Sequence record: MK327932.1
Source: Escherichia phage vB_EcoM_G2248
Reading direction: 5' to 3' (one strand)
Length of the DNA stretch: 64,000 bases
The notes beneath the pieces were generated by a model that ran no database searches, was not told where the DNA came from, and worked only from the letters and a program-made list of their open reading frames with translations. Of this stretch, positions 1-64,000 are shown piece by piece (positions within the stretch are counted from its first letter, which is position 1; each line of letters starts with the position of its first letter). A program made the translations under genes and the position numbers.

Positions 1-442
1 CATGCATATCATCGGTGTATGTTAACTCAAGTTCCCCCAATTGTGAACACCAACAACCATAAAAGTTAAAAGTGCACACAATGTTACGTCGTTCGTTGTC
101 CATCATGTGAACTTGAACGGCTTCCGGCATTGAATCCTTCCACGCGGTGGAGTTACCGTTATTGTAGTCTACTATAGAAAGCATCCATGTGTAAAGGTTT
201 AGATAGCTTTCCAAATGCTCATCGACAATAAACCGGACTACCAACGGGTCAAACTCCACATGACTAGACGGATAATCAGCGACCGCCAAACCATATTGAC
301 CAGCAACTTGCTTAGTCGGTGGAATGGTTATAGCCGGAAGTGTAACACCTTGAGCATTTAAAGTAAAGCCTTTTGTTAGTTGTCCATCTGGAATATTGAT
401 CTGCCAGTTGCTGGGGTTAGCATAGTTAAAGAGATTAGACAT
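1..442 (-). CDS. putative gp3-like tail completion / sheath stabilizer protein, partial (C-terminus beyond window edge)
   Basis: ATG at 440-442 (minus) preceded by GAGGA; frame open to position 2 with no stop; lies beside gp2/gp4 as in T4 order 3-2-4-53-5; not in ORF track because truncated. Confidence 0.4.
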   Translation of the reverse strand, partial: MSNLFNYANPSNWQINIPDGQLTKGFTLNAQGVTLPAITIPPTKQVAGQYGLAVADYPSSHVEFDPLVVRFIVDEHLESYLNLYTWMLSIVDYNNGNSTAWKDSMPEAVQVHMMDNERRNIVCTFNFYGCWCSQLGELELTYTDDMH

Positions 443-518
443 TACTGATTCCTCAAATGAAAATATTTATTAACAATTGTCGCTTTGCGACGTGCCGGAG
501 GCACTGACTACTTTTTAA

Positions 519-562
519 CCGAAACAAATTTTTATTATTCTAAAGATCTTTCTTCGTTTTGG
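519..562. repeat. ~44-bp imperfect palindromic intergenic element, copy A (ccgaaacaaa..agatct..cttcgttttgg)
   Basis: arms are near reverse complements around central AGATCT; near-identical copy at 38916-38958 and half copy at 39075-39109. Confidence 0.6.
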
Positions 563-631
563 TTATGTTTTAACCAATAACTATATTTTTATACAGTAAT
601 AAATAAAACGGGTACTATACGAGGACTTCTT

Positions 632-886
632 ATGACAGAAGACATTTTGTTAAAACTCTATGATCGTCTGGATAACGAATTAGCAACATTGCGGGGTGAA
701 GTTCTCTATTTGTCTAAATGCAATACAGATCTGCTTAAGCAGATTGCAGAAAGGGATGACCAAATAAAATCCCTTTCAGGTGCATTACGTGATCGCGACA
801 AAGCATTAGAGATTTTACAGCGTGTTACCAATAAGGAAGAATTAAAAGACTTCTTACATGGTTATGCTCATGCCATCGATCTATAA
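632..886 (+). CDS. hypothetical 84-aa coiled-coil protein (accessory ORF)
   Basis: complete ORF with charged/Leu-rich heptad-like sequence; hairpin terminator immediately downstream; absent from canonical T4 order. Confidence 0.5.
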   Translation: MTEDILLKLYDRLDNELATLRGEVLYLSKCNTDLLKQIAERDDQIKSLSGALRDRDKALEILQRVTNKEELKDFLHGYAHAIDL

Positions 887-887
887 T

Positions 888-918
888 AAAAAAGCCCGTC
901 AATGACGGGCTTAATTTT
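888..918. terminator. bidirectional rho-independent terminator (GCCCGTC-aatg-GACGGGC)
   Basis: perfect 7-bp stem, A-run upstream and T-rich run downstream; between convergent ORFs. Confidence 0.6.
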
Positions 919-1946
919 TAATATGTATCAGCTAATTTAATTATGTTATCAAGTTCCGTTATTGGTAAAGTTTCTGTGTATCCATCTTTCAACATAGATT
1001 TATCAACAACGCCACATTGATAAGTTCTCTTTATTTCCTTTTCAAGTTCCCACGGAATCCAGCCATCAACACTTTGTTTGACGTAAACAAGTTTATGAAC
1101 AAACTTAGATTTCTGCATATGTTGTTTCATTCTGGTTTCCGGTAATTCATTGGTTACACCAAACTTTATAAATTTATCATCTAACGTCTGGATATAAAAA
1201 TATCCTATCTCAGATGGACGATAGCCAGAAGAACTACATTTCGGACACCCTTTAGCATTTCTGCTGAACGTACAATATCTTACGGAAAATTCGGCGTCAT
1301 GTTTTGTACATTTAAGTTTTATCCATGAATTTGCAGTACCTATCCATTCACCATCGACACCTATATATTCATACCCTAACTTTTTACATTTATCTTCTAT
1401 TCTAGATAGTGCATCTTCTACGGGAACGACATATTCCGTCTTAAATTGTTCAGCCGCACATTTCTTACAACCACATGTACCATGATTTTTAAAATCAAAG
1501 AACTTTGTATTCTTCCAAATATGGTCATGTTTCTTGCATCTAAGAATAATCTTAGTAATTTGTGATTTCCAGCCACCAACAAATCCCAAAAATTCATAAT
1601 CAAGATCTTTACATTTTTCTTCAATGAATTTGGTTGCTTCCTCTTCTGTCATAACTCCCCTACATTGAGGACAACCAACAATAACCTTTTTAGCATAGAA
1701 ACTATTACTGGAAACATCATAGACAGATCCATGCTTATTGCATTGGATAACAGATCTAGTCAATTTTCCTTTCCATTCTCCAGAAAATCCTAAGAATGTA
1801 TGGTCGACAAGTTTACACCTTTCAATAACTTTATCCGCAAATTCTCTAGGAGATTTTGTTACTTTGTTTACTCTGTATTCTATTTCTTCCGGTTGACGAA
1901 GATAATAAACGTGGGGATTGCTCCCCACGGAATTAATATTAAGCAT
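918..1946 (-). CDS. accessory protein with three tandem zinc-ribbon repeats and C-terminal GIY-YIG-like (T5orf172-type) domain; candidate freestanding homing-type nuclease
   Basis: three ~47-aa repeats (FLGFxGxW..C.KH..GCPxC); C-terminal GYFYIQ..KFGVTN..R..QH; longest ORF runs to 2048 but overlaps gp2, so ATG at 1944-1946 (AAGGAAGG upstream) preferred. Confidence 0.5.
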   Translation of the reverse strand: MLNINSVGSNPHVYYLRQPEEIEYRVNKVTKSPREFADKVIERCKLVDHTFLGFSGEWKGKLTRSVIQCNKHGSVYDVSSNSFYAKKVIVGCPQCRGVMTEEEATKFIEEKCKDLDYEFLGFVGGWKSQITKIILRCKKHDHIWKNTKFFDFKNHGTCGCKKCAAEQFKTEYVVPVEDALSRIEDKCKKLGYEYIGVDGEWIGTANSWIKLKCTKHDAEFSVRYCTFSRNAKGCPKCSSSGYRPSEIGYFYIQTLDDKFIKFGVTNELPETRMKQHMQKSKFVHKLVYVKQSVDGWIPWELEKEIKRTYQCGVVDKSMLKDGYTETLPITELDNIIKLADTY

Positions 1947-2760
1947 CCTTCCACACCTTCCTTGCATCATAGTTTTTACCTTTAGAAACAAATTTATATG
2001 TGTTAAGGTAGATAATATTGCTCCAGTCTTTCGGGCTAATCTCAACAAGTTTTGTTTTAATGTGTCCCGGTAGATATGCTTTGATCATGTGATCACTTCC
2101 ACGCATACCTTTTACATCGCTCCATTTGATTTTTAAGCGTGTTTTATTGCTCAAGGTAGGAGTAGATGCATATTGCTTTAAAAGTGCCTCTAAAAACTGC
2201 TGACGGGCTTTAGGAGTTACATAGTGTAAGTTAAGACCCAGCATCACAGTATTACCCGCCTTTGTCTTAGAATCACCCAGACAAATGATCAGCGGGAAAA
2301 CATCCCAATATGGCAAAGTGTCTTTATACTTAGCATCATACATAAAGGTATAGATTCGCCCTACTTGCGGTTTTACAATCTGGTGTCCCTTTATTCCAGC
2401 TTTTATTGTTTTAGTAAACCACTCCTGTGATTTTTCTTTAGGACGACTCTTTGATACAGCACGCATAGACGCACGAAAATCATTAATCATCATCATTGCG
2501 CGTTGCTGCTTATTGAGACCCTTTGCGCCTTTCCCTTTTAGTTTTTCAACTTCTATTGCTGTTTTAATTTCGCTGGCATAACGAGACATACTTTTAGTGA
2601 AAGTCGCATAGGCTATTCCCTTAGAATCTGCAAATGCTTTAGCTGTCATGCCTTTGGCTTTTGCTTTCGCAAATTCTACACCCAATTCGACCCACTGTTT
2701 AGACTTTCTTTTTTGGGGAGACGGCTTTTCGTCTTCTGTGATTATTTCAAATACGCTCAT
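1939..2760 (-). CDS. 2: gp2 DNA end-protector protein
   Basis: 273 aa (T4 gp2 ~274 aa), basic protein, position between the gene 3 region and gene 4. Confidence 0.6.
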   Translation of the reverse strand: MSVFEIITEDEKPSPQKRKSKQWVELGVEFAKAKAKGMTAKAFADSKGIAYATFTKSMSRYASEIKTAIEVEKLKGKGAKGLNKQQRAMMMINDFRASMRAVSKSRPKEKSQEWFTKTIKAGIKGHQIVKPQVGRIYTFMYDAKYKDTLPYWDVFPLIICLGDSKTKAGNTVMLGLNLHYVTPKARQQFLEALLKQYASTPTLSNKTRLKIKWSDVKGMRGSDHMIKAYLPGHIKTKLVEISPKDWSNIIYLNTYKFVSKGKNYDARKVWKDA

Positions 2761-2771
2761 AATATTATCCT

Positions 2772-3245
2772 CTATTTGTTAAGCCCTTTAAAGCCAAACA
2801 CTTTCTTTAATGCATGTTCGGTGATGATCTTAAACTCCATGTTATGCTTTTGGCATAATTTCACGGCAGCTAACCATTTTTCAGTATTTTTTGTGTATGT
2901 CCATACTTCATGCATATATCGTTGCTTTGTCTTCGCGGTCATTCTTTTTGGCTTTTCCGGTGGCCTTGTCTCTTTAGCTGGTTTAACTTCCCATAAATGC
3001 TCCTTGCCATCATCAAACTTAACGTAAAAATCCATAAAGTATCTGTGTCTTTTTCCGTCTGTTGATGACTCATAAGGAATTACTACGGTCTCAGATCCCC
3101 ATTTTGCAACTCTAGGATTGCGGTCTAGCCACTGCATGATCCATCTTTCCCAGCTTGAACGGTATGTGATCTTACGTATATCCCCTTTATACTTTTCCTT
3201 ATTCTCAGGAACATACTTGCCCTTATAAGTGTTAGATCCTCCCAT
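2772..3245 (-). CDS. 4: gp4 head completion protein
   Basis: 157 aa, divergent from gp53 as in T4; size and synteny. Confidence 0.6.
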   Translation of the reverse strand: MGGSNTYKGKYVPENKEKYKGDIRKITYRSSWERWIMQWLDRNPRVAKWGSETVVIPYESSTDGKRHRYFMDFYVKFDDGKEHLWEVKPAKETRPPEKPKRMTAKTKQRYMHEVWTYTKNTEKWLAAVKLCQKHNMEFKIITEHALKKVFGFKGLNK

Positions 3246-3260
3246 TTTAGCACCCTTTAT

Positions 3261-3268
3261 TATAAATA
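3261..3268 (+). promoter_or_regulatory. T4-type late promoter box TATAAATA upstream of gp53
   Basis: exact TATAAATA ~33 nt upstream of ATG 3301, inside a 12-bp inverted repeat (3245-3256 / 3289-3300). Confidence 0.6.
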
Positions 3269-3300
3269 CATAATACTATTTATCAATTGAGGGTGCTAAA

Positions 3301-3855
3301 ATGCTCTTTTCTTTCTTCCCTGCCATTGAATACAACGGCAAGATGATTACTGACATTGTGCGCAATTACCGCGCATATTTCAACGCAATAATTTCTGATT
3401 ATAACATACAAACATATTACATTCAAGGTAGTCCACGACCGGAACAAGTTGCATATGAAGTATACGGAAACCAACAACTTTATTGGATCTTGCTGATGCT
3501 TAATGACGTATACGATCCGTTCCATGACTGGATCACCGATCAAGAGACAGCATATGAATCAGCCGAACAACGATATGCAAACGTAGGAGGAAATCAAGTA
3601 TTATACCACGTTGATATTGACGGAAACAAGTATTGGAATCTTACCGAATATCCGAAAGGATCAAGCAATTGGTATGATAAAGGGGATATTCATCACCGTT
3701 ATTTGCAGTTTCAGGGTGCATTATCGGCAGTAGACACACTGGAAGATGCGATCCTCCGTAATGAGGAACGACGCAAGATCAAGATCATAGATCCTACACA
3801 AATTAAACAATTTATTAACGCATTCATTCGAGAAATGGAAAAGGCTGATGTGTAA
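3301..3855 (+). CDS. 53: gp53 baseplate wedge protein
   Basis: 184 aa directly upstream of gp5; synteny and size (T4 gp53 196 aa). Confidence 0.6.
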   Translation: MLFSFFPAIEYNGKMITDIVRNYRAYFNAIISDYNIQTYYIQGSPRPEQVAYEVYGNQQLYWILLMLNDVYDPFHDWITDQETAYESAEQRYANVGGNQVLYHVDIDGNKYWNLTEYPKGSSNWYDKGDIHHRYLQFQGALSAVDTLEDAILRNEERRKIKIIDPTQIKQFINAFIREMEKADV

Positions 3856-3866
3856 GGTGATTAATT

Positions 3867-5666
3867 ATGCTAATGTTTAATAACTCCGTTAAATGGTTTA
3901 CCGGAATTGTAGAAAACAGGGAAGACCCATTAATGCTGGGGCGTGTTCAGGTTAGGATTCATGGTATACATCCCTCGCTATCCGCGCACGGTGACATTCA
4001 AGGTCTTCCAACCGAAGATCTATTATGGATTACGCCAGTACAAGATATTACAAGCGCGGCGATCTCCGGTATAGGTCAAAGCCCTACTGGTATTGTTGAA
4101 GGTTCAATGGTATTTGGTTTGGCTTTAGATGAACGTTATTTAAACTGCGTTATTCTGGGTACTATTGCCGGACAATATACAGAGAAACCACTCACTACAG
4201 AAGGTTTTTGCGACCCTTCTGGTGCATATCCTCGTTATATTGGTAATGATGTTAATATTCTTGCTCGTGGCGGTATTAACCCAGAAACCGGACAAACAAC
4301 AAAACCTGATAGTGTCTATATTCGAGATGAAAACACTGGAGTTGCAGTAAATCCAGACGACGAGCCATTAGACCAAATTCCGGTTGATGATAATCCTGAT
4401 TTTACAATAGAAAAAATGCTGCGGGGCGATGAGGGGTATCGCGAGAAATGGTATCTTGATTCAGAAGGATATCCGACAATAGGCATCGGGCATTTGATCA
4501 TTTATAAGAAAACCAGTGATCTTGGTATTATCAATAATGAACTTTCTAAGCTGGTAGGGCGTGAAGTTACAAACGGAAGACTTACCGCCGAAGAAGTTAG
4601 TAAAGTATTTGCTGACGATATAGAAAAGACTCGTCGTGATATGCGCAAACATCCACGAATTGCACCTGTCTATAATAAATGTAATGCCTCACGTCGTATG
4701 GCATTAGAAAATATGGCGTTTCAAATGGGTGTTGGTGGATTGGGTAAATTTAAGAATAGTCTTGCTGCGATGTTAGCGGAAGAATGGAAACAAGCCTATG
4801 ATGGATTACGTCAATCGGTATGGGCTAACCAAACTCCAGGACGCTCCAGCCGTGTTTCTAAAATTATTTTAACTGGTAACTTAGAATCATATGGCGTAAT
4901 TGCTCCAAAGAAAGAGGAATCAATTTCTGATGATCCGCGAGCACGTTTGAGAAATGCCCGTATTGCTGCCTATAAGACGCAGAGAGCAGAAGAAGACCCA
5001 GAAGCACCGTTTACCCCACAAGACACACGAATCATGTTTAAAGAGCCTAAGAGTTCGTATTCTGCTAGGTATCCTTATAACCATGTGTACGAGTCAGAGA
5101 GCGGTCATATTATCGAGATTGATGATACTCCTTCTCATGAGCGATATCATCGTAAACATCCTTCGGGTACATTTGAAGAAACCAGACCGGACGGAACGAG
5201 GGTAGAAAAGATTGAAGGCGATGATTATCTGATCGTTAAACAAGGCCGGAAAGTAAACGTTAAGGGTAATTTGCAAGTTGTTGTTGAAGGTGACGCGCAA
5301 GTTTATTATATGGGTAATGTGATGCAAACCGTTGATGGCAACGTCACTGAATTTATTCGTGGCAATGTTAATCAGACCGTTGAAGGTACTGCTAACATGC
5401 ATGTTGTTGGTGATGTTATCGCACAGCTTGACGCTAATTTGACGGCTAACGTCAAGGGTAATGCTGAATTAATGATCGAGGGTAACACTACCGAAACAAT
5501 TAAAGGTAACTATGATTTAACCGTTGAGGGTAATTTTAATATGACCGTCAATGGCACTAAATCAGATCAGGTTAATGGTGACTGGTCCCGTAATTGTGGT
5601 GCAAGCGTTAAAGATATTGCATCTGGTACAGTTCAAATTGATGGTAGCCGTATTGATTTTGGGTGA
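3867..5666 (+). CDS. 5: gp5 baseplate hub / tail-associated lysozyme (cell-puncturing device)
   Basis: N-terminal OB-like region; T4-lysozyme-like core EKMLRGDEGYREKWYLDSEGYPTIGIGHL; C-terminal VxGN beta-helix repeats. Confidence 0.9.
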   Translation: MLMFNNSVKWFTGIVENREDPLMLGRVQVRIHGIHPSLSAHGDIQGLPTEDLLWITPVQDITSAAISGIGQSPTGIVEGSMVFGLALDERYLNCVILGTIAGQYTEKPLTTEGFCDPSGAYPRYIGNDVNILARGGINPETGQTTKPDSVYIRDENTGVAVNPDDEPLDQIPVDDNPDFTIEKMLRGDEGYREKWYLDSEGYPTIGIGHLIIYKKTSDLGIINNELSKLVGREVTNGRLTAEEVSKVFADDIEKTRRDMRKHPRIAPVYNKCNASRRMALENMAFQMGVGGLGKFKNSLAAMLAEEWKQAYDGLRQSVWANQTPGRSSRVSKIILTGNLESYGVIAPKKEESISDDPRARLRNARIAAYKTQRAEEDPEAPFTPQDTRIMFKEPKSSYSARYPYNHVYESESGHIIEIDDTPSHERYHRKHPSGTFEETRPDGTRVEKIEGDDYLIVKQGRKVNVKGNLQVVVEGDAQVYYMGNVMQTVDGNVTEFIRGNVNQTVEGTANMHVVGDVIAQLDANLTANVKGNAELMIEGNTTETIKGNYDLTVEGNFNMTVNGTKSDQVNGDWSRNCGASVKDIASGTVQIDGSRIDFG

Positions 5667-5674
5667 GGTAACTA

Positions 5675-6241
5675 ATGGTTGAAATTCTTCCGATGAGTTC
5701 AAAATTGGAGGATATCAGCGAGCGAGAAATCTTTGAGGTGGTGTTCTCTTATAAAGCAACGCCACCGGATGCAAATACCACATACACGATTAAAGAGTTT
5801 AAGATCAGCGAGTATCGCCCTAATAAGGGCGTTACCGTTGAAGAAACTAAAATATCTGGTGAGTATAGGGATAGTTTTTCGCTTGGCGCGGATTCTCTTA
5901 AATATATAACGAAAGATCGAATTAAAAAATCTGCCGGAAGTTTTGATGATTTACCAGATCCAACTACCGCAGATCTATATTATTTTAACGCTCCTACACG
6001 TCTACAGGAGGTTTATACTTATAAAGTAACCCTAACCTATATCCAATCTGTTTCAGAGTCTCCTGGTGGTTCTGGTGAAGGAAATAGTGGTGGTTCCAAT
6101 AGCCGAGAGGGTGCTGGTGAAACTAATCCGCCTCCGGTAGTAACCGAGCACACAATAGAGAAAGTTTATACTCAAACCGTTTTTGGAAATTGGGATGTGT
6201 GGGCGCAGCAACTAAGAGATTATGTACATAGGGGTGTTTAA
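5675..6241 (+). CDS. hypothetical protein in the gp5.1 position
   Basis: 188 aa between gp5 and the PAAR-like gene; positional only. Confidence 0.4.
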
Positions 6242-6534
6242 TGGCTGGATTATCCTACGATAAAGCTAAAACTACAGGGCACGGAAACTACCCACCTACT
6301 GTAATTAATGCAACTCAATCGAAGGTATTTGTTGAGGGTATCCCTGTATTAGTAGAAGGAGACCCAATTACACCACACACAAAAACAACAAAGCCTTATG
6401 ATACACACGGGGGAACTACGGTCGCCAGTACCCCGAAAGTCTTTGTTACCGGAAAGAAAGCAATTCAAATGGCAGATCGTATTAGCTGTGGCGATACCGT
6501 CGCTATGGCATCACCGAAGGTTTATATCAAATGA
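6241..6534 (+). CDS. 5.4: gp5.4-like PAAR-repeat spike tip protein
   Basis: 97 aa, small Gly/Pro/Thr-rich protein with conserved Cys/His near C-terminus, immediately upstream of gp6. Confidence 0.7.
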
Positions 6535-8435
6535 CAAAGCAAAAGATTACACAAATTCCTGATATTTTTAATGCTGCTACATTCGATGAAATTAAAAGCG
6601 CATTAACAGACTGGATGAGAAACCAGGAAGAATTTAAAGATTTTGATTTTAATGGTGCTGGTATTAACGTATTGATGGACTTGCTCGCATATAATACCCT
6701 TTATATTCAGCAATTTGCCAACGCCGCGCTATATGAATCTTTTATCAGAACGGCAATTAAGCGTAGTTCAGTTGTTCAAGCCGCGCAAGATTTAGGATAT
6801 TTGCCAGCAAGTAAAACTAGTGCATCAACTACAATTATGTTGCATGTATCACATCCACGAAATCCGGCAAGTATTCGAATCCCACGAGGAACTAAATTTA
6901 TTGCAAGTGTGGATCGCCAGACTTCTTACCCATTTGTGACTACAGAAGACGTTGTGAGCGTTTTAGGTTCAAATGGTTTATATACGCCTATGCTTAAAGT
7001 CGCACAAGGTCGTATTGTTCGTACAGAAATGTTATTTGATCCGAAGAAACAAATTCTGATCCGCGACCCTGATATTGACCGCGCTCAGGTTAAGTTGTGG
7101 GTAGATGGTGCTGAATGGAAAGACTGGACACGAGAAAGCATTGTTAACGCAACTGGCGCTAGTAATATTTTCTATATGCGTGAAACCGTAGACGGTCATA
7201 CAGAAATCTTCTTTGGTGAAGGTGAATCAACTTTATCTGCTGCTGGCGGGGCGCTGGAAGCAAATTATATTGGTGGACTTAAGCCGTCAACTGGTGCTAA
7301 TATTGTTATCGAATATATTAGCACTAAAGGCGCGGAAGCAAACGGTTCAGTTAATTTTACATATGCGGATACCCTTGCATCTATCTCTATTGTTAAAATT
7401 ATTGAGAATCCGACAAATGATCGTGATTATGTCGGTGCAGATGGTGGTGGTGATCCTGAATCAATCGAACGTATCCGTGAACTTGCTCCGGTAATGCGTG
7501 AATCTCAGCGTCGTTGTGTTACTGCTTCTGACTATGAGGCTTTTGTATCTAGCCGTTTTGGTAGTATTGTTCAGGCGGTACAATGTTTCACCGACCGAGA
7601 AAAACCGGGTTATGCTTTTGTTGCGGTTAAGCCTAAATCTGGCTTGCGCTTGACAACTGTTCAAAAAGAAGATATGCGGGATTATCTGGCAAAATATAAT
7701 CTTGCCCCTATCACGCCGAGCATCATTGACCCTAACTATCTGTATATTAAACAGAATATTAAAGTTTCCTATTCAATCAATGACTTGTCAGAATCAGAGC
7801 AGTGGTTGCGAGGTGCGGTTATTGATCAGATAGATGCATATTATACCGACGAAGTGGAAATTTTTAACCAGACCTTTAGTAAGTCTAAAATGCTTGCTCG
7901 TATTGACAAGGCTGACGTGTCTGTGATAGGTTCTAGTGCAGAAATAGAGATGGTACGAGAGATCGACAACTTCTATAAAGCACCTATGGCTGGAATCAAG
8001 TTCTTAAACCAATATAAGAGCGGAATCAAGTCTAGTTCGTTCAACTTCGAAAAGGACGGTAAACAATACCCGATCCATTATGTAAGTACAGAAATGAACA
8101 AAGAATCAGGTTTAGCTAAATTGCTGGTTGGACCTTTCCCTGTTGGTTCTACAATCGCTTTACCGCACTATTCCGGCACTGATTTTGATAAAGAGGTTAT
8201 CGACGGTGCGGACCTATACTTTGAGGTTGGAGAGGTTCAGCATTATGAAGACCTTATTTCATGGGATCTGGGTAAACTGAATATCAATAGCGATCGCTTT
8301 ACTGGTTCATATATTGAGTTGACAGCTAAACCGATTGCTGATAACATTTTTACTAAAGACGGTTCTTTGATCGTGTTTGAAAACGATCTCCGTCCTCAGT
8401 ACACAACTATTAGTCTGGAGGCAATTGCTCAATGA
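6531..8435 (+). CDS. 6: gp6 baseplate wedge protein
   Basis: 634 aa (T4 660 aa), synteny. Confidence 0.75.
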
Positions 8436-11400
8436 TTAAAGCGCCTAGTGTAACTAGCTTGACAATAGAAAAATTGTCTGCTAATCAGGCGTATATCACA
8501 TGGGATGACGTAGGCGAAAACTTCTTTTATTTTGTGGAGTTAGCCGAAACCAGAACACGAGACGGGGAGATCATCCCCGTCGATGAGTTAAGCTGGGTAA
8601 ACCTGGGATATACTGCCGACCAAAACTGGTTTGAGGACAAAAACCTTTTTCCAGAATATTATTACAAGTTTCGTGTAGCAGTAGCCGCAGAAGGATTTGA
8701 ACAAAGTAAATGGATTGAAACCGAAGAATTTCAGACATTTAAAACAAACGCATATAATTTTTCTATGATGCGAGAGTTCAACCTTGCAAACGAGTTTGTT
8801 AAGCAAAAGTTTACATATGATAATCGTGATTATATTAAATTCAATACTGATTTAATTCAAGCATCATTGATGCAGGAAGATTTTGTTTTCAGTCCTGAAT
8901 ATGCAAACATCACAAATATTTCTAACAAAATTATTGTTGATGAAAACTTTCATGAAATACAGGATCACATAGAAAAAGTTTGTATTGATATAAACCGCAC
9001 TATGTTAGCGGAAATGAACGGTGTTTTGTACCTTTTCGAACGGTTCCAGCCGATCGTGAAAGTGTCAAATGATAAAGGTCAATCATGGAAAGCATATAAA
9101 GCGTTTAACGACCGTGTAGGCAATCCGGTTTCCCGTACATGCGTTTATCAGTCTAAAACCACTACTTACGTTTTAGGATATGACCGAATCTTTTACGGAC
9201 GACAAGCTAGAGATACTCGATGGAGCGCGGACGATGTTCGATTTAGTGATGATACGATCACTTTTGCAAAGGTTGGTGACGAGAACGATTTAGGCTTTGA
9301 CGTTGAGGTCTTTGGTGTATTTTCCAGATTAACAGGGGACACCACAAAATACGCCGAAGCTATGGCATGTAGTGATGACTATTTGTGGGTTGGTGCTAAG
9401 GATGTTATTCGCCGGATTCGTCTTAAGAATACTCCTGTTGATACCGTACAGGGTTCGCCTACGTTTGGAGAAAAAATATTCGATCCTGATGTTATCCGAG
9501 TAACAGGAAATGATAAAGCTGTCATTCAGAAAATGGATGTGATCGACGGTAAATTGCTTGTATTTGTTACTGGTGAAGTTAAACAGCGTTATCAAGATCC
9601 GACTAAACCTGAAAACGTTGTCCCGTCAGACGATGCGGGTGTATACTTAATTGGGAGTGATGGTCTGTCTTTTCAGAGAGTATTTGGCAACACTCCGCAG
9701 GAAAGGGAATATATTCATCATGGGTTCAGTAATATGTCAACCAATGGTGATGAGGTGTTCATAAGCCATTATAATCATCATTTCGAAAGCATTTTACCTG
9801 ATCCAGAAACTGCCGCGAAATATGAATTAAGCGAAGCTGTAAAATATTCTCAGGAGCCAACTTATCTAACTGATAAGAAAATACATCAAACTACTTTCAG
9901 AGCAAGTTATGATGATTTGCGTATTTGGGAATTAGGACCGCAAGCGTATTATAATGAGGCTGATTATACATGGATGCGTCGAAACGGTGTTCGTGTATGG
10001 ATCACAAATGATAATCGCCCGTTGGTTGTTTATCCAGAAGTTGTCTATACGCAGGAAGTTGATACTTCCGGCATTCTTGATAAAAACAGAATTAACCGTG
10101 AAGTTTATGATAAAGGGACCGTGACCTGTTATCTTAACAATGTTAAATTTGAAGGATTCAAACAATATGCATCCGGTGTAATGTTCCATAAAAACACGGG
10201 GGAGATCATTGGGTTCTATCAATTTAACTATCGCGTTCGTGATCAGGTTGGTGTATATTGGAAACCTACAAATGTAGCATTTGTTGCTGAATTGCAAAAT
10301 CAGGTTCGGGAGGTTCCCTGGGTTCCGGTTCACTACGATCGAGAGCAAGATCCAGATTTGCGACCTTTACTGAATAAGATGACACCGGATAGCTTTTTAC
10401 TTGAGAACGAAAATTTCAGAAAATTCTCTGAATATTATCTGCAATTCTTAAGTGATGGTTCAGGAACATATTATAATAAACTAAAAAATCTGATTAAAAA
10501 CAAATATCCACGCGAGCAAGATGCATATGAGTATCTTTGGTCAGAGATGAACAAACGAAACATCTATGCAGATAAAAACAAGCGAGATGCGGTCGTAAGA
10601 TTCTTTGAATCCCGCAAATCAGATTTTTATTCCACTAAGGGCGTGGAGGCTTCTTACAAGTTCTTGTTTAAGTTACTTTATAATGAAGATGTGGAAATTG
10701 AGGTTGAATCACAAGCCGGACTAGAGTATGATATTGTTGTTAGTTCAACGAACATTGACGAGGATATCGTAGGTCGCACGATTTATACTCCAACCGGACG
10801 GGCTAACGTGACGTATCTTGAAAGGGAATATGAAGGTGGACGTCTACGCTGGCGAGTAACCATTCATAACCTGATCGGGCGGTTTGAAGAAGGTCAAGTG
10901 ATCAAATCAGAGAAAACAGCGTTTGAGGGGATGATCCTTGTTGGTGTACGTGGTAAAGAGTTGTTGAGTAGTTCAATCGACTATATCAACCGCTCACGAA
11001 GCCAATACACCATGAAGATTAAAAGTGCATTGCCAGTTTCGCGCTATGCAAATGATGTAATGCGATTCGTTCATCCTGTCGGCTTTGGGTTTATCGGTGT
11101 TACCCTGCTTACGATGTTCATTAACAGCGGGTTAAGTATGAGACACGTAGAAACTATAATTCAATCTCTGAAAAATTATAAGTTTGACAGCGGATTGCCT
11201 AGCGTGTATCCTGATCGTGTTGCTGATCTTGATGTTGATGGAAATATTAAGATTGACCCACTAACAGGGAAACCATTATACTTAACGTCACCGACAATTG
11301 GCGAAGAGTTCCCTGTTCCTCCTGAATATGATCAGGAGAACAGCGAATTGTTCCACGGACTTAAAGCAAGCGAACGAAGATTTGCAATGAGTCCACTGTT

Positions 11401-11518
11401 TGACCAGTCGGCGGTAACATTCTCTATGTTCCGTGAACTTGTAGATAAACGGTTGAAGGATAATATAGGAAATCCACGAGACCCGAAGAATCCGACACAG
11501 AGGAAAATTAATGGCTAA
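8432..11518 (+). CDS. 7: gp7 baseplate wedge protein
   Basis: 1028 aa (T4 1032 aa), synteny. Confidence 0.75.
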   Translation: MIKAPSVTSLTIEKLSANQAYITWDDVGENFFYFVELAETRTRDGEIIPVDELSWVNLGYTADQNWFEDKNLFPEYYYKFRVAVAAEGFEQSKWIETEEFQTFKTNAYNFSMMREFNLANEFVKQKFTYDNRDYIKFNTDLIQASLMQEDFVFSPEYANITNISNKIIVDENFHEIQDHIEKVCIDINRTMLAEMNGVLYLFERFQPIVKVSNDKGQSWKAYKAFNDRVGNPVSRTCVYQSKTTTYVLGYDRIFYGRQARDTRWSADDVRFSDDTITFAKVGDENDLGFDVEVFGVFSRLTGDTTKYAEAMACSDDYLWVGAKDVIRRIRLKNTPVDTVQGSPTFGEKIFDPDVIRVTGNDKAVIQKMDVIDGKLLVFVTGEVKQRYQDPTKPENVVPSDDAGVYLIGSDGLSFQRVFGNTPQEREYIHHGFSNMSTNGDEVFISHYNHHFESILPDPETAAKYELSEAVKYSQEPTYLTDKKIHQTTFRASYDDLRIWELGPQAYYNEADYTWMRRNGVRVWITNDNRPLVVYPEVVYTQEVDTSGILDKNRINREVYDKGTVTCYLNNVKFEGFKQYASGVMFHKNTGEIIGFYQFNYRVRDQVGVYWKPTNVAFVAELQNQVREVPWVPVHYDREQDPDLRPLLNKMTPDSFLLENENFRKFSEYYLQFLSDGSGTYYNKLKNLIKNKYPREQDAYEYLWSEMNKRNIYADKNKRDAVVRFFESRKSDFYSTKGVEASYKFLFKLLYNEDVEIEVESQAGLEYDIVVSSTNIDEDIVGRTIYTPTGRANVTYLEREYEGGRLRWRVTIHNLIGRFEEGQVIKSEKTAFEGMILVGVRGKELLSSSIDYINRSRSQYTMKIKSALPVSRYANDVMRFVHPVGFGFIGVTLLTMFINSGLSMRHVETIIQSLKNYKFDSGLPSVYPDRVADLDVDGNIKIDPLTGKPLYLTSPTIGEEFPVPPEYDQENSELFHGLKASERRFAMSPLFDQSAVTFSMFRELVDKRLKDNIGNPRDPKNPTQRKING

Positions 11519-12506
11519 TGAAAATAGTGTGATCTATCGCTCAATCATTACTAGCAAATTCAGAACAGAAAAACTTCTGAACTTCTATAATTCTGTAGGC
11601 GATGGAGCAAATCAAATTACAATTTATGGAACGTTTGGACGTTCGGAGCCGTGGTCAGAAAACGAAAAAGAGGTGGGCTTTGCCCCACCTTATCCGACCG
11701 ATTCAACGGCTGGTGTTGTTGACGTGTGGACCCATATGATGGGGGCGGTTAAGATTAACAAATCACTTCTTGATGCGGTTATCCCTCGTAAAGATTGGGG
11801 TGATACCGGACAGGATAACCCGCGCACGTTCTTTATCAATGACATTGTTGTCGTAAACTCAGCACCATATAACCGAACTGATGTTGGTAGCGGCTGGATG
11901 GTGTATCGCGTAACCGATGTTCCTGATCGCGGTTACTGCTCGATTTCAAGCATTGACGCTAAAGTAGAGTGTTTGAAGTTGGGCGGAAAGTGGACCCCCA
12001 CTCATGAATCAATTGCGCCACCTGTAGGAAAGGGCGATTCTATTGATATGGGTGATGGGTATCGTTGGGAATATCTGTACACAATTCCACCTGATGCGGC
12101 GATCAACCGTTGCACCAATGAACATATTGTTGTACCGTTCCCCGATGAACTGCGACAAGATCCGGCGCGTTGGGGCTATGACAATGTGATCACCTGGTAT
12201 AATGACTATAATCTGCTTTATCGGCTGAAAGTAGTAACTTTGCGTTTTCAGGCTTATATGGACTCTGCGCAATTCCCAACTACCGCGTTAGTGGGTAATA
12301 CTGGTTTCCGTCAGTTAAGCATTATCCTTAACCCATTGGAAAAGAAAGCACGCCCTAGCGATCCAGACGTTAAAGCGGTCAAAGATAAGTACCGACCGCA
12401 AGACTTAGAGCCACACTCAGGCGAAATGATCTACATGGAAAACCGACAACCTATCGTTCGGTCATTAGATCAAACAGAACTTGTTTCTGTATTGTTTGAG
12501 TTCTAA
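11511..12506 (+). CDS. 8: gp8 baseplate wedge protein
   Basis: 331 aa (T4 334 aa), synteny. Confidence 0.75.
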   Translation: MANENSVIYRSIITSKFRTEKLLNFYNSVGDGANQITIYGTFGRSEPWSENEKEVGFAPPYPTDSTAGVVDVWTHMMGAVKINKSLLDAVIPRKDWGDTGQDNPRTFFINDIVVVNSAPYNRTDVGSGWMVYRVTDVPDRGYCSISSIDAKVECLKLGGKWTPTHESIAPPVGKGDSIDMGDGYRWEYLYTIPPDAAINRCTNEHIVVPFPDELRQDPARWGYDNVITWYNDYNLLYRLKVVTLRFQAYMDSAQFPTTALVGNTGFRQLSIILNPLEKKARPSDPDVKAVKDKYRPQDLEPHSGEMIYMENRQPIVRSLDQTELVSVLFEF

Positions 12507-12518
12507 GTGTATGATTTT

Positions 12519-12548
12519 AAAAGCCAATTCGAGAGAGTTGGCTTTTTC
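12519..12548 (+). terminator. rho-independent terminator after gp8 (GCCAA..TTGGC + T5)
   Basis: hairpin 12523-12542 followed by TTTTT. Confidence 0.6.
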
Positions 12549-12559
12549 CATTTTTGGTG

Positions 12560-12587
12560 TTGACAATCTTATTTGGTAAGGTATAAT
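12560..12587 (+). promoter_or_regulatory. consensus sigma70-type (early) promoter TTGACA-N16-TATAAT driving the inserted cassette
   Basis: TTGACA 12560-12565, TATAAT 12582-12587, then leader with GGAGG RBS and ATG 12617. Confidence 0.7.
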
Positions 12588-12616
12588 ACACACATCTAAA
12601 CAACGGAGGATAAATT

Positions 12617-12874
12617 ATGGCACGTCGTAAATTTACAGATAATTGTGAAGCAATTCAGGTATCCCCTTGCGGTTGGGATGTGATCGCGAACGGTGAAAAG
12701 ATTGGAGAGATCATCGATCATACTCATTCATCACTAGCCGATTACACCGATGAACTATGGGAGGGTATCAACTTCATGAATGACACTAAACGATTCAAGA
12801 CTATCGACGAAGCTATCTATTTTGTGTATAATCCAACTTTCGGTATGTGGGGAACTAGAAAATGGCACGCGTAA
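12617..12874 (+). CDS. hypothetical 85-aa protein (cassette gene 1)
   Basis: ORF behind early promoter with GGAGG RBS; starts MAR-; no recognisable domain. Confidence 0.5.
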   Translation: MARRKFTDNCEAIQVSPCGWDVIANGEKIGEIIDHTHSSLADYTDELWEGINFMNDTKRFKTIDEAIYFVYNPTFGMWGTRKWHA

Positions 12875-13188
12875 ATATTAAACTGCATTATACAATGGGT
12901 AAACCAAAACATCCAATGCATAAAGTGTTTTGGGGCTTGCATCTTCAAGAAAAATGGCATGATAACTATTGGTTTTGTGACCATGATAAGAAGTGGCATT
13001 CTCAAGATGAAGTTAATGCGATGATGGAACAGGGTATCAAATTTAATTACTCTAATTATGACCATAGCATTACTTGTATTCGAAAATTGAAACGGTTTAT
13101 TCGAAAGAATCCGCAATTTAAAAACTTTGTGTTCTTTATGTCTCATGTTTATTTGGGGCATAGCGTTACCGTAACAGCAAAAGGTTAA
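12862..13188 (+). CDS. hypothetical 108-aa His/Trp/Cys-rich protein (cassette gene 2)
   Basis: overlaps upstream ORF by 13 nt (translational coupling); starts MAR-. Confidence 0.5.
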   Translation: MARVNIKLHYTMGKPKHPMHKVFWGLHLQEKWHDNYWFCDHDKKWHSQDEVNAMMEQGIKFNYSNYDHSITCIRKLKRFIRKNPQFKNFVFFMSHVYLGHSVTVTAKG

Positions 13189-13191
13189 ATA

Positions 13192-14031
13192 ATGGCACGA
13201 CTTTCTAAACAAGAGCAAAAATTACACGATCGGGCGATGGAGTTGATTAATTCAGATCGTCCATTGACATTTGAAGAAAAAGAATTTTGCTATAACAACT
13301 ATCATGGCGATGGACTAGGTGGTTCCGGTGCATTCTTTACCCCAGAATGGCTTGCCTGGGATTTTACCATTGATGCATATTGCACCGGAAAAGTATTAGA
13401 TCTTTGTGCGGGGATCGGTCGCTTATCTTTTTGTATGTTACATCGTTGTAAGCCAGAAAAGATCGTATGCGTCGAACTCAATCCAGAATTTGCGCGGATC
13501 GGCAAGCGACTATTACCGGAGGCAGAATGGATCACCAGCGATGTATTCGAATTTGAGTCAAACGAGAAATTCGATGTTGTAATTAGCAATCCACCTTTCG
13601 GGAAAATCAATACTACCAACACAAAGGATGTATTTGAATATACTGGCGGTGAGTTTGAATTTAAAGTTATGACGTTAGGCCAGAAGTTTGCCGATGTAGG
13701 TTACTTTATTGTTCCTTCTAGTTCCGCTGGTTTTGCATATTCCGGCAGACCTTATTATGATGAATCAGTGAAGTCTAATAAATATCTAAAATGGAGCAAA
13801 CAAACTGGTTTGGTGACTTATGCCGGATGTGGGATCGATACATCAGTCTATCGCGATGAATGGCATAATACCAACGTTTTAACAGAAGTGGTTGAGGTTC
13901 GGTATTACGAGAAAGAAGCCGTAGAAGCGCCTAAATCGCGTCCTAACGAACAGATAGAAGAAAGTAAGGAGATTACCTTACCGGAACAAGAAACAGCGTC
14001 TGGGACGCTCTCAGACTTGTTTGACATTTAA
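13192..14031 (+). CDS. SAM-dependent amino-methyltransferase, gamma-class motif order (probable DNA N6-adenine MTase)
   Basis: motif X GAFFTP, motif I VLDLCAGIGRL, motif IV VISNPPFGK in that order; 279 aa; starts MAR-. Confidence 0.6.
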   Translation: MARLSKQEQKLHDRAMELINSDRPLTFEEKEFCYNNYHGDGLGGSGAFFTPEWLAWDFTIDAYCTGKVLDLCAGIGRLSFCMLHRCKPEKIVCVELNPEFARIGKRLLPEAEWITSDVFEFESNEKFDVVISNPPFGKINTTNTKDVFEYTGGEFEFKVMTLGQKFADVGYFIVPSSSAGFAYSGRPYYDESVKSNKYLKWSKQTGLVTYAGCGIDTSVYRDEWHNTNVLTEVVEVRYYEKEAVEAPKSRPNEQIEESKEITLPEQETASGTLSDLFDI

Positions 14032-14035
14032 TTAT

Positions 14036-14062
14036 AATCCGTCCTCGTGGGCGGCTTTTTTG
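14036..14062 (+). terminator. probable terminator after methyltransferase (imperfect GC hairpin + T6)
   Basis: ccgtcctcgtgggcgg followed by TTTTTT; stem imperfect. Confidence 0.4.
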
Positions 14063-14071
14063 TATGTATTT

Positions 14072-14079
14072 TATAAATA
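14072..14079 (+). promoter_or_regulatory. late promoter box TATAAATA upstream of gp9
   Basis: exact TATAAATA ~27 nt upstream of ATG 14107. Confidence 0.6.
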
Positions 14080-14106
14080 ATACATCATAACACGAGGAAT
14101 TAAACA

Positions 14107-14961
14107 ATGGCACAAGTTCCAAAGAAAAGAATAGACACAGGTACGGTCGGCAATCCATCGACTGGCGATATATTATATGATGGCGGTAATAAAATTAACG
14201 ATAACTTTGATTCAATATATGACGCATTTGCTGATCAACGTCTAAAAGAGATTGATCATGGTGCTGGTCGAATGGTTATTCATGCCACTGGATACTATCA
14301 GAAACACCCACGACAAAGCTATGCAGGATCGGCGGTAGAGATTGGTAGTCTGCATGATATTGACACAACTCAAGGCGCATTAATAGCAATTCTTCCTAAA
14401 GCTAAAGTTGGTGAGGGTGTTGTGTTCATAAATAGTAACGGTAGCTTTTCGGCAACAACACCACTAAACATTAGAACTCAAGCAGGAGATTCTATTAGCG
14501 GGTATTCAGGTGACGCGGTAATAACTCAACCTTTCTCAAAAGTCACCGTCTGGTGTACTGCCGTCGAAGGTAGTAGAGTTACCTGGCGGCTGGGCATCGA
14601 AAGTATGTTTGCCGACACAACCACACCACTAGATAGGACCGTTAATGTAACTGGAGTTGCAACCAACGTTGCTATTGCAGCAAAAACAGAATATGTATCA
14701 ATTAAACTATTAACAACCGCTAGCAATACGACGGGTTCAAAAATGCGCTCAAGCGAAACTCTATTGATGATTGATGCCAGAGCCGGAAAAGTTTACGCGA
14801 CAGAATATGCGGTTTTACAGAAAACAGAAGACGAATTATACACGGTTCGTTATTTCATTGGTTCCGGCGATAAAGTATATGCAGAGTATAAGGCTACTGG
14901 CGAAAATATTCGTTTAGCAGTTAAAGCCACAGACACTATTAAAATCGGGGTTGCTACATGA
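14107..14961 (+). CDS. 9: gp9 baseplate wedge / long tail fibre connector
   Basis: 284 aa (T4 288 aa); N-terminal GxxxxGDxLxxGGxKINDNF motif shared with gp10. Confidence 0.75.
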   Translation: MAQVPKKRIDTGTVGNPSTGDILYDGGNKINDNFDSIYDAFADQRLKEIDHGAGRMVIHATGYYQKHPRQSYAGSAVEIGSLHDIDTTQGALIAILPKAKVGEGVVFINSNGSFSATTPLNIRTQAGDSISGYSGDAVITQPFSKVTVWCTAVEGSRVTWRLGIESMFADTTTPLDRTVNVTGVATNVAIAAKTEYVSIKLLTTASNTTGSKMRSSETLLMIDARAGKVYATEYAVLQKTEDELYTVRYFIGSGDKVYAEYKATGENIRLAVKATDTIKIGVAT

Positions 14962-16760
14962 AACAATTAATTAATATCGGTAACGTTGTAGATGACGGTA
15001 CTGGTGATTATCTAAGAAAAGGCGGTCAAAAGATCAACGACAACTTTTCTGAACTTTATACTAAGCTGGGGGACGGCGATACCCCCCACGCATCCGGCGC
15101 ATGGAAAACGCATACAGCGCCATTATTAAAGCCTAATTTTGGTGATGCGTGGGCCATCAATACAACAAACAACGCGGTGTCGGTAGAGCTTCCTAAAGGT
15201 GGAGTTGGTGATTATAACAAGACAATTAAACTTCGTGATGTTTGGCGCTCGTGGGCGTCTCATAACGTAACACTTAAGCCAGCACAAGGCGATACAATTA
15301 AAGGATCACCAATTGACCGAGAATTGTATAAAGATTTTATGGATGTTGAACTGGTTTATTGTGCGCCTGGACGCTGGGAATATATCGAAAACAAGCGAGT
15401 TGACACGATCACCACGTCTGACCTAAGCACAGTAGCTAAGGAAGTTTATATTGCCACAGAAGGGCAAACAGATTTCCCTAATGTATTTGGTTCTAACACA
15501 TATAACACTCGAAATGTTGAAGTATATTATCGAGGAAACCTTTTATATTATGGCAAGTCTTTTAGTAATGACTCTAACTACGGTTCAATTGGTGAGGATG
15601 GATCACTTGTTGAACTTGATGGCAAAAGCATAAAACTTCGTTTTCCTTGTTCTGCTGGGGACACCGTTCAAATTATTACATATATGGACGGAATTGCGTC
15701 TTTCCGTTCTAGTTATATCACGCACACAATTAGAGTGTATGATACCGGAATGACAGCACTAGAAACTATTCCGGGTGAAGTATGGGTTGGTGATTTGTCT
15801 AAGAAAAAAGAATTTACTAATGCTGATTTGGGCGTTAGTAAACGTGATATAATTAACCCAAATTCATTTGAGTTATTAATAAATGGTACTCAAATGATTA
15901 AAGCTGGTGATGCTGATCTTCCTTCGTTTGTCTGTGAAGGTGCTGACGGAGAAACCGAAGAGAGTTGCGCACTTGCTGGCGGTCAGTGGGTACAGTCTGG
16001 AGAAGATTATTCACTGGTATTTGATGAGAATAGCATTGTAACAGGGATTAAATTAGCTAAAGCGTTGGACAATAGAGATACTATAACAATTCGTTGGTTT
16101 AATAACGATATCGGAACTCTATTAGAATGGGATGGTGTCGGCGGAATTAAAGAAAAAGCAGACAAGATTTATCTCAATAACGAAGACGAAGTTAATTTAA
16201 CAAAACAAATTGAATATACAGACTTCCAGAATCCTAGCCAGAAAAACACTCGTCCGGCGGAAGAGTATTCAGGTCGAATTATGGATATATATTCACTGTT
16301 TGATATTTTCCATCCGGTCGGCACGATATACGAAAACGCACATAACCCAGCTAACCCAGCGACCTATATGGGGTTTGGTATCTGGGTTCGGTATGCGGAA
16401 GGAGAATTTCTTGCTGGTTGGTCTTCCGATGCCAGCGACCAGAATTTTGCATTAAACAATAACGATCTTGATATTCATGGACAACCTACACACACCGCTG
16501 GTGGTACTGGTGGTGAAGTTGCCTATCAAATCAAGAAAGATATGATTCCTGAATTACAATCCAGCGATCGTGTTTTGGTGAAAGACGATACAGGGTCAAT
16601 TATCATTGGTGGCTGTCAAGTTGATCCTGATGCGGCAGGTCCAGCGTTTACGAAATATAGAGAGGATATCGTAAAAGTTAATTCTGGAAATGCTGATCCA
16701 TCAATGATGGGTATTCTTCCTCCATATCGCACCGTTCATCGCTGGTTAAGGGTAGGTTAA
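14958..16760 (+). CDS. 10: gp10 baseplate wedge protein
   Basis: 600 aa (T4 602 aa); N-terminal motif shared with gp9. Confidence 0.75.
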   Translation: MKQLINIGNVVDDGTGDYLRKGGQKINDNFSELYTKLGDGDTPHASGAWKTHTAPLLKPNFGDAWAINTTNNAVSVELPKGGVGDYNKTIKLRDVWRSWASHNVTLKPAQGDTIKGSPIDRELYKDFMDVELVYCAPGRWEYIENKRVDTITTSDLSTVAKEVYIATEGQTDFPNVFGSNTYNTRNVEVYYRGNLLYYGKSFSNDSNYGSIGEDGSLVELDGKSIKLRFPCSAGDTVQIITYMDGIASFRSSYITHTIRVYDTGMTALETIPGEVWVGDLSKKKEFTNADLGVSKRDIINPNSFELLINGTQMIKAGDADLPSFVCEGADGETEESCALAGGQWVQSGEDYSLVFDENSIVTGIKLAKALDNRDTITIRWFNNDIGTLLEWDGVGGIKEKADKIYLNNEDEVNLTKQIEYTDFQNPSQKNTRPAEEYSGRIMDIYSLFDIFHPVGTIYENAHNPANPATYMGFGIWVRYAEGEFLAGWSSDASDQNFALNNNDLDIHGQPTHTAGGTGGEVAYQIKKDMIPELQSSDRVLVKDDTGSIIIGGCQVDPDAAGPAFTKYREDIVKVNSGNADPSMMGILPPYRTVHRWLRVG

Positions 16761-16761
16761 T

Positions 16762-17406
16762 ATGATTTCTAAAACACGTTCTAAAGCAAGCGTATTTTCT
16801 AGTGACGCAGCATTCATTTCATACGATCCGGGGTTGAAAGACCCCGTTATTGGCAACATTCGCCCAATTGGTGGATTAAACGTAGACCAATCTCGCAAAG
16901 GTTCTTTTATTAACAACGTGCAGTCGGCAATTGATGACCTGTATAGCATTTCTATGCTTAATGTTGGTGATGTATTGGTAACTACAAATTCAACTCCACC
17001 GGAAGCGGCAGGACAAATAGAAACTCTTTCTTTCACTGGAACGGTAACAAATAAACACGATCCAGCCGCGCAAAAAGTTGTAATTGAAGTTTTGGGCTAT
17101 CCATTTGTTGTTAATGTTGGAACATCGAATGTTGCATTGTGCGAGACAGTTGCAGAAAAATTTACTGAATTGAAAGACAAAAGCATCCTGTTCTCTAAAG
17201 TTCAGAGGAAAGGCACTGGCAACGATCAAATAGAGATTCAGTATATTGATTCAAACGCACACGAAGCAACGGTCGTAGAAAAATATGGTATTAGCGTTCG
17301 TGGGGAAATAAATTCCCCTGCTCGTTATGGTTATGGTGCATGGTCCAAATTGGGAACGGAAGAAAAATTTGATACAACACTATTTTATTTTAAGCGTATT
17401 GCGTAA
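16762..17406 (+). CDS. 11: gp11 baseplate wedge / short tail fibre attachment protein
   Basis: 214 aa (T4 219 aa), synteny. Confidence 0.7.
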   Translation: MISKTRSKASVFSSDAAFISYDPGLKDPVIGNIRPIGGLNVDQSRKGSFINNVQSAIDDLYSISMLNVGDVLVTTNSTPPEAAGQIETLSFTGTVTNKHDPAAQKVVIEVLGYPFVVNVGTSNVALCETVAEKFTELKDKSILFSKVQRKGTGNDQIEIQYIDSNAHEATVVEKYGISVRGEINSPARYGYGAWSKLGTEEKFDTTLFYFKRIA

Positions 17407-17416
17407 GGTGTAAATT

Positions 17417-18820
17417 ATGAATAACACTATTAATCACGTAAAAGACGATGCACAGTATGTTAAGTTTGACCCTACCGGAAATTGGCCTAGCAATATAAAA
17501 AACGTACAAGCGGCATTAGCCGCTATTCAGGGGTTTGCTATTGCAGGTCTTCCAACGGCAACCGAAGAAACAGCGGGTATTGCTGAAATTGCTACTCAAA
17601 AAGAAGTAGATGATGGGTTGGATGGAACTAAAATTGTTACCCCAAAAACATTGGCTGTTAAGCTGTCAAGACCGGACGCAACAAAATTTGTTAAAGGGAT
17701 CACTCGCTATGCTAATAACGACGAAGCTATGGGCGATACTCCAAATATTGCAATTGGTCCTGATACATTAACCCATGTATTCGAGAAGAAGAAAGCAACG
17801 GAAACCGTACAGGGTACAATTAAAATTTGTTCTATGGATGCAGCAAAAATAGGTAGCGATGACACTATGGCGGTTACGCCTAAAAAGATGCACGCTGCTA
17901 TTGCTCAGATTGTTCCTGGGTTGATTCCAGAACAAAACACGGCGACCGAGTCCCGTGAGGGTTTAGTTAGACTGGCGACAAGCCAACAAACGCTTGCTGG
18001 TACTATCAGAGAAGGATTTGCCGTTAGTCCATATGCATTTTCCAACGCAAGAGCAAATGAAAATCAGGCGGGTACGGTTAAAATTGCCTCATCCCAACAA
18101 ATGATTGACGGTAATGACAACACAGTAGTAGTATCAGCACAAAAATTTGCGAACACTAAAGCAACCACTGGACAATTCGGTGTTGTTAAGCTAACAGATA
18201 ATCCCGGTTCCGGTGAAGCAAATGCTGCGTTATCTGCAAATGCTCGTGTATTGCCTCTAAGCGGTGGTGTCGTTACTGGTGATGTGTATCGTCATAGCGG
18301 AGGCGACGGAAACCAGTTTACCACTAAAAACGAAATGGATGCATGGTGTATGCCAATTGGTGCAATTATTCTAACTGCATTCAATAGCAATGATCATGGC
18401 GCATTTAAAATTTGTAACGGGCAATGGTTGAATAAACACCAATATCCTACGCTATTTGCTCGCATCGGATTTACATATGGTGGTGACGGTGGAGACCATT
18501 TCGCTGTTCCAGATATGCGCGGTCTTGTTGCTCGTGGGTGCGATTGGGGAAGAGGTTTAGACCCAGGTCGTGGATTTGGTACTTATCAAGACGACACCAT
18601 GCAACATATGACAGGTAACTTCCCTGTAGCTAACCGCTATCGCGGTTGGACTGGTGGTGCATTTACCATCACAGGTGGTCAATGGAGCACGAACTATAAA
18701 AACGGTGGCGGCGATGATTGGGGTAGTATTGTTAACTTTGACAGCGCAAGACAGGTTAGAACGTCTGGCGAAACTCGCGTTAAAAGCCTTGCATTAAACT
18801 ACGTTATAAGGGTACAATAA
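17417..18820 (+). CDS. 12: gp12 short tail fibre
   Basis: 467 aa, Gly/Thr/Ala-rich fibrous sequence, synteny. Confidence 0.7.
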   Translation: MNNTINHVKDDAQYVKFDPTGNWPSNIKNVQAALAAIQGFAIAGLPTATEETAGIAEIATQKEVDDGLDGTKIVTPKTLAVKLSRPDATKFVKGITRYANNDEAMGDTPNIAIGPDTLTHVFEKKKATETVQGTIKICSMDAAKIGSDDTMAVTPKKMHAAIAQIVPGLIPEQNTATESREGLVRLATSQQTLAGTIREGFAVSPYAFSNARANENQAGTVKIASSQQMIDGNDNTVVVSAQKFANTKATTGQFGVVKLTDNPGSGEANAALSANARVLPLSGGVVTGDVYRHSGGDGNQFTTKNEMDAWCMPIGAIILTAFNSNDHGAFKICNGQWLNKHQYPTLFARIGFTYGGDGGDHFAVPDMRGLVARGCDWGRGLDPGRGFGTYQDDTMQHMTGNFPVANRYRGWTGGAFTITGGQWSTNYKNGGGDDWGSIVNFDSARQVRTSGETRVKSLALNYVIRVQ

Positions 18821-20589
18821 TGATCGAACAATTAAACATTCGAAAGATCCCTAACGTCGATGGTGTCCCCGGAGAGGGACAACATTCTATTAGCTGGATT
18901 AAAAATGGTGAATGTCTAAGCGCAGCAACCACAGAAACAGGACACGAGGGGACGCTTAACCGCGCCCCTTATGCGATTCAAGAAAATATTGTTCGTCTGG
19001 ATGAAAATTCTAAGACAACGGTAACAAAAGTTAACGAAGTTGTTACAGCAGTTAATGATATTAAAACTACTTTAGGCGCGGTTGCTGATGGTAGTATTAT
19101 TGATATTGTCAATCAAACTATTGCAAAGGTTGAGTCTGTAGAAGAAAATTTAGGAGAAACTTCAAGGACATTACAAACCACAGTAGATGAACTGGCGGAG
19201 ACAGGAAAGAAAATTGGTGTTCGTCCGGCAGCAGATCCGAGTACACGAACAATATATGATGATATTTCTTTCATCAAACAAGAATTGGGTGCTTTCCCTA
19301 ACTTCAACATCAACGGTTATCCAGATCCAGGTAGTTCCGGTTCCGGTATCAAATATCGAGTTATCCAGAATACGGAAGCATTAAACAACCACGGTCAGCG
19401 AATCCGCCAACTAGAAAACGACTGGCAAGATTCTGACGTTGGAGAGCTAACAAAACAAGTTAACAAAATGCGAAGCGAGCTAGGCGACCCATCACTAGCA
19501 ACACAGGACAATGTTTATCTTCGTCTTCGTACCAACACTCGCAATATCGCTAGTATATCAAACGAAGTTCAGGAAGTAAAGAAAGCGATTCTATTTGAAT
19601 CAATTCCTGATATCGGTACTAAAGTAACCAAGCTACAATCTGATTATACACAGCTTAATGATGAAGTCAACGGCGTTGACGCTGGTATCCGTCCTCGTTT
19701 AACTCGTCTGGAAAATAAGATTGGCAATCCTCAATCCGCTGGAAGTATTGATTATCGATTGACTAATCAAGAACGGGAATTTGTAGATCTTAAATCTATT
19801 GTCGGTGTCAGTGGTGCTGATGGCCTACGTGGTGAGGTTGCACGAATCACTAACACCGTCGGCACGGATAACGAGCGTCACACAATCGCTGGTCGACTGA
19901 AAATCGTCGAAAACACGCAAGGGCGTTTAGAAGCAAACGTGCAGGATATCGAGCAAATGATCGGCAATCGAGATTCCGGTCTAATCGCTGGGGTTATTAA
20001 GCTGTCAAGCGACATGTACGGCAATCCAGAAGGAAGCACGCAGTTTGAACAAGATGGGATCGTGAAAACTGTTAAGGCATTGAGCACGTCAAATGAAAGC
20101 AAGATAACAGACGTTCCTGATGATGGGTTCCACTATCTCCGCAAACACGGAGAATGGGTCCAAGTTGCGTGGGCTGCTGGTGCATTTAAAAACACCACTC
20201 AGATTGATCTTACGCTAGACGAACAAGACCAATACAAAGGAATCCCGCTTACTGACATGACCGCAGAAGTTCCAGTGCGTGGATTGGTTAAGAGCGAATC
20301 TCTTGTTACGGTTAACGACAAAGGCTTATTCCGTTGTGTTTTCCGTTGTTCTGTACACGCGGCACATAACGCTACTTTCGTAGTCGGTATTGCTAAAAAT
20401 GGTCAGATTGTACATGAGGTACGAAATGGTCATTATGGAACTGATGAATTAATTAGCTATTCTACCAGTGCTTTCCTAAATATTGAAAAGGGCGACCGGA
20501 TCGATATTCGTATTAAGGGTGTATCCGTAGAAGCATTAGCGCAACCGCTACAAATTAAAGAGTTCCTCTTTGGAATTTCTCCGGTATAA
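18820..20589 (+). CDS. wac: fibritin (whisker / neck fibre) with extended C-terminal globular domain
   Basis: long coiled-coil-like central region, position between gp12 and gp13; 589 aa vs ~487 aa in T4. Confidence 0.6.
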   Translation: MIEQLNIRKIPNVDGVPGEGQHSISWIKNGECLSAATTETGHEGTLNRAPYAIQENIVRLDENSKTTVTKVNEVVTAVNDIKTTLGAVADGSIIDIVNQTIAKVESVEENLGETSRTLQTTVDELAETGKKIGVRPAADPSTRTIYDDISFIKQELGAFPNFNINGYPDPGSSGSGIKYRVIQNTEALNNHGQRIRQLENDWQDSDVGELTKQVNKMRSELGDPSLATQDNVYLRLRTNTRNIASISNEVQEVKKAILFESIPDIGTKVTKLQSDYTQLNDEVNGVDAGIRPRLTRLENKIGNPQSAGSIDYRLTNQEREFVDLKSIVGVSGADGLRGEVARITNTVGTDNERHTIAGRLKIVENTQGRLEANVQDIEQMIGNRDSGLIAGVIKLSSDMYGNPEGSTQFEQDGIVKTVKALSTSNESKITDVPDDGFHYLRKHGEWVQVAWAAGAFKNTTQIDLTLDEQDQYKGIPLTDMTAEVPVRGLVKSESLVTVNDKGLFRCVFRCSVHAAHNATFVVGIAKNGQIVHEVRNGHYGTDELISYSTSAFLNIEKGDRIDIRIKGVSVEALAQPLQIKEFLFGISPV

Positions 20590-20595
20590 GAAATT

Positions 20596-20619
20596 AAAGG
20601 GGCGTTAAGCCCCTTTTTC
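20596..20619 (+). terminator. rho-independent terminator after wac (GGGGC-gttaa-GCCCC + T5)
   Basis: hairpin 20599-20614 then TTTTT. Confidence 0.65.
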
Positions 20620-20635
20620 GTTTATAGGTGATATT

Positions 20636-21568
20636 ATGTCAGGATATGTAACCAATAACCCAAGAGAATTAAAAGACGCTATTCTGCGTCGTTTAGGCGC
20701 ACCAGTAATTAACGTAGAAGTCACAGAAGACCAGATTTACGATTGTATTCAGAGAGCACTAGAACTCTATGGGGAATATCATTTCGATGGTGTGAATAAA
20801 GGATATAAAGTATTTCGTGTTAGTGCAGAGCAAGCGCAACACGGGGTATTTGATTTAAGCGATTCTGGAGTATTCGCAGTAACTAAAATAATTCGAACAA
20901 ACGTAGGTAGCGCGGCTACGATGGATGGTACTGCCGTTTATCCGTGGTTTACTGACTTTCTGTTGGGTTTAGCGGGTGTAAATGGCGGTTTAGGATCTGG
21001 CTGTAGTAAATTTTATGGTCCAAATGCAATGGGCGGTGATCTGGGATATTTCGAACAGCTTATGAGCTATCGCGCAACTATGCAAAACATGCTTAATCCT
21101 CTTCCCGATTACTGGTATAACAGCGCAAACGGACAACTTAAGATTACAGGAAATTTTCGAGAAGGTGATCTCATTGTTGTTGAATTATATGTTAAAAGCT
21201 ATGTAGATGTTCCTGATATGATCGGCGCGGTTGCTGGCTATGCCCATGCAGGAGGATGTTCTACCGCTGGCGGGATTAGTGCCGTTTATGATAACCCAAC
21301 CGCAGGATTGAGCGGTATTTCGGCAGGAATGGGACCAATTAGAGAAAACAAACAGGGCGCATATAATAACCGTTGGGTGAAAGATATGGCTACCGCTTTC
21401 ACTAAGGAGGTGTGGGGGTCCATCATGGCTAAACATCAAGGTCTGCAATTACCTGGCGGTGTCACTGTTGATGGTATCCGAATCATTGAAGAAGCACGCG
21501 CCGATATTGAGAAATTGCGACAAGAACTAGAATTATTAGATCCTCCGTTCGGCATCCTCATGATTTGA
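20636..21568 (+). CDS. 13: gp13 neck protein
   Basis: 310 aa (T4 309 aa), synteny. Confidence 0.75.
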
Positions 21569-21604
21569 TTTATTGGGGGAGTATTCCCCCATTTGGAGTA
21601 ACAT

Positions 21605-22345
21605 ATGTTTAACAACACTCTTTTTGCTCGCCTTGAATCGCAAAAGGATTATGAGAATACACGACAAACAGAGATTCTTAATCCTTATGTGAACTTTCAC
21701 AAATATACAAATACTCAGACGTTAGCCGACGTTATGGTCGCCGAAGCTATTCAGATGCGAGGTGTAGAATTATATTACATCCCTCGTGAATTTGTCAAAC
21801 CAGATATGATATTTGGTGAGGATGTTCAAAGCAAATTTACTAAAGCATGGAAATTTGCGGCTTATATTAACTCATTTGATGGGTATGAAGGAGCGGGTAA
21901 CTTCTTCTCTAGTTTCGGTTATCAAGCCAATGATGAACTAACTTTTACGGTTAACCCCAACCTATTCAAGCATCAAGTAGATGATCAAGAGCCAAAATCA
22001 GGTGACTTGATTTATATTCCAATGAGTAATGATTTATTTGAAATCTCATATGTAGAGCCATATCAGCCGTTTTTTCAGGCTGGCAAAAATGCCATGCGTA
22101 AAATTATTGCAGAGAAATTCGTGTATAGCGGCGAGGAATTGCGACCAGAATTACAACGCAATGAGGGAATTAATGTTGATGAGTTTGCGGATCTGGACCT
22201 TGCACCGATCACTAATCTGGACGGATTAACAGATATCAACTTAGAACAGTACAAAGAAGATAAGCAATTCAGAAGCGAAGGACAAGATTTTATTGACCCG
22301 TTTGATCCTATTAATGGCAAGGGTTCACCTTTTGCTAATTTTTGA
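21605..22345 (+). CDS. 14: gp14 neck protein
   Basis: 246 aa (T4 256 aa), synteny. Confidence 0.75.
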
Positions 22346-22371
22346 TAAATACTCATAAACAAGGGGGTCAA

Positions 22372-23205
22372 ATGTTCGGTTGGCACTATAATTCGTCAAT
22401 TAGACGGTATATTGTATTGCTGGGTAATTTATTCTCCGGCGTACAAATTAAAAGGGTGCGTAGTGACGGTGAGCGGTTTATTAAAGTTCCTATCACCTAC
22501 GCAAAGAAAGAAAAATTCATGATGACTCTGGACAAATATAACAATATCTCAAGTGAGGAAGACGTAGCAAAGGTAGAAACTATTTTACCGCGCATGTGTC
22601 TTTCTTTGATTGATATGACATACGCCCAGAACTTTAAAACCAATATTGCAAATAAGACAGTACCAAAATATACAGCGGATGGAATCAGGAGCGTAACACA
22701 ATATAATCCTGTACCATATAAGTTTACTTTCGAGTTAGGGATTTATACGCGTAACGAAGATGATATGTTTCAGATAATTGAACAGATTCTTCCTTACTTC
22801 CAGCCTCATTTTAACTGTAAGATTAAAGAACTACACGGTAATGATGTATGGATTGATCGAGATATTCAGGTCACAATTAGTTCTATTACTCCAGATGAAC
22901 AGGTAGGCGAAGATAAGTTTTCTCGTCGTCGTCTTGAGTGGACCATTATGTTTGAGTTCATCGGGTTTATCTATCCTCCAGCTACTGACGTTAAGGGGGA
23001 AATCAGAACGATTTATCTTGATTTTCATGCTAATTCTCGTGAATTAAATCCTAGCGGTAATTTTGAATCTGTGGATCACGAGGTCGTTAAACGTGATGTT
23101 GAGCAAGAAGAATGGGATGGAACAATCAAAGAATCATATTCTAGTGATATTCCAATACCAGTTGCACCGACTCCACCGGGTCCACGTATTGTAAGAGAAT
23201 TTTAA
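22372..23205 (+). CDS. 15: gp15 tail sheath stabilizer / tail terminator
   Basis: start at ATG 22372 (AAGGGGG RBS); N-terminus MFGWHYNSSIRRY resembles T4 gp15; ORF track starts 30 nt upstream at 22342. Confidence 0.75.
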   Translation: MFGWHYNSSIRRYIVLLGNLFSGVQIKRVRSDGERFIKVPITYAKKEKFMMTLDKYNNISSEEDVAKVETILPRMCLSLIDMTYAQNFKTNIANKTVPKYTADGIRSVTQYNPVPYKFTFELGIYTRNEDDMFQIIEQILPYFQPHFNCKIKELHGNDVWIDRDIQVTISSITPDEQVGEDKFSRRRLEWTIMFEFIGFIYPPATDVKGEIRTIYLDFHANSRELNPSGNFESVDHEVVKRDVEQEEWDGTIKESYSSDIPIPVAPTPPGPRIVREF

Positions 23206-23218
23206 GAGGTATTTTATT

Positions 23219-25539
<2,321 letters not shown>

Positions 25540-25570
25540 CGATAATGCATAAAAAGATGAGGAAATTCTA

Positions 25571-27568
25571 ATGACTCTATTATCACCGGGTTTCGAAACG
25601 AAAGAAACTACTCTCTCCACTACCATTGTGCAATCTGCGACTGGTCGCGCGGCGCTGGTAGGTAAATTCCAATGGGGTCCAGCTTTCCAGATTGTTCAAG
25701 TAACTAATGAAGTTGAATTAGTTAATAAATTTGGTCAGCCGGATAATAACACCGCAGACTATTTCATGAGCGGGGCTAACTTCCTCCAGTACGGTAATGA
25801 CCTGCGTGTTGTTCGTGTCCTGAATAAAGCAAAAGCGAAAAACGCAACTGCACTGGCGGGTAACGTAGAATTTAATATTACCAACGAAGGTTCTAACTAC
25901 AAAGTAGGCGATACTATTAAAGTAAAATATAAAAACACCGATGTTGAGACTGGCGGTAAAGTTACTAAAATCAGCACAGAAGGTAAAATTAAGGGTATTT
26001 TTATCCCAACCAGGAAAATCATTTCTCTGGCTAAGTCTATTGGTGTTTACCCTAATCTGGATGGATTTACCGTAGAAATCACTTCCAGCACTGGTAACTC
26101 AACTGCGGCGATCACCATTTCCAAAATTGTTACCGATTCCGGTCTTCTCTTAACGGATCTGGAAACTTCCCGCGCCAATATCACCAATCAAGAATTTTTG
26201 ACTAAGCTCAAAAAGTATGATATGCCAGCGGTAAGTGCAATCTATGCGGGTGAGATCGGGGACTCTCTGGAAGTTGAAATTCTGGCACGTAGTGCGTTTA
26301 AGAACACCGCACCGGAACTGACAATGTATCCTTACGGCGGTACTCGCACCGCAGCACGCAACCTGATTCCATATGCACCGCAGAATGATAACCAGTATGC
26401 GTTTATTGTTCGTCGAGATGGTGTTGTGGTAGAATCCTATGTACTGTCTACTCTGAAAGGTGATAAAGACGTTTACGGAAATTCTATCTATATGGACGAC
26501 TTCTTCGCTCGTGGTGCTAGTCAGTACATCTATGCAACCGCTCAGGGTTGGGTAGATGGTTTCAGTGGCATTATCTCTCTTGCTGGTGGTGTTTCTGCGA
26601 ACGAAGCCAGCACGAGCGATCGCGAAAATGACCCGTTCATTGGTGCGATGATGCAAGGTTGGGATCTGTTCGCTGAACGCGAATCTATTCACGTAAACCT
26701 GCTGATTGCTGGTGCATGTGCTGGTGAGAGTGACGCATTCTCTACTGTACAGAAACATGCTGTTTCCATCGGTGATGAGCGTCAGGATTGCTTAGTGATG
26801 GTTTCTCCGCCGCGTAGCACCGTTGTTAATATTCCGGTGACTACCGCAATTGATAACCTGATTGCATGGCGCGAAGGAAAGAGCAATTACTCAGACAACA
26901 ACATGAACATTAATACCACTTACGCGGTTATTGATGGTAACTACAAATATCAGTATGACAAATACAACGACGTAAACCGTTGGGTTCCGTTGGCTGCTGA
27001 TATTGCTGGCTTGTGTGCTCGTACTGATGTTGTATCCCAGCCGTGGATGAGTCCGGCAGGTTATAACCGTGGTCAGATCATGAACGTGGTTAAGTTGGCT
27101 ATTGAGCCTCGCAAGGCGCACCGTGATCGTCTGTATCAGGCCGCAATTAACCCGGTAATCGGTGCTGGTGGTGAAGGGTTTATCCTGATGGGTGATAAAA
27201 CCGCTACGACTGTCCCTAGCCCGTTTGACCGCATTAACGTTCGTCGTCTGTTTAACATGCTGAAAAAGAATATCGGCGATTCAAGCAAATACAAACTGTT
27301 TGAAAACAACGATAACTTTACTCGCGCTTCCTTCCGTATGGAGGTTTCGCAATATCTCAGCACGATTCGCTCTCTGGGTGGCATTTATGACTTCCGAGTA
27401 CAGTGCGACACCACAAACAACACGCCGGATGTAATTGATCGTAACGAATTTGTTGCTAGTATGTTCATCAAACCAGCAAAATCGATCAACTATATCATGC
27501 TCAATTTCACTGCTGTTGCAACTGGTGCTGATTTTGACGAAATTATCGGTCCAGCTAACCAGGCATAA
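25571..27568 (+). CDS. 18: gp18 contractile tail sheath protein
   Basis: 665 aa (T4 659 aa), followed by tail tube gene. Confidence 0.9.
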   Translation: MTLLSPGFETKETTLSTTIVQSATGRAALVGKFQWGPAFQIVQVTNEVELVNKFGQPDNNTADYFMSGANFLQYGNDLRVVRVLNKAKAKNATALAGNVEFNITNEGSNYKVGDTIKVKYKNTDVETGGKVTKISTEGKIKGIFIPTRKIISLAKSIGVYPNLDGFTVEITSSTGNSTAAITISKIVTDSGLLLTDLETSRANITNQEFLTKLKKYDMPAVSAIYAGEIGDSLEVEILARSAFKNTAPELTMYPYGGTRTAARNLIPYAPQNDNQYAFIVRRDGVVVESYVLSTLKGDKDVYGNSIYMDDFFARGASQYIYATAQGWVDGFSGIISLAGGVSANEASTSDRENDPFIGAMMQGWDLFAERESIHVNLLIAGACAGESDAFSTVQKHAVSIGDERQDCLVMVSPPRSTVVNIPVTTAIDNLIAWREGKSNYSDNNMNINTTYAVIDGNYKYQYDKYNDVNRWVPLAADIAGLCARTDVVSQPWMSPAGYNRGQIMNVVKLAIEPRKAHRDRLYQAAINPVIGAGGEGFILMGDKTATTVPSPFDRINVRRLFNMLKKNIGDSSKYKLFENNDNFTRASFRMEVSQYLSTIRSLGGIYDFRVQCDTTNNTPDVIDRNEFVASMFIKPAKSINYIMLNFTAVATGADFDEIIGPANQA

Positions 27569-27603
27569 TCAGTAAATTAGCATAGATTAAAGGTTAAAAT
27601 CAA

Positions 27604-27627
27604 GCGGGGAGAAATCCCCGCTCTATT
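27604..27627 (+). terminator. stem-loop / attenuator after gp18 (GCGGGGAG-aaat-CCCCGC)
   Basis: perfect hairpin 27604-27621; near-identical hairpin after gp19. Confidence 0.5.
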
Positions 27628-27641
27628 AAGGAATATCAATT

Positions 27642-28136
27642 ATGGCACTCGATTTGAATGATATTACACGCGGTTTCGAGTCTGGCGATTTTGCTCGTCC
27701 TAACCTGTTTGAAGTTGAGATCCCGTATCTGGGGCAAAACTTTAAGCTGATGTGTAAAGCGGCAACTGTCCCGGCCGCAACCGTAGAAAAAATCGCTATC
27801 GGTTATCAAAACCGTAAAATTAACATCGCTGGCGACCGTGTATATGACGACTGGACCATCACTGTATTCAACGATGACGCACACAAGATCCGTGACGCTA
27901 TCGTTGCATGGAGCGATCAGACACATGGCACTGGATCGGCGATCACTGGTGCAACTCCTGCACAGTATAAGAAACAAGCTATTGTTCGTCAACTTAACCG
28001 TAACACCGAATCAACTAGCGAAAAAACATTGTACGGTATTTTCCCGACTAATGTCGGTGAAGTAACCCTCGATTGGGAACAAAACAACGAAGTTGAAACG
28101 TTTGAAGTTACTTTTGCTATCGATTGGGTAGAATAA
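27642..28136 (+). CDS. 19: gp19 tail tube protein
   Basis: 164 aa (T4 163 aa), between sheath and portal. Confidence 0.85.
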   Translation: MALDLNDITRGFESGDFARPNLFEVEIPYLGQNFKLMCKAATVPAATVEKIAIGYQNRKINIAGDRVYDDWTITVFNDDAHKIRDAIVAWSDQTHGTGSAITGATPAQYKKQAIVRQLNRNTESTSEKTLYGIFPTNVGEVTLDWEQNNEVETFEVTFAIDWVE

Positions 28137-28148
28137 ATATATTATCAT

Positions 28149-28176
28149 GCGGGGAGAAGTTCCCCGCTTAATTTCT
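28149..28176 (+). terminator. stem-loop / attenuator after gp19 (GCGGGGAG-aagtt-CCCCGC)
   Basis: perfect hairpin 28149-28167 followed by TTAATTT. Confidence 0.5.
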
Positions 28177-28194
28177 CCCAATTCGAGGTGAATA

Positions 28195-29760
28195 ATGTTT
28201 AGTAGATTAAAAATGCTTGCGCGTTGGGCTGATTTTGACAACGACAAATACGAAGAACAAATTAAAGATAAAGCAGAGTCTATAGCCGCACCTAAAAACA
28301 ATGATGGTGCTACGGAAGTAGAAATTAATGATAATTCACCTGCTAGCGCGTGGAACTCTCTTACCCAGCAATTTTACAGCACCGACCAGAAAATCAGTAC
28401 AACTAAGCAATTAGTTAACACATATCGCGGTTTGATGAATAACCATGAAGTCGAAAACGCTGTACAGAATATCGTTAACGATGCGATTGTATTTGAAGAC
28501 GGTCATGACGTTGTTTCATTAAATCTTGAGGCGACTGGCTTTAGTGAATCTGTAAAAGAGCGCATTCATGAAGAATTTAAAGATCTTTTAAACACTATCC
28601 AGTTTGATAGGCGCGGTCAGGATATGTTCCGTCGCTGGTATGTCGATTCGCGTATTTTCTTCCATAAGATCATCGGTAAAAACCCAAAAGATGGTATCGT
28701 AGAATTACGCCAGCTTGATCCACGTAATCTTGAATATGTTCGCGAGATCATTACAGAAGACACACCGGAAGGTAAAATTTATAAAGCAACGAAAGAATAT
28801 TTCATTTACACTGTAGTCAATAGCTCTTATTGCGCAGGTGGTCAAGTATTCTCTCCTAATAGTCGCGTTAAAATCCCGCGTAGTGCCATTACATACGCTC
28901 ATAGCGGCTTGATGGATTGCGATGATAAATATATCATTGGTTATTTGCATCGGGCTGTTAAGCCAGCAAACCAACTTAAACTGTTGGAAGACGCAATGGT
29001 CGTTTATCGTATCACGCGTGCACCTGAACGCCGAGTGTTCTTTATTGATACCGGAAACATGAACAACCGCAAGGCTGCACAGCACATGAACTCAGTGGCA
29101 CAGTCTTTTAAAAACCGCGTTGTTTATGATGCATCGACTGGTAAACTTAAAAACCAGCAAGCAAACCTATCAATGACAGAGGACTACTGGTTACAGCGTC
29201 GAGATGGTAAAGCAATCACCGATGTTACTACTTTACCCGGTGCATCTGGTATGAGTGATATCGATGATATTCGCTACTTTAACCGTAAATTGTATGAAGC
29301 GTTGCGTGTACCATTGTCCCGTAGTAATCTCTCTGATGCTAATATGGTTATTGGTGGTGATGGTTCAGAAATTACGCGCGATGAGTTGGAATTTTCGAAA
29401 TTCATTAGAACTCTGCAAACACAGTTTTCGGAAGTATTGCGCGATCCACTTAAATATAATCTGATCCTTAAAAATGTAATTACGGAAGACGATTGGGATC
29501 GTGAAATAAATAATATCAAGGTGGTTTTCCATCGGGACTCTTATTATACAGAAGTTAAAGACGCGGAAATTTTAGAACGTCGAATCGGTCTAATCGAACG
29601 TATCGCCCCTTACATTGGTAAGTATTTCTCTAACCAGACAGTGATGCGTGACATTCTGAAATATACCGATGACCAGATGGACACCGAGAAGAAACAGATC
29701 GAAGAAGAAGCGAACGATCCGCGCTTTAAACAAACTCCCGATGAAATAGAGGATTTTTAA
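28195..29760 (+). CDS. 20: gp20 portal vertex protein
   Basis: 521 aa (T4 524 aa), synteny. Confidence 0.85.
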   Translation: MFSRLKMLARWADFDNDKYEEQIKDKAESIAAPKNNDGATEVEINDNSPASAWNSLTQQFYSTDQKISTTKQLVNTYRGLMNNHEVENAVQNIVNDAIVFEDGHDVVSLNLEATGFSESVKERIHEEFKDLLNTIQFDRRGQDMFRRWYVDSRIFFHKIIGKNPKDGIVELRQLDPRNLEYVREIITEDTPEGKIYKATKEYFIYTVVNSSYCAGGQVFSPNSRVKIPRSAITYAHSGLMDCDDKYIIGYLHRAVKPANQLKLLEDAMVVYRITRAPERRVFFIDTGNMNNRKAAQHMNSVAQSFKNRVVYDASTGKLKNQQANLSMTEDYWLQRRDGKAITDVTTLPGASGMSDIDDIRYFNRKLYEALRVPLSRSNLSDANMVIGGDGSEITRDELEFSKFIRTLQTQFSEVLRDPLKYNLILKNVITEDDWDREINNIKVVFHRDSYYTEVKDAEILERRIGLIERIAPYIGKYFSNQTVMRDILKYTDDQMDTEKKQIEEEANDPRFKQTPDEIEDF

Positions 29761-29982
29761 ATGAAACAATTTATCGAAGCAATTAAAACTCGCGATCTAA
29801 CGCTGATCGAAAAAGAATTTGATAAGATCATGGAGGCTAAAAAAGCCCAGATCATCGAATCCCAGCGTGTCGAAATCGCATCCAGCGTCATGATCGAAGG
29901 TGAAGAAGAAAAAGACCTCGATGATGAGGACGACGAAGACGAAGATCGCAAAGACGATAAAAAAGACAAAGACGACGAATAA
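29761..29982 (+). CDS. 67: gp67 prohead core protein
   Basis: 73 aa with highly acidic C-terminal tail, after portal. Confidence 0.6.
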   Translation: MKQFIEAIKTRDLTLIEKEFDKIMEAKKAQIIESQRVEIASSVMIEGEEEKDLDDEDDEDEDRKDDKKDKDDE

Positions 29983-29994
29983 TAGGAAGCCAAC

Positions 29995-30402
29995 ATGATT
30001 AAAGATTTTACTCCTAAAGCTGACTTGGAAACTTTTCTGCCGGAAGCACAGGAAAAATTGGACATGTTGGCTATGTTTGAGTCAGAAGAACTATTGAAAA
30101 TCGTTGAAGGTATCGCCGAAGATGAGCCGGAATTGGCTGTAGCAATGCTGTCTATCATCGACGGAATCACTGTAAACGAGGCAATGGTTAAACATGTAAA
30201 CGCACGCGGGGAAGTTGCACGCAAGAAAGATCGCAAAACCCGTGAGCGCAATGCTTACATGACTACTGGCCTAAGCAAAGCTAAACGCCGTCAAATTGCC
30301 CGTCGTGCTGCAAAAACCAAACGTGCAAATCCATCTATCGAACGTCATGCGGAACGTAAGCGCAAAAAAGCAATGCGTAAACGTAAGGCGTTAGGATTAT
30401 AA
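29995..30402 (+). CDS. 68: gp68 prohead core protein
   Basis: 135 aa with basic C-terminus, synteny. Confidence 0.6.
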   Translation: MIKDFTPKADLETFLPEAQEKLDMLAMFESEELLKIVEGIAEDEPELAVAMLSIIDGITVNEAMVKHVNARGEVARKKDRKTRERNAYMTTGLSKAKRRQIARRAAKTKRANPSIERHAERKRKKAMRKRKALGL

Positions 30403-30413
30403 CAGGAAACAAC

Positions 30414-31109
30414 ATGGAAAAGAACGAATTACTGATCGAACAATGGGGCGTTCCTTGTGCTCGCGGTAGTTCGTCATTGCTTGAATCATTTGATGATAAG
30501 GCTACAGGAAATCTCTATATTCAAGGGATTTTCCTGCAAGCCGAAACAGTAAACCGTAATAAACGCTGGTATCCTCGCAGTGTTCTAGAAAATGCGGTTA
30601 CTAAATACATACATGAACAAGTTGAGACACATCAAGCTCTAGGCGAACTTAATCACCCAGCAAGAGCAATGCCAGATCCATCTAATGCTTGCATCATAAT
30701 TGAAAAATTGTGGTGGGAAGGTAATAACGTGATGGGTAAAGCCCGTGTCATTGAAGGGGATAAAGGCGCAGGTGATAAACTTGCTGCGCTGATTCGCGCT
30801 GGCTGGATTCCTGGCGTTTCCTCCCGTGGATTGGGTCGGTTGAAAGACTCTGGTCGCGGATACAATATTGTACAGGAAGGTTTTGTGTTGACGGTTGGTG
30901 TTGATGTTGTGTGGGGTCCGAGCGCACCAGATGCGTGGGTAACTCCGGTGGTTGAGTCAACGGATAGCGATTCTAGCGCGTCAGACGCACCAGAAAGCGA
31001 TAAAACCGAAAAAGTGACTAACCCTACAGCCTCACAACAAAACATCGTAGAATCGAATAATAGCGCGTTTATGGCGCTCGCGGAAGCGTTATCTAAACGC
31101 TATAAATAA
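30414..31109 (+). CDS. 21: gp21 prohead core protease
   Basis: 231 aa, synteny between 68 and 22. Confidence 0.75.
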   Translation: MEKNELLIEQWGVPCARGSSSLLESFDDKATGNLYIQGIFLQAETVNRNKRWYPRSVLENAVTKYIHEQVETHQALGELNHPARAMPDPSNACIIIEKLWWEGNNVMGKARVIEGDKGAGDKLAALIRAGWIPGVSSRGLGRLKDSGRGYNIVQEGFVLTVGVDVVWGPSAPDAWVTPVVESTDSDSSASDAPESDKTEKVTNPTASQQNIVESNNSAFMALAEALSKRYK

Positions 31110-31140
31110 TAACGTCGTTATCAACAAGAAGGTTATAACC

Positions 31141-31935
31141 ATGCTTAAAGAAATGCTGCTCGAAGAAGCAAAACAGATCACCGTAGACGTTGCTCTCGAT
31201 GACCTGTTTGAATCCGTCGAACTGTCGCCGGAAGTAAAAGAAAATTTTGGTACTATCTACGCTCAAGCGGTAAAAGCTAATGCCGTTGCACTGGCAGAAA
31301 GCCACATTGAAAAAATCGCCGCTAAAGCCGATGAACTGGTAGAATCAAAGGTCGAAGAAGCACGCACCGAGATTGAAACCAAACTGTACGAAGATGCAGA
31401 TAAATTCCTGAATCACTTAGGCGCTAAATGGCTGGCAGAAAATAAAGAAGCCGTTACCCGTAATATTAAAGCGGATCTGTGCGAATCCCTGATTGGTTCT
31501 CTGAAAGATGTTTTCGTTACTCACAATGTTGTAGTACCGGAAGAATCTGTGGACGTTGTTGCTGAACTGGACGAAGCACTCAAAGAAGAAAAAGAAAAAA
31601 CCTCTGAACTCTTTGATGCCAAACTGCAACTCGAAAGCGAAATTCGCGGCATGAAGCGTGAACAAGCGATCAATGAAAGCACTCGTGATCTTTCCGATAC
31701 CCAGAAAGAAAAAGTAACCGCGCTGATTGAAGGTCTGGAATATAGCGAAACTTTCGATAAGAAATTAACTGCAATTGTCGAAATGGTTGCTAAGAAAGAA
31801 GACAAACCAGCGAAGATTGAAGAATCACTAAATACTGATGCCGACAAGCTGAATGTTATTGCAGAAAATGTCGAAAAATCAGATAAAAAGGCAACTGTAG
31901 ATTCCGGCGTATCCCGCTACCTGAATTTCATCTAA
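31141..31935 (+). CDS. 22: gp22 prohead core scaffold protein
   Basis: 264 aa, highly charged E/K-rich helical sequence. Confidence 0.75.
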   Translation: MLKEMLLEEAKQITVDVALDDLFESVELSPEVKENFGTIYAQAVKANAVALAESHIEKIAAKADELVESKVEEARTEIETKLYEDADKFLNHLGAKWLAENKEAVTRNIKADLCESLIGSLKDVFVTHNVVVPEESVDVVAELDEALKEEKEKTSELFDAKLQLESEIRGMKREQAINESTRDLSDTQKEKVTALIEGLEYSETFDKKLTAIVEMVAKKEDKPAKIEESLNTDADKLNVIAENVEKSDKKATVDSGVSRYLNFI

Positions 31936-31953
31936 TGTAATTCAAATCTACTT

Positions 31954-31961
31954 TATAAATA
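31954..31961 (+). promoter_or_regulatory. late promoter box TATAAATA upstream of gp23
   Basis: exact TATAAATA ~34 nt upstream of ATG 31995. Confidence 0.65.
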
Positions 31962-31994
31962 CTTTAGGTTAACAACAAACAAGGTTTAAAGAAC

Positions 31995-33581
31995 ATGAAA
32001 ACTACCAAAGAACTGATGGAAAAATGGTCCCCGCTGCTGGAAAACGAAAAACTGCCGGAAATCGCAACTGCGTCTAAGCAGAAACTGGTTGCTAAAATTC
32101 TGGAATCTCAGGAAGCGGATTTTGCTGTAGACCCGATCTATAAAGATGAAAAAGTTGTTGAAGCATTTGGCGGCTTTATCACCGAAGCAGAAGTTGCTGG
32201 CGACCACGGCTATGATGCATCCAAAATCGCCGCAGGTCAGACTACTGGTGCAATCACCAACGTAGGTCCGGCTGTTATCGGTATGGTTCGCCGTGCTATC
32301 CCTAACCTGATCGCATTTGATATTTGTGGCGTTCAGCCGATGAGCACCCCGACTAGCCAGATCTTTGCAATCCGTTCTGTATACGGTGCTGATCCGCTTG
32401 CTGTTGGTGCTAAAGAAGCATTCCATCCGATGTACTCTCCGAATGCATTCCATAGCTCTCTGGCTGCTAAAGGTGCAACTGTAGGTTCTCCGCTGGGTAC
32501 GGCATTCCAGAAACTGGCTATGCAAAGTGCAATTCAGGCTGGCGATATCGTTCATCACACCTTCGCAGAAACTGGCATTGCATATCTGCAAAACGTTACC
32601 GCAGAAGCAGTAACTCCGCAGAAAGCAGGGCAGGAAAGCGAAGATGAAGTAGTAATGAAACTGATGGAAGAATGTAAACTGGTCGAAATCGCTTTCGGTA
32701 TGGCAACTTCCATCGCGGAAATTCAGGAAGGCTTTAACGGTTCTCAGAATAACCCGTGGGCTGAAATGTCAATGCGTATTGACAAACAGGTTGTTGAAGC
32801 GAAATCTCGCCAACTGAAAGCCCGTTACTCTATCGAAGTTGCACAGGATCTGCGTGCTGTACACGGTATGGACGCTGACGCCGAACTGAATGCTATTCTG
32901 GCTAACGAAGTTCTGCTTGAAATCAACCGTGAAATCGTTGATGTAATCAACTTTACCGCTCAGGTTGGTAAAACTGGTATGACTCAGACCGTTGGTTCTA
33001 AAGCTGGTGTATTTGACCTGCAAGACCCGATCGATACTCGCGGTGCTCGTTGGGCTGGTGAATCCTTCAAATCTCTGATCTACCAGATCGACAAAGAAGC
33101 TGCTGAAATCGCTCGTCAGACTGGTCGCGGTGCGGGTAACTTTGTTATCGCTTCCCGTAACGTTGTAAACATTCTGGCGTCTGCTGATCAGGGTATCAGT
33201 CTTGCTATGCAGGGTGCTGCAAAAGGTCTGAATACCGACACCACTAAAGCTGTTTTCGCTGGTGTTCTGGCTGGTAAGTACAAAGTATTCATCGACCAGT
33301 ATGCTCGTCAGGACTACTTCACCGTAGGTTACAAAGGCGACAACGAAATGGATGCTGGTATCTACTATGCTCCGTATGTTGCTCTGACTCCGCTGCGTGC
33401 AACTGACCCGCAGTCTTTCCATCCGGTTCTGGGCTTCAAGACTCGCTATGGCATCGGCATCAACCCGTTTGCTGACAGCAAATCCCAGGCGCCGTCCGCT
33501 CGCATCACCTCCGGTATGTTGAGCAAAGAAAGCGTAGGTAAAAACGCATACTTCCGCCGTGTATGGGTTAAAGGTTGCTAA
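31995..33581 (+). CDS. 23: gp23 major capsid protein
   Basis: 528 aa; N-terminus MKTTKELMEKWSPLLENEKLPEIA resembles T4 gp23 precursor. Confidence 0.95.
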   Translation: MKTTKELMEKWSPLLENEKLPEIATASKQKLVAKILESQEADFAVDPIYKDEKVVEAFGGFITEAEVAGDHGYDASKIAAGQTTGAITNVGPAVIGMVRRAIPNLIAFDICGVQPMSTPTSQIFAIRSVYGADPLAVGAKEAFHPMYSPNAFHSSLAAKGATVGSPLGTAFQKLAMQSAIQAGDIVHHTFAETGIAYLQNVTAEAVTPQKAGQESEDEVVMKLMEECKLVEIAFGMATSIAEIQEGFNGSQNNPWAEMSMRIDKQVVEAKSRQLKARYSIEVAQDLRAVHGMDADAELNAILANEVLLEINREIVDVINFTAQVGKTGMTQTVGSKAGVFDLQDPIDTRGARWAGESFKSLIYQIDKEAAEIARQTGRGAGNFVIASRNVVNILASADQGISLAMQGAAKGLNTDTTKAVFAGVLAGKYKVFIDQYARQDYFTVGYKGDNEMDAGIYYAPYVALTPLRATDPQSFHPVLGFKTRYGIGINPFADSKSQAPSARITSGMLSKESVGKNAYFRRVWVKGC

Positions 33582-33589
33582 TTAAACTC

Positions 33590-33616
33590 CGGTCGGGTGC
33601 AATGCCCGACTTTATC
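33590..33616 (+). terminator. terminator hairpin 1 after gp23 (GTCGGG-tgcaatg-CCCGAC)
   Basis: 6-bp perfect stem followed by TTTAT. Confidence 0.5.
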
Positions 33617-33649
33617 ATAAACCTTATGACAGTGTAAAGTGTTAATTCC

Positions 33650-33682
33650 AAAGGGAAGACTCGAAAGGGTCTTCCCTTTTTG
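33650..33682 (+). terminator. terminator hairpin 2 after gp23 (GGGAAGAC-tcgaaagg-GTCTTCCC + T5)
   Basis: 8-bp perfect stem and T5 run. Confidence 0.7.
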
Positions 33683-33697
33683 CGTATTATATCCCGT

Positions 33698-33705
33698 TAT
33701 AAATA
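33698..33705 (+). promoter_or_regulatory. late promoter box TATAAATA driving the inserted late module
   Basis: exact TATAAATA ~38 nt upstream of ATG 33744. Confidence 0.6.
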
Positions 33706-33743
33706 AGGTTGCAAGCCTATATTCTAAGGGGAGCGAAAATTAG

Positions 33744-34052
33744 ATGCACACACTCATAAAGACCAAAACTCCAGCCGTTTCCGCACCCGTAAACTGTATT
33801 CATAGTTCTCACATGACCGTGCAAATGTCAGTTGAAGGGGTAAGGGAAGGGCAAAAAGTCATTGCGGAAGCCTTGTTAGAAGGTTCTCTAGATGGTAAAG
33901 GTTGGTTCACTATTTCAGAATTGAAAGCTGATGGTAATGAATATGCAACTGATGGTGGAGCGTTTGAAACATTATGGTCGTTTATTAGGGCAAATGTAAA
34001 ATCAGTATCTAATGATTCTACTGTAACGGTGTATCTTGCTAAACGGGGGTAA
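33744..34052 (+). CDS. hypothetical 102-aa protein (late accessory module gene 1)
   Basis: AAGGGGA RBS; no recognisable motif. Confidence 0.5.
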   Translation: MHTLIKTKTPAVSAPVNCIHSSHMTVQMSVEGVREGQKVIAEALLEGSLDGKGWFTISELKADGNEYATDGGAFETLWSFIRANVKSVSNDSTVTVYLAKRG

Positions 34053-34056
34053 TTAT

Positions 34057-35769
34057 ATGAAGCTAAATCCACAAGCTATCATTAGTGCTGGTTCCGTGAG
34101 TGGTGGTTGTTCTGGTGGTATTCAGATCGGGACTAACGTACCTAGCGGAATTAAAAATACCCATCGTTTCGAAAATGAAGAAGCGAGGGATACATATTTT
34201 ACCGAACATTTTCCAGAATTAGATAGACTAAAAACAATTATTGTTTGCGGTGCTAAACTTCAATTATGGACTGGTAATACAGCACAATCCCCGTATGATA
34301 ATTCTAAATGGGTCGATATGACCTGGGTGATTCAGGGCGAACAAGGTATTACTGGAGAGAAAGGCGAAAATGGACGTGGAATTGCTAGAATCGCAGCACA
34401 ATTATCTGACGATGATCGAAACTGGACTCTAGAAATTACATATACAGACTCAACGCAAGAATCTTTAGTATTTCCTGTTCCAGATGTATTAGCAAACTTC
34501 GTACAGCGTTTAAACGCAATCGAAGTAAAATGGACAACAACCAATCCAATCAACAATCTCGGGGTCGCTATATCACCCGGACGCTATCCGGTAGGTGATG
34601 CAACTTATGGAAAACCTCCAATGATGGCGAATAAGGGGTCCGCAGATGTATATGTCGTTGATGGTAGCGTTATTCAGGTGGTCCGTTCTGTTGATGGTGG
34701 CGTTTACACTCGTATCCGACACAATGGAGAATGGAGTGAATGGAACTCTCAAAACGATGGTGGAATTGGTGGCGGTGGTTTAACTGGTGATCAGGAAGCT
34801 ATGCTAACAAGTCTAAGCACTCGTTTACCGGAGACGTCACCAGAAATACTGGATTTAAACACTCTGACTAAACAAGGTCGCTTTTGTTATTTTGAAGGGA
34901 CCGCAAACCGTCCGAATGGAGCACAAGCACACGGTTCAGTAGACGTACATTCGTGTAAAAACTATGTGTTACAGATTGCAACCAGTGTAGAAGGGGTAAT
35001 GTATCATCGCTCATACACAAAGAAAACTGATTCATGGTCCGAATGGACACAGATCAGCGATCATACTGGAGGGGCGACAATATATGAGTTCCCTCGTGTG
35101 TCTAGTGTGTTCACGACCGCACAAAGTTTAATCGAGGCAACAACACCGGGTACTGGAGGCGGGGCATTTTATATTCCGTGGAAATATGTCATTCATGATA
35201 ACTATGGGTGTACACCACGGATATCAGAGCCAGTTAGACAGAACGATGCCGATCATTGGTGGGTGTGTCCGAAATATGGAAGTTATGACATGGAATTGAT
35301 TTTTGATGTTGGTTTTATTAAAACACCACAAACAATTCCTCCTATCTTTACAATCACGGTATGGCATCGATTAACCGACGGTCGAGAACAACAAGCAGCA
35401 CGTTATCAGATTGGATTAGATGTATCACAAAAAAACCAAACATCAAAATCGCTAAAATTGAGAATGACTCACATTACATCGGGAGAGATGTTCCGGTGGC
35501 ATGTTTCATTTAATGGTGGTAGTTGGTCGGCAAGCGATAACCCAGATGTTTCCCTTGTACCATTCCGAACATTGCTGATGGTCGATGAAGTGGAACACGA
35601 TTCAGCAAAACGAATTGGTTCGTTAGCATACAACACATGGGCGAATTTTCAAGCTAGAAAAGGTCTGGCGGCGACTGTAAGTGAAGACGAATTAAAAAAA
35701 GCTCGTCTTAATGCCGTTAAATGGAGCGCATCAATCGAAAGTGTTGATGCATCTCAGGACGACCAATAA
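34057..35769 (+). CDS. hypothetical 570-aa fibre-like protein with short collagen-like Gly-X-Y stretch
   Basis: start at ATG 34057 (GGGGG RBS; ORF track starts at 34036); GEQGITGEKGENGRG collagen-like triplets and GGIGGGG linker. Confidence 0.55.
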   Translation: MKLNPQAIISAGSVSGGCSGGIQIGTNVPSGIKNTHRFENEEARDTYFTEHFPELDRLKTIIVCGAKLQLWTGNTAQSPYDNSKWVDMTWVIQGEQGITGEKGENGRGIARIAAQLSDDDRNWTLEITYTDSTQESLVFPVPDVLANFVQRLNAIEVKWTTTNPINNLGVAISPGRYPVGDATYGKPPMMANKGSADVYVVDGSVIQVVRSVDGGVYTRIRHNGEWSEWNSQNDGGIGGGGLTGDQEAMLTSLSTRLPETSPEILDLNTLTKQGRFCYFEGTANRPNGAQAHGSVDVHSCKNYVLQIATSVEGVMYHRSYTKKTDSWSEWTQISDHTGGATIYEFPRVSSVFTTAQSLIEATTPGTGGGAFYIPWKYVIHDNYGCTPRISEPVRQNDADHWWVCPKYGSYDMELIFDVGFIKTPQTIPPIFTITVWHRLTDGREQQAARYQIGLDVSQKNQTSKSLKLRMTHITSGEMFRWHVSFNGGSWSASDNPDVSLVPFRTLLMVDEVEHDSAKRIGSLAYNTWANFQARKGLAATVSEDELKKARLNAVKWSASIESVDASQDDQ

Positions 35770-35783
35770 TTAGCGGGGGGTGA

Positions 35784-36716
35784 TTGATGACTGACATTAA
35801 GGCAAAAATTAGCCAGTTGCAAACTGATTTTGTTCAAGGCGAGATCACACATTTCACCGGAAACGAATCAAATGCTCTAATGGAAAGTGATGTTGAAAGA
35901 ATTTCAAATTCAATCAACACTCAATTAATTGATCCTGTAATTGATTTTGTTATTGCTTGTGATGAAGTAATAGCAGAAACAGCAAGCGAGGCACATCAAG
36001 CGGCAGAAGTAGCAAAAAATACTGCTGACGTGGCAGACCGAACGGCAGGTCAATCCATGAGTATGGCAACTGATGCAATTGCTAAAGCTACTACCGCTGA
36101 ATCAGAAGCAACACGAGCACACACCCGATTAGATGAACTGAATATTCCAACAATGCCTAATCTTGATAACCAGACATGGAACTGGCTATCAAGATCTTTT
36201 GATAGTGTCAGTATTAGAGTTGGTAATGGTGTAACATTAGCTGACTCTAATACTAAACCACATATCACATGGACACCAATTCGCCAAAACTTTGAAACAG
36301 GTAGCTATTACGTTGAAGGACGTTTTGAAGCTCGTTTTAAAGTAATGGTTCGAGATTGGATTCAGGGCGAAGGTGGTAATATTGTTTATCTGGCAGGAAT
36401 TGATAGTTTAGCGTCATTTAACGGTTGGATTTATCTGGATGGTTTATCATCTACGGATACGATGAAAACAACCAATATTCAGATTAACGCATACACACAA
36501 AAAGACTCGCAAGTAGTATTTGGCGCTAGTGCTGTTGCGTCTATGTCAGATTCAACAAAAGTTAAAATGGCGTTATTCGTAAACGTAGGAACAGATAGAT
36601 TTGATCAATATACAGATCCGGTCTATGTCGACCTTGTTATGACATTCCAGCGTGACGCTAGCGGTAATTTTGGTTTTGGTACGTTGTTCCCAGAATTAAC
36701 CCCATCTTCTTCATAA
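35784..36716 (+). CDS. hypothetical 310-aa protein, N-terminal helical / C-terminal beta-rich (possible fibre tip or adhesin)
   Basis: complete ORF, tightly linked downstream of the fibre-like gene. Confidence 0.5.
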   Translation: MMTDIKAKISQLQTDFVQGEITHFTGNESNALMESDVERISNSINTQLIDPVIDFVIACDEVIAETASEAHQAAEVAKNTADVADRTAGQSMSMATDAIAKATTAESEATRAHTRLDELNIPTMPNLDNQTWNWLSRSFDSVSIRVGNGVTLADSNTKPHITWTPIRQNFETGSYYVEGRFEARFKVMVRDWIQGEGGNIVYLAGIDSLASFNGWIYLDGLSSTDTMKTTNIQINAYTQKDSQVVFGASAVASMSDSTKVKMALFVNVGTDRFDQYTDPVYVDLVMTFQRDASGNFGFGTLFPELTPSSS

Positions 36717-36725
36717 GGAGGAAGG

Positions 36726-36878
36726 CATGAGTAAGAAAGAAAACGGCTATGTTATGACTCGTAAGGAATACGACGAATTGATGTTAGCATTAGCGTATGC
36801 GATTATTCGTTCTGATCATGCAATTAATCTGGTGCACAAAGTCAATCGTAGTGTTGATAATGTTGCTAGGAAGAAGTA
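36726..36878 (+). CDS. small hypothetical protein (50 aa)
   Basis: ATG preceded by strong RBS TAAGGAGGAAGG; below ORF-track size cutoff. Confidence 0.4.
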
Positions 36879-36885
36879 ATTTTAT

Positions 36886-36918
36886 TTTGGGAATCCTTCG
36901 GGATTCCCTTTTCTTTTT
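36886..36918 (+). terminator. rho-independent terminator (GGGAATCC-ttcg-GGATTCCC + T-run)
   Basis: perfect 8-bp stem with tetraloop followed by TTTTCTTTTT. Confidence 0.7.
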
Positions 36919-36919
36919 G

Positions 36920-36927
36920 TATAAATA
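36920..36927 (+). promoter_or_regulatory. late promoter box TATAAATA upstream of gp24
   Basis: exact TATAAATA ~38 nt upstream of ATG 36965. Confidence 0.6.
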
Positions 36928-36964
36928 TGATATATCCATTAAGGCAAATACAGGATTCATAAAC

Positions 36965-38206
36965 ATGACTCATATTTTTACTGAACTGTTGCGGGAATCT
37001 ACTTCCTCAGTAGCTAACCAGACAGCGCGACCGCAACTATTATCACTGACTCGCGCGGTAAACAACCTGATTTTCTCTGATCTGGTGGCAATCCAACCAA
37101 CCGATCAACCAGTATCTGCATTGTACGGCCTACGTTATCTTAATCATGATGGTCAGATGACGTTCCGGACCGCTGCAACCTATGGCGGTGCTGTTGGTGA
37201 TCGTTCTGATATTGAAGAATTTTCACAAGAAAAATCCTATGATGTAGGAGCAAAATTTAAATCAGGCGATGTTGTATACGAAGTTGTAACCGCTGGTACA
37301 GTAGGTGCAGATGCAGCCACGCCCGAAGCCGCAATTTTTAAAGGTGTGATGACAAATCAGATTCGCTTCTATAGCGACTGTGCACCTGTAGAATACTTTG
37401 AAGATAAAAACACAGAGATCTCATCAACGTCAATGCAGTTTGATAAGTGGCAGGTTAATGTAGGTTCTCGTAAATTGAAAACCTCGTTCACCACTGAATT
37501 AATGCAGGATCTTGAAGCAAGCCAAATCAACTCTGAAAACTCTGTAATTGATCTTCTGGCTACTGTCGCTTCCGAAGAGATCAACAAAGATATTATACAG
37601 AAGTTGATCACTGTATCAACTCGCTATAAAATTAAAGGGATCACCCCTGATGGCGTACTTTCTCTAGTTAGCGTTCAGGACGCACCAAAACAAGCTCGCG
37701 AACTTTACCGCTATGCTTGCGAAATGAGCAATCAAATGTTGCGTACTTCCTCCTTTGCTGGCACATACGTTTTGGCGTCTTCTCGCGTGGTTGGTCTCCT
37801 GCAATCTACCGGATGGATGGAAGAAACCGACAATGCTCTAAGCGAAGGCCGTCTACGCTGTGGTCTGGAAGTGTACGCAGATACGGTAACTCCGTTTGAT
37901 TATATGGTCGTTGGCTGTAAACACATGATCGGTGATATGGAGAGTGTAGGTTCTCTTTTCTACTCCCCATACACAGAAGCCGATGGCGCTGGCGCATATA
38001 AGAGCGTAATCGATCCTAACAGCTTCCAACACCATGTAGCTATTATGAATCGTTATTCACTCTCTGTCAACCCATACACAGCAAAAGTTGACCAAGAAGA
38101 ACACCAGGTCATCAAGGGTGACGAGTGGGCTAAACTTGCTGGACGTTCAGAAATGTCCTACATTTTAGGTATCGAACTGCCACCGCTTGAGATTGACAAC
38201 TCTTAA
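36965..38206 (+). CDS. 24: gp24 capsid vertex protein
   Basis: start at internal ATG 36965; N-terminus MTHIFTELLRESTSSVANQTARPQLLSLTRA resembles T4 gp24 and is gp23-paralogous. Confidence 0.85.
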   Translation: MTHIFTELLRESTSSVANQTARPQLLSLTRAVNNLIFSDLVAIQPTDQPVSALYGLRYLNHDGQMTFRTAATYGGAVGDRSDIEEFSQEKSYDVGAKFKSGDVVYEVVTAGTVGADAATPEAAIFKGVMTNQIRFYSDCAPVEYFEDKNTEISSTSMQFDKWQVNVGSRKLKTSFTTELMQDLEASQINSENSVIDLLATVASEEINKDIIQKLITVSTRYKIKGITPDGVLSLVSVQDAPKQARELYRYACEMSNQMLRTSSFAGTYVLASSRVVGLLQSTGWMEETDNALSEGRLRCGLEVYADTVTPFDYMVVGCKHMIGDMESVGSLFYSPYTEADGAGAYKSVIDPNSFQHHVAIMNRYSLSVNPYTAKVDQEEHQVIKGDEWAKLAGRSEMSYILGIELPPLEIDNS

Positions 38207-38794
38207 CTAAATATCTAACCAAGACAAGTCAGATCCGCCCAAGATTTTTTCGACGGCGGATCTATTTTCTTGATGATATAAGTTAAAACATGGTATCCCA
38301 TGTCTACGGGCAACATAAACAGCAATTCGAGTTCCGCCCGAAACAATACCATTAACTTCTTTCGCCCAAAATAACACACAATCTACAGGATCATCAAGTG
38401 TCTCACCTAAGACTTGAGCAACATTTCTAGAAAACAGATTTTGCATGTATAGCGGTATAGAACGAGGATTATCATAAACGTGTTCTAATTCATCCATCGC
38501 CAGATTCTTTTGCTCTAGAGTCTGCCACGCAATCACATCACGACCATTATGCTTATGATCGTAAAACTTCCAATTTGGAATGAAAATTTTTCTATAATCT
38601 GGGTCGTAATACTTCATGAAAGCATTGTCCATACCGTAAGCCCCTCCAGAATGCGCTACAACGCGATTTTCTGACAATACCCTCCCAATGGCACTAGCCA
38701 TTATCAAAATGTCGTTAGGCGCTTTTCTAGAGCCTATAAGAGCACATCTACGAAGTGGTTTTACTCCAAATAGATCTTGTAACTGGTCAAACAT
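38207..38794 (-). CDS. DprA/Smf-like Rossmann-fold protein (SLOG superfamily)
   Basis: ALIGSRKAPNDILIMASAIGRVL..VVAHSGGAYGMDNAF and later EVNGIVSGGTRIAVYVARRHGIPCF match DprA core signatures; start at ATG 38792-38794 behind GGAGGAA RBS. Confidence 0.55.
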   Translation of the reverse strand: MFDQLQDLFGVKPLRRCALIGSRKAPNDILIMASAIGRVLSENRVVAHSGGAYGMDNAFMKYYDPDYRKIFIPNWKFYDHKHNGRDVIAWQTLEQKNLAMDELEHVYDNPRSIPLYMQNLFSRNVAQVLGETLDDPVDCVLFWAKEVNGIVSGGTRIAVYVARRHGIPCFNLYHQENRSAVEKILGGSDLSWLDI

Positions 38795-38915
38795 AATATT
38801 TTCCTCCATAGAAAGCAGTATCATATTACAAGTTAATAACAAATACAAGTATCCGCGTAGCGGAAGCGAGCACAGCGAGCATTAAAACACTTCCAGTAAC
38901 TGATTAATAAATGTT

Positions 38916-38958
38916 CGAAACAAATTTTTATTATTCTATAAGATAAGTCTTCGTTTTG
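38916..38958. repeat. ~44-bp imperfect palindromic intergenic element, copy B
   Basis: cgaaacaaatttttattattctataagataagtcttcgttttg; near-identical to copy A (519-562). Confidence 0.6.
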
Positions 38959-39074
38959 TTCATAATTTAATCATACATGTAAAAACTACACAAAAAGGAT
39001 ATCGCTTCGCGAACTCCTACGGAGTATAACATTTGTGTTACAATATGTAGTGATTAATAATTAACCAAAGATAC

Positions 39075-39109
39075 ATTTTCTATGTTCTAAAGATCTTTCT
39101 TCGTTTTGG
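39075..39109. repeat. palindromic element copy C (right half conserved: ttctaaagatctttcttcgttttgg)
   Basis: matches right arm plus ~20 nt of flanking sequence of copies A and B. Confidence 0.5.
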
Positions 39110-39175
39110 TCACAATTTAATCAAACAGTATTAATATTGTCCACATGTAAACTAAATCATGATGATTTGTGGATA

Positions 39176-39205
39176 CAAAAAAGCCGCCCCGAAGGACGGC
39201 TAATG
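39176..39205 (-). terminator. rho-independent terminator (minus strand) after the 145-aa gene
   Basis: reverse complement reads agccgtccttcggggcggc followed by TTTTTT. Confidence 0.65.
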
Positions 39206-39209
39206 TTAA

Positions 39210-39647
39210 TTATTTGTTGATAACGATCTGATTTCGGCGAATGGTAACATTGCTCTTAGAGATGATCAGATCATCCGGCACTACGTTCGTTTTGTATGGC
39301 TGGAAGCGAACAAGCATCTGATTGCGTTTAGAACCTTCCTTAATCTTGATTTCCATCTGGATATTGTTGCCTACGTGAGCAATAGCAATTTGACCTTTGT
39401 TCTCATAGACCCACTTGCTGGTAACGTCGCCAGCGAAAGCCTTAATAACTTGCAATGCTTCGTCGTATGCAGTAGAGCTATGAACGTTCAGAAGACCAGC
39501 CGTCGCCAGACGTGAGCAAGTGATCGCTGGAGATTGCCAAACATCAACATTGATTTGCTCAATCAGAGCAACACCGCCATGATCAACTGCTTTGAATGCT
39601 TCAAACATTGCTTTTTTCATTGCTACGTGGTTTTTACGGAATTTCAT
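39210..39647 (-). CDS. hypothetical 145-aa protein
   Basis: complete ORF with own terminator; no recognisable motif. Confidence 0.5.
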   Translation of the reverse strand: MKFRKNHVAMKKAMFEAFKAVDHGGVALIEQINVDVWQSPAITCSRLATAGLLNVHSSTAYDEALQVIKAFAGDVTSKWVYENKGQIAIAHVGNNIQMEIKIKEGSKRNQMLVRFQPYKTNVVPDDLIISKSNVTIRRNQIVINK

Positions 39648-39693
39648 AATTAGTCACCTCTATTGATTAGTTATTCAGAATATTAATTACAAA

Positions 39694-39972
39694 TCAGGAC
39701 ATTGCCCGTTTGAATGCGTCCATTATAACAGTGTTTTTCGGCTTGTCAACACGTTTTTGAACTTTATTTTTAATTTTTTTGTTGATGTGGTGTTTACGAT
39801 AAACAACCTTTTCACGGTTGGCGTAAGCCTCGCGTGCATCTTTCACCATCAACCATGCCTTAGCCGCATCTTGTCCGCTGATCCCGCCAATCTTCTTAGC
39901 AATATCAACAAAATTAAGACCGTGGTCTTCTCGTAGCATGTAAACCATTAACGCTGTTTTCCTGTCCATCAC
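39694..39972 (-). CDS. hypothetical 92-aa protein with possible helix-turn-helix
   Basis: segment LNFVDIAKKIGGISGQDAAKAW resembles an HTH; basic C-terminus. Confidence 0.4.
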   Translation of the reverse strand: MMDRKTALMVYMLREDHGLNFVDIAKKIGGISGQDAAKAWLMVKDAREAYANREKVVYRKHHINKKIKNKVQKRVDKPKNTVIMDAFKRAMS

Positions 39973-40166
39973 TTCGCCTCATTGACGATTAACAGGATAG
40001 TGATCAGTACCGGAAACTGGATCATGACAGTACCAAAAAACCGGATAAACGCATTTTCTGACTTCCACACATTACATGCTGCTAGCTGATAGCACAATGT
40101 TGCAACCAGAGCAAGAATATACACAGAAAGTGGTGTAACTTCGATCAGTCGGGAAATCTCATTCAT
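39969..40166 (-). CDS. small hydrophobic (membrane) protein, 65 aa
   Basis: two predicted hydrophobic helices; overlaps downstream gene by 4 nt. Confidence 0.4.
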   Translation of the reverse strand: MNEISRLIEVTPLSVYILALVATLCYQLAACNVWKSENAFIRFFGTVMIQFPVLITILLIVNEAK

Positions 40167-40332
40167 ACTTCACCTCATACATTCATAAACACAACAACGA
40201 ATAGAACAGTAACAGTTATTAAAGCCATTTTCAACCCCATATTCATAATATTTTCTTCGCCTCACTATGACAGTAGCATGTCGATGCGTGCCATTATAGG
40301 CATCTAAATCGCTCTGTCAAGCGCAAAAAAAC

Positions 40333-40360
40333 AAAAAAGCCACCCCGAAGGATGGCTTAA
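40333..40360 (-). terminator. rho-independent terminator (minus strand) after hoc-like gene 1
   Basis: reverse complement: GC hairpin with ttcg loop followed by TTTTTTGTTTTTTT. Confidence 0.6.
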
Positions 40361-40363
40361 TGG

Positions 40364-41593
40364 TTAAAGTGGCGGAGCTTCGCGTATACGAAGAACTCTT
40401 TCTAGTGTCTCTCGATCTAAGTGATGGAATTTGCTTGCATTGTAGCTATAACCATTTCTGGATTCCATACAAATACAATCGCCGTATTTTTCCTCTGCTG
40501 CCGCGATCGTCTCCAGGTCTTTGGCATATCGACTACGGGAATATACTTCTCTGTGTCTCCATTCTAAGTTTAACTCATTGAATTTAACAATCTCGTCAAA
40601 TACCCACCAGCCAATATAGATAAACGACGTTCTACGCCACGGAAGCGGATGGACATAACGGAACATAGTATGAAGAGACTCGACTATGTTCATCTGGCAT
40701 TTGGTACTGATTACAAATCCTACCTCAACACGAGTTCCGTCAATGGTTTGAAAGAGTTTAGCTATACACCAGAAAGTAGCATGATCGTCCTGTGTCGCTC
40801 TTTCTTTGTATAGTGTGCCGTTAGGTAAAATTGAAAATCCCTCTGATATCTCTCCTATGGTGTTTCCTAATAATACCTTATCTTGTCCTTCTCGTTGTAG
40901 ATACCAGTTGTATTGGATGGATAGCGGTGGCATATCGCTATTATCGCCTACAATGTCCTCTGACACAAAATACTGCAATATGATTGGATAACCTATTGCT
41001 ACGGTGTTATCTGCGTTCACATCGCGATCTACGCTCATTTTAGCGAGCATTACCTTAGAAGATGTTTTGTCGATTGAGTTTTCCGATTCACCCCAGACCG
41101 AGACAGTATACACCCCGTTATCGTCATCGCTAAATTCGTGTATTGTTAATGTGTCGCTTGTGTTGTCTAATACTCGACCGTCTTTCTCCCAGCGATAATG
41201 GAGAGTATATGTGTCTGACGGTGATTTTCCTGTGGAGTAACTAACCGTTGTTCGTAGGTCAACATCGGTTTTTGTCTGTACATAGAAATGAGTAGGTTCT
41301 GTTATTTTTACAACTAGTTCGGCCTCATCCATCCGCACCGCGTTACTGGTTGCTTCGTCTCCTGTGTCGGTATCGCGCACGGTTACTTTGTAAGACCCTG
41401 CATTTTCACTTGTTGCGTCAGAAATAGTTAACGTGTTAGTGTCGCCTTCTTGCGATTTATCGTCTTTTGTCCATGTATATGTTAGATTGCTTGGTGCAGG
41501 GTCATCCCCAGAATCCAAAGTCACCGTTAATGTGAACGTGTCACCAGCGAGAAAACATCTTTTATCCGATTTTAATTTAACGGTAAATGCCAT
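40364..41593 (-). CDS. hoc: Hoc-like capsid decoration protein, ~3 Ig-like domains
   Basis: Ig-type periodicity (YxWxKDG.., GxYxCxV); C-terminal YVHPLPWRRTSFIYIGWWVFDEI segment shared with neighbouring paralog. Confidence 0.7.
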   Translation of the reverse strand: MAFTVKLKSDKRCFLAGDTFTLTVTLDSGDDPAPSNLTYTWTKDDKSQEGDTNTLTISDATSENAGSYKVTVRDTDTGDEATSNAVRMDEAELVVKITEPTHFYVQTKTDVDLRTTVSYSTGKSPSDTYTLHYRWEKDGRVLDNTSDTLTIHEFSDDDNGVYTVSVWGESENSIDKTSSKVMLAKMSVDRDVNADNTVAIGYPIILQYFVSEDIVGDNSDMPPLSIQYNWYLQREGQDKVLLGNTIGEISEGFSILPNGTLYKERATQDDHATFWCIAKLFQTIDGTRVEVGFVISTKCQMNIVESLHTMFRYVHPLPWRRTSFIYIGWWVFDEIVKFNELNLEWRHREVYSRSRYAKDLETIAAAEEKYGDCICMESRNGYSYNASKFHHLDRETLERVLRIREAPPL

Positions 41594-41611
41594 ATAATAC
41601 TACTCCATATA

Positions 41612-41642
41612 ACAAAGACCGACCCGAAGGCCGGTCTAACTA
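41612..41642 (-). terminator. rho-independent terminator (minus strand) after large hoc-like gene
   Basis: reverse complement: AGACCG-gccttcgggt-CGGTCT then TTGTT. Confidence 0.5.
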
Positions 41643-41644
41643 TT

Positions 41645-44185
41645 TTAAAATAACTGTGTTCCGTCAACCAGATAACCGTTACGAGATTCAAGTACATGCG
41701 TATTGCTGTAATGATGCAGCGATGCCGCGATAGTCTCGATCTCATCTGGATATTTGGTATGCTCAAAATCTTCCAGCCAGTTTAATCCAGATTTAAGGCA
41801 TCGTTCGATCTCATCCATGACCCAATACCCTTGATATTGGAACGAGGTACGACGCCACGGGATGGGATGCACATAACGTTTAAGTGTCGCTTTAGTAAAC
41901 ACAATGCGAACTTTTTCTGTGTGTGCAACATGGCCTTCGTCGTCCTTGACGACCGCGTAATATGTTGCTTCATGGTTCTCTTTAGTCAACTCACCATGAG
42001 GGATAGTCAAAACTTTTTGAGTTGCCCCAGGAATTGTTTTGTCTATGCCTCCTTTGACTTTATGCCACTGCCAACTAACTACTTTATCATCATCGACGTG
42101 TTCAGCGTGCGCTTCCAGCTTAACGTCTTGCTCTTGACCTTCTTTTGCCACAACATCAACCGGATGTTTGATAATGTTGATGTTTTGATGTGGAGCCATA
42201 GTGATTTCTGCCGGATTAGTTTCTACAGTTGTTTCTGCGGCTGTAATAACGGCAGTATAACGACCTACGTCAGAAGGTTTAACATGCTCGATGATAAGAG
42301 TTTCCGAGTTTTCCCCTGGAATAATAACACCATCTTTTTTCCACTGATAAGTTGGTTTTATGCCAATCGTATTAGTGGCTTGAGCGTGTAAAATAACTCT
42401 CTGGTTGAGGTTGACGTGAGCATCTTGCGGATGTATTGTAATTCGAGTATCGTTTTCAACAATCGACGGATCGTCGGTAATGATAACCCTTGCCGGATTG
42501 GTCATTTGCGATACACGATGTTCACCAAAACCCGCTGATACACGGCAGGTGTATACACCAGATGACGTTATCTGAGCGTGATCTTCACCATAAGAATTTC
42601 GTTGTTCGACACCAGCCGGGAAAAGATCTTTACCGTCTTTAAACCAGCGATAACGAACAGGTAGCGCATCATTCGAGGTTGCCTCAACTGAGATGGTCCA
42701 TACTCCACCAGAACGAACACTAATAGCGTGTGGCTGTTTAGTGATGTTCATAGTGGATTTGGTGGCGTCTACAGAAACCTGAACTTCATTGGAATCTTTA
42801 ACGATGCGATGATTCGAGATACCCATAGAAACCACGCATTTATAACGACCCTCGTCGGCTTTAGTGATAGCAGAAAAATGTAATGAATCCGAAGTTTTAT
42901 TTGGGATCAACTCATTATCCTTATACCACTGATAATCTAATTTGAAATGTTCATAATTAGACGTTGCTCGACAAGTAAGAGTTTGAGATGAACTCACACG
43001 AACGTTATTGATCGGCTGTGGTTGTTGGGTGATCGTGATCACCGGAGATGACCCGACCAGAAGTGTTGCTACCTCTGATTCGGTGATCTGATTATTTCCA
43101 TATGTAATTCGAGCTTTGAATTTAGCCTCATTAACATCATTGGTCGCCGGAATGATTTTTAACTCTTTTTCCGTTTCTCCAACGATAGGAGTAAATTCAC
43201 CTTCTTCTTTTTTCTGGCGTAGCCACTGTATTTTAACATTGGTGTAATTTGTTACATAATCAACACTTAGTACCGCTGGCGTTAATGCCGGAACATTAGT
43301 GTTTAATGGCTGTCGGGAAATTCGGAAATATGAACGTCCAGACACAACAACATTACAATCTTTAGAATAAACTACAGTACCCCCTTGACGAACTTCGAGA
43401 CGCCAGATCCCAGCATCGGCTTGTGTTACATACGGGATGATCATTGCTGTACCGTCTTGATCGATGATCTTTTTCCCGTTATGAATCCATGTGTACTCAA
43501 TATCACGAGTTGCATCATCGGACCTTACCGTAACTTCTAAATCCAAACGAGCATCTTCTAATACGGTGACAGTATCAGAATAATGTTCTTCGATGTGAAT
43601 TACTGGCGGTTTATCGTTTTCTTCCACAACAACCGGACTAATACGGTAATATGCTCGTGCGTCCTGGATAACAAATACTTTACAAGTATAATTGCCGAAG
43701 TCTTCACGAGATACCCTATCAACGTGTACGTTTTTAGCTTGTACTTTGTTGGGGTCAATCATAACATGATCTTTATACCAGATTGTATCAAATTGATAAC
43801 CGTCTTCGACAATCGGAGTGGCAAAAACATCAAGTGCTTCGCCAATTCGTTTGTAGATGTAAGTCGGAGATTGGTCTTGTGGTGCGATAAATGGAATACG
43901 CTCAACCAAAATCGGATCAATATCCACATAATCCAGTGGATTCTCTTTCAATTTGACACGCGCGGTATATGTGCCAAATTGTTCTTGAGTCAATTCGGCA
44001 ATGTACAGAGATTGGTCTGGTTCTGCAACTTGATCCGCTGGCACACTCTGACCGTTTAGCTTCCATTCTACGATATAGTCTTTAAAATCTGATGTACTTA
44101 CTACCAATTTAAGAACAAGTTCATGTCCCACTGATGCGTGGACAGGACCAGTAGTTTGATGTAAAATATTGATTTTATCAGACAT
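41645..44185 (-). CDS. giant Hoc-like protein with ~8 tandem Ig-like domains
   Basis: repeated YxW(F/K)KDG.. and G.YTC.V motifs across 846 aa; C-terminal YVHPIPWRRTSFQYQGYWVMDEI matches the paralog. Confidence 0.7.
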   Translation of the reverse strand: MSDKINILHQTTGPVHASVGHELVLKLVVSTSDFKDYIVEWKLNGQSVPADQVAEPDQSLYIAELTQEQFGTYTARVKLKENPLDYVDIDPILVERIPFIAPQDQSPTYIYKRIGEALDVFATPIVEDGYQFDTIWYKDHVMIDPNKVQAKNVHVDRVSREDFGNYTCKVFVIQDARAYYRISPVVVEENDKPPVIHIEEHYSDTVTVLEDARLDLEVTVRSDDATRDIEYTWIHNGKKIIDQDGTAMIIPYVTQADAGIWRLEVRQGGTVVYSKDCNVVVSGRSYFRISRQPLNTNVPALTPAVLSVDYVTNYTNVKIQWLRQKKEEGEFTPIVGETEKELKIIPATNDVNEAKFKARITYGNNQITESEVATLLVGSSPVITITQQPQPINNVRVSSSQTLTCRATSNYEHFKLDYQWYKDNELIPNKTSDSLHFSAITKADEGRYKCVVSMGISNHRIVKDSNEVQVSVDATKSTMNITKQPHAISVRSGGVWTISVEATSNDALPVRYRWFKDGKDLFPAGVEQRNSYGEDHAQITSSGVYTCRVSAGFGEHRVSQMTNPARVIITDDPSIVENDTRITIHPQDAHVNLNQRVILHAQATNTIGIKPTYQWKKDGVIIPGENSETLIIEHVKPSDVGRYTAVITAAETTVETNPAEITMAPHQNINIIKHPVDVVAKEGQEQDVKLEAHAEHVDDDKVVSWQWHKVKGGIDKTIPGATQKVLTIPHGELTKENHEATYYAVVKDDEGHVAHTEKVRIVFTKATLKRYVHPIPWRRTSFQYQGYWVMDEIERCLKSGLNWLEDFEHTKYPDEIETIAASLHHYSNTHVLESRNGYLVDGTQLF

Positions 44186-44264
44186 GTTATATCCTCTTTT
44201 TAATTGTATAACGGAACTACAATTAAAATCATAACAAATATTTCACAACTTTCATCACCCAAAA

Positions 44265-44993
44265 TTACTTGAGTGTGTGAAATTGGCTATGTTTGGTTTC
44301 CCGTACCTTGACAGACCCATCACGTTTGATATAATAGATCAGTGACTTGAGGGTGTCGTGTACATACGCGTGAGGGAAACGCTCTGGATACTTCTTCCAA
44401 TCTGGAGTATTAACGATCCAGTCGAAAATCCACCACGGGCATGAGTAGTAACCACGACCGCCACCGATCAAACAAATGGTTGGACGGAAACCAGTAAGAT
44501 CGCAAAATGAATCAGTATCATGTGCAGGAGAACGATGCTCTGCTTCGTCAGAGAAAATGTTTGCTACCGGAGATTCCACTTTAACTTCCGGTACAACCAC
44601 AATTTCAACTGGTACTGTGTGTGGTTCGGCTTCTTCTACAACTGTAACTGTAATTGTAATTGGTTCTTCTTTTTGTTCTGGTTCTTTCATTGCTTCAACC
44701 AGAGACGGATCAACTTCGTCGAATACCACTTTATCATCTGCGGTATCTGCTGCCAGAATAAGGTCGTTAATGCTGGTTCCCTCTTCCTGGGTTTCTTCTT
44801 CCATTTCGGATGCCAGTTTAGTTAATTCTGTTTCTACGAACTCGATCATGTTCTCTAGTGATAGCGTCTTTTTGACCTTGATGTCAAATTGTTTTGCGTA
44901 GTCCGCTAATTCTGTTTTAGCGGCTTTCTGTGCTTCTTTGTCGTCGGACGCCGCAATAGCGCGGAGTTCTTCGAAATATTCTTTATCAAACAT
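44265..44993 (-). CDS. hypothetical acidic protein in the inh position (possible prohead protease inhibitor)
   Basis: 242 aa, acidic N-terminal half, next to hoc-like genes and divergent from uvsW; positional only. Confidence 0.3.
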   Translation of the reverse strand: MFDKEYFEELRAIAASDDKEAQKAAKTELADYAKQFDIKVKKTLSLENMIEFVETELTKLASEMEEETQEEGTSINDLILAADTADDKVVFDEVDPSLVEAMKEPEQKEEPITITVTVVEEAEPHTVPVEIVVVPEVKVESPVANIFSDEAEHRSPAHDTDSFCDLTGFRPTICLIGGGRGYYSCPWWIFDWIVNTPDWKKYPERFPHAYVHDTLKSLIYYIKRDGSVKVRETKHSQFHTLK

Positions 44994-45020
44994 GTTATTC
45001 TCCTGATTGGGGGTGTTTGT

Positions 45021-45028
45021 ATAAATAT
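45021..45028 (+). promoter_or_regulatory. late promoter box TATAAATA upstream of uvsW
   Basis: exact TATAAATA ~35 nt upstream of ATG 45064. Confidence 0.55.
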
Positions 45029-45063
45029 TTGTATACTGTATTTATTGAGTGAGGCTATTCGCT

Positions 45064-46566
45064 ATGCAAGATATTAAAATTCACTTTCTGAACTACTCCC
45101 ATGTTCAAATTGAATGTAGTGATTCAATTTTATTAGAAATGCGAGATTATTTTAGTTTTGAAGTCGAGGGAGCGCGGTTTCAAAAAAGATTTAAGTATGG
45201 CGGTTGGGATGGGCGTATTCGTCTTTTAGACTACAACGGAAAGTTGCCTATCGGCCTAACTAAAACCGTTGGTATCTTCGCTAAAAATATGGGTTATTCT
45301 GTATGGGTAGATCCTCGCTTATTCGAAAAAGAACAGGTTACAGAAGAAGAGATCACAAAATGGTGTAACGACTTAGAATTATATTCCGGTGCTAACAGGA
45401 TCACCCCGCACTGGTATCAATCAAAGGCTGTCTTTGAAGGTATTCATCATAAACGCCGTATGTTAGTTTTGCCTACGTCCGCTGGTAAATCTGCGATTGC
45501 TTGTATGTTGTCTCGTTGGTACTTAGAGAACTACGAAGGGAAAGTGCTGATCATCGTTCCTACCACGTCGCTAGTGCTGCAAATGCGTGATGATTTTGTT
45601 GATTATCGCCAGTTTCCGTATGAAGCAATTCATACTATCATGAGCGGTACTAGTAAACACGTAGGTGATCGCCTGATCGTTGTTAGTACGTGGCAATCAG
45701 CATGTAAACAGCCGAGTGAATGGTTCCAGCAATTTGGGATGGTTATTGTTGATGAATGTCACAAGGCCACTGCTAAAAACCTGCTAAACATCGTTACTGA
45801 TATGGATCATTGCCAGTTTAAGATCGGTATGACTGGTTCCCCTCGTGACGGGAAAGCTAACATGATGCAGTATGTCGGTCTTTTCGGTGATATTTCTAAG
45901 ATCGTGAGTATTGACCGCCTGATGGAAGAAGGTCAAGTGACGAAACTGAAAATCAACTGTCTTTTCCTTCGTTATACCGATGAGGAATGTAGCGCGGTTA
46001 AGGGTAGAGAATATGCGGAAGAGATCAAGTATATTACGTCTAACCCACGACGTAATAAGTTTGCTTGTAATTTGGCGCTAAAACTCGCTAAGAAGGGCGA
46101 AAACGTATTCCTGATGTTCCGCAATACTAAGCACGGAAAACTTATGTATGACGCGTTACAGAAGGTACACGACAAGGTTTATTATATTGACGGTGGAGTT
46201 AAGACAGAAGAACGTGATGAATTTAAGAAATTAGCGGAAGGGGAAACAGGGATCATTTGTGTTGCTTCCTATGGTGTTTTCTCTACTGGTGTTTCAATTA
46301 AGAATTTGCACCATGTTATTTTCGGTCATCCCGTGAAGGAATCAACTATCGTTCGTCAGAGTATCGGTCGTGCATTGCGTAAACATGGTTCGAAAGACAT
46401 TGCAACGGTCTGGGATCTTATCGATCATTTGGCAGTTAAGACAAAGAGCAAGAATGCTAAGAAACAGTTTAGTCACCTTAATTATGCTCTTAAACATGCC
46501 CTGGAAAGAATAAAAATTTACAACACAGATCGATTCGAATATGTAACGAAAACTATAGAGATTTAA
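45064..46566 (+). CDS. uvsW: UvsW RNA-DNA / DNA helicase
   Basis: N-terminus MQDIKIHFLNYSHVQIECSDS..WDGRIRLLDY resembles T4 UvsW; Walker A PTSAGKS, DECH box; start at ATG 45064. Confidence 0.85.
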   Translation: MQDIKIHFLNYSHVQIECSDSILLEMRDYFSFEVEGARFQKRFKYGGWDGRIRLLDYNGKLPIGLTKTVGIFAKNMGYSVWVDPRLFEKEQVTEEEITKWCNDLELYSGANRITPHWYQSKAVFEGIHHKRRMLVLPTSAGKSAIACMLSRWYLENYEGKVLIIVPTTSLVLQMRDDFVDYRQFPYEAIHTIMSGTSKHVGDRLIVVSTWQSACKQPSEWFQQFGMVIVDECHKATAKNLLNIVTDMDHCQFKIGMTGSPRDGKANMMQYVGLFGDISKIVSIDRLMEEGQVTKLKINCLFLRYTDEECSAVKGREYAEEIKYITSNPRRNKFACNLALKLAKKGENVFLMFRNTKHGKLMYDALQKVHDKVYYIDGGVKTEERDEFKKLAEGETGIICVASYGVFSTGVSIKNLHHVIFGHPVKESTIVRQSIGRALRKHGSKDIATVWDLIDHLAVKTKSKNAKKQFSHLNYALKHALERIKIYNTDRFEYVTKTIEI

Positions 46567-46570
46567 TAAA

Positions 46571-46596
46571 TAGGGGCTTTAATGCCCCTTTATTCT
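46571..46596 (+). terminator. rho-independent terminator after uvsW (AGGGGC-tttaat-GCCCCT + T-rich)
   Basis: perfect 6-bp stem followed by TTATTCT. Confidence 0.55.
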
Positions 46597-46609
46597 ACGG
46601 AGATTAAAA

Positions 46610-46846
46610 ATGATTAGCTTTAAACGTTTTTTGGTTGAGGCCGTTATTGACGGTTTTATGAGTAAGATTTATTCTTGTAATACTATCGAGGGATTAAATG
46701 AACTTGAGGCATATTATGAGAAGCGCAAGAAAGAAACAGAATTGAAACCTGCTGATGATATTTCGATCCGTGATGCCATCGCTGGACGCCGTAAGCAACT
46801 GGAAGCGGACAACGAGCCGGAAGAGGAGCCGGAAGAGGATTTTTAA
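46610..46846 (+). CDS. uvsW.1: UvsW.1-like small protein
   Basis: 78 aa immediately downstream of uvsW, acidic C-terminus. Confidence 0.55.
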   Translation: MISFKRFLVEAVIDGFMSKIYSCNTIEGLNELEAYYEKRKKETELKPADDISIRDAIAGRRKQLEADNEPEEEPEEDF

Positions 46847-46852
46847 GATATA

Positions 46853-46880
46853 AAAAAAGCCCCATCATTGATGGGGCAAA
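46853..46880 (-). terminator. terminator hairpin (GCCCCATC-a-TTGATGGGGC), mainly minus-strand
   Basis: 9-bp stem; T-run follows on the minus strand (A7 upstream on plus). Confidence 0.6.
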
Positions 46881-46910
46881 ATAAACCAATTAAAATCGGT
46901 TATCAACAAA

Positions 46911-47087
46911 TTACATTAACAGCATTGTTTGCTCTACGAGTTGTTCTTGTTCTTCGCCGTTCGCATCTTCACTAATCGAACGTTCTGTTACTAGCTGTAA
47001 GCAGTAGCCAGTGTGAACAACGCCGTTTTCTGTCTGAACGGATAACGCATCCTCGACAGGTTGTTTACAACAAATACAGATTTTCAT
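46911..47087 (-). CDS. small Cys-rich protein in the uvsY.-2 position
   Basis: start at ATG 47085-47087 behind AGGAGGAA; CxxC..H..C pattern. Confidence 0.4.
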   Translation of the reverse strand: MKICICCKQPVEDALSVQTENGVVHTGYCLQLVTERSISEDANGEEQEQLVEQTMLLM

Positions 47088-47109
47088 AAAAAATTCCTCC
47101 TGCATGTAT

Positions 47110-47517
47110 TTAGCGACCAGATTCCAGCATACGCAATTCTATAGCATTCTTGATCGCAAAGCCACGAGATTTAACGATATCAAGTGCGCGACCAGCAAAA
47201 TCCATTACCATCTGGTAATATGCAATTTTTGTATCAAGCGGTAAGATCTCGTCGTCTGCTGCCATGACAACTTTCAATTCTGATTTCTCATATTCAGCAC
47301 GACACCAGTCATCACTACGGTTAGTGTAAAAGTCAAGACGATTTTTCATAGCCTTTTTCTTTTTAGCCTCAAGAGCAATCGTCTCTCTTTTCGCCTCGCT
47401 GTAAATCCTTAACCACTTTGAGTATACTACCGGATTATTCAGCGCCTCCCATTGCAACTTAGTCGCATCGATCTTCATGTCAGCTTCTAATTGTTCTTTC
47501 AAATCGTTTAGGTCCAT
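47110..47517 (-). CDS. uvsY: UvsY recombination mediator protein
   Basis: 135 aa; LQWEALNNPVVYSKWL and KSRGFAIKNAIELR resemble T4 UvsY. Confidence 0.85.
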   Translation of the reverse strand: MDLNDLKEQLEADMKIDATKLQWEALNNPVVYSKWLRIYSEAKRETIALEAKKKKAMKNRLDFYTNRSDDWCRAEYEKSELKVVMAADDEILPLDTKIAYYQMVMDFAGRALDIVKSRGFAIKNAIELRMLESGR

Positions 47518-47564
47518 AATATCCCCTTATTCACACTAAGACCTATATCATATCACACACAAAA

Positions 47565-47951
47565 TCACTTTGCAAGTCTTATGCGTAGTTGTTCAAGATC
47601 ATCTGGGTTGTCTATTACTGAAAAGTAGATTGATACTATGATTGAGTTATCGTCGTACTGCGGAGTTACTTCTACTGTCAGGTTTCGGACCCGTGGTTCA
47701 TAGTTTCGGATCGCCTCATTGATGTTTTTTGATAAGGTATCCACTGTCAGTGGGTTCATGTTCTCAAACAAAGATTTATTGAGATCGCATCCAAACAGTG
47801 GATCAAATGGACGAGATCCCTTGCGAGTAGTAACGATCAGTAGAATAGAATCCTTAACCGCTTTAATCCCTATGTTCTTTTTAACGTCGTTATTCCACGA
47901 TCTGGATATATTGAGATCCAAATCAGTATACATCTGATTAATAGTTGCCAT
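47565..47951 (-). CDS. 25: gp25 baseplate wedge protein
   Basis: TTRKGSRPFDPLFGCDL and FSVIDNPDDLEQ resemble T4 gp25; start at ATG 47949-47951 (GAGGT RBS). Confidence 0.8.
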   Translation of the reverse strand: MATINQMYTDLDLNISRSWNNDVKKNIGIKAVKDSILLIVTTRKGSRPFDPLFGCDLNKSLFENMNPLTVDTLSKNINEAIRNYEPRVRNLTVEVTPQYDDNSIIVSIYFSVIDNPDDLEQLRIRLAK

Positions 47952-47959
47952 GTTATACC

Positions 47960-48589
47960 TCAAAGAATTTTAAGGAAACTGGATAGACCTGATAATGAAT
48001 ATACACCAGATTCCCCGCATTCGCACTTGATCGGTACTGCCAGCGTGATTTGATTTCTTGTTAGCTCGTCGATCACTTCTTCCACTTTATCCGTGGTAAG
48101 CATATCCAGCAAGCGGTCAAAGTCCTGTGCGTTCAGGTCGTCTATATTGAATTGCTGATCGCCGATCACGATATATTCGATACATGCAATTACCATCTGC
48201 ATAATATCAACATCTTCTGTAAACTTAGGTTGACGAAACTTGATTTTTACTTGTCCTAAGTCTAAAATATATGGTTCAACTTCTGGTATCTGTGTGCGTG
48301 AAACATCAAGAGAGTATACTTTCTCTTTATTGCATACACCACACACCCAAGTAGCATCAATTTTCATCTTATTGAGGCTGTGACACCATAAGAGAAGAAA
48401 AATATATTCTGCTTCGCATTTCTCTAGCTCTAATGCATTGATCCCCGTACATTCATGTATGATCTCTATAACAACCTCTGACAGCTTGCCAGTCTCTTTT
48501 GCTGCTACCAGTTTTTGAAATTCGCCGAAGGTGAAAGCACGGGCGTGTATCAACTTTTCGCCTAATTGGATCTTGAAAAAGTATTGCAT
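47960..48589 (-). CDS. 26: gp26 baseplate hub subunit
   Basis: 209 aa (T4 208 aa), between gp25 and divergent gp51. Confidence 0.7.
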   Translation of the reverse strand: MQYFFKIQLGEKLIHARAFTFGEFQKLVAAKETGKLSEVVIEIIHECTGINALELEKCEAEYIFLLLWCHSLNKMKIDATWVCGVCNKEKVYSLDVSRTQIPEVEPYILDLGQVKIKFRQPKFTEDVDIMQMVIACIEYIVIGDQQFNIDDLNAQDFDRLLDMLTTDKVEEVIDELTRNQITLAVPIKCECGESGVYSLSGLSSFLKIL

Positions 48590-48631
48590 AATAAAACACC
48601 CTTTATAAACACATAGAATTATTTAGTATTT

Positions 48632-48639
48632 TATAAATA
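48632..48639 (+). promoter_or_regulatory. late promoter box TATAAATA upstream of gp51
   Basis: exact TATAAATA ~20 nt upstream of ATG 48660. Confidence 0.55.
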
Positions 48640-48659
48640 CCCGAAAGGGGGATTATACC

Positions 48660-49430
48660 ATGAATATTATCCGAATAAAACTGCCGGAAGGTGTGCAGAG
48701 ATTTAAACCATTCACGGTAAAAGATTATAGAGATTTCCTTCTGGTGTCAACTGAAATTAAGATGAATCCAGAAGAAGAACAAACGATTCTTGATGAGCTA
48801 TTAGAAGAAATATATCCAGACGTAGACCCGGCATTTCGTGAATATATTTTCCTGAATGTCTTTACTAGTTCAATTGGTAAAACTAAGATACCGCTTTGTT
48901 TTACTTGCCCGACTTGCAACAAAGAAAGAAAAATGTTGCTTAACTTACAGGTTGAAGCACTAAAACCAATCGTTCTAGAGGCCGCAGGGCTTAAAATAAC
49001 TTTCCGGTATGTTAAACCATCAACCGACTATGCAAAAACGTTTCTGGATGCGATAGAGCGTGTATCTGATGGTATTAATGATTATCTATGGACTGAATTA
49101 CCGGAAGAAGTTAGAGAACAGGTTATCGATTCAATCTCATTTGCTGAATTTGAAGAAGTTGTTAAGCAGATGCACACAATCAAGATCGAACAAAAGATAT
49201 CTTGTTGTGAAAGTCATGACCTGAAATACATAGGTCTTCTTCCATTATTCAAATTGTTGTTGAATCCAGATGAGTTATTCATCTTTTATCGAATAAACCA
49301 TCTATTGGCAAAATCAAATTATTCTATCAGTGATCTTATGGATATGTTACCGATTGAGAGAAACATTGCACTGACACTGGTCGAGAAAGACGTAAAAGAG
49401 GCAAATAATGCAAAGAACGGGGTTTCCTAA
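48660..49430 (+). CDS. 51: gp51 baseplate hub assembly catalyst
   Basis: 256 aa (T4 249 aa), synteny. Confidence 0.65.
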   Translation: MNIIRIKLPEGVQRFKPFTVKDYRDFLLVSTEIKMNPEEEQTILDELLEEIYPDVDPAFREYIFLNVFTSSIGKTKIPLCFTCPTCNKERKMLLNLQVEALKPIVLEAAGLKITFRYVKPSTDYAKTFLDAIERVSDGINDYLWTELPEEVREQVIDSISFAEFEEVVKQMHTIKIEQKISCCESHDLKYIGLLPLFKLLLNPDELFIFYRINHLLAKSNYSISDLMDMLPIERNIALTLVEKDVKEANNAKNGVS

Positions 49431-50517
49431 TGTCTCAATAAAACTTTATCAGGATTATGAGGCATTTCTAAATCATCGCTTTATAGAGTTGGGTGCTACC
49501 TTTGTTACAATGACTCTGCGTGATTCGATTCGTGGGGTGAATGAAGGATTGTTGCAATTCTATGATAATAAGGCGATGCATACAAAATTAAACGGGAGAG
49601 AGATCATTCAGATTTCGCTATCCACTGCTAATACAGATGAAGTGTTTAACCGAATCTATGGGATCTCTCATAGTAATGTAACAATTGACCAAAAATCCGA
49701 CAATATTTTAACATTCCAGTTAAAGAGCTATCACGAAACATTAAACCTTAAATTTTCTCGCTCATTGACAAATAACGCGGTTAATAACGTAACTAGCATG
49801 ATTGATGCCATCTATAAGGAAGTTCCTTTATGGAAACCTACTATAAAGGGTGATAACGTTGTTATTCCTCGTTGTCCGTGGGTTAGTACCATAAATGACT
49901 ATATGGATTTTGTTAGGGCATACGGGCAAAGCGTAGAAACCGAGTCTTTCGTGTATTGCTGGGAAGATTTTGATGGTATAACGATTGCTGGATACGATAC
50001 AATATTAAAAAATGAGCCAATACCAGCTATAATCTGTGAGCCTAGACTCATGGGGCAATTTATTGATATGTCGCCTAATCTGATGGTTTTTAATTTCGAG
50101 TGGCAGACTAAGAGCAATGCTAAAGTTAAAAATTCATTTAGCAATGTGACATACACAACTATTGATTTTGTTACTAAGCAGTATAATAAAATTGTTGTTG
50201 GTAATGGGGATAATATTGCACACTTTGCTCATGGTGGCGCTTATGGTAATTTAACTTATAAGAATGCGTTTTTGGAAGGTTCTAAACTTGCCACAATAGA
50301 ACAATATGATTCATATGCTACCGCCGTGTGTCACGGTAATTTTTCGTTGCGCCCCGGCATGGTTATTCGATTCTTTGATGAGAAGCAACAAGCACGCAAT
50401 GATTTTATTGTTGACGAAGTGGTGCATGAAATTAGCCGAGAGCAATCATTAACTCACCTGTATATGATCGGTAACAGCGAAGAATTACAGGAAGTCAAAT
50501 TTGAAGGTAAGATATAA
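49408..50517 (+). CDS. 27: gp27 baseplate hub subunit
   Basis: 369 aa (T4 391 aa), synteny. Confidence 0.75.
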   Translation: MQRTGFPNVSIKLYQDYEAFLNHRFIELGATFVTMTLRDSIRGVNEGLLQFYDNKAMHTKLNGREIIQISLSTANTDEVFNRIYGISHSNVTIDQKSDNILTFQLKSYHETLNLKFSRSLTNNAVNNVTSMIDAIYKEVPLWKPTIKGDNVVIPRCPWVSTINDYMDFVRAYGQSVETESFVYCWEDFDGITIAGYDTILKNEPIPAIICEPRLMGQFIDMSPNLMVFNFEWQTKSNAKVKNSFSNVTYTTIDFVTKQYNKIVVGNGDNIAHFAHGGAYGNLTYKNAFLEGSKLATIEQYDSYATAVCHGNFSLRPGMVIRFFDEKQQARNDFIVDEVVHEISREQSLTHLYMIGNSEELQEVKFEGKI

Positions 50518-51035
50518 TGACAGAAACTAAACCTATGTTAAAATTTGTTGTTCCTGTAAAAAAATTAGAGATAAACGGGAAACATATTAAGATCCCAAAA
50601 ATGGGGATTAAGCAACATCGATTATTAAAAGATGTTCGTAGCTGTGATGAAACATTAAAGATTCTTCTTGATTCAATCTGTCCTGGGTTAAACGCTGCCG
50701 AGTCTGAATTGGTTATGCTTAACCTTTGTGCGTTTAATGGTAAGTGTCTGGAAGAAAAAGATGGTCTTAAGCTGTCTGATGTGTATATTTGTACAGAGAC
50801 TGAATTTACTTTAAATGGTAAAGTCTTTAAATTTAAAAATCCAATGTATACTTCTGACCCCATTATCGATGACGCTGATTTCTTGAGTCATCATTATCAC
50901 GATCCTAGCGTAGACTTCCATGATTTCCCAGCTTTTATTATGGATTGGGCTACAGGATTAAGAAAAACTATTGCACTGGATACACCGGAAGGTACTATCT
51001 ATGGTGGAATTAACATATTGGATCGCCTATCATGA
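50517..51035 (+). CDS. 28: gp28 baseplate hub distal subunit
   Basis: 172 aa (T4 177 aa), synteny. Confidence 0.65.
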   Translation: MTETKPMLKFVVPVKKLEINGKHIKIPKMGIKQHRLLKDVRSCDETLKILLDSICPGLNAAESELVMLNLCAFNGKCLEEKDGLKLSDVYICTETEFTLNGKVFKFKNPMYTSDPIIDDADFLSHHYHDPSVDFHDFPAFIMDWATGLRKTIALDTPEGTIYGGINILDRLS

Positions 51036-52765
51036 ATGACGCATTAACATCATTTCGCGGGATGCGCAAGGAAGCGGAAGAAAACCCGATTGATAAACTT
51101 AACAAATTAGATAAACTTGATTCTATTGATAATTTGCAAGCCGCTACCGAATTGGTGGCAGAGACAGTAGAACAAAAATCTAATGAAGTTGTTGGTGCGG
51201 TCGAGGATAACACCGCAGCCAATGAATTGACGGCAGAAAATACACAATCTACCGCTGGCAATACACAAAAAACTTATGAAGAATTGCAAAAACTCAATAA
51301 TTTCTCTTCTCAGATGAATGAGAAATTACGTGGTTTTGGTGTTATGATGGAACGTAGATTTGGTGTTGTCAGTAAAATGGCTAGCGGTATTGGTGCGATT
51401 GAAGAAGCATTGAAAAAACCGGAACAACCGCAAACAATGCCATCACCTCAGCCAGTTTTGCCTACTGTACCGGAACAGCCTAACAATGACAACTATCAAG
51501 GTCTTCCAAAGAAAAAACCAGATGTTGAGGAACGGAAGAAAAAGAACGCCGCAGATAAGCGTAATGCTGATTCTATGGAAAATCTTCTTAAAGTTGTTCG
51601 TGGAGGATTTAAAGAAACCATAGGTATCTCTAATAAGGTCTTAGGGATGTTATTTAAGATCACTTTGACCGCTATGGCAGAAGCCGCAAAATGGGGTGCT
51701 ATTTTGATGGGTATTGTTTTTGTCATTGATACCCTGATGGTTCATTTCAGATATTGGAGTGATTTATTCGAAACAAAATTCAAGGAATTTATGGATAAGG
51801 CCGGAGGATGGGCTGGTCCTATTAGCGATATTTTAACTACTGTTCGTCAGGTTCGAGATTATTGGTCTAAAGGAGAATATAAAGAATTAATTAAATCGCT
51901 GGTTATGGGTATTGGTGATGCGTTCTATAAAACCTTTATCCAACTTGATCGAATTATCACTACTGGTATTGCTAAAATTCTTCGCATGATCCCTGGTATG
52001 GGTGATTATGCCGATAATTTAGAATACGGTGCTTTAAAATCTGCTGTTGCTAAAGGCTATAAGCCAAATGAAAGAGAACTCGAATTAATGGATAAGGTCG
52101 AGTCTGAACACGAAGAAGACAAATATGGAGAGCGCACAGGATGGACAGGAAAAGCCCGTGATATTGGCGAGGCCATAGGCGAATCTATTAAAGATAAATT
52201 TAATGAAGGTCTTGTTAGTCTGGGCTGGAGAGATCAAAAGGATGTTGACGCAGAGAAACGACAAGAAGAATTAAAACGCGGGGAATACAAGTCTGTTTCT
52301 GCTGAACAACGATCTGCTAGTCGTAAACTTAAAATTAAAAGCGAGGGAGCGATCAATAATATTAATGAAGTTATGGAGAATTTGAGCGGTGACTATGACA
52401 AAGAAAGAATGGAAGAGTTGAAAAAGGATATTGATGTTTACCGTGAGCAAGTTCAAGATCCTACATTAGTTGAAAGTGACCGTTCTCAGTTAGAGCGTCT
52501 TATTGAAAAATTTGATGAGATGTATGCTGATAAAACTAAGGGTGTGGTTCCAACTAATCCTGTTCCTGCAACTGAAACGGAAACAGCAAAACAAGCGGAA
52601 CGTACTGAACAAATGCAGAAACAAGCTGCAATCCAGCAACAAACGACAAATCAGACCTCAAACGTAAATAATACACAAATTGTAACAAACAATAGAACTA
52701 TTAAACAGGGTGCACCAACAACTAGAATTGATGCCCCAGGTACAATTAATATGGGGAACTTTTAA
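51032..52765 (+). CDS. 29: gp29 baseplate hub / tail length determinator
   Basis: 577 aa (T4 590 aa), synteny. Confidence 0.7.
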   Translation: MNDALTSFRGMRKEAEENPIDKLNKLDKLDSIDNLQAATELVAETVEQKSNEVVGAVEDNTAANELTAENTQSTAGNTQKTYEELQKLNNFSSQMNEKLRGFGVMMERRFGVVSKMASGIGAIEEALKKPEQPQTMPSPQPVLPTVPEQPNNDNYQGLPKKKPDVEERKKKNAADKRNADSMENLLKVVRGGFKETIGISNKVLGMLFKITLTAMAEAAKWGAILMGIVFVIDTLMVHFRYWSDLFETKFKEFMDKAGGWAGPISDILTTVRQVRDYWSKGEYKELIKSLVMGIGDAFYKTFIQLDRIITTGIAKILRMIPGMGDYADNLEYGALKSAVAKGYKPNERELELMDKVESEHEEDKYGERTGWTGKARDIGEAIGESIKDKFNEGLVSLGWRDQKDVDAEKRQEELKRGEYKSVSAEQRSASRKLKIKSEGAINNINEVMENLSGDYDKERMEELKKDIDVYREQVQDPTLVESDRSQLERLIEKFDEMYADKTKGVVPTNPVPATETETAKQAERTEQMQKQAAIQQQTTNQTSNVNNTQIVTNNRTIKQGAPTTRIDAPGTINMGNF

Positions 52766-53823
52766 TGAAAATTAGTGTTATCAATGATGCCGTTGATAGC
52801 TTTAAAGCGGGGGTTAAAACCTCCGCTGGTTTTACCTCAAAAAATAAAGGGAAAACATTAACCGCTCAATTCCCCGCTGAACGTGCTAGCGGTAATGATT
52901 CTAGCGGTTATTATATCAACGACTTATATAATAATGGTCTGTTATTCACTGCATACGATTACACATCTCGTACTACTGGATCGTTGCGTGATTTCAGGAA
53001 AAAGAAAAATGTTGCTAGCGGTTTTGGCGGTAGCGTTAATATCGCTGGTTTTGATTTAAATTTGGGTGGGAGAAATGCTGCATTTGACCGAGAGGCAATT
53101 GCTAATATTCTTCTTCCTCGTAGTCAATCTGACGTTGACGCTGCCAGCCATAAGTTTAATGATGTTGGTGAATCTGTTATTTCTCGCGGCGGTGGTACTT
53201 TAGGCGGTGCTCTTTCTAATATGGCATCTACTGCCGTTTTTGGTGGTATCGAAAGTATTACTGGTGGATACCTTGCCGATCACGGTGAACAGATTTATAA
53301 TACGGCGCGAAGCATGTATGCGGGTGCTGACGCACGAACGAAAAACTACGTATGGCATCTAACCCCACGTAGTATTGAAGACCTTCGCAATATTCTGATC
53401 ATATACGAAACGTTTTTAGAGTTGTCTTATGGTTCTAGTGGTATTTCCAGCACCGCAAAAGAATTAAAAGCGGAAGTTGATGCGTGGTATAAAAATACAC
53501 TATTGAGCAAATCCACTCCAGCCGAGGCAAAGAGAAATGATACGCTGTTTGAAGGGATCACCGATTTTCTATCAAACGTAATTACTGTATCTAACCCGAC
53601 AATATGGATGATCTCTAACTTCGGCAAGCGTACATCGTTTGAAGGGCGTAGCGATGCATTTGGTCCCGCTCAGATCTCAAGTGTACGTCTGGACAAGTCG
53701 CCTGATGGTAAGTTTAATGGCCTTGCTATTTCTCCTAACTTGCCGAGTACCTTTGTTCTGGAAGTATCATTTAGAGAGATCTTGACACTTTCCCGTGGTA
53801 CTATATTTGGGAGTGCGGCATAA
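52765..53823 (+). CDS. 48: gp48 baseplate tail tube cap
   Basis: 352 aa (T4 364 aa), synteny. Confidence 0.7.
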   Translation: MKISVINDAVDSFKAGVKTSAGFTSKNKGKTLTAQFPAERASGNDSSGYYINDLYNNGLLFTAYDYTSRTTGSLRDFRKKKNVASGFGGSVNIAGFDLNLGGRNAAFDREAIANILLPRSQSDVDAASHKFNDVGESVISRGGGTLGGALSNMASTAVFGGIESITGGYLADHGEQIYNTARSMYAGADARTKNYVWHLTPRSIEDLRNILIIYETFLELSYGSSGISSTAKELKAEVDAWYKNTLLSKSTPAEAKRNDTLFEGITDFLSNVITVSNPTIWMISNFGKRTSFEGRSDAFGPAQISSVRLDKSPDGKFNGLAISPNLPSTFVLEVSFREILTLSRGTIFGSAA

Positions 53824-54755
53824 TGTTTGATTTAAATGATTTTAACGAACAAGCCGCTAACCTTGACTTTCAGCGATCTAACTTATTCAGCGTGGCATTT
53901 GCCACCACTCCAAGTAATAAGACACAAGCGATCCTAGAAAGTATGGGTGGTGCGGTATATGATATTATACCAAATGCATTAAATGACTATTTCGGGATTA
54001 CTCGTGGTGATTATACTGACGCATTAACAAATCTTGCTGTACAGGGTGTTAGGCGTGCTGTTGATTCATCTGGTGTCAAAAAGTATCTTTTAGGTGCAAT
54101 GTCATCCCGCGTAGTTCAATCTCTTCTGGGGCAATTTGATGTTGGTACATATGCGCTTGACTGGTTCAATATGGCATATAAGACAAACGGTCTTCTGGTG
54201 TATGCTGTTAAGGTTCCAGAAAACAGATTGAATTATGAAATGGACCGTAACCACAATGCGCCAAACATTCGAATTACCGGACGTGATTTTGATCCGCTTG
54301 TATTGAGCTTTAGAATGGACTCTAGCGCATCAAACTATAGAGCAATGCAGGATTGGGTTAACTCAGTAGAAGACCCCGTTACAGGGCTTCGTGCGCTTCC
54401 TGTTGACGTTGAAGCAGATATTCAGGTCAACTTACATAACCGAATGGGAGTTCCTCACACGATCATGATGTTTAATGGTTGTGTTCCTGTTGGTGTGAGT
54501 GCACCGGAATTAAACTATGAAAACAACAACGAAATCACAACATTCGATGTTACTTTCGCATATCGTTCTATGCAAACTGGTGCTGTAGGAGAGCAAGCCG
54601 CGCGAGAATGGATTGAGGATAAGGCAATAAACGCAATAACAAACACTTTCGGCAATAATTTACTTGATAGTGGGTTATCTGCTGCTGGTAATGCTTTATC
54701 GCGTCTAAATGGCGTTGGTGGGCGTGTGGTGAATACTGTCACTAACTGGTTCTGA
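53823..54755 (+). CDS. 54: gp54 baseplate tail tube initiator
   Basis: 310 aa (T4 320 aa), synteny. Confidence 0.7.
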   Translation: MFDLNDFNEQAANLDFQRSNLFSVAFATTPSNKTQAILESMGGAVYDIIPNALNDYFGITRGDYTDALTNLAVQGVRRAVDSSGVKKYLLGAMSSRVVQSLLGQFDVGTYALDWFNMAYKTNGLLVYAVKVPENRLNYEMDRNHNAPNIRITGRDFDPLVLSFRMDSSASNYRAMQDWVNSVEDPVTGLRALPVDVEADIQVNLHNRMGVPHTIMMFNGCVPVGVSAPELNYENNNEITTFDVTFAYRSMQTGAVGEQAAREWIEDKAINAITNTFGNNLLDSGLSAAGNALSRLNGVGGRVVNTVTNWF

Positions 54756-54761
54756 TAAGCG

Positions 54762-54792
54762 AAAGGCGGGGATTATCCCCGCCTTTTTATTT
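54762..54792. terminator. terminator after gp54 (AGGCGGGGAT-t-ATCCCCGCCT + T-run)
   Basis: 10-bp perfect stem followed by TTTTTATTTT. Confidence 0.7.
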
Positions 54793-55272
54793 TGCTAAAT
54801 CATTGCAGTATTTTAGTGCCTTAGTTTGAAATTCTGCGCTGTTAAGTTCTTCATAACGGTCATAATCACCGTTTAATGCTGCCTTTCTTGCTTCTTGCTC
54901 TATCTGCATGTCAGACATGATAATACAGCGATCCCGTGCTTTCAGCTTCTCAAGTTGTATAGACTCTTCTTTCTGTTTGCGCAATTCTTCTTGACGCTTC
55001 TTTTCTTCTCGTGCTTTCTCTTCCCGCGCTTCTTTGATTGCATCCTTGAACATCTGCGTTTGTGGTGCTAAACCAACTTTAACGCGATCCACGTCTCGAC
55101 GTTCCATTTTAGAAATAAAGCATGATTCGATCTGATCATCACTTGCATATGCTGCTTTACATTCACGAAGCAAGAAAACCGGATCTGATTTAGCATTCAT
55201 CATAGCTTCCATGTTGGCACAACCAGTAAGCATGAATGCAGCCGCAAGACCAATCAGTTTAATCATTTTCAT
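54787..55272 (-). CDS. putative lipoprotein with coiled-coil region
   Basis: signal peptide plus lipobox LTGC near N-terminus; E/K-rich helical segment. Confidence 0.55.
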   Translation of the reverse strand: MKMIKLIGLAAAFMLTGCANMEAMMNAKSDPVFLLRECKAAYASDDQIESCFISKMERRDVDRVKVGLAPQTQMFKDAIKEAREEKAREEKKRQEELRKQKEESIQLEKLKARDRCIIMSDMQIEQEARKAALNGDYDRYEELNSAEFQTKALKYCNDLAK

Positions 55273-56093
55273 TTAGTCACCTCACCGAAAATTGTAAATT
55301 GTCTACGATTCTCATCGCCGAAAGATTCTACTACGTCGTTTACCTTGACGCAAGTCCCGCGCGGTAAAATTACTTCACATTCGCAAGGATTCCATGCAAT
55401 TGACCCAACAACAAAACCTTTATGATCTTTTACGTCAATTACCCATGATACATTACAAGAATGTTGCATCTTTCCGGTCATTGATTCATATCGATTCTCA
55501 CAATAAAGGCTAGTGCTGTTTGATAGCCATCCTCCAAAGATGATCGGTGTCATGCTGGTCGATACAAAGTTTTTAAAGGTAAACTCCTTATCTTCAATGA
55601 TGCGCTCTATTGTCTGAATGTCAAGATGTTGACCGCGATAAAGAGTACCGTTTAACTTTTCGGTTTTATCCATGACACAATCCATCAAATCAACAATCTC
55701 TGATATCTCATCGGTCATGTCTTCTTCCCCTAAGAGAGCACCATTTACCCATTCGTATTGTTCAGATACATAATCACAGATTGCATTATATTCTGCTGGG
55801 GTTATGTTGTTATGTTTGTAATGTTTGAATACATTATCTCCAAAGTCTTCGGAGTGTACTTCATACATCACATTAATGATTTTCTTGACAAATCCATAAT
55901 CTTGTGTCTCGCGCTCAAGGAAGCGGATAACCTTCACATAATCATCAAAGTTAATCTGATCGCTGATCATCTCAGTGATCATGTAACCATTAATACCCTC
56001 AATGTCATATGTTTCGATGTAATTATCCATACGTTCCATCATTGATTCGCGTGATTCTTCTGAAAGACGAAAATCCTGTAATTTCTTGAACAT
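55269..56093 (-). CDS. ADP-ribosyltransferase paralog (Alt/Mod-like catalytic domain)
   Basis: R-STS-ExE signature: LYRGQ, FVSTSMT, NPCECEVILPRG. Confidence 0.65.
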   Translation of the reverse strand: MFKKLQDFRLSEESRESMMERMDNYIETYDIEGINGYMITEMISDQINFDDYVKVIRFLERETQDYGFVKKIINVMYEVHSEDFGDNVFKHYKHNNITPAEYNAICDYVSEQYEWVNGALLGEEDMTDEISEIVDLMDCVMDKTEKLNGTLYRGQHLDIQTIERIIEDKEFTFKNFVSTSMTPIIFGGWLSNSTSLYCENRYESMTGKMQHSCNVSWVIDVKDHKGFVVGSIAWNPCECEVILPRGTCVKVNDVVESFGDENRRQFTIFGEVTK

Positions 56094-56171
56094 TTTAAAC
56101 CTCCCATATAACAGAAAACGGGGCTAGTATAAAACTAGTCCCCGTTTGAGTCAACCATTATTTCTTAAAAA

Positions 56172-58223
56172 TTACATTTTAAATTTATCTGGCATTGCGT
56201 CTACAGATACCAGATCAGCGATAAGCTGACGTAGAGTTGCCTTATCTGCTTTCTTACGTTCGGTTTTAGCTTCGCTAATGAAGCTGGAGAAAGACAGGTC
56301 AGAAGCAGGTTTAACAACACCTTCACGGATGAATGCATCACCGTCCGCGATCATCTCGCCAGATTCTTGTAATGCTGCCAGTTCATTTTTGTTCATAATA
56401 TGTGCCTCAATGTAATAAGTTTCTTGTGAATCCGTCGATGCCGTAGCACGAGTTACCGTATCAAAGGATAACACAACACCGCGAGGAAGTAAAATCTCGC
56501 ATTCTTTGTAAGCAAATGCTTTGTTACCTACTGGCAAGACAGGGATGTTTTCCGCGCCAGCAATGGAGAAAGCAACATTAGCGCCACCTTCACCGCGAGA
56601 GCCAGCCATAGAATCAACACCAGCAACGGCACTAGCCACGTTTGCATTCCAGCCGCCAAAAATGTTAGGTGCAAGGGAAGTGCTCACATAGTTTTTAAAG
56701 TAAAACGCTTTTTGCTTACGTGCAGTTTCCCACATTTGCGACCGGAAGTCCATACCACGATACAGAATAGTACCCGGATCAAGTTTAACGCCATAGTTGG
56801 AGAAGGCATTATCCAGTGCATCGCACATCTTGACCAATTCTTCTGGATCTGAGATGCCTTCAAACTCTTCCAGCTTACGATCAGTTAGGAAGTTGTTCAT
56901 ATTGATGTATGCTGCATCGGCATATTCGCTCAACACAAAACCTTCCGCGCCTGGCAGATCAAGATCAATATCTGCCATCATTTCACCCATGTTACTAGCA
57001 ATTGCTTCAAACATACCGGAAGCAACATTACGCAGGGCATCGGTTTTAATCTGGGTGATATGACTACGCAGCATTTCAGCTTTTACATCTGCTGGCATAG
57101 ACTGGTCTACTCGATCCATTGCCAGGGCGGTGATCTTGTTTTCGAATACTTCCTCGCTCATGATTTCTTTTAAGCGTTTGATTGATGCTGCGATAACTTC
57201 CGCAGACAACGGATCATATTGATCCTGAACTTTTACCAGTTCGCTTACTGCGTATTTTGCATCGGCTTCGCTTTCAAAAATAGTACGCATGAAACCATAG
57301 CGAGTGATAATATCACTTGTCCAGTCATTCAGAGAACGGGCGGTTGAACGTTCTAAGGCTTGACGATCAATCAGAGTATTAAACTGTTTCTTAGGTTCGG
57401 CTTCGGTGATATCTTCTTCCGGTTTAAGATTAATTTTTTCTGGATGATTCACATAGTCGCTGTTATAGGTCGCTTGAGTTTTCAGCATTTCTTCTTTAGT
57501 CAAACGAGATTTAGCCGCTACGCGTTGTTCCGCTTCCGCGTTTCGTTCTTCTTCTGACACCAGACTAGCCGCATACGCCTCATCTTTAGTCAGAGATTCA
57601 CCAGTAGCCTTAGATACCCAGCGATCACCTAAATCACTTTCTACTTTAGTGAACAAGGAATCATCAAGTTTAATCCCTTTAATCTTATCAATCGCCATAC
57701 CGCGACGCTTGACAACAACTAAAGCGATCTTTTTGCTGGTCATTACTTCCTGCTGGAATACTTCAAACTTCGGTGTACGACGCACCAAACGCTCTATAAC
57801 GCGCTTAACCAGTTCGGTCTTACCTTTCATGCGGGATACGTTAAAACGGAACATAACAGCGTCTAATTGCGCTTTACGGGCTGTTTCCATAACCACATCA
57901 AAAGCACTTGCCATAACTGCAATCGGGTTATCGCCTAGACCATTTTTAAGCTGTACAATACGACCGCTTTTGTTCATTTCGCACAGTACAACATGTGCGG
58001 TCTTGTCACCCATACGAATGATTTTAGGTGTTTTGTTGGTGAAGTTACAAAGACGGACAATCACATCTTTATCGCGTGTCTGTACTGCAAAAAGCTGTTT
58101 AGGATTCTGCTTAGGCTTTAAGCACTGTACCGGAGCAATACTGCCAAAGTTTTCTTCCTCTTCCGTCAACAGCCATTTCTCGAAAGATTCAATCATTAGA
58201 TCGTCGATTTCTAAGTTAAACAT
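56172..58223 (-). CDS. alt: Alt-like ADP-ribosyltransferase (packaged internal head protein)
   Basis: 683 aa (T4 Alt 682 aa); ILYRGM, YVSTSLAP, AYKECEILLPRG. Confidence 0.8.
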   Translation of the reverse strand: MFNLEIDDLMIESFEKWLLTEEEENFGSIAPVQCLKPKQNPKQLFAVQTRDKDVIVRLCNFTNKTPKIIRMGDKTAHVVLCEMNKSGRIVQLKNGLGDNPIAVMASAFDVVMETARKAQLDAVMFRFNVSRMKGKTELVKRVIERLVRRTPKFEVFQQEVMTSKKIALVVVKRRGMAIDKIKGIKLDDSLFTKVESDLGDRWVSKATGESLTKDEAYAASLVSEEERNAEAEQRVAAKSRLTKEEMLKTQATYNSDYVNHPEKINLKPEEDITEAEPKKQFNTLIDRQALERSTARSLNDWTSDIITRYGFMRTIFESEADAKYAVSELVKVQDQYDPLSAEVIAASIKRLKEIMSEEVFENKITALAMDRVDQSMPADVKAEMLRSHITQIKTDALRNVASGMFEAIASNMGEMMADIDLDLPGAEGFVLSEYADAAYINMNNFLTDRKLEEFEGISDPEELVKMCDALDNAFSNYGVKLDPGTILYRGMDFRSQMWETARKQKAFYFKNYVSTSLAPNIFGGWNANVASAVAGVDSMAGSRGEGGANVAFSIAGAENIPVLPVGNKAFAYKECEILLPRGVVLSFDTVTRATASTDSQETYYIEAHIMNKNELAALQESGEMIADGDAFIREGVVKPASDLSFSSFISEAKTERKKADKATLRQLIADLVSVDAMPDKFKM

Positions 58224-58261
58224 TTTATATCCTCTAGTTGATAACCTATAAACCTATATTT

Positions 58262-58290
58262 ATGAAAACGGGGCTTAACGCCCCCTTTTA
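58262..58290. terminator. terminator hairpin (GGGGC-ttaac-GCCCC) flanked by A/T runs
   Basis: serves minus-strand gene 58291-58503; T-runs on both strands. Confidence 0.6.
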
Positions 58291-58503
58291 TTATAATGCA
58301 CCAGCAAGCAATTGCTCTAAGGTGTATCCTGAATAGTCTTTTTCAATCAGGGTATATTTTCCTACTCGTTTAATCCAGCCACGCATTTCAACGTATTCTG
58401 CGTAGTTGATGGTACGAGTTGTTCCATCTTCTAGCAAAGCAGTACCGATTTCGTTAATGCGGTCATAAGTTACGTCGGTAATGATGATTTCGATGTTAGC
58501 CAT
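58291..58503 (-). CDS. hypothetical 70-aa early protein
   Basis: behind early promoter cassette; starts MANIE- like gene 60385-60636. Confidence 0.5.
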   Translation of the reverse strand: MANIEIIITDVTYDRINEIGTALLEDGTTRTINYAEYVEMRGWIKRVGKYTLIEKDYSGYTLEQLLAGAL

Positions 58504-58539
58504 TTGATACTCCTTAGTAGTTCGTTTCGGTATGGGTGT

Positions 58540-58568
58540 ATTATGATATACACCCTCTGTTATGTCAA
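58540..58568 (-). promoter_or_regulatory. sigma70-type early promoter (TTGACA-N17-CATAAT, minus strand)
   Basis: plus strand shows attatg..tgtcaa; conserved leader cataccgaaacgaa and RBS follow. Confidence 0.6.
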
Positions 58569-58581
58569 CAACTTTTAGAAC

Positions 58582-58755
58582 ATTTTTGAAATTAATTCTG
58601 CTTTGATTTCGCAGAGAACATCTAAAGATTTCTCGTCACCCGCTTTTGCTGCTTCTGCTTGCATTTTTGAAATGGCTTCAATCTCAGTGCAATTATAAGC
58701 CGCTTGAACTTTAGCGATTGCGATGATTGCCGATTCGATGGTTAAGTGTTTCATG
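58582..58755 (-). CDS. small hypothetical early protein (57 aa)
   Basis: ATG behind conserved leader and GGAGAA RBS; below ORF-track cutoff. Confidence 0.4.
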
Positions 58756-58786
58756 TTTGATTCTCCTTTCGTTTCGGTATGTGTGC

Positions 58787-58815
58787 ATTATAGGGGATCG
58801 GTGACCCCCTGTCAA
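58787..58815 (-). promoter_or_regulatory. sigma70-type early promoter (TTGACA-N17-TATAAT, minus strand)
   Basis: perfect consensus hexamers; palindromic GC-rich spacer. Confidence 0.65.
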
Positions 58816-58822
58816 CAACTTT

Positions 58823-59341
58823 TTAGTTATTTTTTAATTGTTCATCTTGCAATAATGCAATCACATGCTGGCGATGTTCTTCCGATTGAGGCACACCGAA
58901 AAAGTTTGTTTTGTAGAAATACTCTAATCGGTCTTCTCGTGTGCTCTCTTCCATCATGATCGCGGGTAGTCCGAGATTTCGGAAACGTCGCTTTTCTGCT
59001 GGCGTAAAATCACTGTAATACAACATAGAATCATCATTACCAGCAATGCTAAACTCATCATTCATGAAGGAGAATATTGCGTTTAAACGCTGTTTACCGT
59101 CCACGATTTCGATCTCATAGCGAGAGCCATCATCAATCTTAGCCATTGCGATAGCACCAACCGGAAAATCATTAATCAGGTTTTCGATAAACATACGTTT
59201 GTTTTCGGTGTCCCATACCAAAGGACGCTGATAATCTGGGTTCATGTTGATATATCCATCTTCTAACCACGCCTCATAAACAGAGATGACAAAGTTTTTA
59301 GTATTGGTATAGTAACGGCGTTTAGGCGTTAAACGGTTCAT
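58823..59341 (-). CDS. stand-alone DUF262 (ParB/Srx-like) domain protein
   Basis: PDYQRPLVWD, FIENLINDFPVGAI and EIVDGKQRLNAI match the DUF262 signature (YQR..W / DGQQRL); start at ATG ~59341 preferred. Confidence 0.6.
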   Translation of the reverse strand: MNRLTPKRRYYTNTKNFVISVYEAWLEDGYINMNPDYQRPLVWDTENKRMFIENLINDFPVGAIAMAKIDDGSRYEIEIVDGKQRLNAIFSFMNDEFSIAGNDDSMLYYSDFTPAEKRRFRNLGLPAIMMEESTREDRLEYFYKTNFFGVPQSEEHRQHVIALLQDEQLKNN

Positions 59342-59342
59342 G

Positions 59343-59675
59343 TTATAGTCTCCTGAATGGATCATCACGTAAATCAATATCTTTTAAGAACTCATCCCAT
59401 GAATGGCGGATATTGTTCTTAATTCTCCAGATAAGCGCAGGGATTGAACGCTCTCCCATCTGGAAGTATGGATCATATGATCCGTATGCCCAATATGCTA
59501 CTACAATTCCACAATCAGCGCAATAGTATTCTATTTCACTTGCTGGCGACCAAAGTCCATCAATATGATCGGTGATCTTGCTTTCGATGTTATGGCTATG
59601 ACAATCAGGGCAACGGATGCAATGACCTTGTTTATCGTAATTTGACGTTAGCGAATACTTAAACAATCTCATCAT
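59343..59675 (-). CDS. zinc-finger-like small protein (110 aa)
   Basis: CIRCPDCHSH ... CADCG Cys pairs; overlaps neighbours by 4 nt. Confidence 0.5.
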   Translation of the reverse strand: MMRLFKYSLTSNYDKQGHCIRCPDCHSHNIESKITDHIDGLWSPASEIEYYCADCGIVVAYWAYGSYDPYFQMGERSIPALIWRIKNNIRHSWDEFLKDIDLRDDPFRRL

Positions 59676-60388
59676 AGATCCTTATTTGCTTCAAATACTG
59701 CCTTTGCGAATCCTCGCGGGGTAAGTGACCTGATAGTCTTTGTTTTCGTTCCTTTCCCGCCTAGCTTAGAATGCTGTTTACTGTACCCTTTATTAATCTG
59801 CAAAGGTTTCTTTTCTGGCATTATAAAGCCTTGTCCGGTCCATAAGCAAGTCTTTTTCGGGTACATATCACGGGCGGCAATATACTCAGGAAAAGTAGGA
59901 TGTTTATCATCTTCCGGCAAATAACCGCCATATTCCCACGGATGGAACATATAATCAGGCTTACGCCACATGCTAGAGATAACGCTTACAGGATTCTCTA
60001 TCATGTAGGGAACTCCTAGCCATTCACCCAAATAAGCGGTTATTTTAGCTGCCCTTACATCATGAACTTGAATCAATGGTCCTTGCTCTCGTTTCTTTCG
60101 TTCAAAGTGTGCAGCGCCACTAACAGCTAAATTGGTGCACGGTGGGAATGCAAAGATAATATCCGGTTTCCCCCATTCAAGGTCCATTGCTCTTTCCAGC
60201 CAGTTCAAATCAATCCATGTGTTTACATAGGTAATGTTTGGATGTTCAAATCGGGTATTATACTTTTTGTATGTACCGTGGTCGCCATCGTCAGCATTAA
60301 AGCAGATCACCTTATGACCTGCTTTAGCCCATTCTAACCCCATTATCCCCGATCCGTCAAAGTTGCAGAATATTAATTTTTGTTTCAC
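59672..60388 (-). CDS. minimal C5-methyltransferase-like protein (238 aa; motifs I, IV, VI, no obvious target-recognition domain)
   Basis: FCNFDGSGIMGLEWAKAG (FxGxG), IIFAFPPCTNLAVSG (PC catalytic Cys), YMIENPVSV (ENV-like); GTG start overlapping upstream stop. Confidence 0.5.
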   Translation of the reverse strand: MKQKLIFCNFDGSGIMGLEWAKAGHKVICFNADDGDHGTYKKYNTRFEHPNITYVNTWIDLNWLERAMDLEWGKPDIIFAFPPCTNLAVSGAAHFERKKREQGPLIQVHDVRAAKITAYLGEWLGVPYMIENPVSVISSMWRKPDYMFHPWEYGGYLPEDDKHPTFPEYIAARDMYPKKTCLWTGQGFIMPEKKPLQINKGYSKQHSKLGGKGTKTKTIRSLTPRGFAKAVFEANKDL

Positions 60389-60636
60389 GCTGCCCCCATT
60401 GGTTTGATAGTAACAGAATCTAAAAGACCTTTGTTAGCCAGTTCGCGGCAAGTTTTCAGATCCGCAACTTCCCAGCCAGCCGCAATCAGGTTGTCAATGA
60501 GGCTGTTAGCAACTTCTTCGCTCATGAAAGAGCACTGTTTGCCGATGGTGTAGCGTACACGCTGTAATTTCAGTTTACGGAAGCCTTTAACGTTCAGGTC
60601 TTTAGCGATTTTCTTTGCGGTTTCGATGTTAGCCAT
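60385..60636 (-). CDS. hypothetical 83-aa early protein
   Basis: first gene after promoter 60677-60705; starts MANIE-. Confidence 0.5.
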   Translation of the reverse strand: MANIETAKKIAKDLNVKGFRKLKLQRVRYTIGKQCSFMSEEVANSLIDNLIAAGWEVADLKTCRELANKGLLDSVTIKPMGAA

Positions 60637-60676
60637 TGTTTGATTCTCCTAAGTGGTATCTCGTCTTGATGGTTGC

Positions 60677-60705
60677 ATTGTAGGGGAGTTATCCTCCCCT
60701 GTCAA
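60677..60705 (-). promoter_or_regulatory. sigma70-type early promoter (TTGACA-N17-TACAAT, minus strand)
   Basis: palindromic spacer ggggaggataactcccc; conserved leader. Confidence 0.6.
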
Positions 60706-60712
60706 CACTTTT

Positions 60713-60886
60713 TATAAAATTATTTGTTAATTTCTGGTGCGTTGCTAGGATAGTAACCTTCTTTAACTCCGAGGTATTTCGCAACCATCCCTACAATCTT
60801 CTGTGCTACTACAATGTCAAATTTCAGATAATCTTCGCCGTGGGTTTCAATGATATATGCTTCACATGCTGCTTTAGTCTCGAACA
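60713..60886 (-). CDS. small hypothetical early protein (57 aa)
   Basis: ATG behind conserved leader/RBS; below ORF-track cutoff. Confidence 0.4.
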
Positions 60887-60920
60887 TTTTGATTCTCCTA
60901 TTTCGTTTCGGTATGTGTGT

Positions 60921-60949
60921 AGTATAGGGGATCTCCCGATCCCCGTCAA
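60921..60949 (-). promoter_or_regulatory. sigma70-type early promoter (TTGACG-N17-TATACT, minus strand)
   Basis: same cassette architecture and leader as the other copies. Confidence 0.5.
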
Positions 60950-60963
60950 CAACTTTTTTAAAA

Positions 60964-61245
60964 TTATTCGTGATTAGTTTCGATGTTGTGCATTTTGCAC
61001 CAGTTCAGCCAATCACCCAGATCCTGATAGTTAATGCTTTTATCTGCTGCCATCGTTTTTGTCTTGATACCCATATGTGCGTTATGAGTAAGCATTTTTA
61101 CAGTGAACTCGATTTTATCGCCTTTAGCTTTAACATCAACCAGTTTGGTCCACTGGCTACCAGCGCCGCGAATGTTCATGCCAACGATGTTTCCGATGTA
61201 TGCTTCTTTGTTTTTCATGATTTCGGTTGCTTTGATGAATTTCAT
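60964..61245 (-). CDS. hypothetical 93-aa early protein
   Basis: ORF behind promoter cassette. Confidence 0.5.
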   Translation of the reverse strand: MKFIKATEIMKNKEAYIGNIVGMNIRGAGSQWTKLVDVKAKGDKIEFTVKMLTHNAHMGIKTKTMAADKSINYQDLGDWLNWCKMHNIETNHE

Positions 61246-61278
61246 TTTTGATTCTCCAATTCGTTTCGGTATGGGTGT

Positions 61279-61307
61279 ATTATGCTATGTTCTTACTTTG
61301 GTGTCAA
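61279..61307 (-). promoter_or_regulatory. sigma70-type early promoter (TTGACA-N17-CATAAT, minus strand)
   Basis: plus strand attatg..tgtcaa; conserved leader. Confidence 0.6.
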
Positions 61308-61314
61308 CAACTTT

Positions 61315-61584
61315 TTAGATATTTTCAGAAATAAATTTTAAAACTTGACGTAAATGTTTCTCATCTTTGATAGTCGCCGGAAGTTCTTCTTTTACTTCTT
61401 GTGCAAGATAGATATTTCCGTTCCAAGTGAAAGATCCGTCTTCGTTTACGCGATAGCTGAACATCCACTCGCAATCATTTTCGATTTCATATACACACAG
61501 AAGGGTGTAATCGTTAAAGCTATTGATTTCAAGGTCGAAGCCGTGACGTTTTGCAAAGTTGGTAGTGGTTTTAGTCAGTACCAT
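61315..61584 (-). CDS. hypothetical 89-aa early protein
   Basis: ORF behind promoter cassette. Confidence 0.5.
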   Translation of the reverse strand: MVLTKTTTNFAKRHGFDLEINSFNDYTLLCVYEIENDCEWMFSYRVNEDGSFTWNGNIYLAQEVKEELPATIKDEKHLRQVLKFISENI

Positions 61585-61624
61585 TGTTTGATTCTCCTAA
61601 GTGGTATCTCGTTTCGATGGTTGT

Positions 61625-61653
61625 ATTATGCTATACACAGGATCTGGTGTCAA
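61625..61653 (-). promoter_or_regulatory. sigma70-type early promoter (TTGACA-N17-CATAAT, minus strand)
   Basis: plus strand attatg..tgtcaa; conserved leader. Confidence 0.6.
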
Positions 61654-61678
61654 TACCTTTTTTAAAAATTTTGGCAAT

Positions 61679-61708
61679 AAAAAAGCCGACACTAAGGTCG
61701 GCTAATAA
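61679..61708 (-). terminator. rho-independent terminator (minus strand) after gene 61711-62019
   Basis: reverse complement agccgaccttagtgtcggc followed by TTTTTTATT. Confidence 0.65.
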
Positions 61709-61710
61709 AA

Positions 61711-62019
61711 TCAACGAGATAGATAATCGTTTTGCGCGATCTGGTCGGCGTATGCTGGTGTTACGTCAATCGCCAGCACTTTAACGCGTGCTTTCTTGCG
61801 ACCTGGGTTTTCTCGTAACCAGTGCTCATGACCGTGAACATTTTTATACTGCGATGCTTCTTCGAAGGTACGGATCGGACCTGGGTAATCAGCGTAAAGG
61901 ATCTCTAGATCTTCGGTGATGTAAAAATATACATCGTAATTGCTGTTCTCTAGCTTAAGCAGAGACTTTCGGAACATTGGGAGATTTTCGCGGGTAAATT
62001 CAAAGATATTATCTTTCAT
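61711..62019 (-). CDS. small early protein, HxHW-family paralog 1
   Basis: HGHEHW and VLAIDVT motifs shared with three downstream paralogs. Confidence 0.5.
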   Translation of the reverse strand: MKDNIFEFTRENLPMFRKSLLKLENSNYDVYFYITEDLEILYADYPGPIRTFEEASQYKNVHGHEHWLRENPGRKKARVKVLAIDVTPAYADQIAQNDYLSR

Positions 62020-62045
62020 AGTATTATCCTCAATAGTTGGATGAA

Positions 62046-62072
62046 AAGGGGGGGGGGGGCTTAATGCCCCGT
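62046..62072 (-). terminator. terminator hairpin containing a 12-nt G/C homopolymer tract
   Basis: minus strand reads ggggcattaagcccc + C-run + TTTT; G12 at 62048-62059 on plus. Confidence 0.45.
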
Positions 62073-62075
62073 ATA

Positions 62076-62363
62076 TTAAAACAGTCCTTCCTGTACACCG
62101 TAGTAGAGTTCATCGCTGATAATTTCATTAATGCGACGGTGTGCATATTCCTGATTTGCGAAGTTGTCAGCAAGTTCTACTTTAGTTTCGCCGTCATGAG
62201 TCCATTTAGTGATAACTTTACCATCTGCAAATTTGAAGTTGAACTCTTTAGCTACCGCATCGCGTACCAGACGTGCAAACTTATTGTTGCGGATTGCATT
62301 GTCGGTTTCGTGTGCAGCGTGAGCGAATTTGTTAACTTTCAGAGTGATAGTAATGTATGCCAT
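62076..62363 (-). CDS. hypothetical 95-aa early protein
   Basis: ORF behind promoter cassette 62410-62438. Confidence 0.5.
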   Translation of the reverse strand: MAYITITLKVNKFAHAAHETDNAIRNNKFARLVRDAVAKEFNFKFADGKVITKWTHDGETKVELADNFANQEYAHRRINEIISDELYYGVQEGLF

Positions 62364-62409
62364 AATTTGATTCTCCTAGTTAGAAAGTGTATCTCGTTTC
62401 GATGGGGAT

Positions 62410-62438
62410 ATTATGCTATATCCCCGATCCGGTGTCAA
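62410..62438 (-). promoter_or_regulatory. sigma70-type early promoter (TTGACA-N17-CATAAT, minus strand)
   Basis: plus strand attatg..tgtcaa; conserved leader. Confidence 0.6.
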
Positions 62439-62444
62439 CACTTT

Positions 62445-62723
62445 TTATAAAATAATTTTTTGATATTTTTCTATGATGTTCGTGTAAGTCACATCAACCG
62501 CTAGCACCGTTGCTTCGAATCCACCGTTTAGCCAATGGCTATGATCATGATCGTGAAAGAAACCTAGACCAGTACGAAGACCTTCTTTATATTCTGCGCG
62601 TACATTCAGTTTGTCGTCGATAAACAGATAAAACCATGAATTTTTACTAGGATTGATGATACAACCTTTCAGATTAGGGAGAATATCACGACTAAGAATA
62701 AACTTATCACCTACTTTGAACAT
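62445..62723 (-). CDS. small early protein, HxHW-family paralog 2
   Basis: start at ATG ~62723 (GAGGA RBS); HDHSHW, VLAVDVT. Confidence 0.5.
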   Translation of the reverse strand: MFKVGDKFILSRDILPNLKGCIINPSKNSWFYLFIDDKLNVRAEYKEGLRTGLGFFHDHDHSHWLNGGFEATVLAVDVTYTNIIEKYQKIIL

Positions 62724-62737
62724 AATATTTTCCTCAC

Positions 62738-63046
62738 TTATAAAGTTTGACCGTTGTTTTTCGCGTAATGCTGAATGCGTGCTTGATCTGCTTCCGCTGG
62801 TGATAGATTCCATGCGATCACTACAACTTCTGGCGCATCATGATCATTATCACTTACCCAATGATTATGATTCATACAATTGTTTGCTATCGCGTGAGCA
62901 AATGATCTCATTACCGGAGACGTATAATCATAGTAACGGATTTTCAGATTTTCATCAACGTACAAGTAGATCGTATACGGCTTATATTCAGTAACCAGTA
63001 ACAGACAGTTACGCAATTCTGGGAAAATCTTTTTAGTTAATTTCAT
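62738..63046 (-). CDS. small early protein, HxHW-family paralog 3
   Basis: start at ATG ~63046 (GAGGA RBS); NHNHW, VVIAWNL. Confidence 0.5.
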   Translation of the reverse strand: MKLTKKIFPELRNCLLLVTEYKPYTIYLYVDENLKIRYYDYTSPVMRSFAHAIANNCMNHNHWVSDNDHDAPEVVVIAWNLSPAEADQARIQHYAKNNGQTL

Positions 63047-63047
63047 T

Positions 63048-63266
63048 TTATAATCCTCGGTCGCGGCTATAGTACACGGTACGCCATACAATTTCATGTT
63101 TCGTGTCGCTCCAGCACACGATCTCATTTACTCTTAAATCTTTGTTATCAACAAAAGATGAACATTGTGACGCTTCTTTCATCATTTTATCTGCTGTTTT
63201 CTCATCAAATACAGCACAGATTTCTTTATACACTCGATAATCTTTGAATTGACTCTGGATACCCAT
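63048..63266 (-). CDS. small early protein, FKDY-family paralog 1
   Basis: FKDYRVYKEI..KMMKEASQCSSF; in-frame ATG at 63266 preferred over GTG at 63278. Confidence 0.45.
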   Translation of the reverse strand: MGIQSQFKDYRVYKEICAVFDEKTADKMMKEASQCSSFVDNKDLRVNEIVCWSDTKHEIVWRTVYYSRDRGL

Positions 63267-63268
63267 AA

Positions 63269-63478
63269 TTAACACCACTCAAGAGTTTTTGAAAACACAT
63301 CTATCCATTGTTGAGTATATGCGGTTTCTTTCCATGAGACAATACCAGTAGAATAATGGTTTTTGTTTCCAGAAAAGGACGGGCATTTTGATGCATCTTC
63401 CATCATCTTTTCGGCGAACTCTGGTTCGTATACTCGCAAGATCTGTTGATATGCTTTATAATCTTTAAATTTGCTCAT
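63269..63478 (-). CDS. small early protein, FKDY-family paralog 2
   Basis: FKDYKAYQQI..KMMEDASKCPSF aligns with neighbouring paralog. Confidence 0.45.
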   Translation of the reverse strand: MSKFKDYKAYQQILRVYEPEFAEKMMEDASKCPSFSGNKNHYSTGIVSWKETAYTQQWIDVFSKTLEWC

Positions 63479-63743
63479 AATCGTTAACTACCTTATCAGC
63501 TTCTTTTATTGTTTTTACATCAACTGCGATAACCCGTAAAGGTTCGTCATGGTTCCACCAATGATCGTGAATATCGGCTTGTGATTTATCACCAAAGGAA
63601 TCACGAATATCATTTTTACATTTATAGCTAATGTGACCGTCATAGTCAACATAAAGGTAATTATCGAAAATCGGCGTTTTTAAGATCATACCGAAAAATC
63701 TTTCTTTGTGTGTCTTATCCAGCGTTGCAGTAATTCGCATCAT
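63465..63743 (-). CDS. small early protein, HxHW-family paralog 4
   Basis: IHDHWW, VIAVDVKT. Confidence 0.5.
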   Translation of the reverse strand: MMRITATLDKTHKERFFGMILKTPIFDNYLYVDYDGHISYKCKNDIRDSFGDKSQADIHDHWWNHDEPLRVIAVDVKTIKEADKVVNDYEQI

Positions 63744-63754
63744 AATATATTCCT

Positions 63755-63934
63755 CTTAGAAAGGGATGGTCATTTCTTGAGCTTGTACATTCTCGTTAGG
63801 ATTAAACTTCATCCAACCGATATTGTCTACCAGCATATGTACATTTTTATCATATCCTACTTGAGTAGTCAACACTAAATGTGCTTTACCTTCAACGATG
63901 ATTTCCATGTACTTCTGAACTTCGATAGCTTTCA
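63755..63934 (-). CDS. small hypothetical early protein (59 aa)
   Basis: ATG behind conserved leader/RBS at 63935-63950; below ORF-track cutoff. Confidence 0.4.
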
Positions 63935-63967
63935 TTTTGATTCTCCGTTTGTTGTCTTGATGGGAGT

Positions 63968-63996
63968 ATCTTACTACTCCCTTTAATCATTGTCAA
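63968..63996 (-). promoter_or_regulatory. probable early promoter (TTGACA with weak -10 TAAGAT, minus strand) at window edge
   Basis: tgtcaa at 63991-63996; -10 is a poor match. Confidence 0.35.
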
Positions 63997-64000
63997 CGAT

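What the first reader, a model, noticed from the sequence alone, without database searches (positions are those of the whole stretch)
39210..40166. Three small genes between the DprA-like gene and hoc: unknown 145-aa protein, HTH-like 92-aa protein, 65-aa membrane protein
These minus-strand ORFs have their own terminator and sit next to the palindromic repeat copies. The 92-aa protein contains a helix-turn-helix-like segment and is a candidate binder of those palindromes; the 65-aa protein is predicted to span the membrane twice. None corresponds clearly to a T4 gene of known function.
Basis: inference. Interest (0 to 1): 0.4.

Follow-up and report, generated by a model that had tools for sequence, protein, structure and literature searches.

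The report
Early small-gene cassette beside phage hoc
These are real, conserved but already catalogued small early genes of an RB49/Phi1-type T4-like coliphage: two tiny membrane proteins, the T4 gp24.3 homologue (a helix-turn-helix-like protein) and its usual downstream partner protein, all of unknown function and ordinary for this kind of phage.

Summary
The three minus-strand ORFs exist as described and are under purifying selection. The window is a Krischvirus (RB49/Phi1-like). The ORFs are Phi1 ORF165 (145 aa), gp24.3 (91/92 aa, Pfam DUF2774) and ORF167 (65 aa), annotated as hypothetical in 58 phage genomes.

A consensus sigma-70 promoter just after the hoc terminator, and a near-identical terminator after the 145-aa gene, bound them as one early cassette.

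- **HTH idea, supported at fold level.** The AlphaFold model of gp24.3 is a three-helix HTH. Its best solved-structure matches are sigma region 4, DnaA domain IV and similar domains, though none is statistically significant. An invariant basic REKVVYRK motif follows the HTH.
- **65-aa protein.** It has two hydrophobic segments.
- **Palindrome-binding idea, no support.** The palindromes occur only at this one Krischvirus intergenic spot. DUF2774 is widespread in T4-like phages that lack them in this locus.

New here:
- The 145-aa protein is a remote member of a protein superfamily always encoded directly downstream of gp24.3, and fused to it in phage CC31.
- A second consensus promoter lies inside the 3' end of 24.3.
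- An unannotated 23-codon hydrophobic micro-ORF precedes the 65-aa gene.

Function remains untested. Interest is low to moderate.

The parts
40337..40358 (-). hoc terminator stem-loop. It is the stem-loop half of a PeSL-type element and one copy of a 27-nt direct repeat.
   Evidence: Terminator scan: 9-bp stem, TTCG loop, T-run. It is 93% identical to the 39175-39201 copy (D2).
40293..40320 (-). Early promoter P1: TTGACA, 16-nt spacer, TATAAT (12/12 matches). Inferred transcription start near 40286.
   Evidence: Identical hexamers in Phi1 and GEC-3S, and a 12/12 promoter at the same place in metagenomic relative L003.
40175..40246 (-). Unannotated 23-codon hydrophobic micro-ORF (MNMGLKMALITVTVLFVVVFMNV). 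Its stop codon lies inside the Shine-Dalgarno sequence of the next gene.
   Evidence: All 4 substitutions against Phi1 are synonymous in this frame, and non-synonymous in the frame GEC-3S annotates. L006 has an analogous 18-codon hydrophobic ORF at the same place. Mean hydropathy 1.89.
39969..40166 (-). 65-aa protein with two predicted transmembrane segments (Phi1 ORF167, phrog_16558).
   Evidence: dN/dS 0.26. It diverges faster than its neighbours (77-86% identity). It is absent from L003. L006 has a 61-aa two-hydrophobic-segment ORF at the same position that looks related by eye only.
39694..39969 (-). gp24.3 homologue, 91 aa from the ATG (92 aa from the GTG at 39972). Pfam DUF2774: a three-helix HTH-like domain (residues 4-51), the invariant basic motif REKVVYRK (residues 53-60), and a clade-specific C-terminal tail.
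39722..39749 (-). Intragenic promoter P2 inside the 3' end of 24.3: TTGACA, 16-nt spacer, TATAAT (12/12), preceded by TG (extended -10). It sits upstream of the 145-aa gene. Inferred transcription start near 39715.
   Evidence: Conserved in Phi1, GEC-3S, L003 and L006. In L006 the TTGACA sits in a different codon phase, so the DNA motif is conserved rather than the amino acids.
39210..39647 (-). 145-aa alpha+beta protein (Phi1 ORF165, phrog_15652). It is a remote member of the superfamily of proteins encoded directly downstream of DUF2774.
39182..39201 (-). Intrinsic terminator that closes the cassette.
   Evidence: D2.
38895..39130 (-). Two neighbouring imperfect palindromic elements, 150 bp apart. 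Arms are TGATTAA..TGAMCAAA and its inverse. They lie outside the cassette, upstream of the DprA-like gene.

Best explanation
The region is a compact early transcription unit of a Krischvirus (RB49/Phi1-type T4-like coliphage), set between the late genes hoc and 24.

**Shown from the sequence.** A promoter/stem-loop (PeSL-type) element starts the unit: the hoc terminator followed by a perfect sigma-70 promoter, P1. The order is a 23-codon hydrophobic micro-ORF, then a 65-aa two-segment membrane protein, then gp24.3, then the 145-aa protein, then a terminator. The first three ORFs show overlap signatures typical of translational coupling: the micro-ORF stop lies inside the next Shine-Dalgarno sequence, and the 65-aa stop overlaps the 24.3 start as TGATG. 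A second perfect promoter, P2, embedded in the 3' end of 24.3 gives the 145-aa gene extra, independent transcription.

**Inferred.**
1. Host RNA polymerase transcribes the unit immediately after infection.
2. gp24.3 is a small, very basic protein with a sigma-region-4-like helix-turn-helix. It binds nucleic acid, or a nucleic-acid enzyme, through the HTH and its invariant REKVVYRK arm.
3. The 145-aa protein is its cognate partner and acts with it, because relatives of this protein always sit directly downstream of gp24.3 and are fused to it in phage CC31.
4. The two membrane ORFs are an optional accessory module, absent in one relative. They probably act on the host envelope, as other small early membrane proteins of T4-like phages do (host takeover or superinfection exclusion type).
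For: **Identity and synteny.** The region is 92-93% identical at nucleotide level to 58 Krischvirus genomes. Phi1 and GEC-3S annotations list the same genes.

**Transcription signals.** P1, P2 and both terminators are found by the scan, with 9 terminator-like sites against 2.9 expected. The stem-loops flanking the cassette are 93% identical. PeSLs are described as strong early promoters plus terminators, associated with hoc, in PMC2839356. P2 is conserved across relatives whose proteins are only 56-66% identical, and in L006 it sits in a different codon phase.

**Expression of the T4 homologue.** T4 gp24.3 is classed 'early RNA, middle protein' in the supplementary tables of the T4 omics paper PMC9697503.

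**gp24.3.**
- DUF2774, E 3e-29.
- 77 homologues, those with source names being from T4-like or jumbo phages, with V57 Y58 R59 K60 invariant and E54 and V56 nearly so.
- Three-helix model with pLDDT above 90 over residues 1-50.
- Structural neighbours are HTH domains.
- Sub-threshold HTH hits in Pfam and in the PDB profile search.
- pI 10.2.

**Partner link for the 145-aa protein.**
- Confident model, pLDDT 84.5 and pTM 0.74.
- It matches predicted structures (BFVD library of viral protein models) from Erwinia phage Cronus (E 1e-5, TM 0.71), CC31 '24.3' (193 aa), Morganella phage MP1 and Proteus phage phiP4-3.
- Proteins of the same organism and length as each of these matches are encoded directly after a DUF2774 gene, often with 1-4 nt overlap.
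- PHROG cross-hits from family members: P0017 to phrog_19888 (E 7e-5), P0020 to phrog_7636 (E 5.8e-4).
- BLASTP of P0017 against the phiP4-3 protein: 35% identity over 46 aa, pairwise E 3e-8.
- Profile-profile comparison (hhalign): E 0.0028.
- The CC31 ORF is DUF2774 plus this domain in one polypeptide.

**Membrane ORFs.** Hydropathy. L003 lacks them while keeping 24.3 and the 145-aa gene. Purifying selection acts on all the ORFs.
Against: - No experiment exists for any of these proteins. No paper in the searched library mentions DUF2774, and a search for gp24.3 literature found nothing relevant.
- Structural matches of the HTH domain are individually non-significant (all E > 0.5), and no HTH Pfam family is hit above threshold.
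- The partner relationship rests on fold prediction from an 11-sequence alignment plus weak sequence signals.
- The window protein's own best cross-family hit is only E 0.0023.
- The fusion is seen in one phage only, CC31 (2 records of it among 36), and could be a sequencing frameshift.
- T4 keeps gp24.3 without a detectable partner of this superfamily, so gp24.3 can act alone.
- In this window the pair is not translationally coupled: there is a 46-bp gap and a separate promoter.
- The role proposed for the membrane ORFs is by analogy only.
Confidence: 0.5

Rival explanations
1. gp24.3 is a sequence-specific repressor or activator that binds the two palindromic elements downstream of the cassette. 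Through them it controls the DprA-like gene or read-through from the cassette.
For: - gp24.3 has an HTH-like fold and is very basic.
- The palindromes are real, two-fold symmetric and overlap sigma-70-like -35/-10 hexamers, as operators often do.
- The palindromes and 24.3 co-occur in the window, Phi1, GEC-3S, L003 and L006.
Against: - DUF2774 genes in T4, CC31, VPA32, Cronus, phiP4-3 and MP1 have no comparable palindrome in the same locus. This does not exclude sites elsewhere in those genomes.
- The motif occurs nowhere else in the 64-kb window.
- The arms differ between L006 and the other relatives while hairpin potential is kept (z-scores down to -6.2). That fits a stem-loop/PeSL role at least as well as a protein operator.
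- Adjacency is the only link to gp24.3.
Confidence: 0.1
2. gp24.3 is a mimic of sigma-factor region 4 that acts on RNA polymerase rather than on a specific DNA site. It could bind the beta-flap, or a protein that binds sigma region 4. It would help redirect host transcription early in infection, with the 145-aa protein as cofactor.
For: - The closest low-rmsd structural matches include sigma region 4 domains: SigE (2h27) at 0.8-0.9 A over 46-48 residues, and SigD (3vep).
- Weak sequence hits to RpoE region 4 (E 0.0098) and to Sigma70_r4_2, GerE and Gp68-like RNA polymerase component families.
- One GenBank record labels the homologue 'putative sigma factor'.
- Early expression of the T4 homologue.
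Against: - All these similarities are below significance and are generic to three-helix HTH domains. Lrp, DeoR, DnaA and GcrA rank equally.
- No region 2 or 3 equivalents are present.
- No experimental link to RNA polymerase exists.
Confidence: 0.15
3. The pair gp24.3 plus the 145-aa protein is a regulator/effector pair of toxin-antitoxin-like architecture: a small HTH protein followed by a roughly 100-150-aa effector. It would be used as a counter-defence or host-shutoff device.
For: - A small HTH gene followed by a tightly coupled 94-117-aa gene with 1-4 nt overlaps in Karamvirus, Roskildevirus and Bragavirus.
- The effector fold has no neighbour among solved structures.
- In other genera the neighbourhood holds RNA ligase 2 and a DprA-like protein that weakly resembles the defence proteins PsyrA and ShosA.
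Against: - No similarity to any known toxin or antitoxin family in Pfam, NCBIfam or PADLOC.
- A fused version exists in CC31, which is unusual for an antagonistic pair.
- In this window the downstream gene has its own strong promoter, so it would be made in excess of the putative antitoxin.
Confidence: 0.1
4. The ORFs are dispensable ORFan passengers, moved around by recombination between PeSL elements, with no specific function in this phage.
For: - The cassette is flanked by 93% identical 27-nt stem-loop repeats, the substrate proposed for PeSL-mediated excision (PMC2839356).
- The membrane ORFs are absent from L003.
- The 145-aa family is very narrow: 2 clusters among 1.84 billion representative proteins.
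Against: - All the ORFs show purifying selection, dN/dS 0.0-0.26.
- The order 24.3 then partner is kept in relatives as low as 55-66% identity and across several genera.
- The T4 gp24.3 protein is detected during infection.
Confidence: 0.1

Closest known systems
T4 gp24.3 / Pfam DUF2774 / phrog_1566
   Same: - The 91/92-aa protein scores 101 bits against DUF2774 (cut-off 29.2).
- It shares the F..IA helix and the invariant EKVVYRK motif.
- It lies downstream of hoc on the same strand, as in T4, CC31 and VPA32.
   Different: - It is 35 residues longer than T4 gp24.3 (56 aa). The extra C-terminal tail is specific to the Krischvirus clade and encodes promoter P2.
- A 65-aa membrane gene and a micro-ORF lie between hoc and 24.3, which T4 lacks.
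Phi1 ORF165, gp24.3 and ORF167, and the RB49 and GEC-3S equivalents
   Same: Same three genes, order, strand, promoters and terminators. The 145-aa protein is 95-98% identical and the 65-aa protein 77-86% identical.
   Different: Upstream, this phage has two tandem Hoc-like genes (409 and 846 aa). Phi1 has hoc, ORF168.1 and inh there. That layout matches metagenomic relatives L003 and L006.
PeSL elements (promoter-early stem-loops) of RB49 and Phi1 (Arbiol et al. 2010, PMC2839356)
   Same: A stem-loop terminator followed by a T-rich tract and a consensus sigma-70 promoter, directly upstream of genes of unknown function. The paper states the association with hoc. The stem-loop copies flanking the cassette are similar to each other.
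   Different: - I could not confirm that the paper lists this particular element: searching it for ORF164, ORF165, ORF167 and 24.3 gave no occurrences.
- P2 lies inside a coding sequence and has no stem-loop of its own.
phrog_7636, phrog_19888 and phrog_18468: uncharacterised proteins downstream of gp24.3 in Karamvirus, Roskildevirus, Bragavirus and Gualtarvirus
   Same: Same position immediately after a DUF2774 gene. Similar predicted fold (Foldseek E 1e-5 to 5e-3). They share a C-terminal motif W..(E/S)N.G.I.V..(V/I)G...Q.E(V/I)K.
   Different: - The Krischvirus protein is longer (145 aa against 94-117 aa), with a long N-terminal helix and an extra low-confidence C-terminal beta segment.
- It belongs to a separate PHROG family, phrog_15652.
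- It is not translationally coupled to 24.3.
Three-helix HTH DNA-binding domains (sigma-70 region 4, DnaA domain IV, Lrp/AsnC N-terminal domain)
   Same: Predicted helix-turn-helix geometry that superposes at 0.8-1.1 A over 45-48 residues.
   Different: No significant sequence or profile match. The HTH is followed by an invariant basic extended segment. DNA binding is untested.

Membership tests
Pfam DUF2774 / T4 gp24.3 | Profile HMM score above Pfam's gathering threshold | tested here: met
   101.2 bits against a cut-off of 29.2, E 3.4e-29, residues 7-69. T4 gp24.3 itself scores 72.5 bits.
Pfam DUF2774 / T4 gp24.3 | Conserved core motif (F..IA helix and EKVVYRK) | tested here: met
   V57, Y58, R59 and K60 are invariant, and F21, I24, A25, E54 and V56 at least 90% conserved, in 58 sequences.
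Pfam DUF2774 / T4 gp24.3 | Position downstream of hoc on the same strand, in the gene 24-hoc interval | tested here: met
   Phi1, GEC-3S, T4, CC31, VPA32, L003 and L006.
Helix-turn-helix DNA-binding proteins | Three-helix bundle with HTH geometry | tested here: met
   AlphaFold model with helices 4-15, 21-28 and 33-51, pLDDT 91-97 over residues 1-50.
Helix-turn-helix DNA-binding proteins | Statistically significant structural or profile match to a characterised HTH family | tested here: inconclusive
   - Foldseek against the PDB: no hit with E <= 0.001. The top hits are HTH domains at rmsd 0.8-3 A.
- Pfam HTH families are hit only below threshold, best E 0.00038, in 2-8 of 58 members.
- PDB profile search: RpoE E 0.0098.
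Helix-turn-helix DNA-binding proteins | Binds DNA | not testable with these tools
   Needs a gel-shift assay or ChIP. Only pI 10.2 and 22 K+R residues out of 92 can be shown here.
PeSL (promoter-early stem-loop) cassette | Consensus sigma-70 promoter next to a stable stem-loop, in an intergenic region upstream of a gene of unknown function | tested here: met
   Stem-loop 40358-40337 and promoter 40320-40293 (12/12 matches). Definition taken from PMC2839356.
PeSL (promoter-early stem-loop) cassette | Repeated motif shared with other copies in the genome | tested here: met
   27-nt stem-loop repeat, 93% identical, at 39175-39201 and 40331-40357. A genome-wide census was not done.
PeSL (promoter-early stem-loop) cassette | Promoter and terminator activity in vivo | not testable with these tools
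   The paper tested other PeSLs (193/192, 206/205, 211/210), not this one.
Superfamily of partners encoded downstream of DUF2774 (phrog_7636, phrog_19888, phrog_18468) | Encoded immediately downstream of a DUF2774 gene | tested here: met
   46 bp downstream in the window. Same arrangement in L003, L006, VPA32, Cronus, phiP4-3 and MP1, and fused in CC31.
Superfamily of partners encoded downstream of DUF2774 (phrog_7636, phrog_19888, phrog_18468) | Shared fold | tested here: met
   Foldseek against BFVD: Cronus E 1.2e-5 (TM 0.71 on the target), CC31 1.6e-3, MP1 1.3e-3, phiP4-3 5.4e-3, all with probability 1.00. Both sides of each comparison are predicted models.
Superfamily of partners encoded downstream of DUF2774 (phrog_7636, phrog_19888, phrog_18468) | Significant sequence-profile match | tested here: inconclusive
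   - Window protein to phrog_19888: E 0.0023.
- Family members do better: P0017 7e-5, P0020 5.8e-4.
- hhalign E 0.0028 but probability only 11%.
- Pairwise BLASTP E 3e-8 over 46 aa.
T4 gp24.2 (phrog_2416) | Sequence similarity of the 145-aa protein to T4 gp24.2, the gene that follows 24.3 in T4 | tested here: not met
   hhalign E 0.47. gp24.2 falls in phrog_2416/3012, which in VPA32 and Cronus is a separate, third gene.
Small integral membrane proteins with two transmembrane helices | Two hydrophobic segments of about 20 residues separated by a short polar loop | tested here: met
   19-residue hydropathy windows of at least 1.6 at residues 4-33 and 39-65, maximum 2.39, with loop KSEN. No dedicated topology predictor was available.

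The most novel reading that the evidence does not exclude
gp24.3 (DUF2774) and the variable protein encoded directly after it form a two-protein early module found in several genera of T4-like phages (though T4 itself lacks the partner). One component is a sigma-region-4-like HTH with an invariant basic arm. The other has a fold with no counterpart among solved structures. Together they would act on host or phage transcription or DNA/RNA transactions, for example by re-targeting RNA polymerase. In Krischviruses the module has picked up its own internal promoter and two membrane micro-proteins.
Probability: 0.25. Interest if true: 0.55.

Novelty: already known. Interest (0 to 1): 0.25.

Why it matters
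As it stands, this is routine. The genes are catalogued hypothetical ORFs of a well-sequenced phage genus, and the flanking promoter/terminator architecture was described in 2010.

Three by-products have modest value:
- **Pairing.** Linking the Krischvirus 145-aa ORFan to the proteins that follow gp24.3 in other T4-like genera, fused to it in CC31, turns two 'hypothetical proteins' into one testable pair. It also gives T4 gene 24.3, unassigned for decades, a concrete hypothesis: an HTH protein that works with a partner.
- **Intragenic promoter.** It is a clear case of a regulatory signal constraining a protein's C-terminal tail.
- **Micro-ORF.** It corrects an annotation in GEC-3S and adds a candidate membrane micro-protein.

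Tried and rejected
- **Sequence search of solved structures** with the 92-aa and 145-aa proteins found only chance-level hits: BurrH repeats E 0.04 and mistletoe lectin E 0.7.
- **Foldseek of the 145-aa model against the PDB** found nothing above TM 0.3.
- **Rfam scan of 38000-41000** found only sub-threshold hits far below gathering scores, so there is no known RNA gene.
- **RNA folding of the window's palindromes** gave z-scores of only -0.33 and +1.09 for the first 121-nt frames tried. I therefore did not treat them as a structured RNA. Tighter frames and relatives fold better.
- **A wider search for more palindrome copies** in the window found none beyond the four half-sites.
- **NCBIfam and PADLOC scans** of the three proteins found nothing. 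The only hit was a chance-level one to ribosomal protein L19, E 0.01.
- **Literature.** No paper mentions DUF2774. A search on gp24.3 returned only irrelevant papers.
- **The idea that the 145-aa ORF equals T4 gp24.2** was rejected.
- **Direct hhalign of the 145-aa family against the full CC31 fusion protein** was not significant, E 0.47. The link holds only through structure, PHROG cross-hits and synteny.
- **An exhaustive HMM search** of 1.84 billion representative proteins with the 145-aa family found only 2 clusters, so no deeper alignment could be built.
Full report
**What the window is.** Megablast of 38200-41700 against phage genomes finds 58 records, all Krischvirus (RB49, Phi1, JSE, GEC-3S and others), at 92-93% identity over about 70% of the query. 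The match stops inside hoc. In Phi1 the corresponding interval is annotated as gp24, then on the other strand ORF164 (DprA-like), ORF165, gp24.3, ORF167 and hoc. GEC-3S adds annotated terminators after hoc and after the ORF165 equivalent.

**Checking the observation.** The three minus-strand ORFs are at the stated coordinates.
- The 145-aa ORF (39210-39647) is Phi1 ORF165 (phrog_15652, no Pfam family).
- The 92-aa ORF is Phi1 gp24.3 (Pfam DUF2774, E 3.4e-29).
- The 65-aa ORF is Phi1 ORF167 (phrog_16558).
- The 92-aa length counts from a GTG. The ATG one codon later (39969) overlaps the upstream stop as TGATG, has a GAGG 7 nt upstream, and is the start used in Phi1, so 91 aa is more likely.

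These are genuine genes. tblastn finds the 145-aa and 65-aa proteins in all 58 Krischvirus records, at 95-98% and 77-86% identity. Against Phi1, dN/dS is 0.06, 0.18 and 0.26. The terminator after the 145-aa gene is clear: 39201-39182, 8-bp stem, TTCG loop, T-run.

**Transcription architecture.** Two perfect sigma-70 promoters (TTGACA, 16-nt spacer, TATAAT) lie on the minus strand.
- P1 (40320-40293) follows the hoc terminator (40358-40337) by 16 nt.
- P2 (39749-39722) lies inside the 3' end of 24.3 and has an extended -10 TG.

The hoc terminator and the terminator that closes the cassette are a 27-nt direct repeat, 93% identical and 1156 bp apart.

This is the promoter-early stem-loop (PeSL) arrangement that Arbiol et al. 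described for RB49 and Phi1: strong early promoters next to terminator stem-loops, mostly upstream of ORFans, with hoc named among the few known genes associated with them (PMC2839356). I could not confirm that the paper lists this exact element.

P2 is conserved in Phi1, GEC-3S and two metagenomic relatives whose gp24.3 is only 56-66% identical. In L006 the TTGACA hexamer sits in another codon phase: TTG ACA encoding Leu-Thr, instead of GTT GAC A encoding Val-Asp. The spacer there is 17 nt rather than 16, which keeps the -10 hexamer in frame. The DNA signal is therefore conserved, not the peptide. The C-terminal tail specific to Krischvirus gp24.3 largely encodes this promoter.

The T4 homologue gp24.3 is listed as 'early RNA, middle protein' in the supplementary tables of a T4 transcriptome/proteome study (PMC9697503). 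That agrees with early expression.

**A fourth gene.** Between P1 and the 65-aa ORF lies a 23-codon ORF (40246-40175, MNMGLKMALITVTVLFVVVFMNV). Its stop codon lies inside the Shine-Dalgarno sequence of the next gene.
- All four nucleotide differences from Phi1 are synonymous in this frame. In the other frame, which GEC-3S annotates as a 44-aa protein, they change amino acids.
- L006 has an 18-codon hydrophobic ORF (MILLPIVVIFVVVLKTMR) at the same place, ahead of its 61-aa membrane ORF.
- L003 lacks both membrane ORFs, and there the PeSL promoter drives 24.3 directly.

The membrane pair is therefore an optional module. 24.3 plus the 145-aa gene is the conserved core.

**The 65-aa protein.** It has two hydrophobic stretches, about residues 11-31 and 40-62, separated by the loop KSEN. 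It evolves faster than its neighbours. There is no family beyond its own PHROG.

**The 92-aa protein.**
- A profile search finds 77 relatives. Those with source names are from T4-like or jumbo phages.
- Residues V57, Y58, R59 and K60 are invariant. F21, I24, A25, E54 and V56 are nearly so.
- The AlphaFold model (58-sequence alignment, mean pLDDT 83.6) has helices at 4-15, 21-28 and 33-51 with pLDDT 91-97. An extended basic segment follows, carrying the invariant motif, then a clade-specific C-terminal helix.
- Foldseek against the PDB gives no hit below E 0.5, as expected for a 50-residue domain.
- The list is nevertheless dominated by HTH DNA-binding domains: Lrp, DeoR, SigD and SigE region 4 (0.8 A over 46 residues), DnaA domain IV (1.1 A over 45), GcrA and CysB.
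- Scanning all 58 members against Pfam gives only sub-threshold hits. These are mostly HTH families: HTH_38, HTH_7, HTH_micro, AsnC-type, Sigma70_r4_2, GerE and Myb-like.
- A profile search of PDB sequences lists RpoE region 4 (E 0.0098) and the HTH domains of an IS21-type transposase, Myb, VirB and LrpA.
- The protein has pI 10.2.

'HTH-like' is therefore supported at fold level, though not by a significant profile match.

**The 145-aa protein.** The family is very narrow. The word-indexed search finds 11 proteins, and an exhaustive HMM search of 1.84 billion representative proteins finds two clusters. The model is confident (pLDDT 84.5, pTM 0.74): five helices followed by a small beta-sheet. 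It has no neighbour among solved structures.

Against predicted viral structures (BFVD) it matches uncharacterised proteins of other T4-like phages:

| Phage | Protein length | Foldseek E-value |
|---|---|---|
| Erwinia phage Cronus | 113 aa | 1.2e-5 (TM 0.71) |
| Citrobacter phage CF1 | 117 aa | 2.3e-4 |
| Morganella phage MP1 | 214 aa | 1.3e-3 |
| Enterobacter phage CC31 'protein 24.3' | 193 aa | 1.6e-3 |
| Proteus phage phiP4-3 | 94 aa | 5.4e-3 |

I then looked at those genomes. I matched the BFVD entries to genes by organism and protein length.
- In Cronus, the Karamvirus VPA32 and phiP4-3, the matching protein is encoded immediately after the DUF2774 gene, with 1-4 nt overlaps. In MP1 it follows after a 36-nt gap.
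- In CC31 the DUF2774 domain (residues 3-63) and this domain form one 193-aa ORF. The other Karamviruses keep two genes.
- Sequence evidence agrees but is weak:

| Comparison | Result |
|---|---|
| P0017 to phrog_19888 | E 7e-5 |
| P0020 to phrog_7636 | E 5.8e-4, near full length |
| P0020 to phrog_18468 | E 6.7e-4 |
| BLASTP, P0017 against the phiP4-3 protein | 35% identity over 46 aa, pairwise E 3e-8 |
| hhalign, A2 against A5 | E 0.0028, collinear |
| Multiple alignment | Shared motif around W..EN.G.I.VA.VG...Q.E.K |

I conclude that the 145-aa protein is a divergent member of a superfamily of 'gp24.3-downstream' proteins. T4 itself has gp24.2 at that position. gp24.2 belongs to a different family (phrog_2416/3012), which is present as a separate third gene in VPA32 and Cronus, and it shows no similarity to the 145-aa protein.

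The 415-bp gap between the cassette terminator and the DprA-like gene holds two related elements 150 bp apart. Each has arms TGATTAA..TGAMCAAA and its inverse around an AT-rich centre. The half-site occurs four times in the window, against 0.3 expected, and nowhere else.
- Relatives L003 and L006 have two elements at the same place. Their arms are longer and better paired, and partly different in sequence.
- Hairpin z-scores are -6.2 and -1.4 in L006, -3.7 and -2.6 in L003, and -2.2 and -0.5 in the window.
- By my reading of the sequences, each element contains a sigma-70-like -35 in the left arm and a -10 in the centre. Examples are TTGAAC, 17 nt, TATAAT in L006 and 9/12 matches in the window.

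They therefore look like PeSL-type promoter/stem-loop units in tandem ahead of the DprA-like gene. This is an inference.

Nothing ties them to gp24.3 except adjacency. The gp24.3 loci of T4, CC31, VPA32, Cronus, phiP4-3 and MP1 contain no such motif or comparable intergenic palindrome. The hypothesis is not refuted, because binding sites could lie elsewhere in those genomes. It has no positive support either.

**Most likely mechanism.**
- *Shown:* the genes, their conservation, the signals and the synteny.
- *Inferred:* host RNA polymerase transcribes the four genes from P1 right after infection, and transcribes the 145-aa gene additionally from P2.
- *Inferred:* gp24.3 binds nucleic acid, or a nucleic-acid enzyme, through its HTH and invariant basic arm. 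The 145-aa protein works with it.
- *Inferred:* the two membrane products act on the envelope.

The rivals are a palindrome-specific repressor, a sigma-region-4 mimic acting on RNA polymerase, a toxin-antitoxin-like pair, and functionless passengers. They are set out separately with their tests.

**Novelty and verdict.** The genes and the PeSL architecture are already in the databases and the literature, and their function is unknown there as here. The finding is ordinary for a T4-like phage.

The useful additions are the gp24.3-partner link with the CC31 fusion, the frame-independent conservation of the intragenic promoter, and the micro-ORF.

Interest is 0.25.

Noticed in passing
window 40175-40246 (-): An unannotated 23-codon hydrophobic micro-ORF lies between promoter P1 and the 65-aa gene. 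All 4 differences from Phi1 are synonymous in this frame, so the 44-aa ORF that GEC-3S annotates in another frame (BN201_0171) is probably wrong. L006 has an analogous 18-codon ORF.
   Followed up: yes
window 39722-39749 (-): A perfect sigma-70 promoter is embedded in the 3' coding end of 24.3. The TTGACA hexamer is conserved in a different codon phase in relative L006, so the promoter rather than the peptide is under selection. dS of 24.3 against Phi1 (0.08) is also lower than that of its neighbours (0.24-0.27).
   Followed up: yes
window 38895-38980 and 39045-39130: Two imperfect 75-85-nt palindromes lie 150 bp apart upstream of the DprA-like gene. They are kept at the same place, with better pairing, in metagenomic relatives (hairpin z-scores to -6.2). 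Each overlaps sigma-70-like hexamers. They are probably tandem PeSL-type promoter/stem-loop units. They are absent from other T4-like genera at this locus.
   Followed up: partly
window 38852-38864 (-) and about 30 nt downstream of it: A short GC-rich hairpin (TCCGCTACGCGGA) is followed by a moderate promoter-like sequence (TTGTAT, 17 nt, TATGAT), just ahead of the DprA-like gene. A similar CCGC..GCGG hairpin is present in L003 and L006.
   Followed up: no
window 40364-41593 (-) and 41645-44185 (-): Two tandem Hoc-like genes with Ig domains (409 aa and 846 aa) share a conserved C-terminal capsid-binding-like end. Phi1 and GEC-3S have a single hoc followed by ORF168.1 and inh. The double-hoc layout matches metagenomic relatives L003 and L006 (845/410 aa and 853/448 aa).
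   Followed up: partly
window 38207-38794 (-): The DprA-like protein (phrog_768) gives weak hits to the DprA-like domains of the defence-system proteins PsyrA (E 3.8e-5) and ShosA (E 2.3e-4) in PADLOC. It could be a decoy or counter-defence protein. In Karamvirus it follows RNA ligase 2 directly.
   Followed up: no
L008:8752-9333 (-) (Enterobacter phage CC31): The CC31 gene '24.3' is a 193-aa fusion of DUF2774 with the phrog_7636 partner domain. These are separate, overlapping genes in the other Karamvirus records. It is either a natural fusion or a frameshift error in the record.
   Followed up: partly
L012:2229-2873 (+) (Morganella phage MP1): The 214-aa protein downstream of DUF2774 is a tandem of two partner-type domains: phrog_19888-like, then phrog_18468. 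In phiP4-3 the same two domains are separate consecutive genes.
   Followed up: partly
window 39694-39969 (-), residues 16-44: A weak repeated resemblance (E 0.04) links the gp24.3 HTH segment (GLNFVDIAKKIGGISGQDAAKAWL) to the 33-residue DNA-binding repeats of the TALE-like protein BurrH. It is probably chance or compositional.
   Followed up: no

What the first reader, a model, noticed from the sequence alone, without database searches (positions are those of the whole stretch)
40364..44185. Tandem Hoc-like paralogs including a giant ~8-Ig-domain version
Two adjacent minus-strand genes encode proteins built of Ig-like repeats (YxWxKDG and GxYxCxV periodicity) ending in a shared C-terminal segment (YVHP(L/I)PWRRTSF..G(W/Y)WV.DEI..), consistent with a common capsid-anchoring domain. 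One is Hoc-sized (409 aa), the other 846 aa, each with its own terminator. Two decoration proteins with the same anchor would compete for the same capsid sites, giving potential for mixed or condition-dependent capsid display.
Basis: partly seen in the sequence, partly recalled or inferred. Interest (0 to 1): 0.55.

Follow-up and report, generated by a model that had tools for sequence, protein, structure and literature searches.

The report
Long and short Hoc capsid fibres
This RB49-like coliphage carries two adjacent genes for head-decorating Hoc fibres, a normal 3-Ig one and a giant 8-Ig one with the same type of capsid anchor; this arrangement is already known in other phages, but here it proves to be ancestral, and the well-studied phage RB49 has lost the giant copy by deletion.

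Summary
Two adjacent minus-strand genes encode a 409-aa and an 846-aa Hoc. The window is Escherichia phage vB_EcoM_G2248 (Krischvirus), where both are annotated "hypothetical". The small protein is the ortholog of RB49 Hoc (crystal structure 3SHS). The large one has eight Ig-like domains. Both end in a domain homologous to the T4 Hoc capsid-binding domain, with contact residues and the ESRNG loop conserved. The Hoc-binding loop of gp23 is identical to RB49's.

It is not a new kind. The same gene pair is deposited for JK32, Brandy, SSG23, SFHK24 and UPWr_E1. Giant-plus-short Hoc pairs were described for phages Muldoon and PG7 (Fokine 2023).

New here:
- 53 of 58 Krischvirus records, including RB49, carry a deletion scar of the giant hoc between inh and hoc. 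The two-Hoc state is therefore ancestral.
- A distant relative keeps the same pair.
- The two genes form a sharply bounded divergence island: 52-77% nt identity against 92-99% in the flanks. Synonymous sites are saturated and dN/dS is about 0.1, which indicates old alleles exchanged by recombination under purifying selection.

Co-display and competition on the capsid remain inferred. Interest is moderate.

The parts
41645..44185 (-). Long hoc gene (hocL), 846 aa, 95.7 kDa, pI 5.6: eight Ig-like domains plus the C-terminal Hoc capsid-binding domain.
   Evidence: The sequence is identical to QBO62327.1 of phage vB_EcoM_G2248.
41891..44185 (-). Region of hocL encoding the eight Ig-like domains (residues 1-765).
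   Evidence: Iterated HMM domain table. AF2 beta-sandwich domains. Foldseek matches to multi-Ig strings. This is the most variable part among 14 alleles, with 60-74% mean pairwise identity per domain.
41648..41890 (-). [quoted passage not shown]
   Evidence: Aligns to T4 Hoc 264-366 with domain E = 4.1e-10. Mean pairwise identity among 14 alleles is 90%. YVHPIPWRRTSFQYQGYWV.DEI and ESRNGY are invariant or nearly so.
40364..41593 (-). Short hoc gene (hocS), 409 aa, 46.7 kDa, pI 4.8: ortholog of RB49 Hoc, with three Ig-like domains plus the capsid-binding domain.
   Evidence: Matches 3SHS at E = 6e-116 over residues 1-304, and T4 Hoc 291-363 at E = 1.8e-9. About 65% aa identity to RB49 Hoc. Identical to QBO62326.1.
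40367..40678 (-). [quoted passage not shown]
41616..41637 (-). Intercistronic GC-rich UUCG hairpin, 8 nt after the hocL stop and about 22 nt before the hocS start. Its U-tract is weak. Probably a leaky terminator or an mRNA 3'-stabiliser.
   Evidence: dG -16.6 kcal/mol, z -3.1. The stem sequence differs but pairing is kept in JK32, UPWr_E1 and L013, always with a UUCG loop. The left arm is deleted in RB49.
40337..40358 (-). Intrinsic terminator after hocS: 9-bp stem, UUCG loop, then TTTTTTGTTTTTTT.
   Evidence: Conserved in RB49 and all relatives examined.
44186..44264 (-). Leader between inh and hocL, with the RBS AAGAGG. It contains no consensus late promoter. It is conserved in RB49-type phages, where it precedes the deletion scar.
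44265..44993 (-). inh (prohead protease inhibitor), the upstream gene in the same orientation. Near-consensus late promoter motifs (TACAAATA, AATAAATA) lie just upstream at 45026-45046.
   Evidence: phrog_1051, E = 7e-76. Motif positions.
32994..33050 (+). Part of gene 23 encoding the Hoc-binding loop of the major capsid protein (GSKAGVFDLQDPIDTRGAR, equivalent to T4 gp23 G326-R344).
   Evidence: Alignment to T4 gp23 gives 17 of 19 identical, with P337 and R344 kept. The loop is identical in RB49 gp23. The binding-site definition comes from PMC10385173.

Best explanation
**What the genes are.** They are two functional Hoc genes, hocL and hocS. They arose by an old duplication in the RB49-like (Krischvirus) lineage and are probably co-transcribed late with inh.

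**Shown by sequence.**
- Each protein is a monomeric fibre: an N-terminal string of Ig-like domains (8 in the long one, 3 in the short one) on a homologous C-terminal alpha/beta domain.
- This domain matches the T4 Hoc domain that docks at the centre of a gp23 hexamer.
- Its contact residues are conserved in both proteins.
- The gp23 docking loop is conserved.

**Inferred.**
- Both proteins use the same roughly 155 hexamer-centre sites of the prolate head, one molecule per site.
- Virions would then carry a mixed, two-tier coat. Extrapolating from the 18-nm four-domain T4 Hoc, the short fibres would be about 18 nm and the long ones about 40 nm.
- The ratio would be set by relative expression and by the affinities of the two anchors (44% identical). 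hocL is the promoter-proximal gene and a conserved hairpin precedes hocS.
- By analogy with T4 and RB49 Hoc, the Ig arrays give weak, reversible adhesion to bacterial surfaces or mucus glycans, and an acidic, dispersing surface.

**Evolution of the locus.**
- The cassette exists as several old, deeply diverged alleles that are moved between nearly identical genomes by recombination in the conserved flanks.
- The long gene is dispensable for plaque formation. One roughly 2.3-kb internal deletion removed it in the ancestor of RB49-type phages.
For: **Identity as Hoc**
- PHROG Hoc family for both proteins.
- hocS matches the RB49 Hoc crystal structure.
- Both C-domains match the T4 Hoc C-domain.
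- Contact residues listed in PMC10385173 are conserved in the alignments.
- The locus lies between inh and the 24.x genes, as in T4 and RB49.
- Both proteins are acidic, pI 5.6 and 4.8.

**Same capsid site**
- The gp23 loop G326-R344 is conserved.
- It is identical between this phage and single-Hoc RB49.

**Both genes functional**
- dN/dS is about 0.1 in every domain, including an unsaturated comparison (SSG23 vs JK32 hocL: dS 0.30, dN/dS 0.11).
- Thirteen 90%-identity clusters (142 member sequences) are all 841-847 aa long.
- The same pair (841 aa and 395 aa) occurs in a distant relative, L013, with UvsW 72% and gp24 64% identical.

**Old paralogy**
- The C-domains form two sister clades, 44-50% identical to each other against 32-40% to the T4, CC31 and VR26 Hocs.

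**Loss in the RB49 type**
- The inh-hoc spacer of RB49 contains the hocL leader, its first 33 nt and its last ~125 nt at 91-92% identity.
- Phi1-type phages keep 108 nt of the 5' end with the same 3' junction.
- Census of 58 records: 41 short scars, 12 long scars, 5 intact.

**Cassette exchange**
- Nucleotide identity falls from 92-99% to 52-77% exactly over the two genes.
- pS is about 0.7 there, against dS 0.29-0.35 in inh.

**Transcription**
- There is no TATAAATA on the minus strand before either hoc.
- The intercistronic hairpin is kept by compensatory changes across alleles.
Against: - There is no expression, proteomic or structural evidence for either protein in this phage or in any two-Hoc Krischvirus. 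The source paper (PMC6563267) and the SSG23 paper do not mention Hoc.
- The beta-strands of the hocL C-domain were modelled with low confidence (pLDDT < 50 at 771-786 and 831-846). The fold of the anchor therefore rests on sequence homology.
- One T4 contact tryptophan (W309) is tyrosine in hocL, and W306 is tyrosine in both proteins. Affinities could differ substantially.
- The majority of isolates lack hocL, so its contribution cannot be essential.
- The promoter assignment is weak: there are only 7-of-8 matches to the late consensus upstream of inh.
- The C-domain tree is a neighbour-joining tree on about 80 residues without support values.
Confidence: 0.72

Rival explanations
1. Only the short Hoc decorates the capsid. 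On this reading the long protein is not a virion component, or is made in negligible amounts, and it is on its way to being lost, as in RB49.
For: 53 of 58 Krischvirus records have deleted it. No dedicated late promoter was found. In G2248, SSG23, Brandy and UPWr_E1 it is annotated only as hypothetical.
Against: - dN/dS is about 0.1 in all eight Ig domains and 0.05 in the anchor.
- Length is strictly conserved (841-847 aa) in 13 divergent clusters.
- It is retained in a relative with only 60-72% identity in neighbouring proteins.
- The anchor domain is the most conserved part, at 90%.
- It is the promoter-proximal gene of the pair.
Confidence: 0.1
2. Both proteins are on the capsid but do not compete. 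The two diverged anchors (44% identical) would prefer different classes of hexamers, for example vertex-proximal or cap hexamers against those of the cylindrical mid-section. This would give a patterned coat rather than a random one.
For: T4 Hoc itself shows orientation preferences at vertex-proximal hexamers (PMC10385173). The Felixounavirus Hex-Dec binds only the hexamers at facet edges (PMC12609058). The two anchors differ at the positions equivalent to T4 W309 and Q354 and in the helical segment.
Against: All residues reported to touch gp23 near the hexamer centre, including the ESRNG loop that contacts all six subunits, are the same in both anchors. Nothing in the sequence identifies a hexamer-class determinant.
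Confidence: 0.13
3. The long Hoc is not a paralog formed in this lineage. It would instead be a chimera in which a horizontally acquired array of Ig domains, of the kind found in Felixounavirus hexamer decoration proteins, was fused to a Hoc anchor.
For: The best solved-structure match for Ig domains 5-7 is the Bas63 Hex-Dec protein 9ncf_S (E = 6e-22) and a related Felixounavirus 'tail protein' 9c2d_S. These score above T4 Hoc. tblastn gives 28-31% identity to Felixounavirus proteins over up to 75% of the length.
Against: - Identity to those proteins is only about 29%, no higher than between Ig domains within the two Hocs (up to 33-34%).
- The last two Ig domains plus the anchor of hocL are collinear with hocS.
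- The anchors are sister clades.
- The same 8-domain architecture is present in the distant L013 lineage, so any transfer would be ancient.
Confidence: 0.05

Closest known systems
RB49 Hoc (crystal structure 3SHS, Fokine et al. 2011) and T4 Hoc (C-domain solved on the capsid, 5VF3/8T1X; Fokine et al. 2023, PMC10385173)
   Same: hocS is the direct ortholog of RB49 Hoc: E = 6e-116, the same 3 Ig + anchor plan and the same locus. Both window proteins share the T4 Hoc anchor domain, its gp23-contact residues, the ESRNG loop and an acidic pI.
   Different: hocS is only about 65% identical to RB49 Hoc although the flanking genes are over 92% identical at the nucleotide level. hocL has eight Ig domains instead of three. 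RB49 itself retains only a deletion scar of hocL.
Two-Hoc phages described in Fokine et al. 2023: Serratia phage Muldoon (1174 aa with 10 Ig domains, plus 314 aa with 2 Ig domains) and Enterobacter phage PG7 (233 aa, plus a 511-aa anchor-lipase fusion)
   Same: One genome encodes two proteins carrying the Hoc capsid-binding domain, one of them a giant multi-Ig fibre and the other a short fibre. The implied sharing of hexamer-centre sites is the same.
   Different: The genus is different and the sequences are unrelated outside the anchor. Here both anchors are C-terminal and both cargoes are Ig strings. Here the evolutionary history (old duplication, later deletion in most isolates, allelic cassette exchange) can be read from the genomes.
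Deposited Krischvirus genomes with the same gene pair: Shigella phage JK32 (both annotated 'head outer capsid protein'), Enterobacteria phage Brandy, Shigella phages SSG23 and SFHK24, Escherichia phage UPWr_E1
   Same: The order is identical: inh, then the 846/847-aa gene, a hairpin, the 408-410-aa gene and a terminator. Flanking DNA is about 93% identical.
   Different: The hoc alleles of the window are only 64-71% (long) and 61-68% (short) identical in protein to theirs. There are at least three deeply diverged cassette types.
Felixounavirus Hex-Dec (Bas63 9ncf_S; Sf14 gp20)
   Same: It is a monomeric decoration protein at hexamer centres, with a string of 1-4 Ig-like domains of variable number and an acidic surface. 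It is the best solved-structure match for hocL Ig domains 5-7.
   Different: Its capsid-binding domain is N-terminal, larger and topologically distinct from the Hoc anchor (PMC12609058). It is not homologous to the hocL anchor.

Membership tests
Hoc (highly immunogenic outer capsid protein) family of T4-like phages | A capsid-binding domain homologous to T4 Hoc residues ~281-376. | tested here: met
   phmmer against PDB sequences: hocS 311-385 aligns to T4 Hoc 291-363 (E = 1.8e-9) and hocL 740-844 to 264-366 (E = 4.1e-10). Hits to phrog_1149, phrog_14282 and phrog_11091 'Hoc-like head decoration' cover the same residues.
Hoc (highly immunogenic outer capsid protein) family of T4-like phages | Conserved gp23-contact residues (Y293, H295, W309, W310), the D313-R357 pair and the E355-S-R-N-G359 loop. 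| tested here: met
   - hocS reads YVHP...GWWV.DE...ESRNGY, with all of these present.
- hocL reads YVHP...GYWV.DE...ESRNGY, with the W309 equivalent being Y.
- The residue list comes from PMC10385173; the alignments.
- These positions are invariant in 14 hocL alleles, except the W309 equivalent.
Hoc (highly immunogenic outer capsid protein) family of T4-like phages | A string of Ig-like domains attached to the anchor. | tested here: met
   Pfam Ig_3, Ig_2 and I-set above the gathering score. The iterated HMM finds eight domains in hocL. The AF2 model shows eight beta-sandwiches. hocS 1-304 matches the 3-Ig RB49 crystal structure.
Hoc (highly immunogenic outer capsid protein) family of T4-like phages | Genomic position in the head-gene region next to inh. 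| tested here: met
   The gene order in the window, reading from gene 24 towards uvsW, is gp24, DprA-like, 24.3-like, hocS, hocL, inh, uvsW. The locus is the same in RB49 and CC31.
Hoc (highly immunogenic outer capsid protein) family of T4-like phages | Binds as a monomer at the centre of gp23 hexamers of the expanded capsid. | not testable with these tools
   Only indirect evidence is available: the gp23 docking loop is conserved with T4 (17 of 19 residues) and identical to RB49's.
Hoc (highly immunogenic outer capsid protein) family of T4-like phages | Non-essential for phage growth. | tested here: met
   This holds for hocL only. 53 of 58 deposited, plaque-isolated Krischvirus records carry an internal deletion of it. 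It was not tested for hocS.
Two-Hoc phages (Muldoon / PG7 type, Fokine et al. 2023) | Two separate genes in one genome, each encoding a Hoc capsid-binding domain, with different cargo length. | tested here: met
   for this window. The published description is in PMC10385173 section 3.6. A tblastn with the anchor alone finds 1610 places in 1352 phage records, so second copies or remnants are common.
Two-Hoc phages (Muldoon / PG7 type, Fokine et al. 2023) | Both proteins present on the same virion. | not testable with these tools
   No proteomic or structural data were found for any two-Hoc Krischvirus.

The most novel reading that the evidence does not exclude
**The reading.** The hoc cassette of RB49-like phages would be a recombining, serotype-like locus. 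It would specify a two-tier capsid coat, long 8-Ig fibres over short 3-Ig fibres, sharing the hexamer-centre sites.
- The ratio of the two fibres would be set by a conserved, leaky intercistronic hairpin.
- Ancient allele classes would be maintained by balancing or frequency-dependent selection, for example from antibody pressure on this highly immunogenic protein or from different mucus or bacterial glycan ligands.
- Loss of the long fibre in the RB49-type majority would be an adaptive or isolation-biased switch, not neutral decay.

**A natural test.** Closely related natural pairs would allow the contribution of a long Hoc fibre to adsorption, mucus retention or immune clearance to be measured directly. 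About 93% nt identity was measured between the window and the other two-Hoc phages, and about 95% over the aligned part for RB49-type phages.
Probability: 0.25. Interest if true: 0.55.

Novelty: new member of a known kind. Interest (0 to 1): 0.4.

Why it matters
**Background.** Hoc is the standard display platform on T4 capsids. It is also the best-known example of a phage Ig-like protein proposed to mediate adherence to mucus and bacterial surfaces. RB49 Hoc is the crystallographic model for the family.

**What this adds.**
- The RB49 lineage originally had two Hocs sharing one anchor type, and RB49 itself carries the scar of a lost 8-Ig fibre. This changes how the RB49 locus should be annotated: RB49p168.2, Phi1 ORF168.1, phrog_32100 and phrog_19377 are pseudogene remnants.
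- It provides natural, closely related phages with and without a long Hoc for functional tests.
- The sharply bounded, synonymously saturated divergence island indicates that capsid-surface variation in these therapeutic-candidate coliphages is generated by swapping old alleles.

**Limits.** The basic phenomenon, a giant and a short Hoc in one genome, is already published. The same gene pair is already in GenBank. This is an incremental result rather than a surprising one.

Tried and rejected
1. **Late promoters.** I looked for T4-type TATAAATA directly upstream of each hoc. There is none on the minus strand within 40100-45100. Only 7-of-8 matches occur, two of them upstream of inh. Independent transcription of each gene could therefore not be supported.
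2. **Recent positive (diversifying) selection as the cause of the high divergence.** Rejected. Synonymous sites are saturated (pS about 0.7) and dN/dS is about 0.1.
3. **Recent tandem duplication of Ig domains within hocL.** Rejected. The domains are at most 33% identical to each other, and the 8-domain length is fixed in all alleles.
4. **CC31 'hoc-A/hoc-B' as an earlier two-Hoc precedent.** Rejected. These are two pieces of one short gene, a 40-aa ORF overlapping a 232-aa ORF.
5. **Literature searches.** Searches for Krischvirus two-Hoc reports, for an RB49 hoc remnant, and in the G2248, SSG23 and PMBT63 papers found nothing on this locus. The 'hoc' searches are polluted by 'post hoc'. The library lacks most subscription-journal papers, so absence there is weak evidence.
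6. **Structure of the anchor.** The AF2 model did not give a confident fold for the beta-strands of the hocL anchor. The Foldseek search returned only generic multi-Ig proteins and says nothing about the anchor.
7. **Extra ORF between genes 23 and 24.** Pfam and PDB searches of the 577-aa ORF gave nothing usable.

Full report
**Identity of the window**

The two proteins match QBO62327.1 and QBO62326.1 of Escherichia phage vB_EcoM_G2248 exactly. Both are annotated "hypothetical protein". G2248 is an RB49-like Krischvirus with a prolate head, described by Korf et al. 2019, a paper that does not mention Hoc (PMC6563267).

Over window 20000-40000 the closest records in the phage collection are UPWr_E1, SSG23, Brandy and JK32, at about 93% nt identity (89% for JK32) over 97-100% of the query. 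RB49-type phages cover only about 85% of it.

**Check of the observation**

- ORFs of 409 aa (40364..41593, minus strand) and 846 aa (41645..44185, minus strand) are present as stated.
- They lie between inh (44265..44993; phrog_1051, E = 7e-76) and the 24.3-like and DprA-like genes that precede gene 24. This is the canonical hoc locus.
- The two proteins are significantly similar (E = 3e-27).
- The similarity is collinear over the last two Ig domains and strongest in the last ~80 residues (44% identity, E = 2e-23).

**Domain architecture**

For the 846-aa protein:
- Pfam finds Ig_3, Ig_2 and I-set domains well above the gathering scores.
- An HMM iterated from one domain finds eight Ig-like domains in the same register in every ortholog examined.
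- An AlphaFold2 model built on 14 orthologs (mean pLDDT 80.9) shows eight beta-sandwich domains followed by a C-terminal segment with two helices. The strands of that last domain are of low confidence.
- Foldseek matches the model to multi-Ig strings such as contactin, Robo and the DSCAM 8-Ig fragment.

**The anchor**

- Both C-termini align to the C-terminal domain of T4 Hoc (domain E = 1.8e-9 and 4.1e-10).
- Fokine et al. 2023 solved that domain on the capsid. They list the residues that touch gp23: Tyr293, His295, Tyr304, Trp306, Trp309, Trp310, Gln354 and Tyr360. They also describe the conserved loop Glu355-Gly359 and the Asp313-Arg357 pair (PMC10385173).
- In the alignments the short protein has Y, H, F, Y, W, W, D, ESRNG, Y at these positions. 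The long one has Y, H, F, Y, Y, W, D, ESRNG, Y.
- The gp23 loop that forms the docking site (T4 G326-R344) is 17 of 19 identical in this phage. It is identical to that of RB49.
- Both proteins are acidic, like other Hocs (pI 5.6 and 4.8).

That test does not refute the interpretation.

**What is already known**

- The same gene pair (846/847 aa, then 408-410 aa) is present in JK32, where both are annotated as head outer capsid protein. It is also present in Brandy, SSG23, SFHK24 and UPWr_E1.
- Fokine et al. 2023 explicitly describe phages with two Hocs. Serratia phage Muldoon has a 1174-aa Hoc with 10 Ig domains and a 314-aa one. Enterobacter phage PG7 has a short Hoc and an anchor-lipase fusion.
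- A tblastn with the anchor alone finds 1610 places in 1352 phage records, so second anchors or their remnants are frequent.
- Gaprivervirus VR26, for example, has a second Hoc-like gene next to hoc.

The finding is therefore a new member of a known kind.

**What the comparison adds: the RB49 deletion scar**

- In RB49, the type phage with a single Hoc, the 264-nt spacer between inh and hoc is not anonymous DNA.
- It holds the conserved leader of the long gene, its first 33 nt, and directly joined to them its last ~125 nt. The latter encode ...KYPDEIDTISASLHHYSNTHVLESRNGYLVDD. Identity to JK32 is 91-92%.
- Phi1, GEC-3S, ECD7 and the Makalu phages have a longer version. It keeps the first 108 nt and has the same 3' junction.
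- The RB49 form differs from the longer version by a further 75-nt deletion between ACAGAA direct repeats.
- Among 58 Krischvirus records, 41 have the short scar, 12 the long scar and 5 the intact gene.
- The small ORFs annotated there (RB49p168.2, Phi1 ORF168.1) are these remnants. So are the "unknown function" families phrog_32100 and phrog_19377, which matched the two ends of the long protein.
- The two-Hoc state is therefore ancestral. One deletion of about 2.3 kb, followed by further decay, produced the familiar single-Hoc RB49 type.
- The intercistronic hairpin lost its left arm in the same lineage.

**Age and maintenance**

- A search of 5.8 billion proteins found 13 clusters at 90% identity (142 member sequences) of full-length orthologs. 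All are 841-847 aa and 59-96% identical to the window protein. The next hits are unrelated Ig-repeat proteins.
- The most divergent ortholog lies on a 152.8-kb T4-like contig (L013). Its UvsW, gp24 and Inh are only 72%, 64% and 60% identical to those of the window. It still shows inh, an 841-aa Hoc, a UUCG hairpin and a 395-aa Hoc.
- In a neighbour-joining tree of anchors, the long and short types form two sister clades. They are 44-50% identical to each other against 32-40% to the T4, CC31 and VR26 anchors. This fits an old duplication within this lineage. The tree rests on about 80 residues and has no support values.
- Among alleles the anchor is the most conserved part (90% mean pairwise identity). 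The Ig domains are at 60-74%, with domains 3 and 4 the most variable.

**A divergence island**

- Against SSG23, UPWr_E1 and JK32, nucleotide identity is 92-99% on both sides. It falls to 52-77% from about 40200 to about 44000-44200, which is exactly the two hoc genes.
- Nei-Gojobori estimates give pS of about 0.7 (saturated) in both genes, against dS of 0.29-0.35 in the adjacent inh.
- dN/dS is about 0.05-0.2 in every domain. In the unsaturated SSG23-JK32 pair, dS is 0.30 and dN/dS is 0.11.
- The pattern is therefore not recent adaptive change. It indicates old alleles under purifying selection, placed in nearly identical genomes by recombination in the conserved flanks.
- The long and short genes of each phage show parallel relationships, so the pair tends to move as one cassette.
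- The RB49 scar is mosaic. Its 5' end resembles the UPWr_E1 allele and its 3' end the JK32 type.

**Expression signals**

- A strong intrinsic terminator follows the short gene (40358..40337). A conserved, perfect sigma-70-type promoter for the next genes follows it (40320..40293).
- A UUCG hairpin lies between the two hoc genes (41637..41616; dG -16.6 kcal/mol). Its stem sequence differs in each allele class while pairing is kept.
- Its U-tract is weak, and absent in UPWr_E1. I read it as a leaky terminator or a transcript-stabilising element, not a full stop.
- No consensus late promoter precedes either hoc. The nearest near-consensus motifs are upstream of inh.
- Co-transcription of inh, hocL and hocS is thus the most economical reading. 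It is an inference.

**Mechanism proposed**

- Shown: both proteins have the sequence features of Hoc, and the capsid site is conserved.
- Inferred: both occupy hexamer centres, one molecule per hexamer, about 155 sites on a T4-type prolate head. Virions would then carry a mixture of fibres of about 18 nm and about 40 nm. The lengths are extrapolated from the 180-Å four-domain T4 Hoc of PMC10385173.
- Also inferred: the ratio depends on expression and on the relative affinities of the two anchors.
- The function of the Ig arrays is assumed by analogy with T4 and RB49 Hoc to be weak adhesion to bacterial or mucosal glycans, plus electrostatic dispersion.
- The Ig domains 5-7 are most similar, among solved structures, to the Felixounavirus hexamer decoration protein Hex-Dec (9ncf_S, E = 6e-22). 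That protein uses a different, N-terminal anchor. The match suggests a shared pool of Ig modules among coliphage decoration proteins. At about 29% identity it does not indicate recent transfer.

**Rivals**

- The long protein is not assembled into virions. This is unlikely given purifying selection and conservation.
- The two anchors partition between hexamer classes instead of competing. This remains open.
- The long protein is a chimera that acquired its Ig array horizontally. This is not favoured.

None of these can be settled without virion proteomics, in-vitro competition or cryo-EM.

**Verdict**

The feature is a new member of a known kind. Its added value is the demonstration that RB49-type phages are deletion derivatives of a two-Hoc ancestor, and that the hoc pair is an old, recombining allelic cassette. 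Interest is moderate (0.4).

Noticed in passing
window 33582-36796 (ORFs 34036..35769 + and 35784..36716 +): The spacer between gene 23 and gene 24 is 3215 nt here and holds two extra late-strand ORFs. One is about 570 aa with a collagen-like GEQGITGEKGENGRG stretch; its JK32 homolog is annotated 'tropomyosin-like'. The other is 310 aa with a weak alanine-zipper hit. RB49 has only 740 nt there, matching both ends and one middle fragment, which suggests a second deletion in the RB49 type. The insert is present in the same phages that keep the long hoc.
   Followed up: partly
L004:2832-3029 (RB49p168.2); L006:2179-2343 (Phi1 ORF168.1): These small 'hypothetical protein' ORFs, and the PHROG families phrog_32100 and phrog_19377 ('unknown function'), are remnants of the deleted long hoc gene. 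They are not genuine genes.
   Followed up: yes
window 44308-44335 (+): A perfect sigma-70-type promoter (TTGACA, 16 nt, TG-extended TATAAT) lies inside the 3' part of inh on the opposite strand, pointing towards uvsW. It is conserved in RB49, JK32, SSG23, UPWr_E1 and Brandy. It could drive early transcription of uvsW or an antisense RNA to inh.
   Followed up: partly
window 40293-40320 (-): A perfect sigma-70-type promoter (TTGACA, 16 nt, TATAAT) lies immediately after the terminator of the short hoc gene. It is conserved in all relatives, including the distant L013. It marks the switch from the late hoc unit to an early unit (24.3-like genes).
   Followed up: partly
window 31995-33581 (+), gp23 residues 132-251: gp23 is 500/528 identical to RB49 gp23. 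26 of the 28 differences lie at residues 132-251; the other two are at 63 and 77, and the region from 252 to 498 has none. This looks like a second local patch of capsid-surface variation next to the variable hoc cassette.
   Followed up: no
L012:1386-3785 (phage VR26): In Gaprivervirus VR26 a second Hoc-like gene (287 aa, anchor 48% identical to that of the VR26 hoc) sits beside hoc in the opposite orientation. It is preceded by a collagen-repeat 'tail fiber protein'. This is another way of reusing the Hoc anchor.
   Followed up: no
L011:2938-3749 (phage CC31): The genes annotated hoc-A (40 aa) and hoc-B (232 aa) in CC31 overlap. They look like one short hoc split by a frameshift or a mis-called start, not two paralogs.
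   Followed up: no

Follow-up and report, generated by a model that had tools for sequence, protein, structure and literature searches.

The short ADP-ribosyltransferase gene beside alt in an RB49-type phage and its relationship to Alt

Introduction

The alt locus of Escherichia phage vB_EcoM_G2248 raises the question of why a T4-like phage carries a second ADP-ribosyltransferase (ART) gene directly beside alt, and whether that gene is a mere copy of its neighbor. The 64-kb window, that is, the whole stretch of 64,000 nucleotides analyzed from record MK327932.1, belongs to the Krischvirus group (RB49/Phi1/JSE), with about 99% identity. Two minus-strand ORFs with an R / S-T-S / E-x-E ART domain were found in it, at 56172-58223 and 55269-56093. 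The original prediction, made from the letters alone, had placed there an Alt protein of 683 aa and a shorter paralog of 274 aa, and lengths and coordinates were as it had given them. Its observation was thus confirmed, and its interpretation was partly supported.

The pair is real but already known. The RB49 record, annotated in 2003, describes p183 as 'similar to C-terminal part of T4 Alt protein', and RB49ORF183c was later listed with 44RRORF188c and T4 alt.-1/alt.-2 among the paralogous duplications of alt (Nolan et al. 2006, PMC1524935). Since the ADP-ribosyltransferase annotation dates from the RB49 genome deposit, the paralog was named in 2006 and the protein has a PHROG family of its own, the pair carries little weight as a discovery. 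What is added here is that the short gene is neither a Mod gene nor a recent duplicate, which regions of Alt it is missing, that it is under purifying selection, its apparent coupling to a lipoprotein gene, and a promoter located in a hairpin. The residual value is that of an experimental handle, in which RB49-type phages hold three ARTs configured unlike those of T4: an Alt that is packaged by analogy with T4, an Alt-derived, catalytic-only enzyme with an early-type promoter, and a single Mod. Comparing the substrates of the short ART and Alt could reveal how sequence outside the ART core encodes the choice of target, and whether early ARTs originated on more than one occasion among T4-like phages.

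The full-length Alt

The features of the larger gene and its upstream region are as follows.

56172..58223, minus strand: alt, full-length Alt ortholog of 683 aa (phrog_802, T4 Alt alignment, synteny)
57234..58223, minus strand: Alt N-terminal region, about aa 1-330, missing from the short paralog (invariant columns, PF26846 in relatives)
56394..56951, minus strand: Alt ART catalytic domain, aa 425-610 (PF03496 match and located motifs)
56175..56393, minus strand: Alt C-terminal tail, aa 611-683 (...MPDKFKM), missing from the short paralog (invariant columns)
58257..58264, minus strand: late-promoter-like motif CATAAATA, some 33 nt before the ATG of alt (7/8 of the T4 late consensus TATAAATA)
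58270..58284, minus strand: terminator-like hairpin (GGGGCGTTAAGCCCC + GTTTTCAT) between an upstream 70-aa early ORF and alt (scan)

The 683-aa protein proved to be an Alt ortholog, as had been proposed. It matched phrog_802, 'Alt-like RNA polymerase ADP-ribosyltransferase', over essentially the full length of the family (positions 2-674/674, E 5.9e-180), was 99.6% identical to RB49 Alt, and aligned with T4 Alt over residues 16-680 (27% identity, E 1.6e-57). Its position next to gene 54, on the gene 30 side, is syntenic with T4-type phages. The catalytic motifs LYRGM (R489), YVSTS (S514-T-S516) and KECEILLPRG (E574-C-E576) lie in a domain recognized by Pfam PF03496, ADPrib_exo_Tox (37.7 bits, E 1.8e-9; gathering cut-off 23.4). 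An alignment of eight Alt proteins from several genera showed about 30 invariant columns in the N-terminal region, from P31 to E269, which precomputed PF26846 (Tevenvirinae_ADPRT) matches cover in relatives, and further invariant columns in the tail (E614...K680, F681). These N- and C-terminal columns are common to the 683-aa protein and the T4, T2 and JS98 Alt proteins, and the extreme end of the tail resembles that of T2 Alt2 and JS98 AltB (KFKM), unlike that of T4 Alt (KFVQG).

The upstream region also resembles the T4 layout, in which a terminator precedes a (T/C/A)ATAAATA late-type motif. A hairpin occupies the same position upstream of alt in T4, T2, JS98 and L011, a terminator is marked upstream of alt in the GEC-3S annotation, and one was predicted at the equivalent position in RB49 (114488-114504, 'alt<--RB49ORF185c'; Nolan et al. 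2006, PMC1524935). The late motif is the canonical TATAAATA in T4 and T2, CATAAATA in JS98, AATAAATA in L011 and TCTAAATA in L019. Its mismatch in the window is a C at -13, a position reported to be poorly conserved in late promoters outside T4 (PMC1524935). The motif stayed under 8 bits when scored with a matrix derived from 16 late promoters of RB49, and it is missing from the late-promoter list of Nolan et al. T4 Alt, a head-packaged NAD+:arginine mono-ADP-ribosyltransferase of the Alt/VIP2 clade, has the same length, the same place beside gene 54 and a similar layout of terminator and putative late motif. As in T4, the 683-aa protein would probably be transcribed late, carried in the head and injected along with the DNA.

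The short enzyme

The features of the shorter gene are listed below.

55269..56093, minus strand: short Alt-family ART of 274 aa (= RB49p183 / RB49ORF183c; phrog_15144) (Pfam, PHROG, RB49 identity)
55851..56093, minus strand: N-terminal helical extension, aa 1-81 (family-specific, predicted helices)
55296..55850, minus strand: ART catalytic domain, aa 82-266 (PF03496 match)
55635-55637, minus strand: R153 (motif)
55554-55562, minus strand: S178-T-S180 (motif)
55374-55382, minus strand: E238-C-E240 (motif)

The 274-aa protein was 100% identical to RB49p183 and matched phrog_15144, 'ADP-ribosyltransferase', along its whole length (positions 1-274/274, E 2.6e-198), as well as PF03496 (59.3 bits, E 4.3e-16; cut-off 23.4). 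The motifs quoted for it, LYRGQ (R153), FVSTSMT (S178-T-S180) and NPCECEVILPRG (E238-C-E240), were all found in the translation, and the catalytic residues were kept on alignment, which makes it a second R-S-E ART with an intact catalytic site. R, S-T-S and E-x-E were preserved in 8/8 family members examined, down to 33% identity, and family length was steady at 264-288 aa across lineages. The gene showed a dN/dS of 0.098 against an 83%-identical relative and is under purifying selection; a strong SD sequence, GGGAGG, precedes its ATG.

The short protein was modeled with AlphaFold2 (pLDDT 84.9, pTM 0.84), and a Foldseek comparison of this model with the PDB, for this protein only, recovered Vis (4xzk, E 4.7e-11), C3bot2 (1r45), Certhrax, CDTa and iota Ia (1giq), all with probability 1.0, so that a C3/VIP2-type ART fold is predicted. 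The bacterial C3-like and binary-toxin ARTs (Vis, C3bot, Certhrax, CDTa, iota Ia and VIP2; PF03496) share this fold at a target-normalized TM of 0.6-0.67, and share the catalytic motifs, with E-x-E as in iota, C2, VIP2 and Vis. The short ART is only 13-20% identical to them and, unlike these toxins, is phage-encoded and intracellular, with no secretion or translocation component. E-x-E characterizes the arginine-specific ARTs, such as iota, C2, VIP2, Alt and Mod, and by this analogy the short enzyme would carry out arginine-specific mono-ADP-ribosylation with NAD+.

Among close relatives, no part of the gene diverges more than the N-terminal extension, in which the model places helices at 12-28, 36-41, 49-63 and 66-91. 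The claim that this region differs from Alt held, given that the first ~60 residues have no detectable Alt homology; hhalign of the short-ART N-terminus with Alt gave no significant match (E 0.028, probability 1.8%, residues 63-97 only).

Descent from Alt

The short ART and the Alt of the same phage share 37% identity over 109 aa (E 1e-16), and T4 Alt residues 414-594 align with the 274-aa protein at 31% identity (E 9e-20). The match to the Alt family reaches E 3e-45, covering positions 330-602 of phrog_802 only; likewise, the short-family profile aligns with Alt residues ~340-609 only. The short family ends directly after the ART core, so the C-terminal tail of about 75 aa is missing, as are the conserved N-terminal ~330 aa of Alt. 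Compared with T4 Alt, therefore, the 274-aa protein has the same catalytic-domain family and R / S-T-S / E-x-E motifs, but has its own helical leader of about 80 aa, a sigma70-type instead of a late-type promoter, and an operonic arrangement with a lipoprotein gene.

Local duplication had been suggested as the origin of the pair. The Alt-family paralogy behind that suggestion stands, but a recent event does not, because the ART core is about equidistant from every Alt clade (identities of 0.30, 0.31 and 0.33 to three Alt groups) and the short clade grouped with Krischvirus Alt in 0/100 bootstraps. Moreover, the module also occurs in a separate T4-like lineage of ~168 kb, at 33% identity. Most likely, the short ART is an Alt-family paralog of long standing that has been stably kept and has shrunk to the catalytic module.

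A second ART beside alt is common. T2 (gp210/gp211) and JS98 (alta/altb) carry two tandem full-length alt genes, and, with 44RR ORF187c and the T4 remnants alt.-1/alt.-2, these place a second Alt-family gene between alt and gene 54, which shows that this locus has repeatedly held more than one ART. The T2, JS98 and 44RR copies are full length (685-708 aa) and keep the N-terminal domain and C-terminal tail; the second T2 gene starts 3 nt after alt1, with no promoter or terminator of its own. The Krischvirus copy, in contrast, is a catalytic domain only, in a separate deep clade and with its own transcription signals.

Transcription signals and the lipoprotein gene

The following features surround the short ART.

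56116..56147, minus strand: terminator-like hairpin in the alt/short-ART spacer (AAACGGGG-A-CUAGU / ACUAGCCCCGUUU, then UCUGUU) (folding, covariation)
56126..56154, minus strand: sigma70-type (early) promoter of the short ART, TTGACT-17-TATACT (scan 10/12; overlaps the spacer hairpin)
54787..55272, minus strand: lipoprotein gene, 161 aa (phrog_16112) (ATG overlaps the short-ART stop, ATGA)
54761..54787, no strand assigned: bidirectional terminator separating the lipoprotein gene from gene 54, which converges on it (12-bp stem, 7 GC pairs)

The spacer hairpin has an RNA minimum free energy of -20.6 kcal/mol (z -3.8), and 0/200 shuffles folded as well. It is kept in six lineages with covarying stem positions: 89% of cells were paired, three pairs had changed on both sides, and the covariation score was reached by 3/500 shuffles. 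The -10 hexamer of the promoter falls in the hairpin loop and 3' arm. This promoter was annotated independently in GEC-3S and had been predicted as RB49 early promoter Pe:112388, although with a score of 9.3 it fits the RB49 early-promoter model weakly, its neighbors scoring 35-39 (Nolan et al. 2006, PMC1524935). Both hexamers (-35 and -10) and the 17 nt between them, TTGAC(A/T)-17-TATACT, are kept in six lineages whose short ARTs are as little as ~44% identical, and L019, at 33% identity, keeps the promoter as TTGACA-17-TAGAAT, giving seven lineages in all. Part of this conservation could result from the overlapping hairpin instead of promoter function.

The downstream gene encodes a predicted lipoprotein, with a lipobox (LTGC, residues 15-18) and four more conserved Cys, and the overlap of its start with the short-ART stop points to translational coupling. 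It lies directly after the short ART, overlapping or abutting the stop, in 6/6 lineages with downstream sequence. Synteny of the short ART is conserved in six further lineages: the order alt, short ART, lipoprotein, gene 54 was found in L011, L016, L017, L018 and L019 (the L019 lipoprotein matches phrog_16112 at E 1.7e-6), and the L015 contig ends at the short ART. The lipoprotein gene evolves fast, and the N-terminal half of the short ART is hypervariable. A terminator at the lipoprotein/gene 54 junction is also carried in the GEC-3S annotation and corresponds to the RB49 terminator '54-><-RB49ORF182c' at 110985-111003 (Nolan et al. 2006, PMC1524935).

Timing, delivery and target

In the preferred reading, to which a probability of about 0.6 is given, the 683-aa protein is an ordinary Alt and the 274-aa protein an old paralog in a separate unit, most likely early, non-packaged and with its own target. 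The spacer hairpin would terminate the alt transcript, and the promoter inside it would start a new one. As this transcript would not include the 5' arm of the stem, it should not terminate at the hairpin, and would carry on across the short ART and the lipoprotein gene that overlaps it as far as the bidirectional terminator, forming a two-gene transcription unit. Late read-through from alt into the short ART may also occur. From this arrangement of promoter and terminator, the short enzyme would most likely be newly synthesized in the early phase of infection, as T4 ModA and ModB are, and not delivered by the virion; in T4, alt is experimentally late, and ModA and ModB are early (PMC9697503). 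The host target is most likely different from that of Alt, and the distinct target specificity raised in the original prediction is plausible from the sequence. Searches of the literature found no Krischvirus expression or virion-proteome data and no reported target for the short enzyme.

Going further, and at clearly less than even odds, the ART-lipoprotein pair might be a conserved, early-transcribed, recombining cassette older than the genus Krischvirus, in which the hypervariable N-terminal half (~80-165 residues) retargets the Alt module to a host target unlike that of Alt, for example a component of a defence or toxin-antitoxin system, or the alpha subunit of RNA polymerase, standing in for the absent ModA. 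T4 Alt acts on MazF, a toxin-antitoxin component. If true, a Mod-like early ART would have arisen independently, from Alt.

A rather unlikely alternative is that the short ART is a second virion-delivered enzyme, expressed by late read-through from the alt promoter, packaged, injected and acting with Alt in the first seconds of infection, as is presumed of the second, full-length Alt copies in T2 and JS98. The gene follows alt immediately on the same strand, and the bulged stem and interrupted U-tract of the spacer terminator make some read-through plausible. Head packaging has also been argued to be typical of ARTs with this genomic context (Iyer et al., PMC9503650). In addition, the N-terminus, MFKKLQDFRLSE, bears a loose resemblance to MKTYQEFIAE, a T4 internal-protein leader; however, a similar leader was found in no other RB49 ORF and is not conserved within the short-ART family. 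Against delivery, the short ART has neither the N-terminal domain nor the C-terminal tail kept by every full-length Alt, including the T2 and JS98 tandems, although this loss would not by itself prove non-packaging. Furthermore, the sigma70 promoter is kept before the short ART in the seven lineages, and the gene appears to be co-transcribed and translationally coupled with an exported lipoprotein, not a head component. Prohead-protease cleavage sites have the form (L/I)-x-E. Motifs of this form occur in the short-ART N-terminus, an observation counted against non-packaging.

Somewhat less probable again is a specific version of the preferred reading, in which the short ART replaces ModA, completing ADP-ribosylation of RNA polymerase alpha Arg265 on both subunits and shutting sigma70/UP-element promoters. 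[quoted passage not shown] The predicted early expression fits ModA timing, and, as RB49 has neither MotA nor middle promoters (PMC1524935), its early-to-late switch would be organized differently, which also speaks for a replacement. Nevertheless, this is an argument from gene counts, the short ART has no sequence similarity to ModA, and, because the paralogs ModA and ModB belong to a single PHROG family, the only Mod of RB49 could serve as either. A hypervariable N-terminal half and a linked, fast-evolving lipoprotein gene point to a function in conflict, or an accessory one, instead of a core transcription switch.

That the short ORF is a decaying, functionless remnant of a tandem alt duplication is very improbable: second alt copies do decay, T4 keeping the first 116 codons, frameshifted, of one (alt.-1/alt.-2) and a Tequatrovirus contig having another split into ORFs of 273 and 415 aa, but the low dN/dS, steady length, intact catalytic residues down to 33% identity, conserved promoter, strong SD sequence and confident predicted fold effectively refute it.

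Least probable of all, to a negligible degree, is a ModA/ModB ortholog moved beside alt. With its 274 aa the protein is closer to the length of Mod (200-207 aa) than to that of Alt, and its R-S-E motif class is also that of Mod, but BLASTP gave E 0.41 with T4 ModA and 1.2 with ModB, and a PHROG search found no match to phrog_832, which ModA (E 1.7e-33), ModB (1.1e-41) and RB49p014 (1e-20) all match. The statement that T4 encodes ModA and ModB elsewhere is true, and it applies to RB49 as well, where p014 remains beside srd, syntenic with the T4 Mod position, and the short ART lies ~100 kb away, adjoining alt. As the short ART has neither Mod-family sequence nor a place beside srd in the early region, the Mod ortholog reading was refuted in favor of Alt-family paralogy. 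The early-expressed ModA and ModB are, like the short ART, small standalone R-S-E enzymes, and the latter, predicted to be early and non-packaged, may have an analogous role, although it differs from them in its PHROG family and locus and has no detectable sequence similarity.

Two consecutive ART genes in a Krischvirus

The claim that two ADP-ribosyltransferases (ARTs) carrying R/STS/ExE motifs are encoded in this region was borne out, since the open reading frames, the quoted motifs and matches to the family PF03496 were all present; it can be added that both genes lie on the minus strand.

56172..58223, minus: alt, ORF of 683 aa
55269..56093, minus: short ART, ORF of 274 aa, consecutive with alt

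PF03496 (ADP-ribosyltransferase exoenzyme, Pfam) matched Alt with 37.7 bits (E 1.8e-9) and the short ART with 59.3 bits (E 4.3e-16), both exceeding the curated cut-off of 23.4 bits; searches of NCBIfam and PADLOC matched nothing for either protein. The motifs corresponded to R489, S514-T-S516 and E574-C-E576 in Alt, and to R153, S178-T-S180 and E238-C-E240 in the short ART. The 683-aa protein, which matches phrog_802 ("Alt-like RNA polymerase ADP-ribosyltransferase", E 5.9e-180) over its full length and is 99.6% identical to RB49 Alt, is an ordinary Alt ortholog. The 274-aa protein is a full-length member of a separate PHROGs family, phrog_15144 ("ADP-ribosyltransferase", E 2.6e-198); it also matched positions 330-602 of the phrog_802 profile, and the two proteins share 37% identity across 109 residues (E 1e-16).

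It was observed that the 3.9-kb region shares 98.5-98.9% identity with 58 phage records, each of which belongs to the RB49/Phi1/JSE/GEC-3S type (genus Krischvirus). The short ART was 100% identical to RB49p183, which appears as "ADP-ribosyltransferase" in the RB49 record, where a note adds "similar to C-terminal part of T4 Alt protein", and which Nolan et al. (PMC1524935) listed as a paralogous duplication of alt. Its status as an Alt-family paralog is therefore already present in databases and in the literature, and the residual value of the locus lies in a clean experimental contrast with the three ARTs of T4.

Architecture and age of the short ART

When eight full-length Alt proteins representing several genera were aligned, the N-terminal region contained about 30 invariant columns (P31 to E269) and the C-terminal tail was conserved from E614 to F681; the short ART has neither, and its family profile aligned to Krischvirus Alt solely over residues ~340-609. 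Compared by hhalign on their own, residues 1-100 of the short family presented no significant relation to Alt (E 0.028, probability 1.8%), the alignment covering just residues 63-97 against Alt 393-429. Homology of this segment to the middle region of Alt was thus rejected, the longer collinear PHROG/HMM alignments to Alt being carried by the ART core, and the "different N-terminal region" of the original prediction is borne out for the leading helices. In an AlphaFold2 model (pLDDT 84.9, pTM 0.84), helices at the N-terminus precede the ART beta core, and Foldseek retrieved Vis, C3bot2, Certhrax, CDTa and iota Ia with probability 1.0. The same group was recovered by a PDB sequence search, in which no solved Alt or Mod structure was found. 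Judged from its sequence, the short ART is an old, functional Alt-family paralog cut down to its catalytic module.

Homologs of 264-288 aa were identified at 83, 63, 48, 45, 44 and 33% identity (P0002-P0006 and P0011), and a further one of 271 aa (P0009), from a representative search, was 46% identical over the matched stretch. A loss of catalytic residues, which the original prediction had considered, was not seen, as R, S-T-S and E-x-E are kept on alignment in all short-family members. The order alt, short ART, a 159-170-aa ORF and the converging gene 54 was found in every case with enough contig, among them two ~168-kb T4-like genomes distinct from Krischvirus (L019 and L020).

The adjacency of the two genes had suggested a local duplication, which did not hold as a recent event. 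In a neighbour-joining tree of 64 sequences and 174 ART-core columns, a distance tree with weak deep resolution, the Krischvirus-type Alt clade and the short clade received bootstraps of 89 and 63, and the two were sisters in 0/100 replicates, which excludes the short clade as sister of Krischvirus Alt and places it imprecisely. In the ART core, the short family was on average nearly equally identical to Krischvirus Alt, T4-type Alt and Alt2-type proteins (0.30, 0.31 and 0.33), and a recent duplication of Krischvirus alt was rejected. The tree, these identities, the wide range of homologs and the shared gene order altogether argue that the short ART is old and co-diverged with alt.

Second alt copies in other phages

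A second Alt-family gene adjoining alt is common: T2 carries two full-length alt copies in tandem, and JS98 carries alta and altb. In T4 (~4815-5165), just downstream of alt, alt.-1/alt.-2 corresponds to the opening 116 codons of a second Alt of T2 type; identity to T2 gp211 is 96%, a frameshift lies close to codon 56, and the ART domain of this copy is deleted. Since such second genes are common and T4 keeps this remnant, its single alt is a derived state. In a Tequatrovirus metagenome contig (L013, 5183-7248), the second alt is split into ORFs of 273 aa and 415 aa with a 4-nt overlap, the former being the Alt N-terminal domain (PF26846, as cited from precomputed annotations of relatives) and the latter (P0007) the ART domain plus C-terminal tail; this could be a decay intermediate or a two-piece variant.

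The second alt of T2 is full-length and begins 3 nt after alt1 without signals of its own, whereas the short ART follows a spacer with its own promoter and hairpin. The C-terminus of Krischvirus Alt (56172-56200, minus) reads ...MPDKFKM, like those of T2 Alt2 (MSKKFKM) and JS98 AltB (LPNKFKM), and unlike those of T4 Alt, T2 Alt1 and JS98 AltA (...KFVQG/KFIQG). Despite this Alt2-like end, its ART core was nearer the T4-type clade in the neighbour-joining tree.

Transcription signals

The following signals were recognized from the sequence:

58270-58284, minus: terminator hairpin upstream of alt
58257-58264, minus: late-promoter-like motif CATAAATA, about 33 nt before the alt ATG
56154..56126, minus: early-type promoter TTGACT-17-TATACT, within the hairpin of the 78-nt alt/short ART spacer
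56116-56147, minus: spacer hairpin (-20.6 kcal/mol, z -3.8), followed by a U-rich tract
54761-54787: bidirectional terminator at the end of the short ART and lipoprotein unit

At the place equivalent to the signals upstream of alt, T4 and T2 carry a hairpin and then the canonical TATAAATA, JS98 also has CATAAATA, and the relatives L011 and L019 have AATAAATA and TCTAAATA, respectively. The CATAAATA upstream of alt matches the late motif at 7/8 positions; none of the 16 RB49 late promoters used to build a scoring matrix has C at -13, so that on this matrix it scored under 8 bits, and the site is missing from the late-promoter list of Nolan et al. (PMC1524935). Experiments place T4 alt among the late genes, and the proteins ModA and ModB are made early (PMC9697503).

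A read-through transcript from alt holds the whole spacer hairpin, and a transcript begun at the spacer promoter is without its 5' arm. This promoter/hairpin arrangement was kept in six lineages, with short ART identities as low as about 44%. In the hairpin, 89% of cells were paired and three pairs were changed on both sides, with covarying stem positions CTAG:CTAG, TCAG:CTGA and ACAG:CTGT, and the covariation score was reached by 3/500 shuffles. In the distant L019 the hairpin differs but TTGACA-17-TAGAAT is retained, an argument for selection on the promoter as such. The spacer promoter was independently marked by the GEC-3S annotators and predicted by Nolan et al. as the early promoter Pe:112388, weak on the RB49 early-promoter model (9.3 vs 35-39 for neighbouring promoters; PMC1524935).

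Nolan et al. also listed a late promoter inside ORF183c, Pl:112065 (score 15.9), their highest-scoring in RB49 (PMC1524935). It corresponds to RB49 112023-112065, about 55803-55845 (minus) in the window, and its core TACAAACA scored -2.6 bits on a matrix from the other 16 RB49 sites; it was rejected, and on this score looks like a spurious or erroneous entry.

The lipoprotein partner

54787-55272, minus: lipoprotein gene, start overlapping the short ART stop (ATGA)
Relatives: L011 6828-7307; L016 2683-3186; L017 1333-1821; L018 2712-3224; L019 6792-7301

In the window and in these relatives, a lipoprotein of 159-170 aa (phrog_16112) always comes right after the short ART, with its start codon overlapping or abutting. 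It presents a lipobox (L-x-G-C), four more conserved Cys and a charged coiled-coil-like centre. Its evolution is very rapid: the copies of the window and L018 have 32.5% amino-acid identity, against 98% identity for alt in this pair. A PHROG match to the superinfection-exclusion lipoprotein Cor was faint (E 0.0078); the protein may serve in exclusion or in receptor masking.

Compared with L018, the locus (window 54400-58000) is a mosaic in nucleotide identity. Values of 0.87-1.0 along alt give way to 0.72-0.78 over the initial half of the short ART and rise again to 0.86-0.91 over the catalytic half; the lipoprotein gene stands at about 0.52 and gene 54 at 0.82-0.93. This pattern suggests recombination or diversifying selection on the N-terminal half of the short ART and the lipoprotein.

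Expression, packaging and relation to Mod proteins

As read from these signals and comparisons, the short ART and the lipoprotein would be expressed early from the spacer promoter, and the enzyme would not be packaged and would probably be a mono-ART specific for arginine that acts on its own target. We assign this whole reading a probability of roughly 0.6; the likelihoods given to it and to the alternatives are separate judgements on overlapping statements with no shared total, ModA substitution being a special case.

That the short ART is also packaged seems unlikely. Its N-terminus, MFKKLQDFRLSE, loosely resembles the leader of the T4 internal protein IpII (MKTYQEFIAE), but such a leader occurs in no other RB49 ORF and is not conserved across the short family, so that a capsid-targeting role was rejected and the likeness is probably a coincidence. 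In a literature search, neither a Krischvirus virion proteome or transcriptome nor a definition of Alt packaging determinants was found.

Substitution for a missing ModA is a still more doubtful proposal. By tblastn with these ARTs, the complete RB49 genome contained exactly three ART loci, namely alt, p183 (the short ART) and p014.

RB49 genome 8917-9420, beyond the window: p014, Mod-type ART of 167 aa, phrog_832, adjoining srd

The p014 position is syntenic with T4 modA/modB, and the protein resembles ModB (E 1.5e-7) with no match to ModA. RB49 thus has a single Mod-type gene, nearer T4 ModB, in contrast to the modA and modB pair of T4. BLASTP of the short ART gave E 0.41 against T4 ModA and 1.2 against ModB, and phrog_832, which takes in both proteins and the RB49 Mod-type protein, was not matched by it. 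A relocated known Mod ortholog, as the original prediction had allowed for, or a decaying remnant is effectively excluded, the former by this lack of ModA/ModB similarity and by the RB49 Mod adjoining srd, the latter by the intact motifs and a dN/dS of 0.098 for the window copy against the relative with 83% identity.

Upstream of alt, several strong sigma70-type promoters (TTGACA-17-TATAAT/CATAAT) precede small ORFs at 58500-61700. Two ORFs of this early region were also recorded:

58823-59377, minus: ORF of 184 aa with a 'DYQRPLVWD' motif
59672-60388, minus: ORF of 238 aa, a DNA methyltransferase in the RB49 annotation

The motif of the 184-aa ORF is one that we take to recall DUF262/ParB-like nuclease domains.
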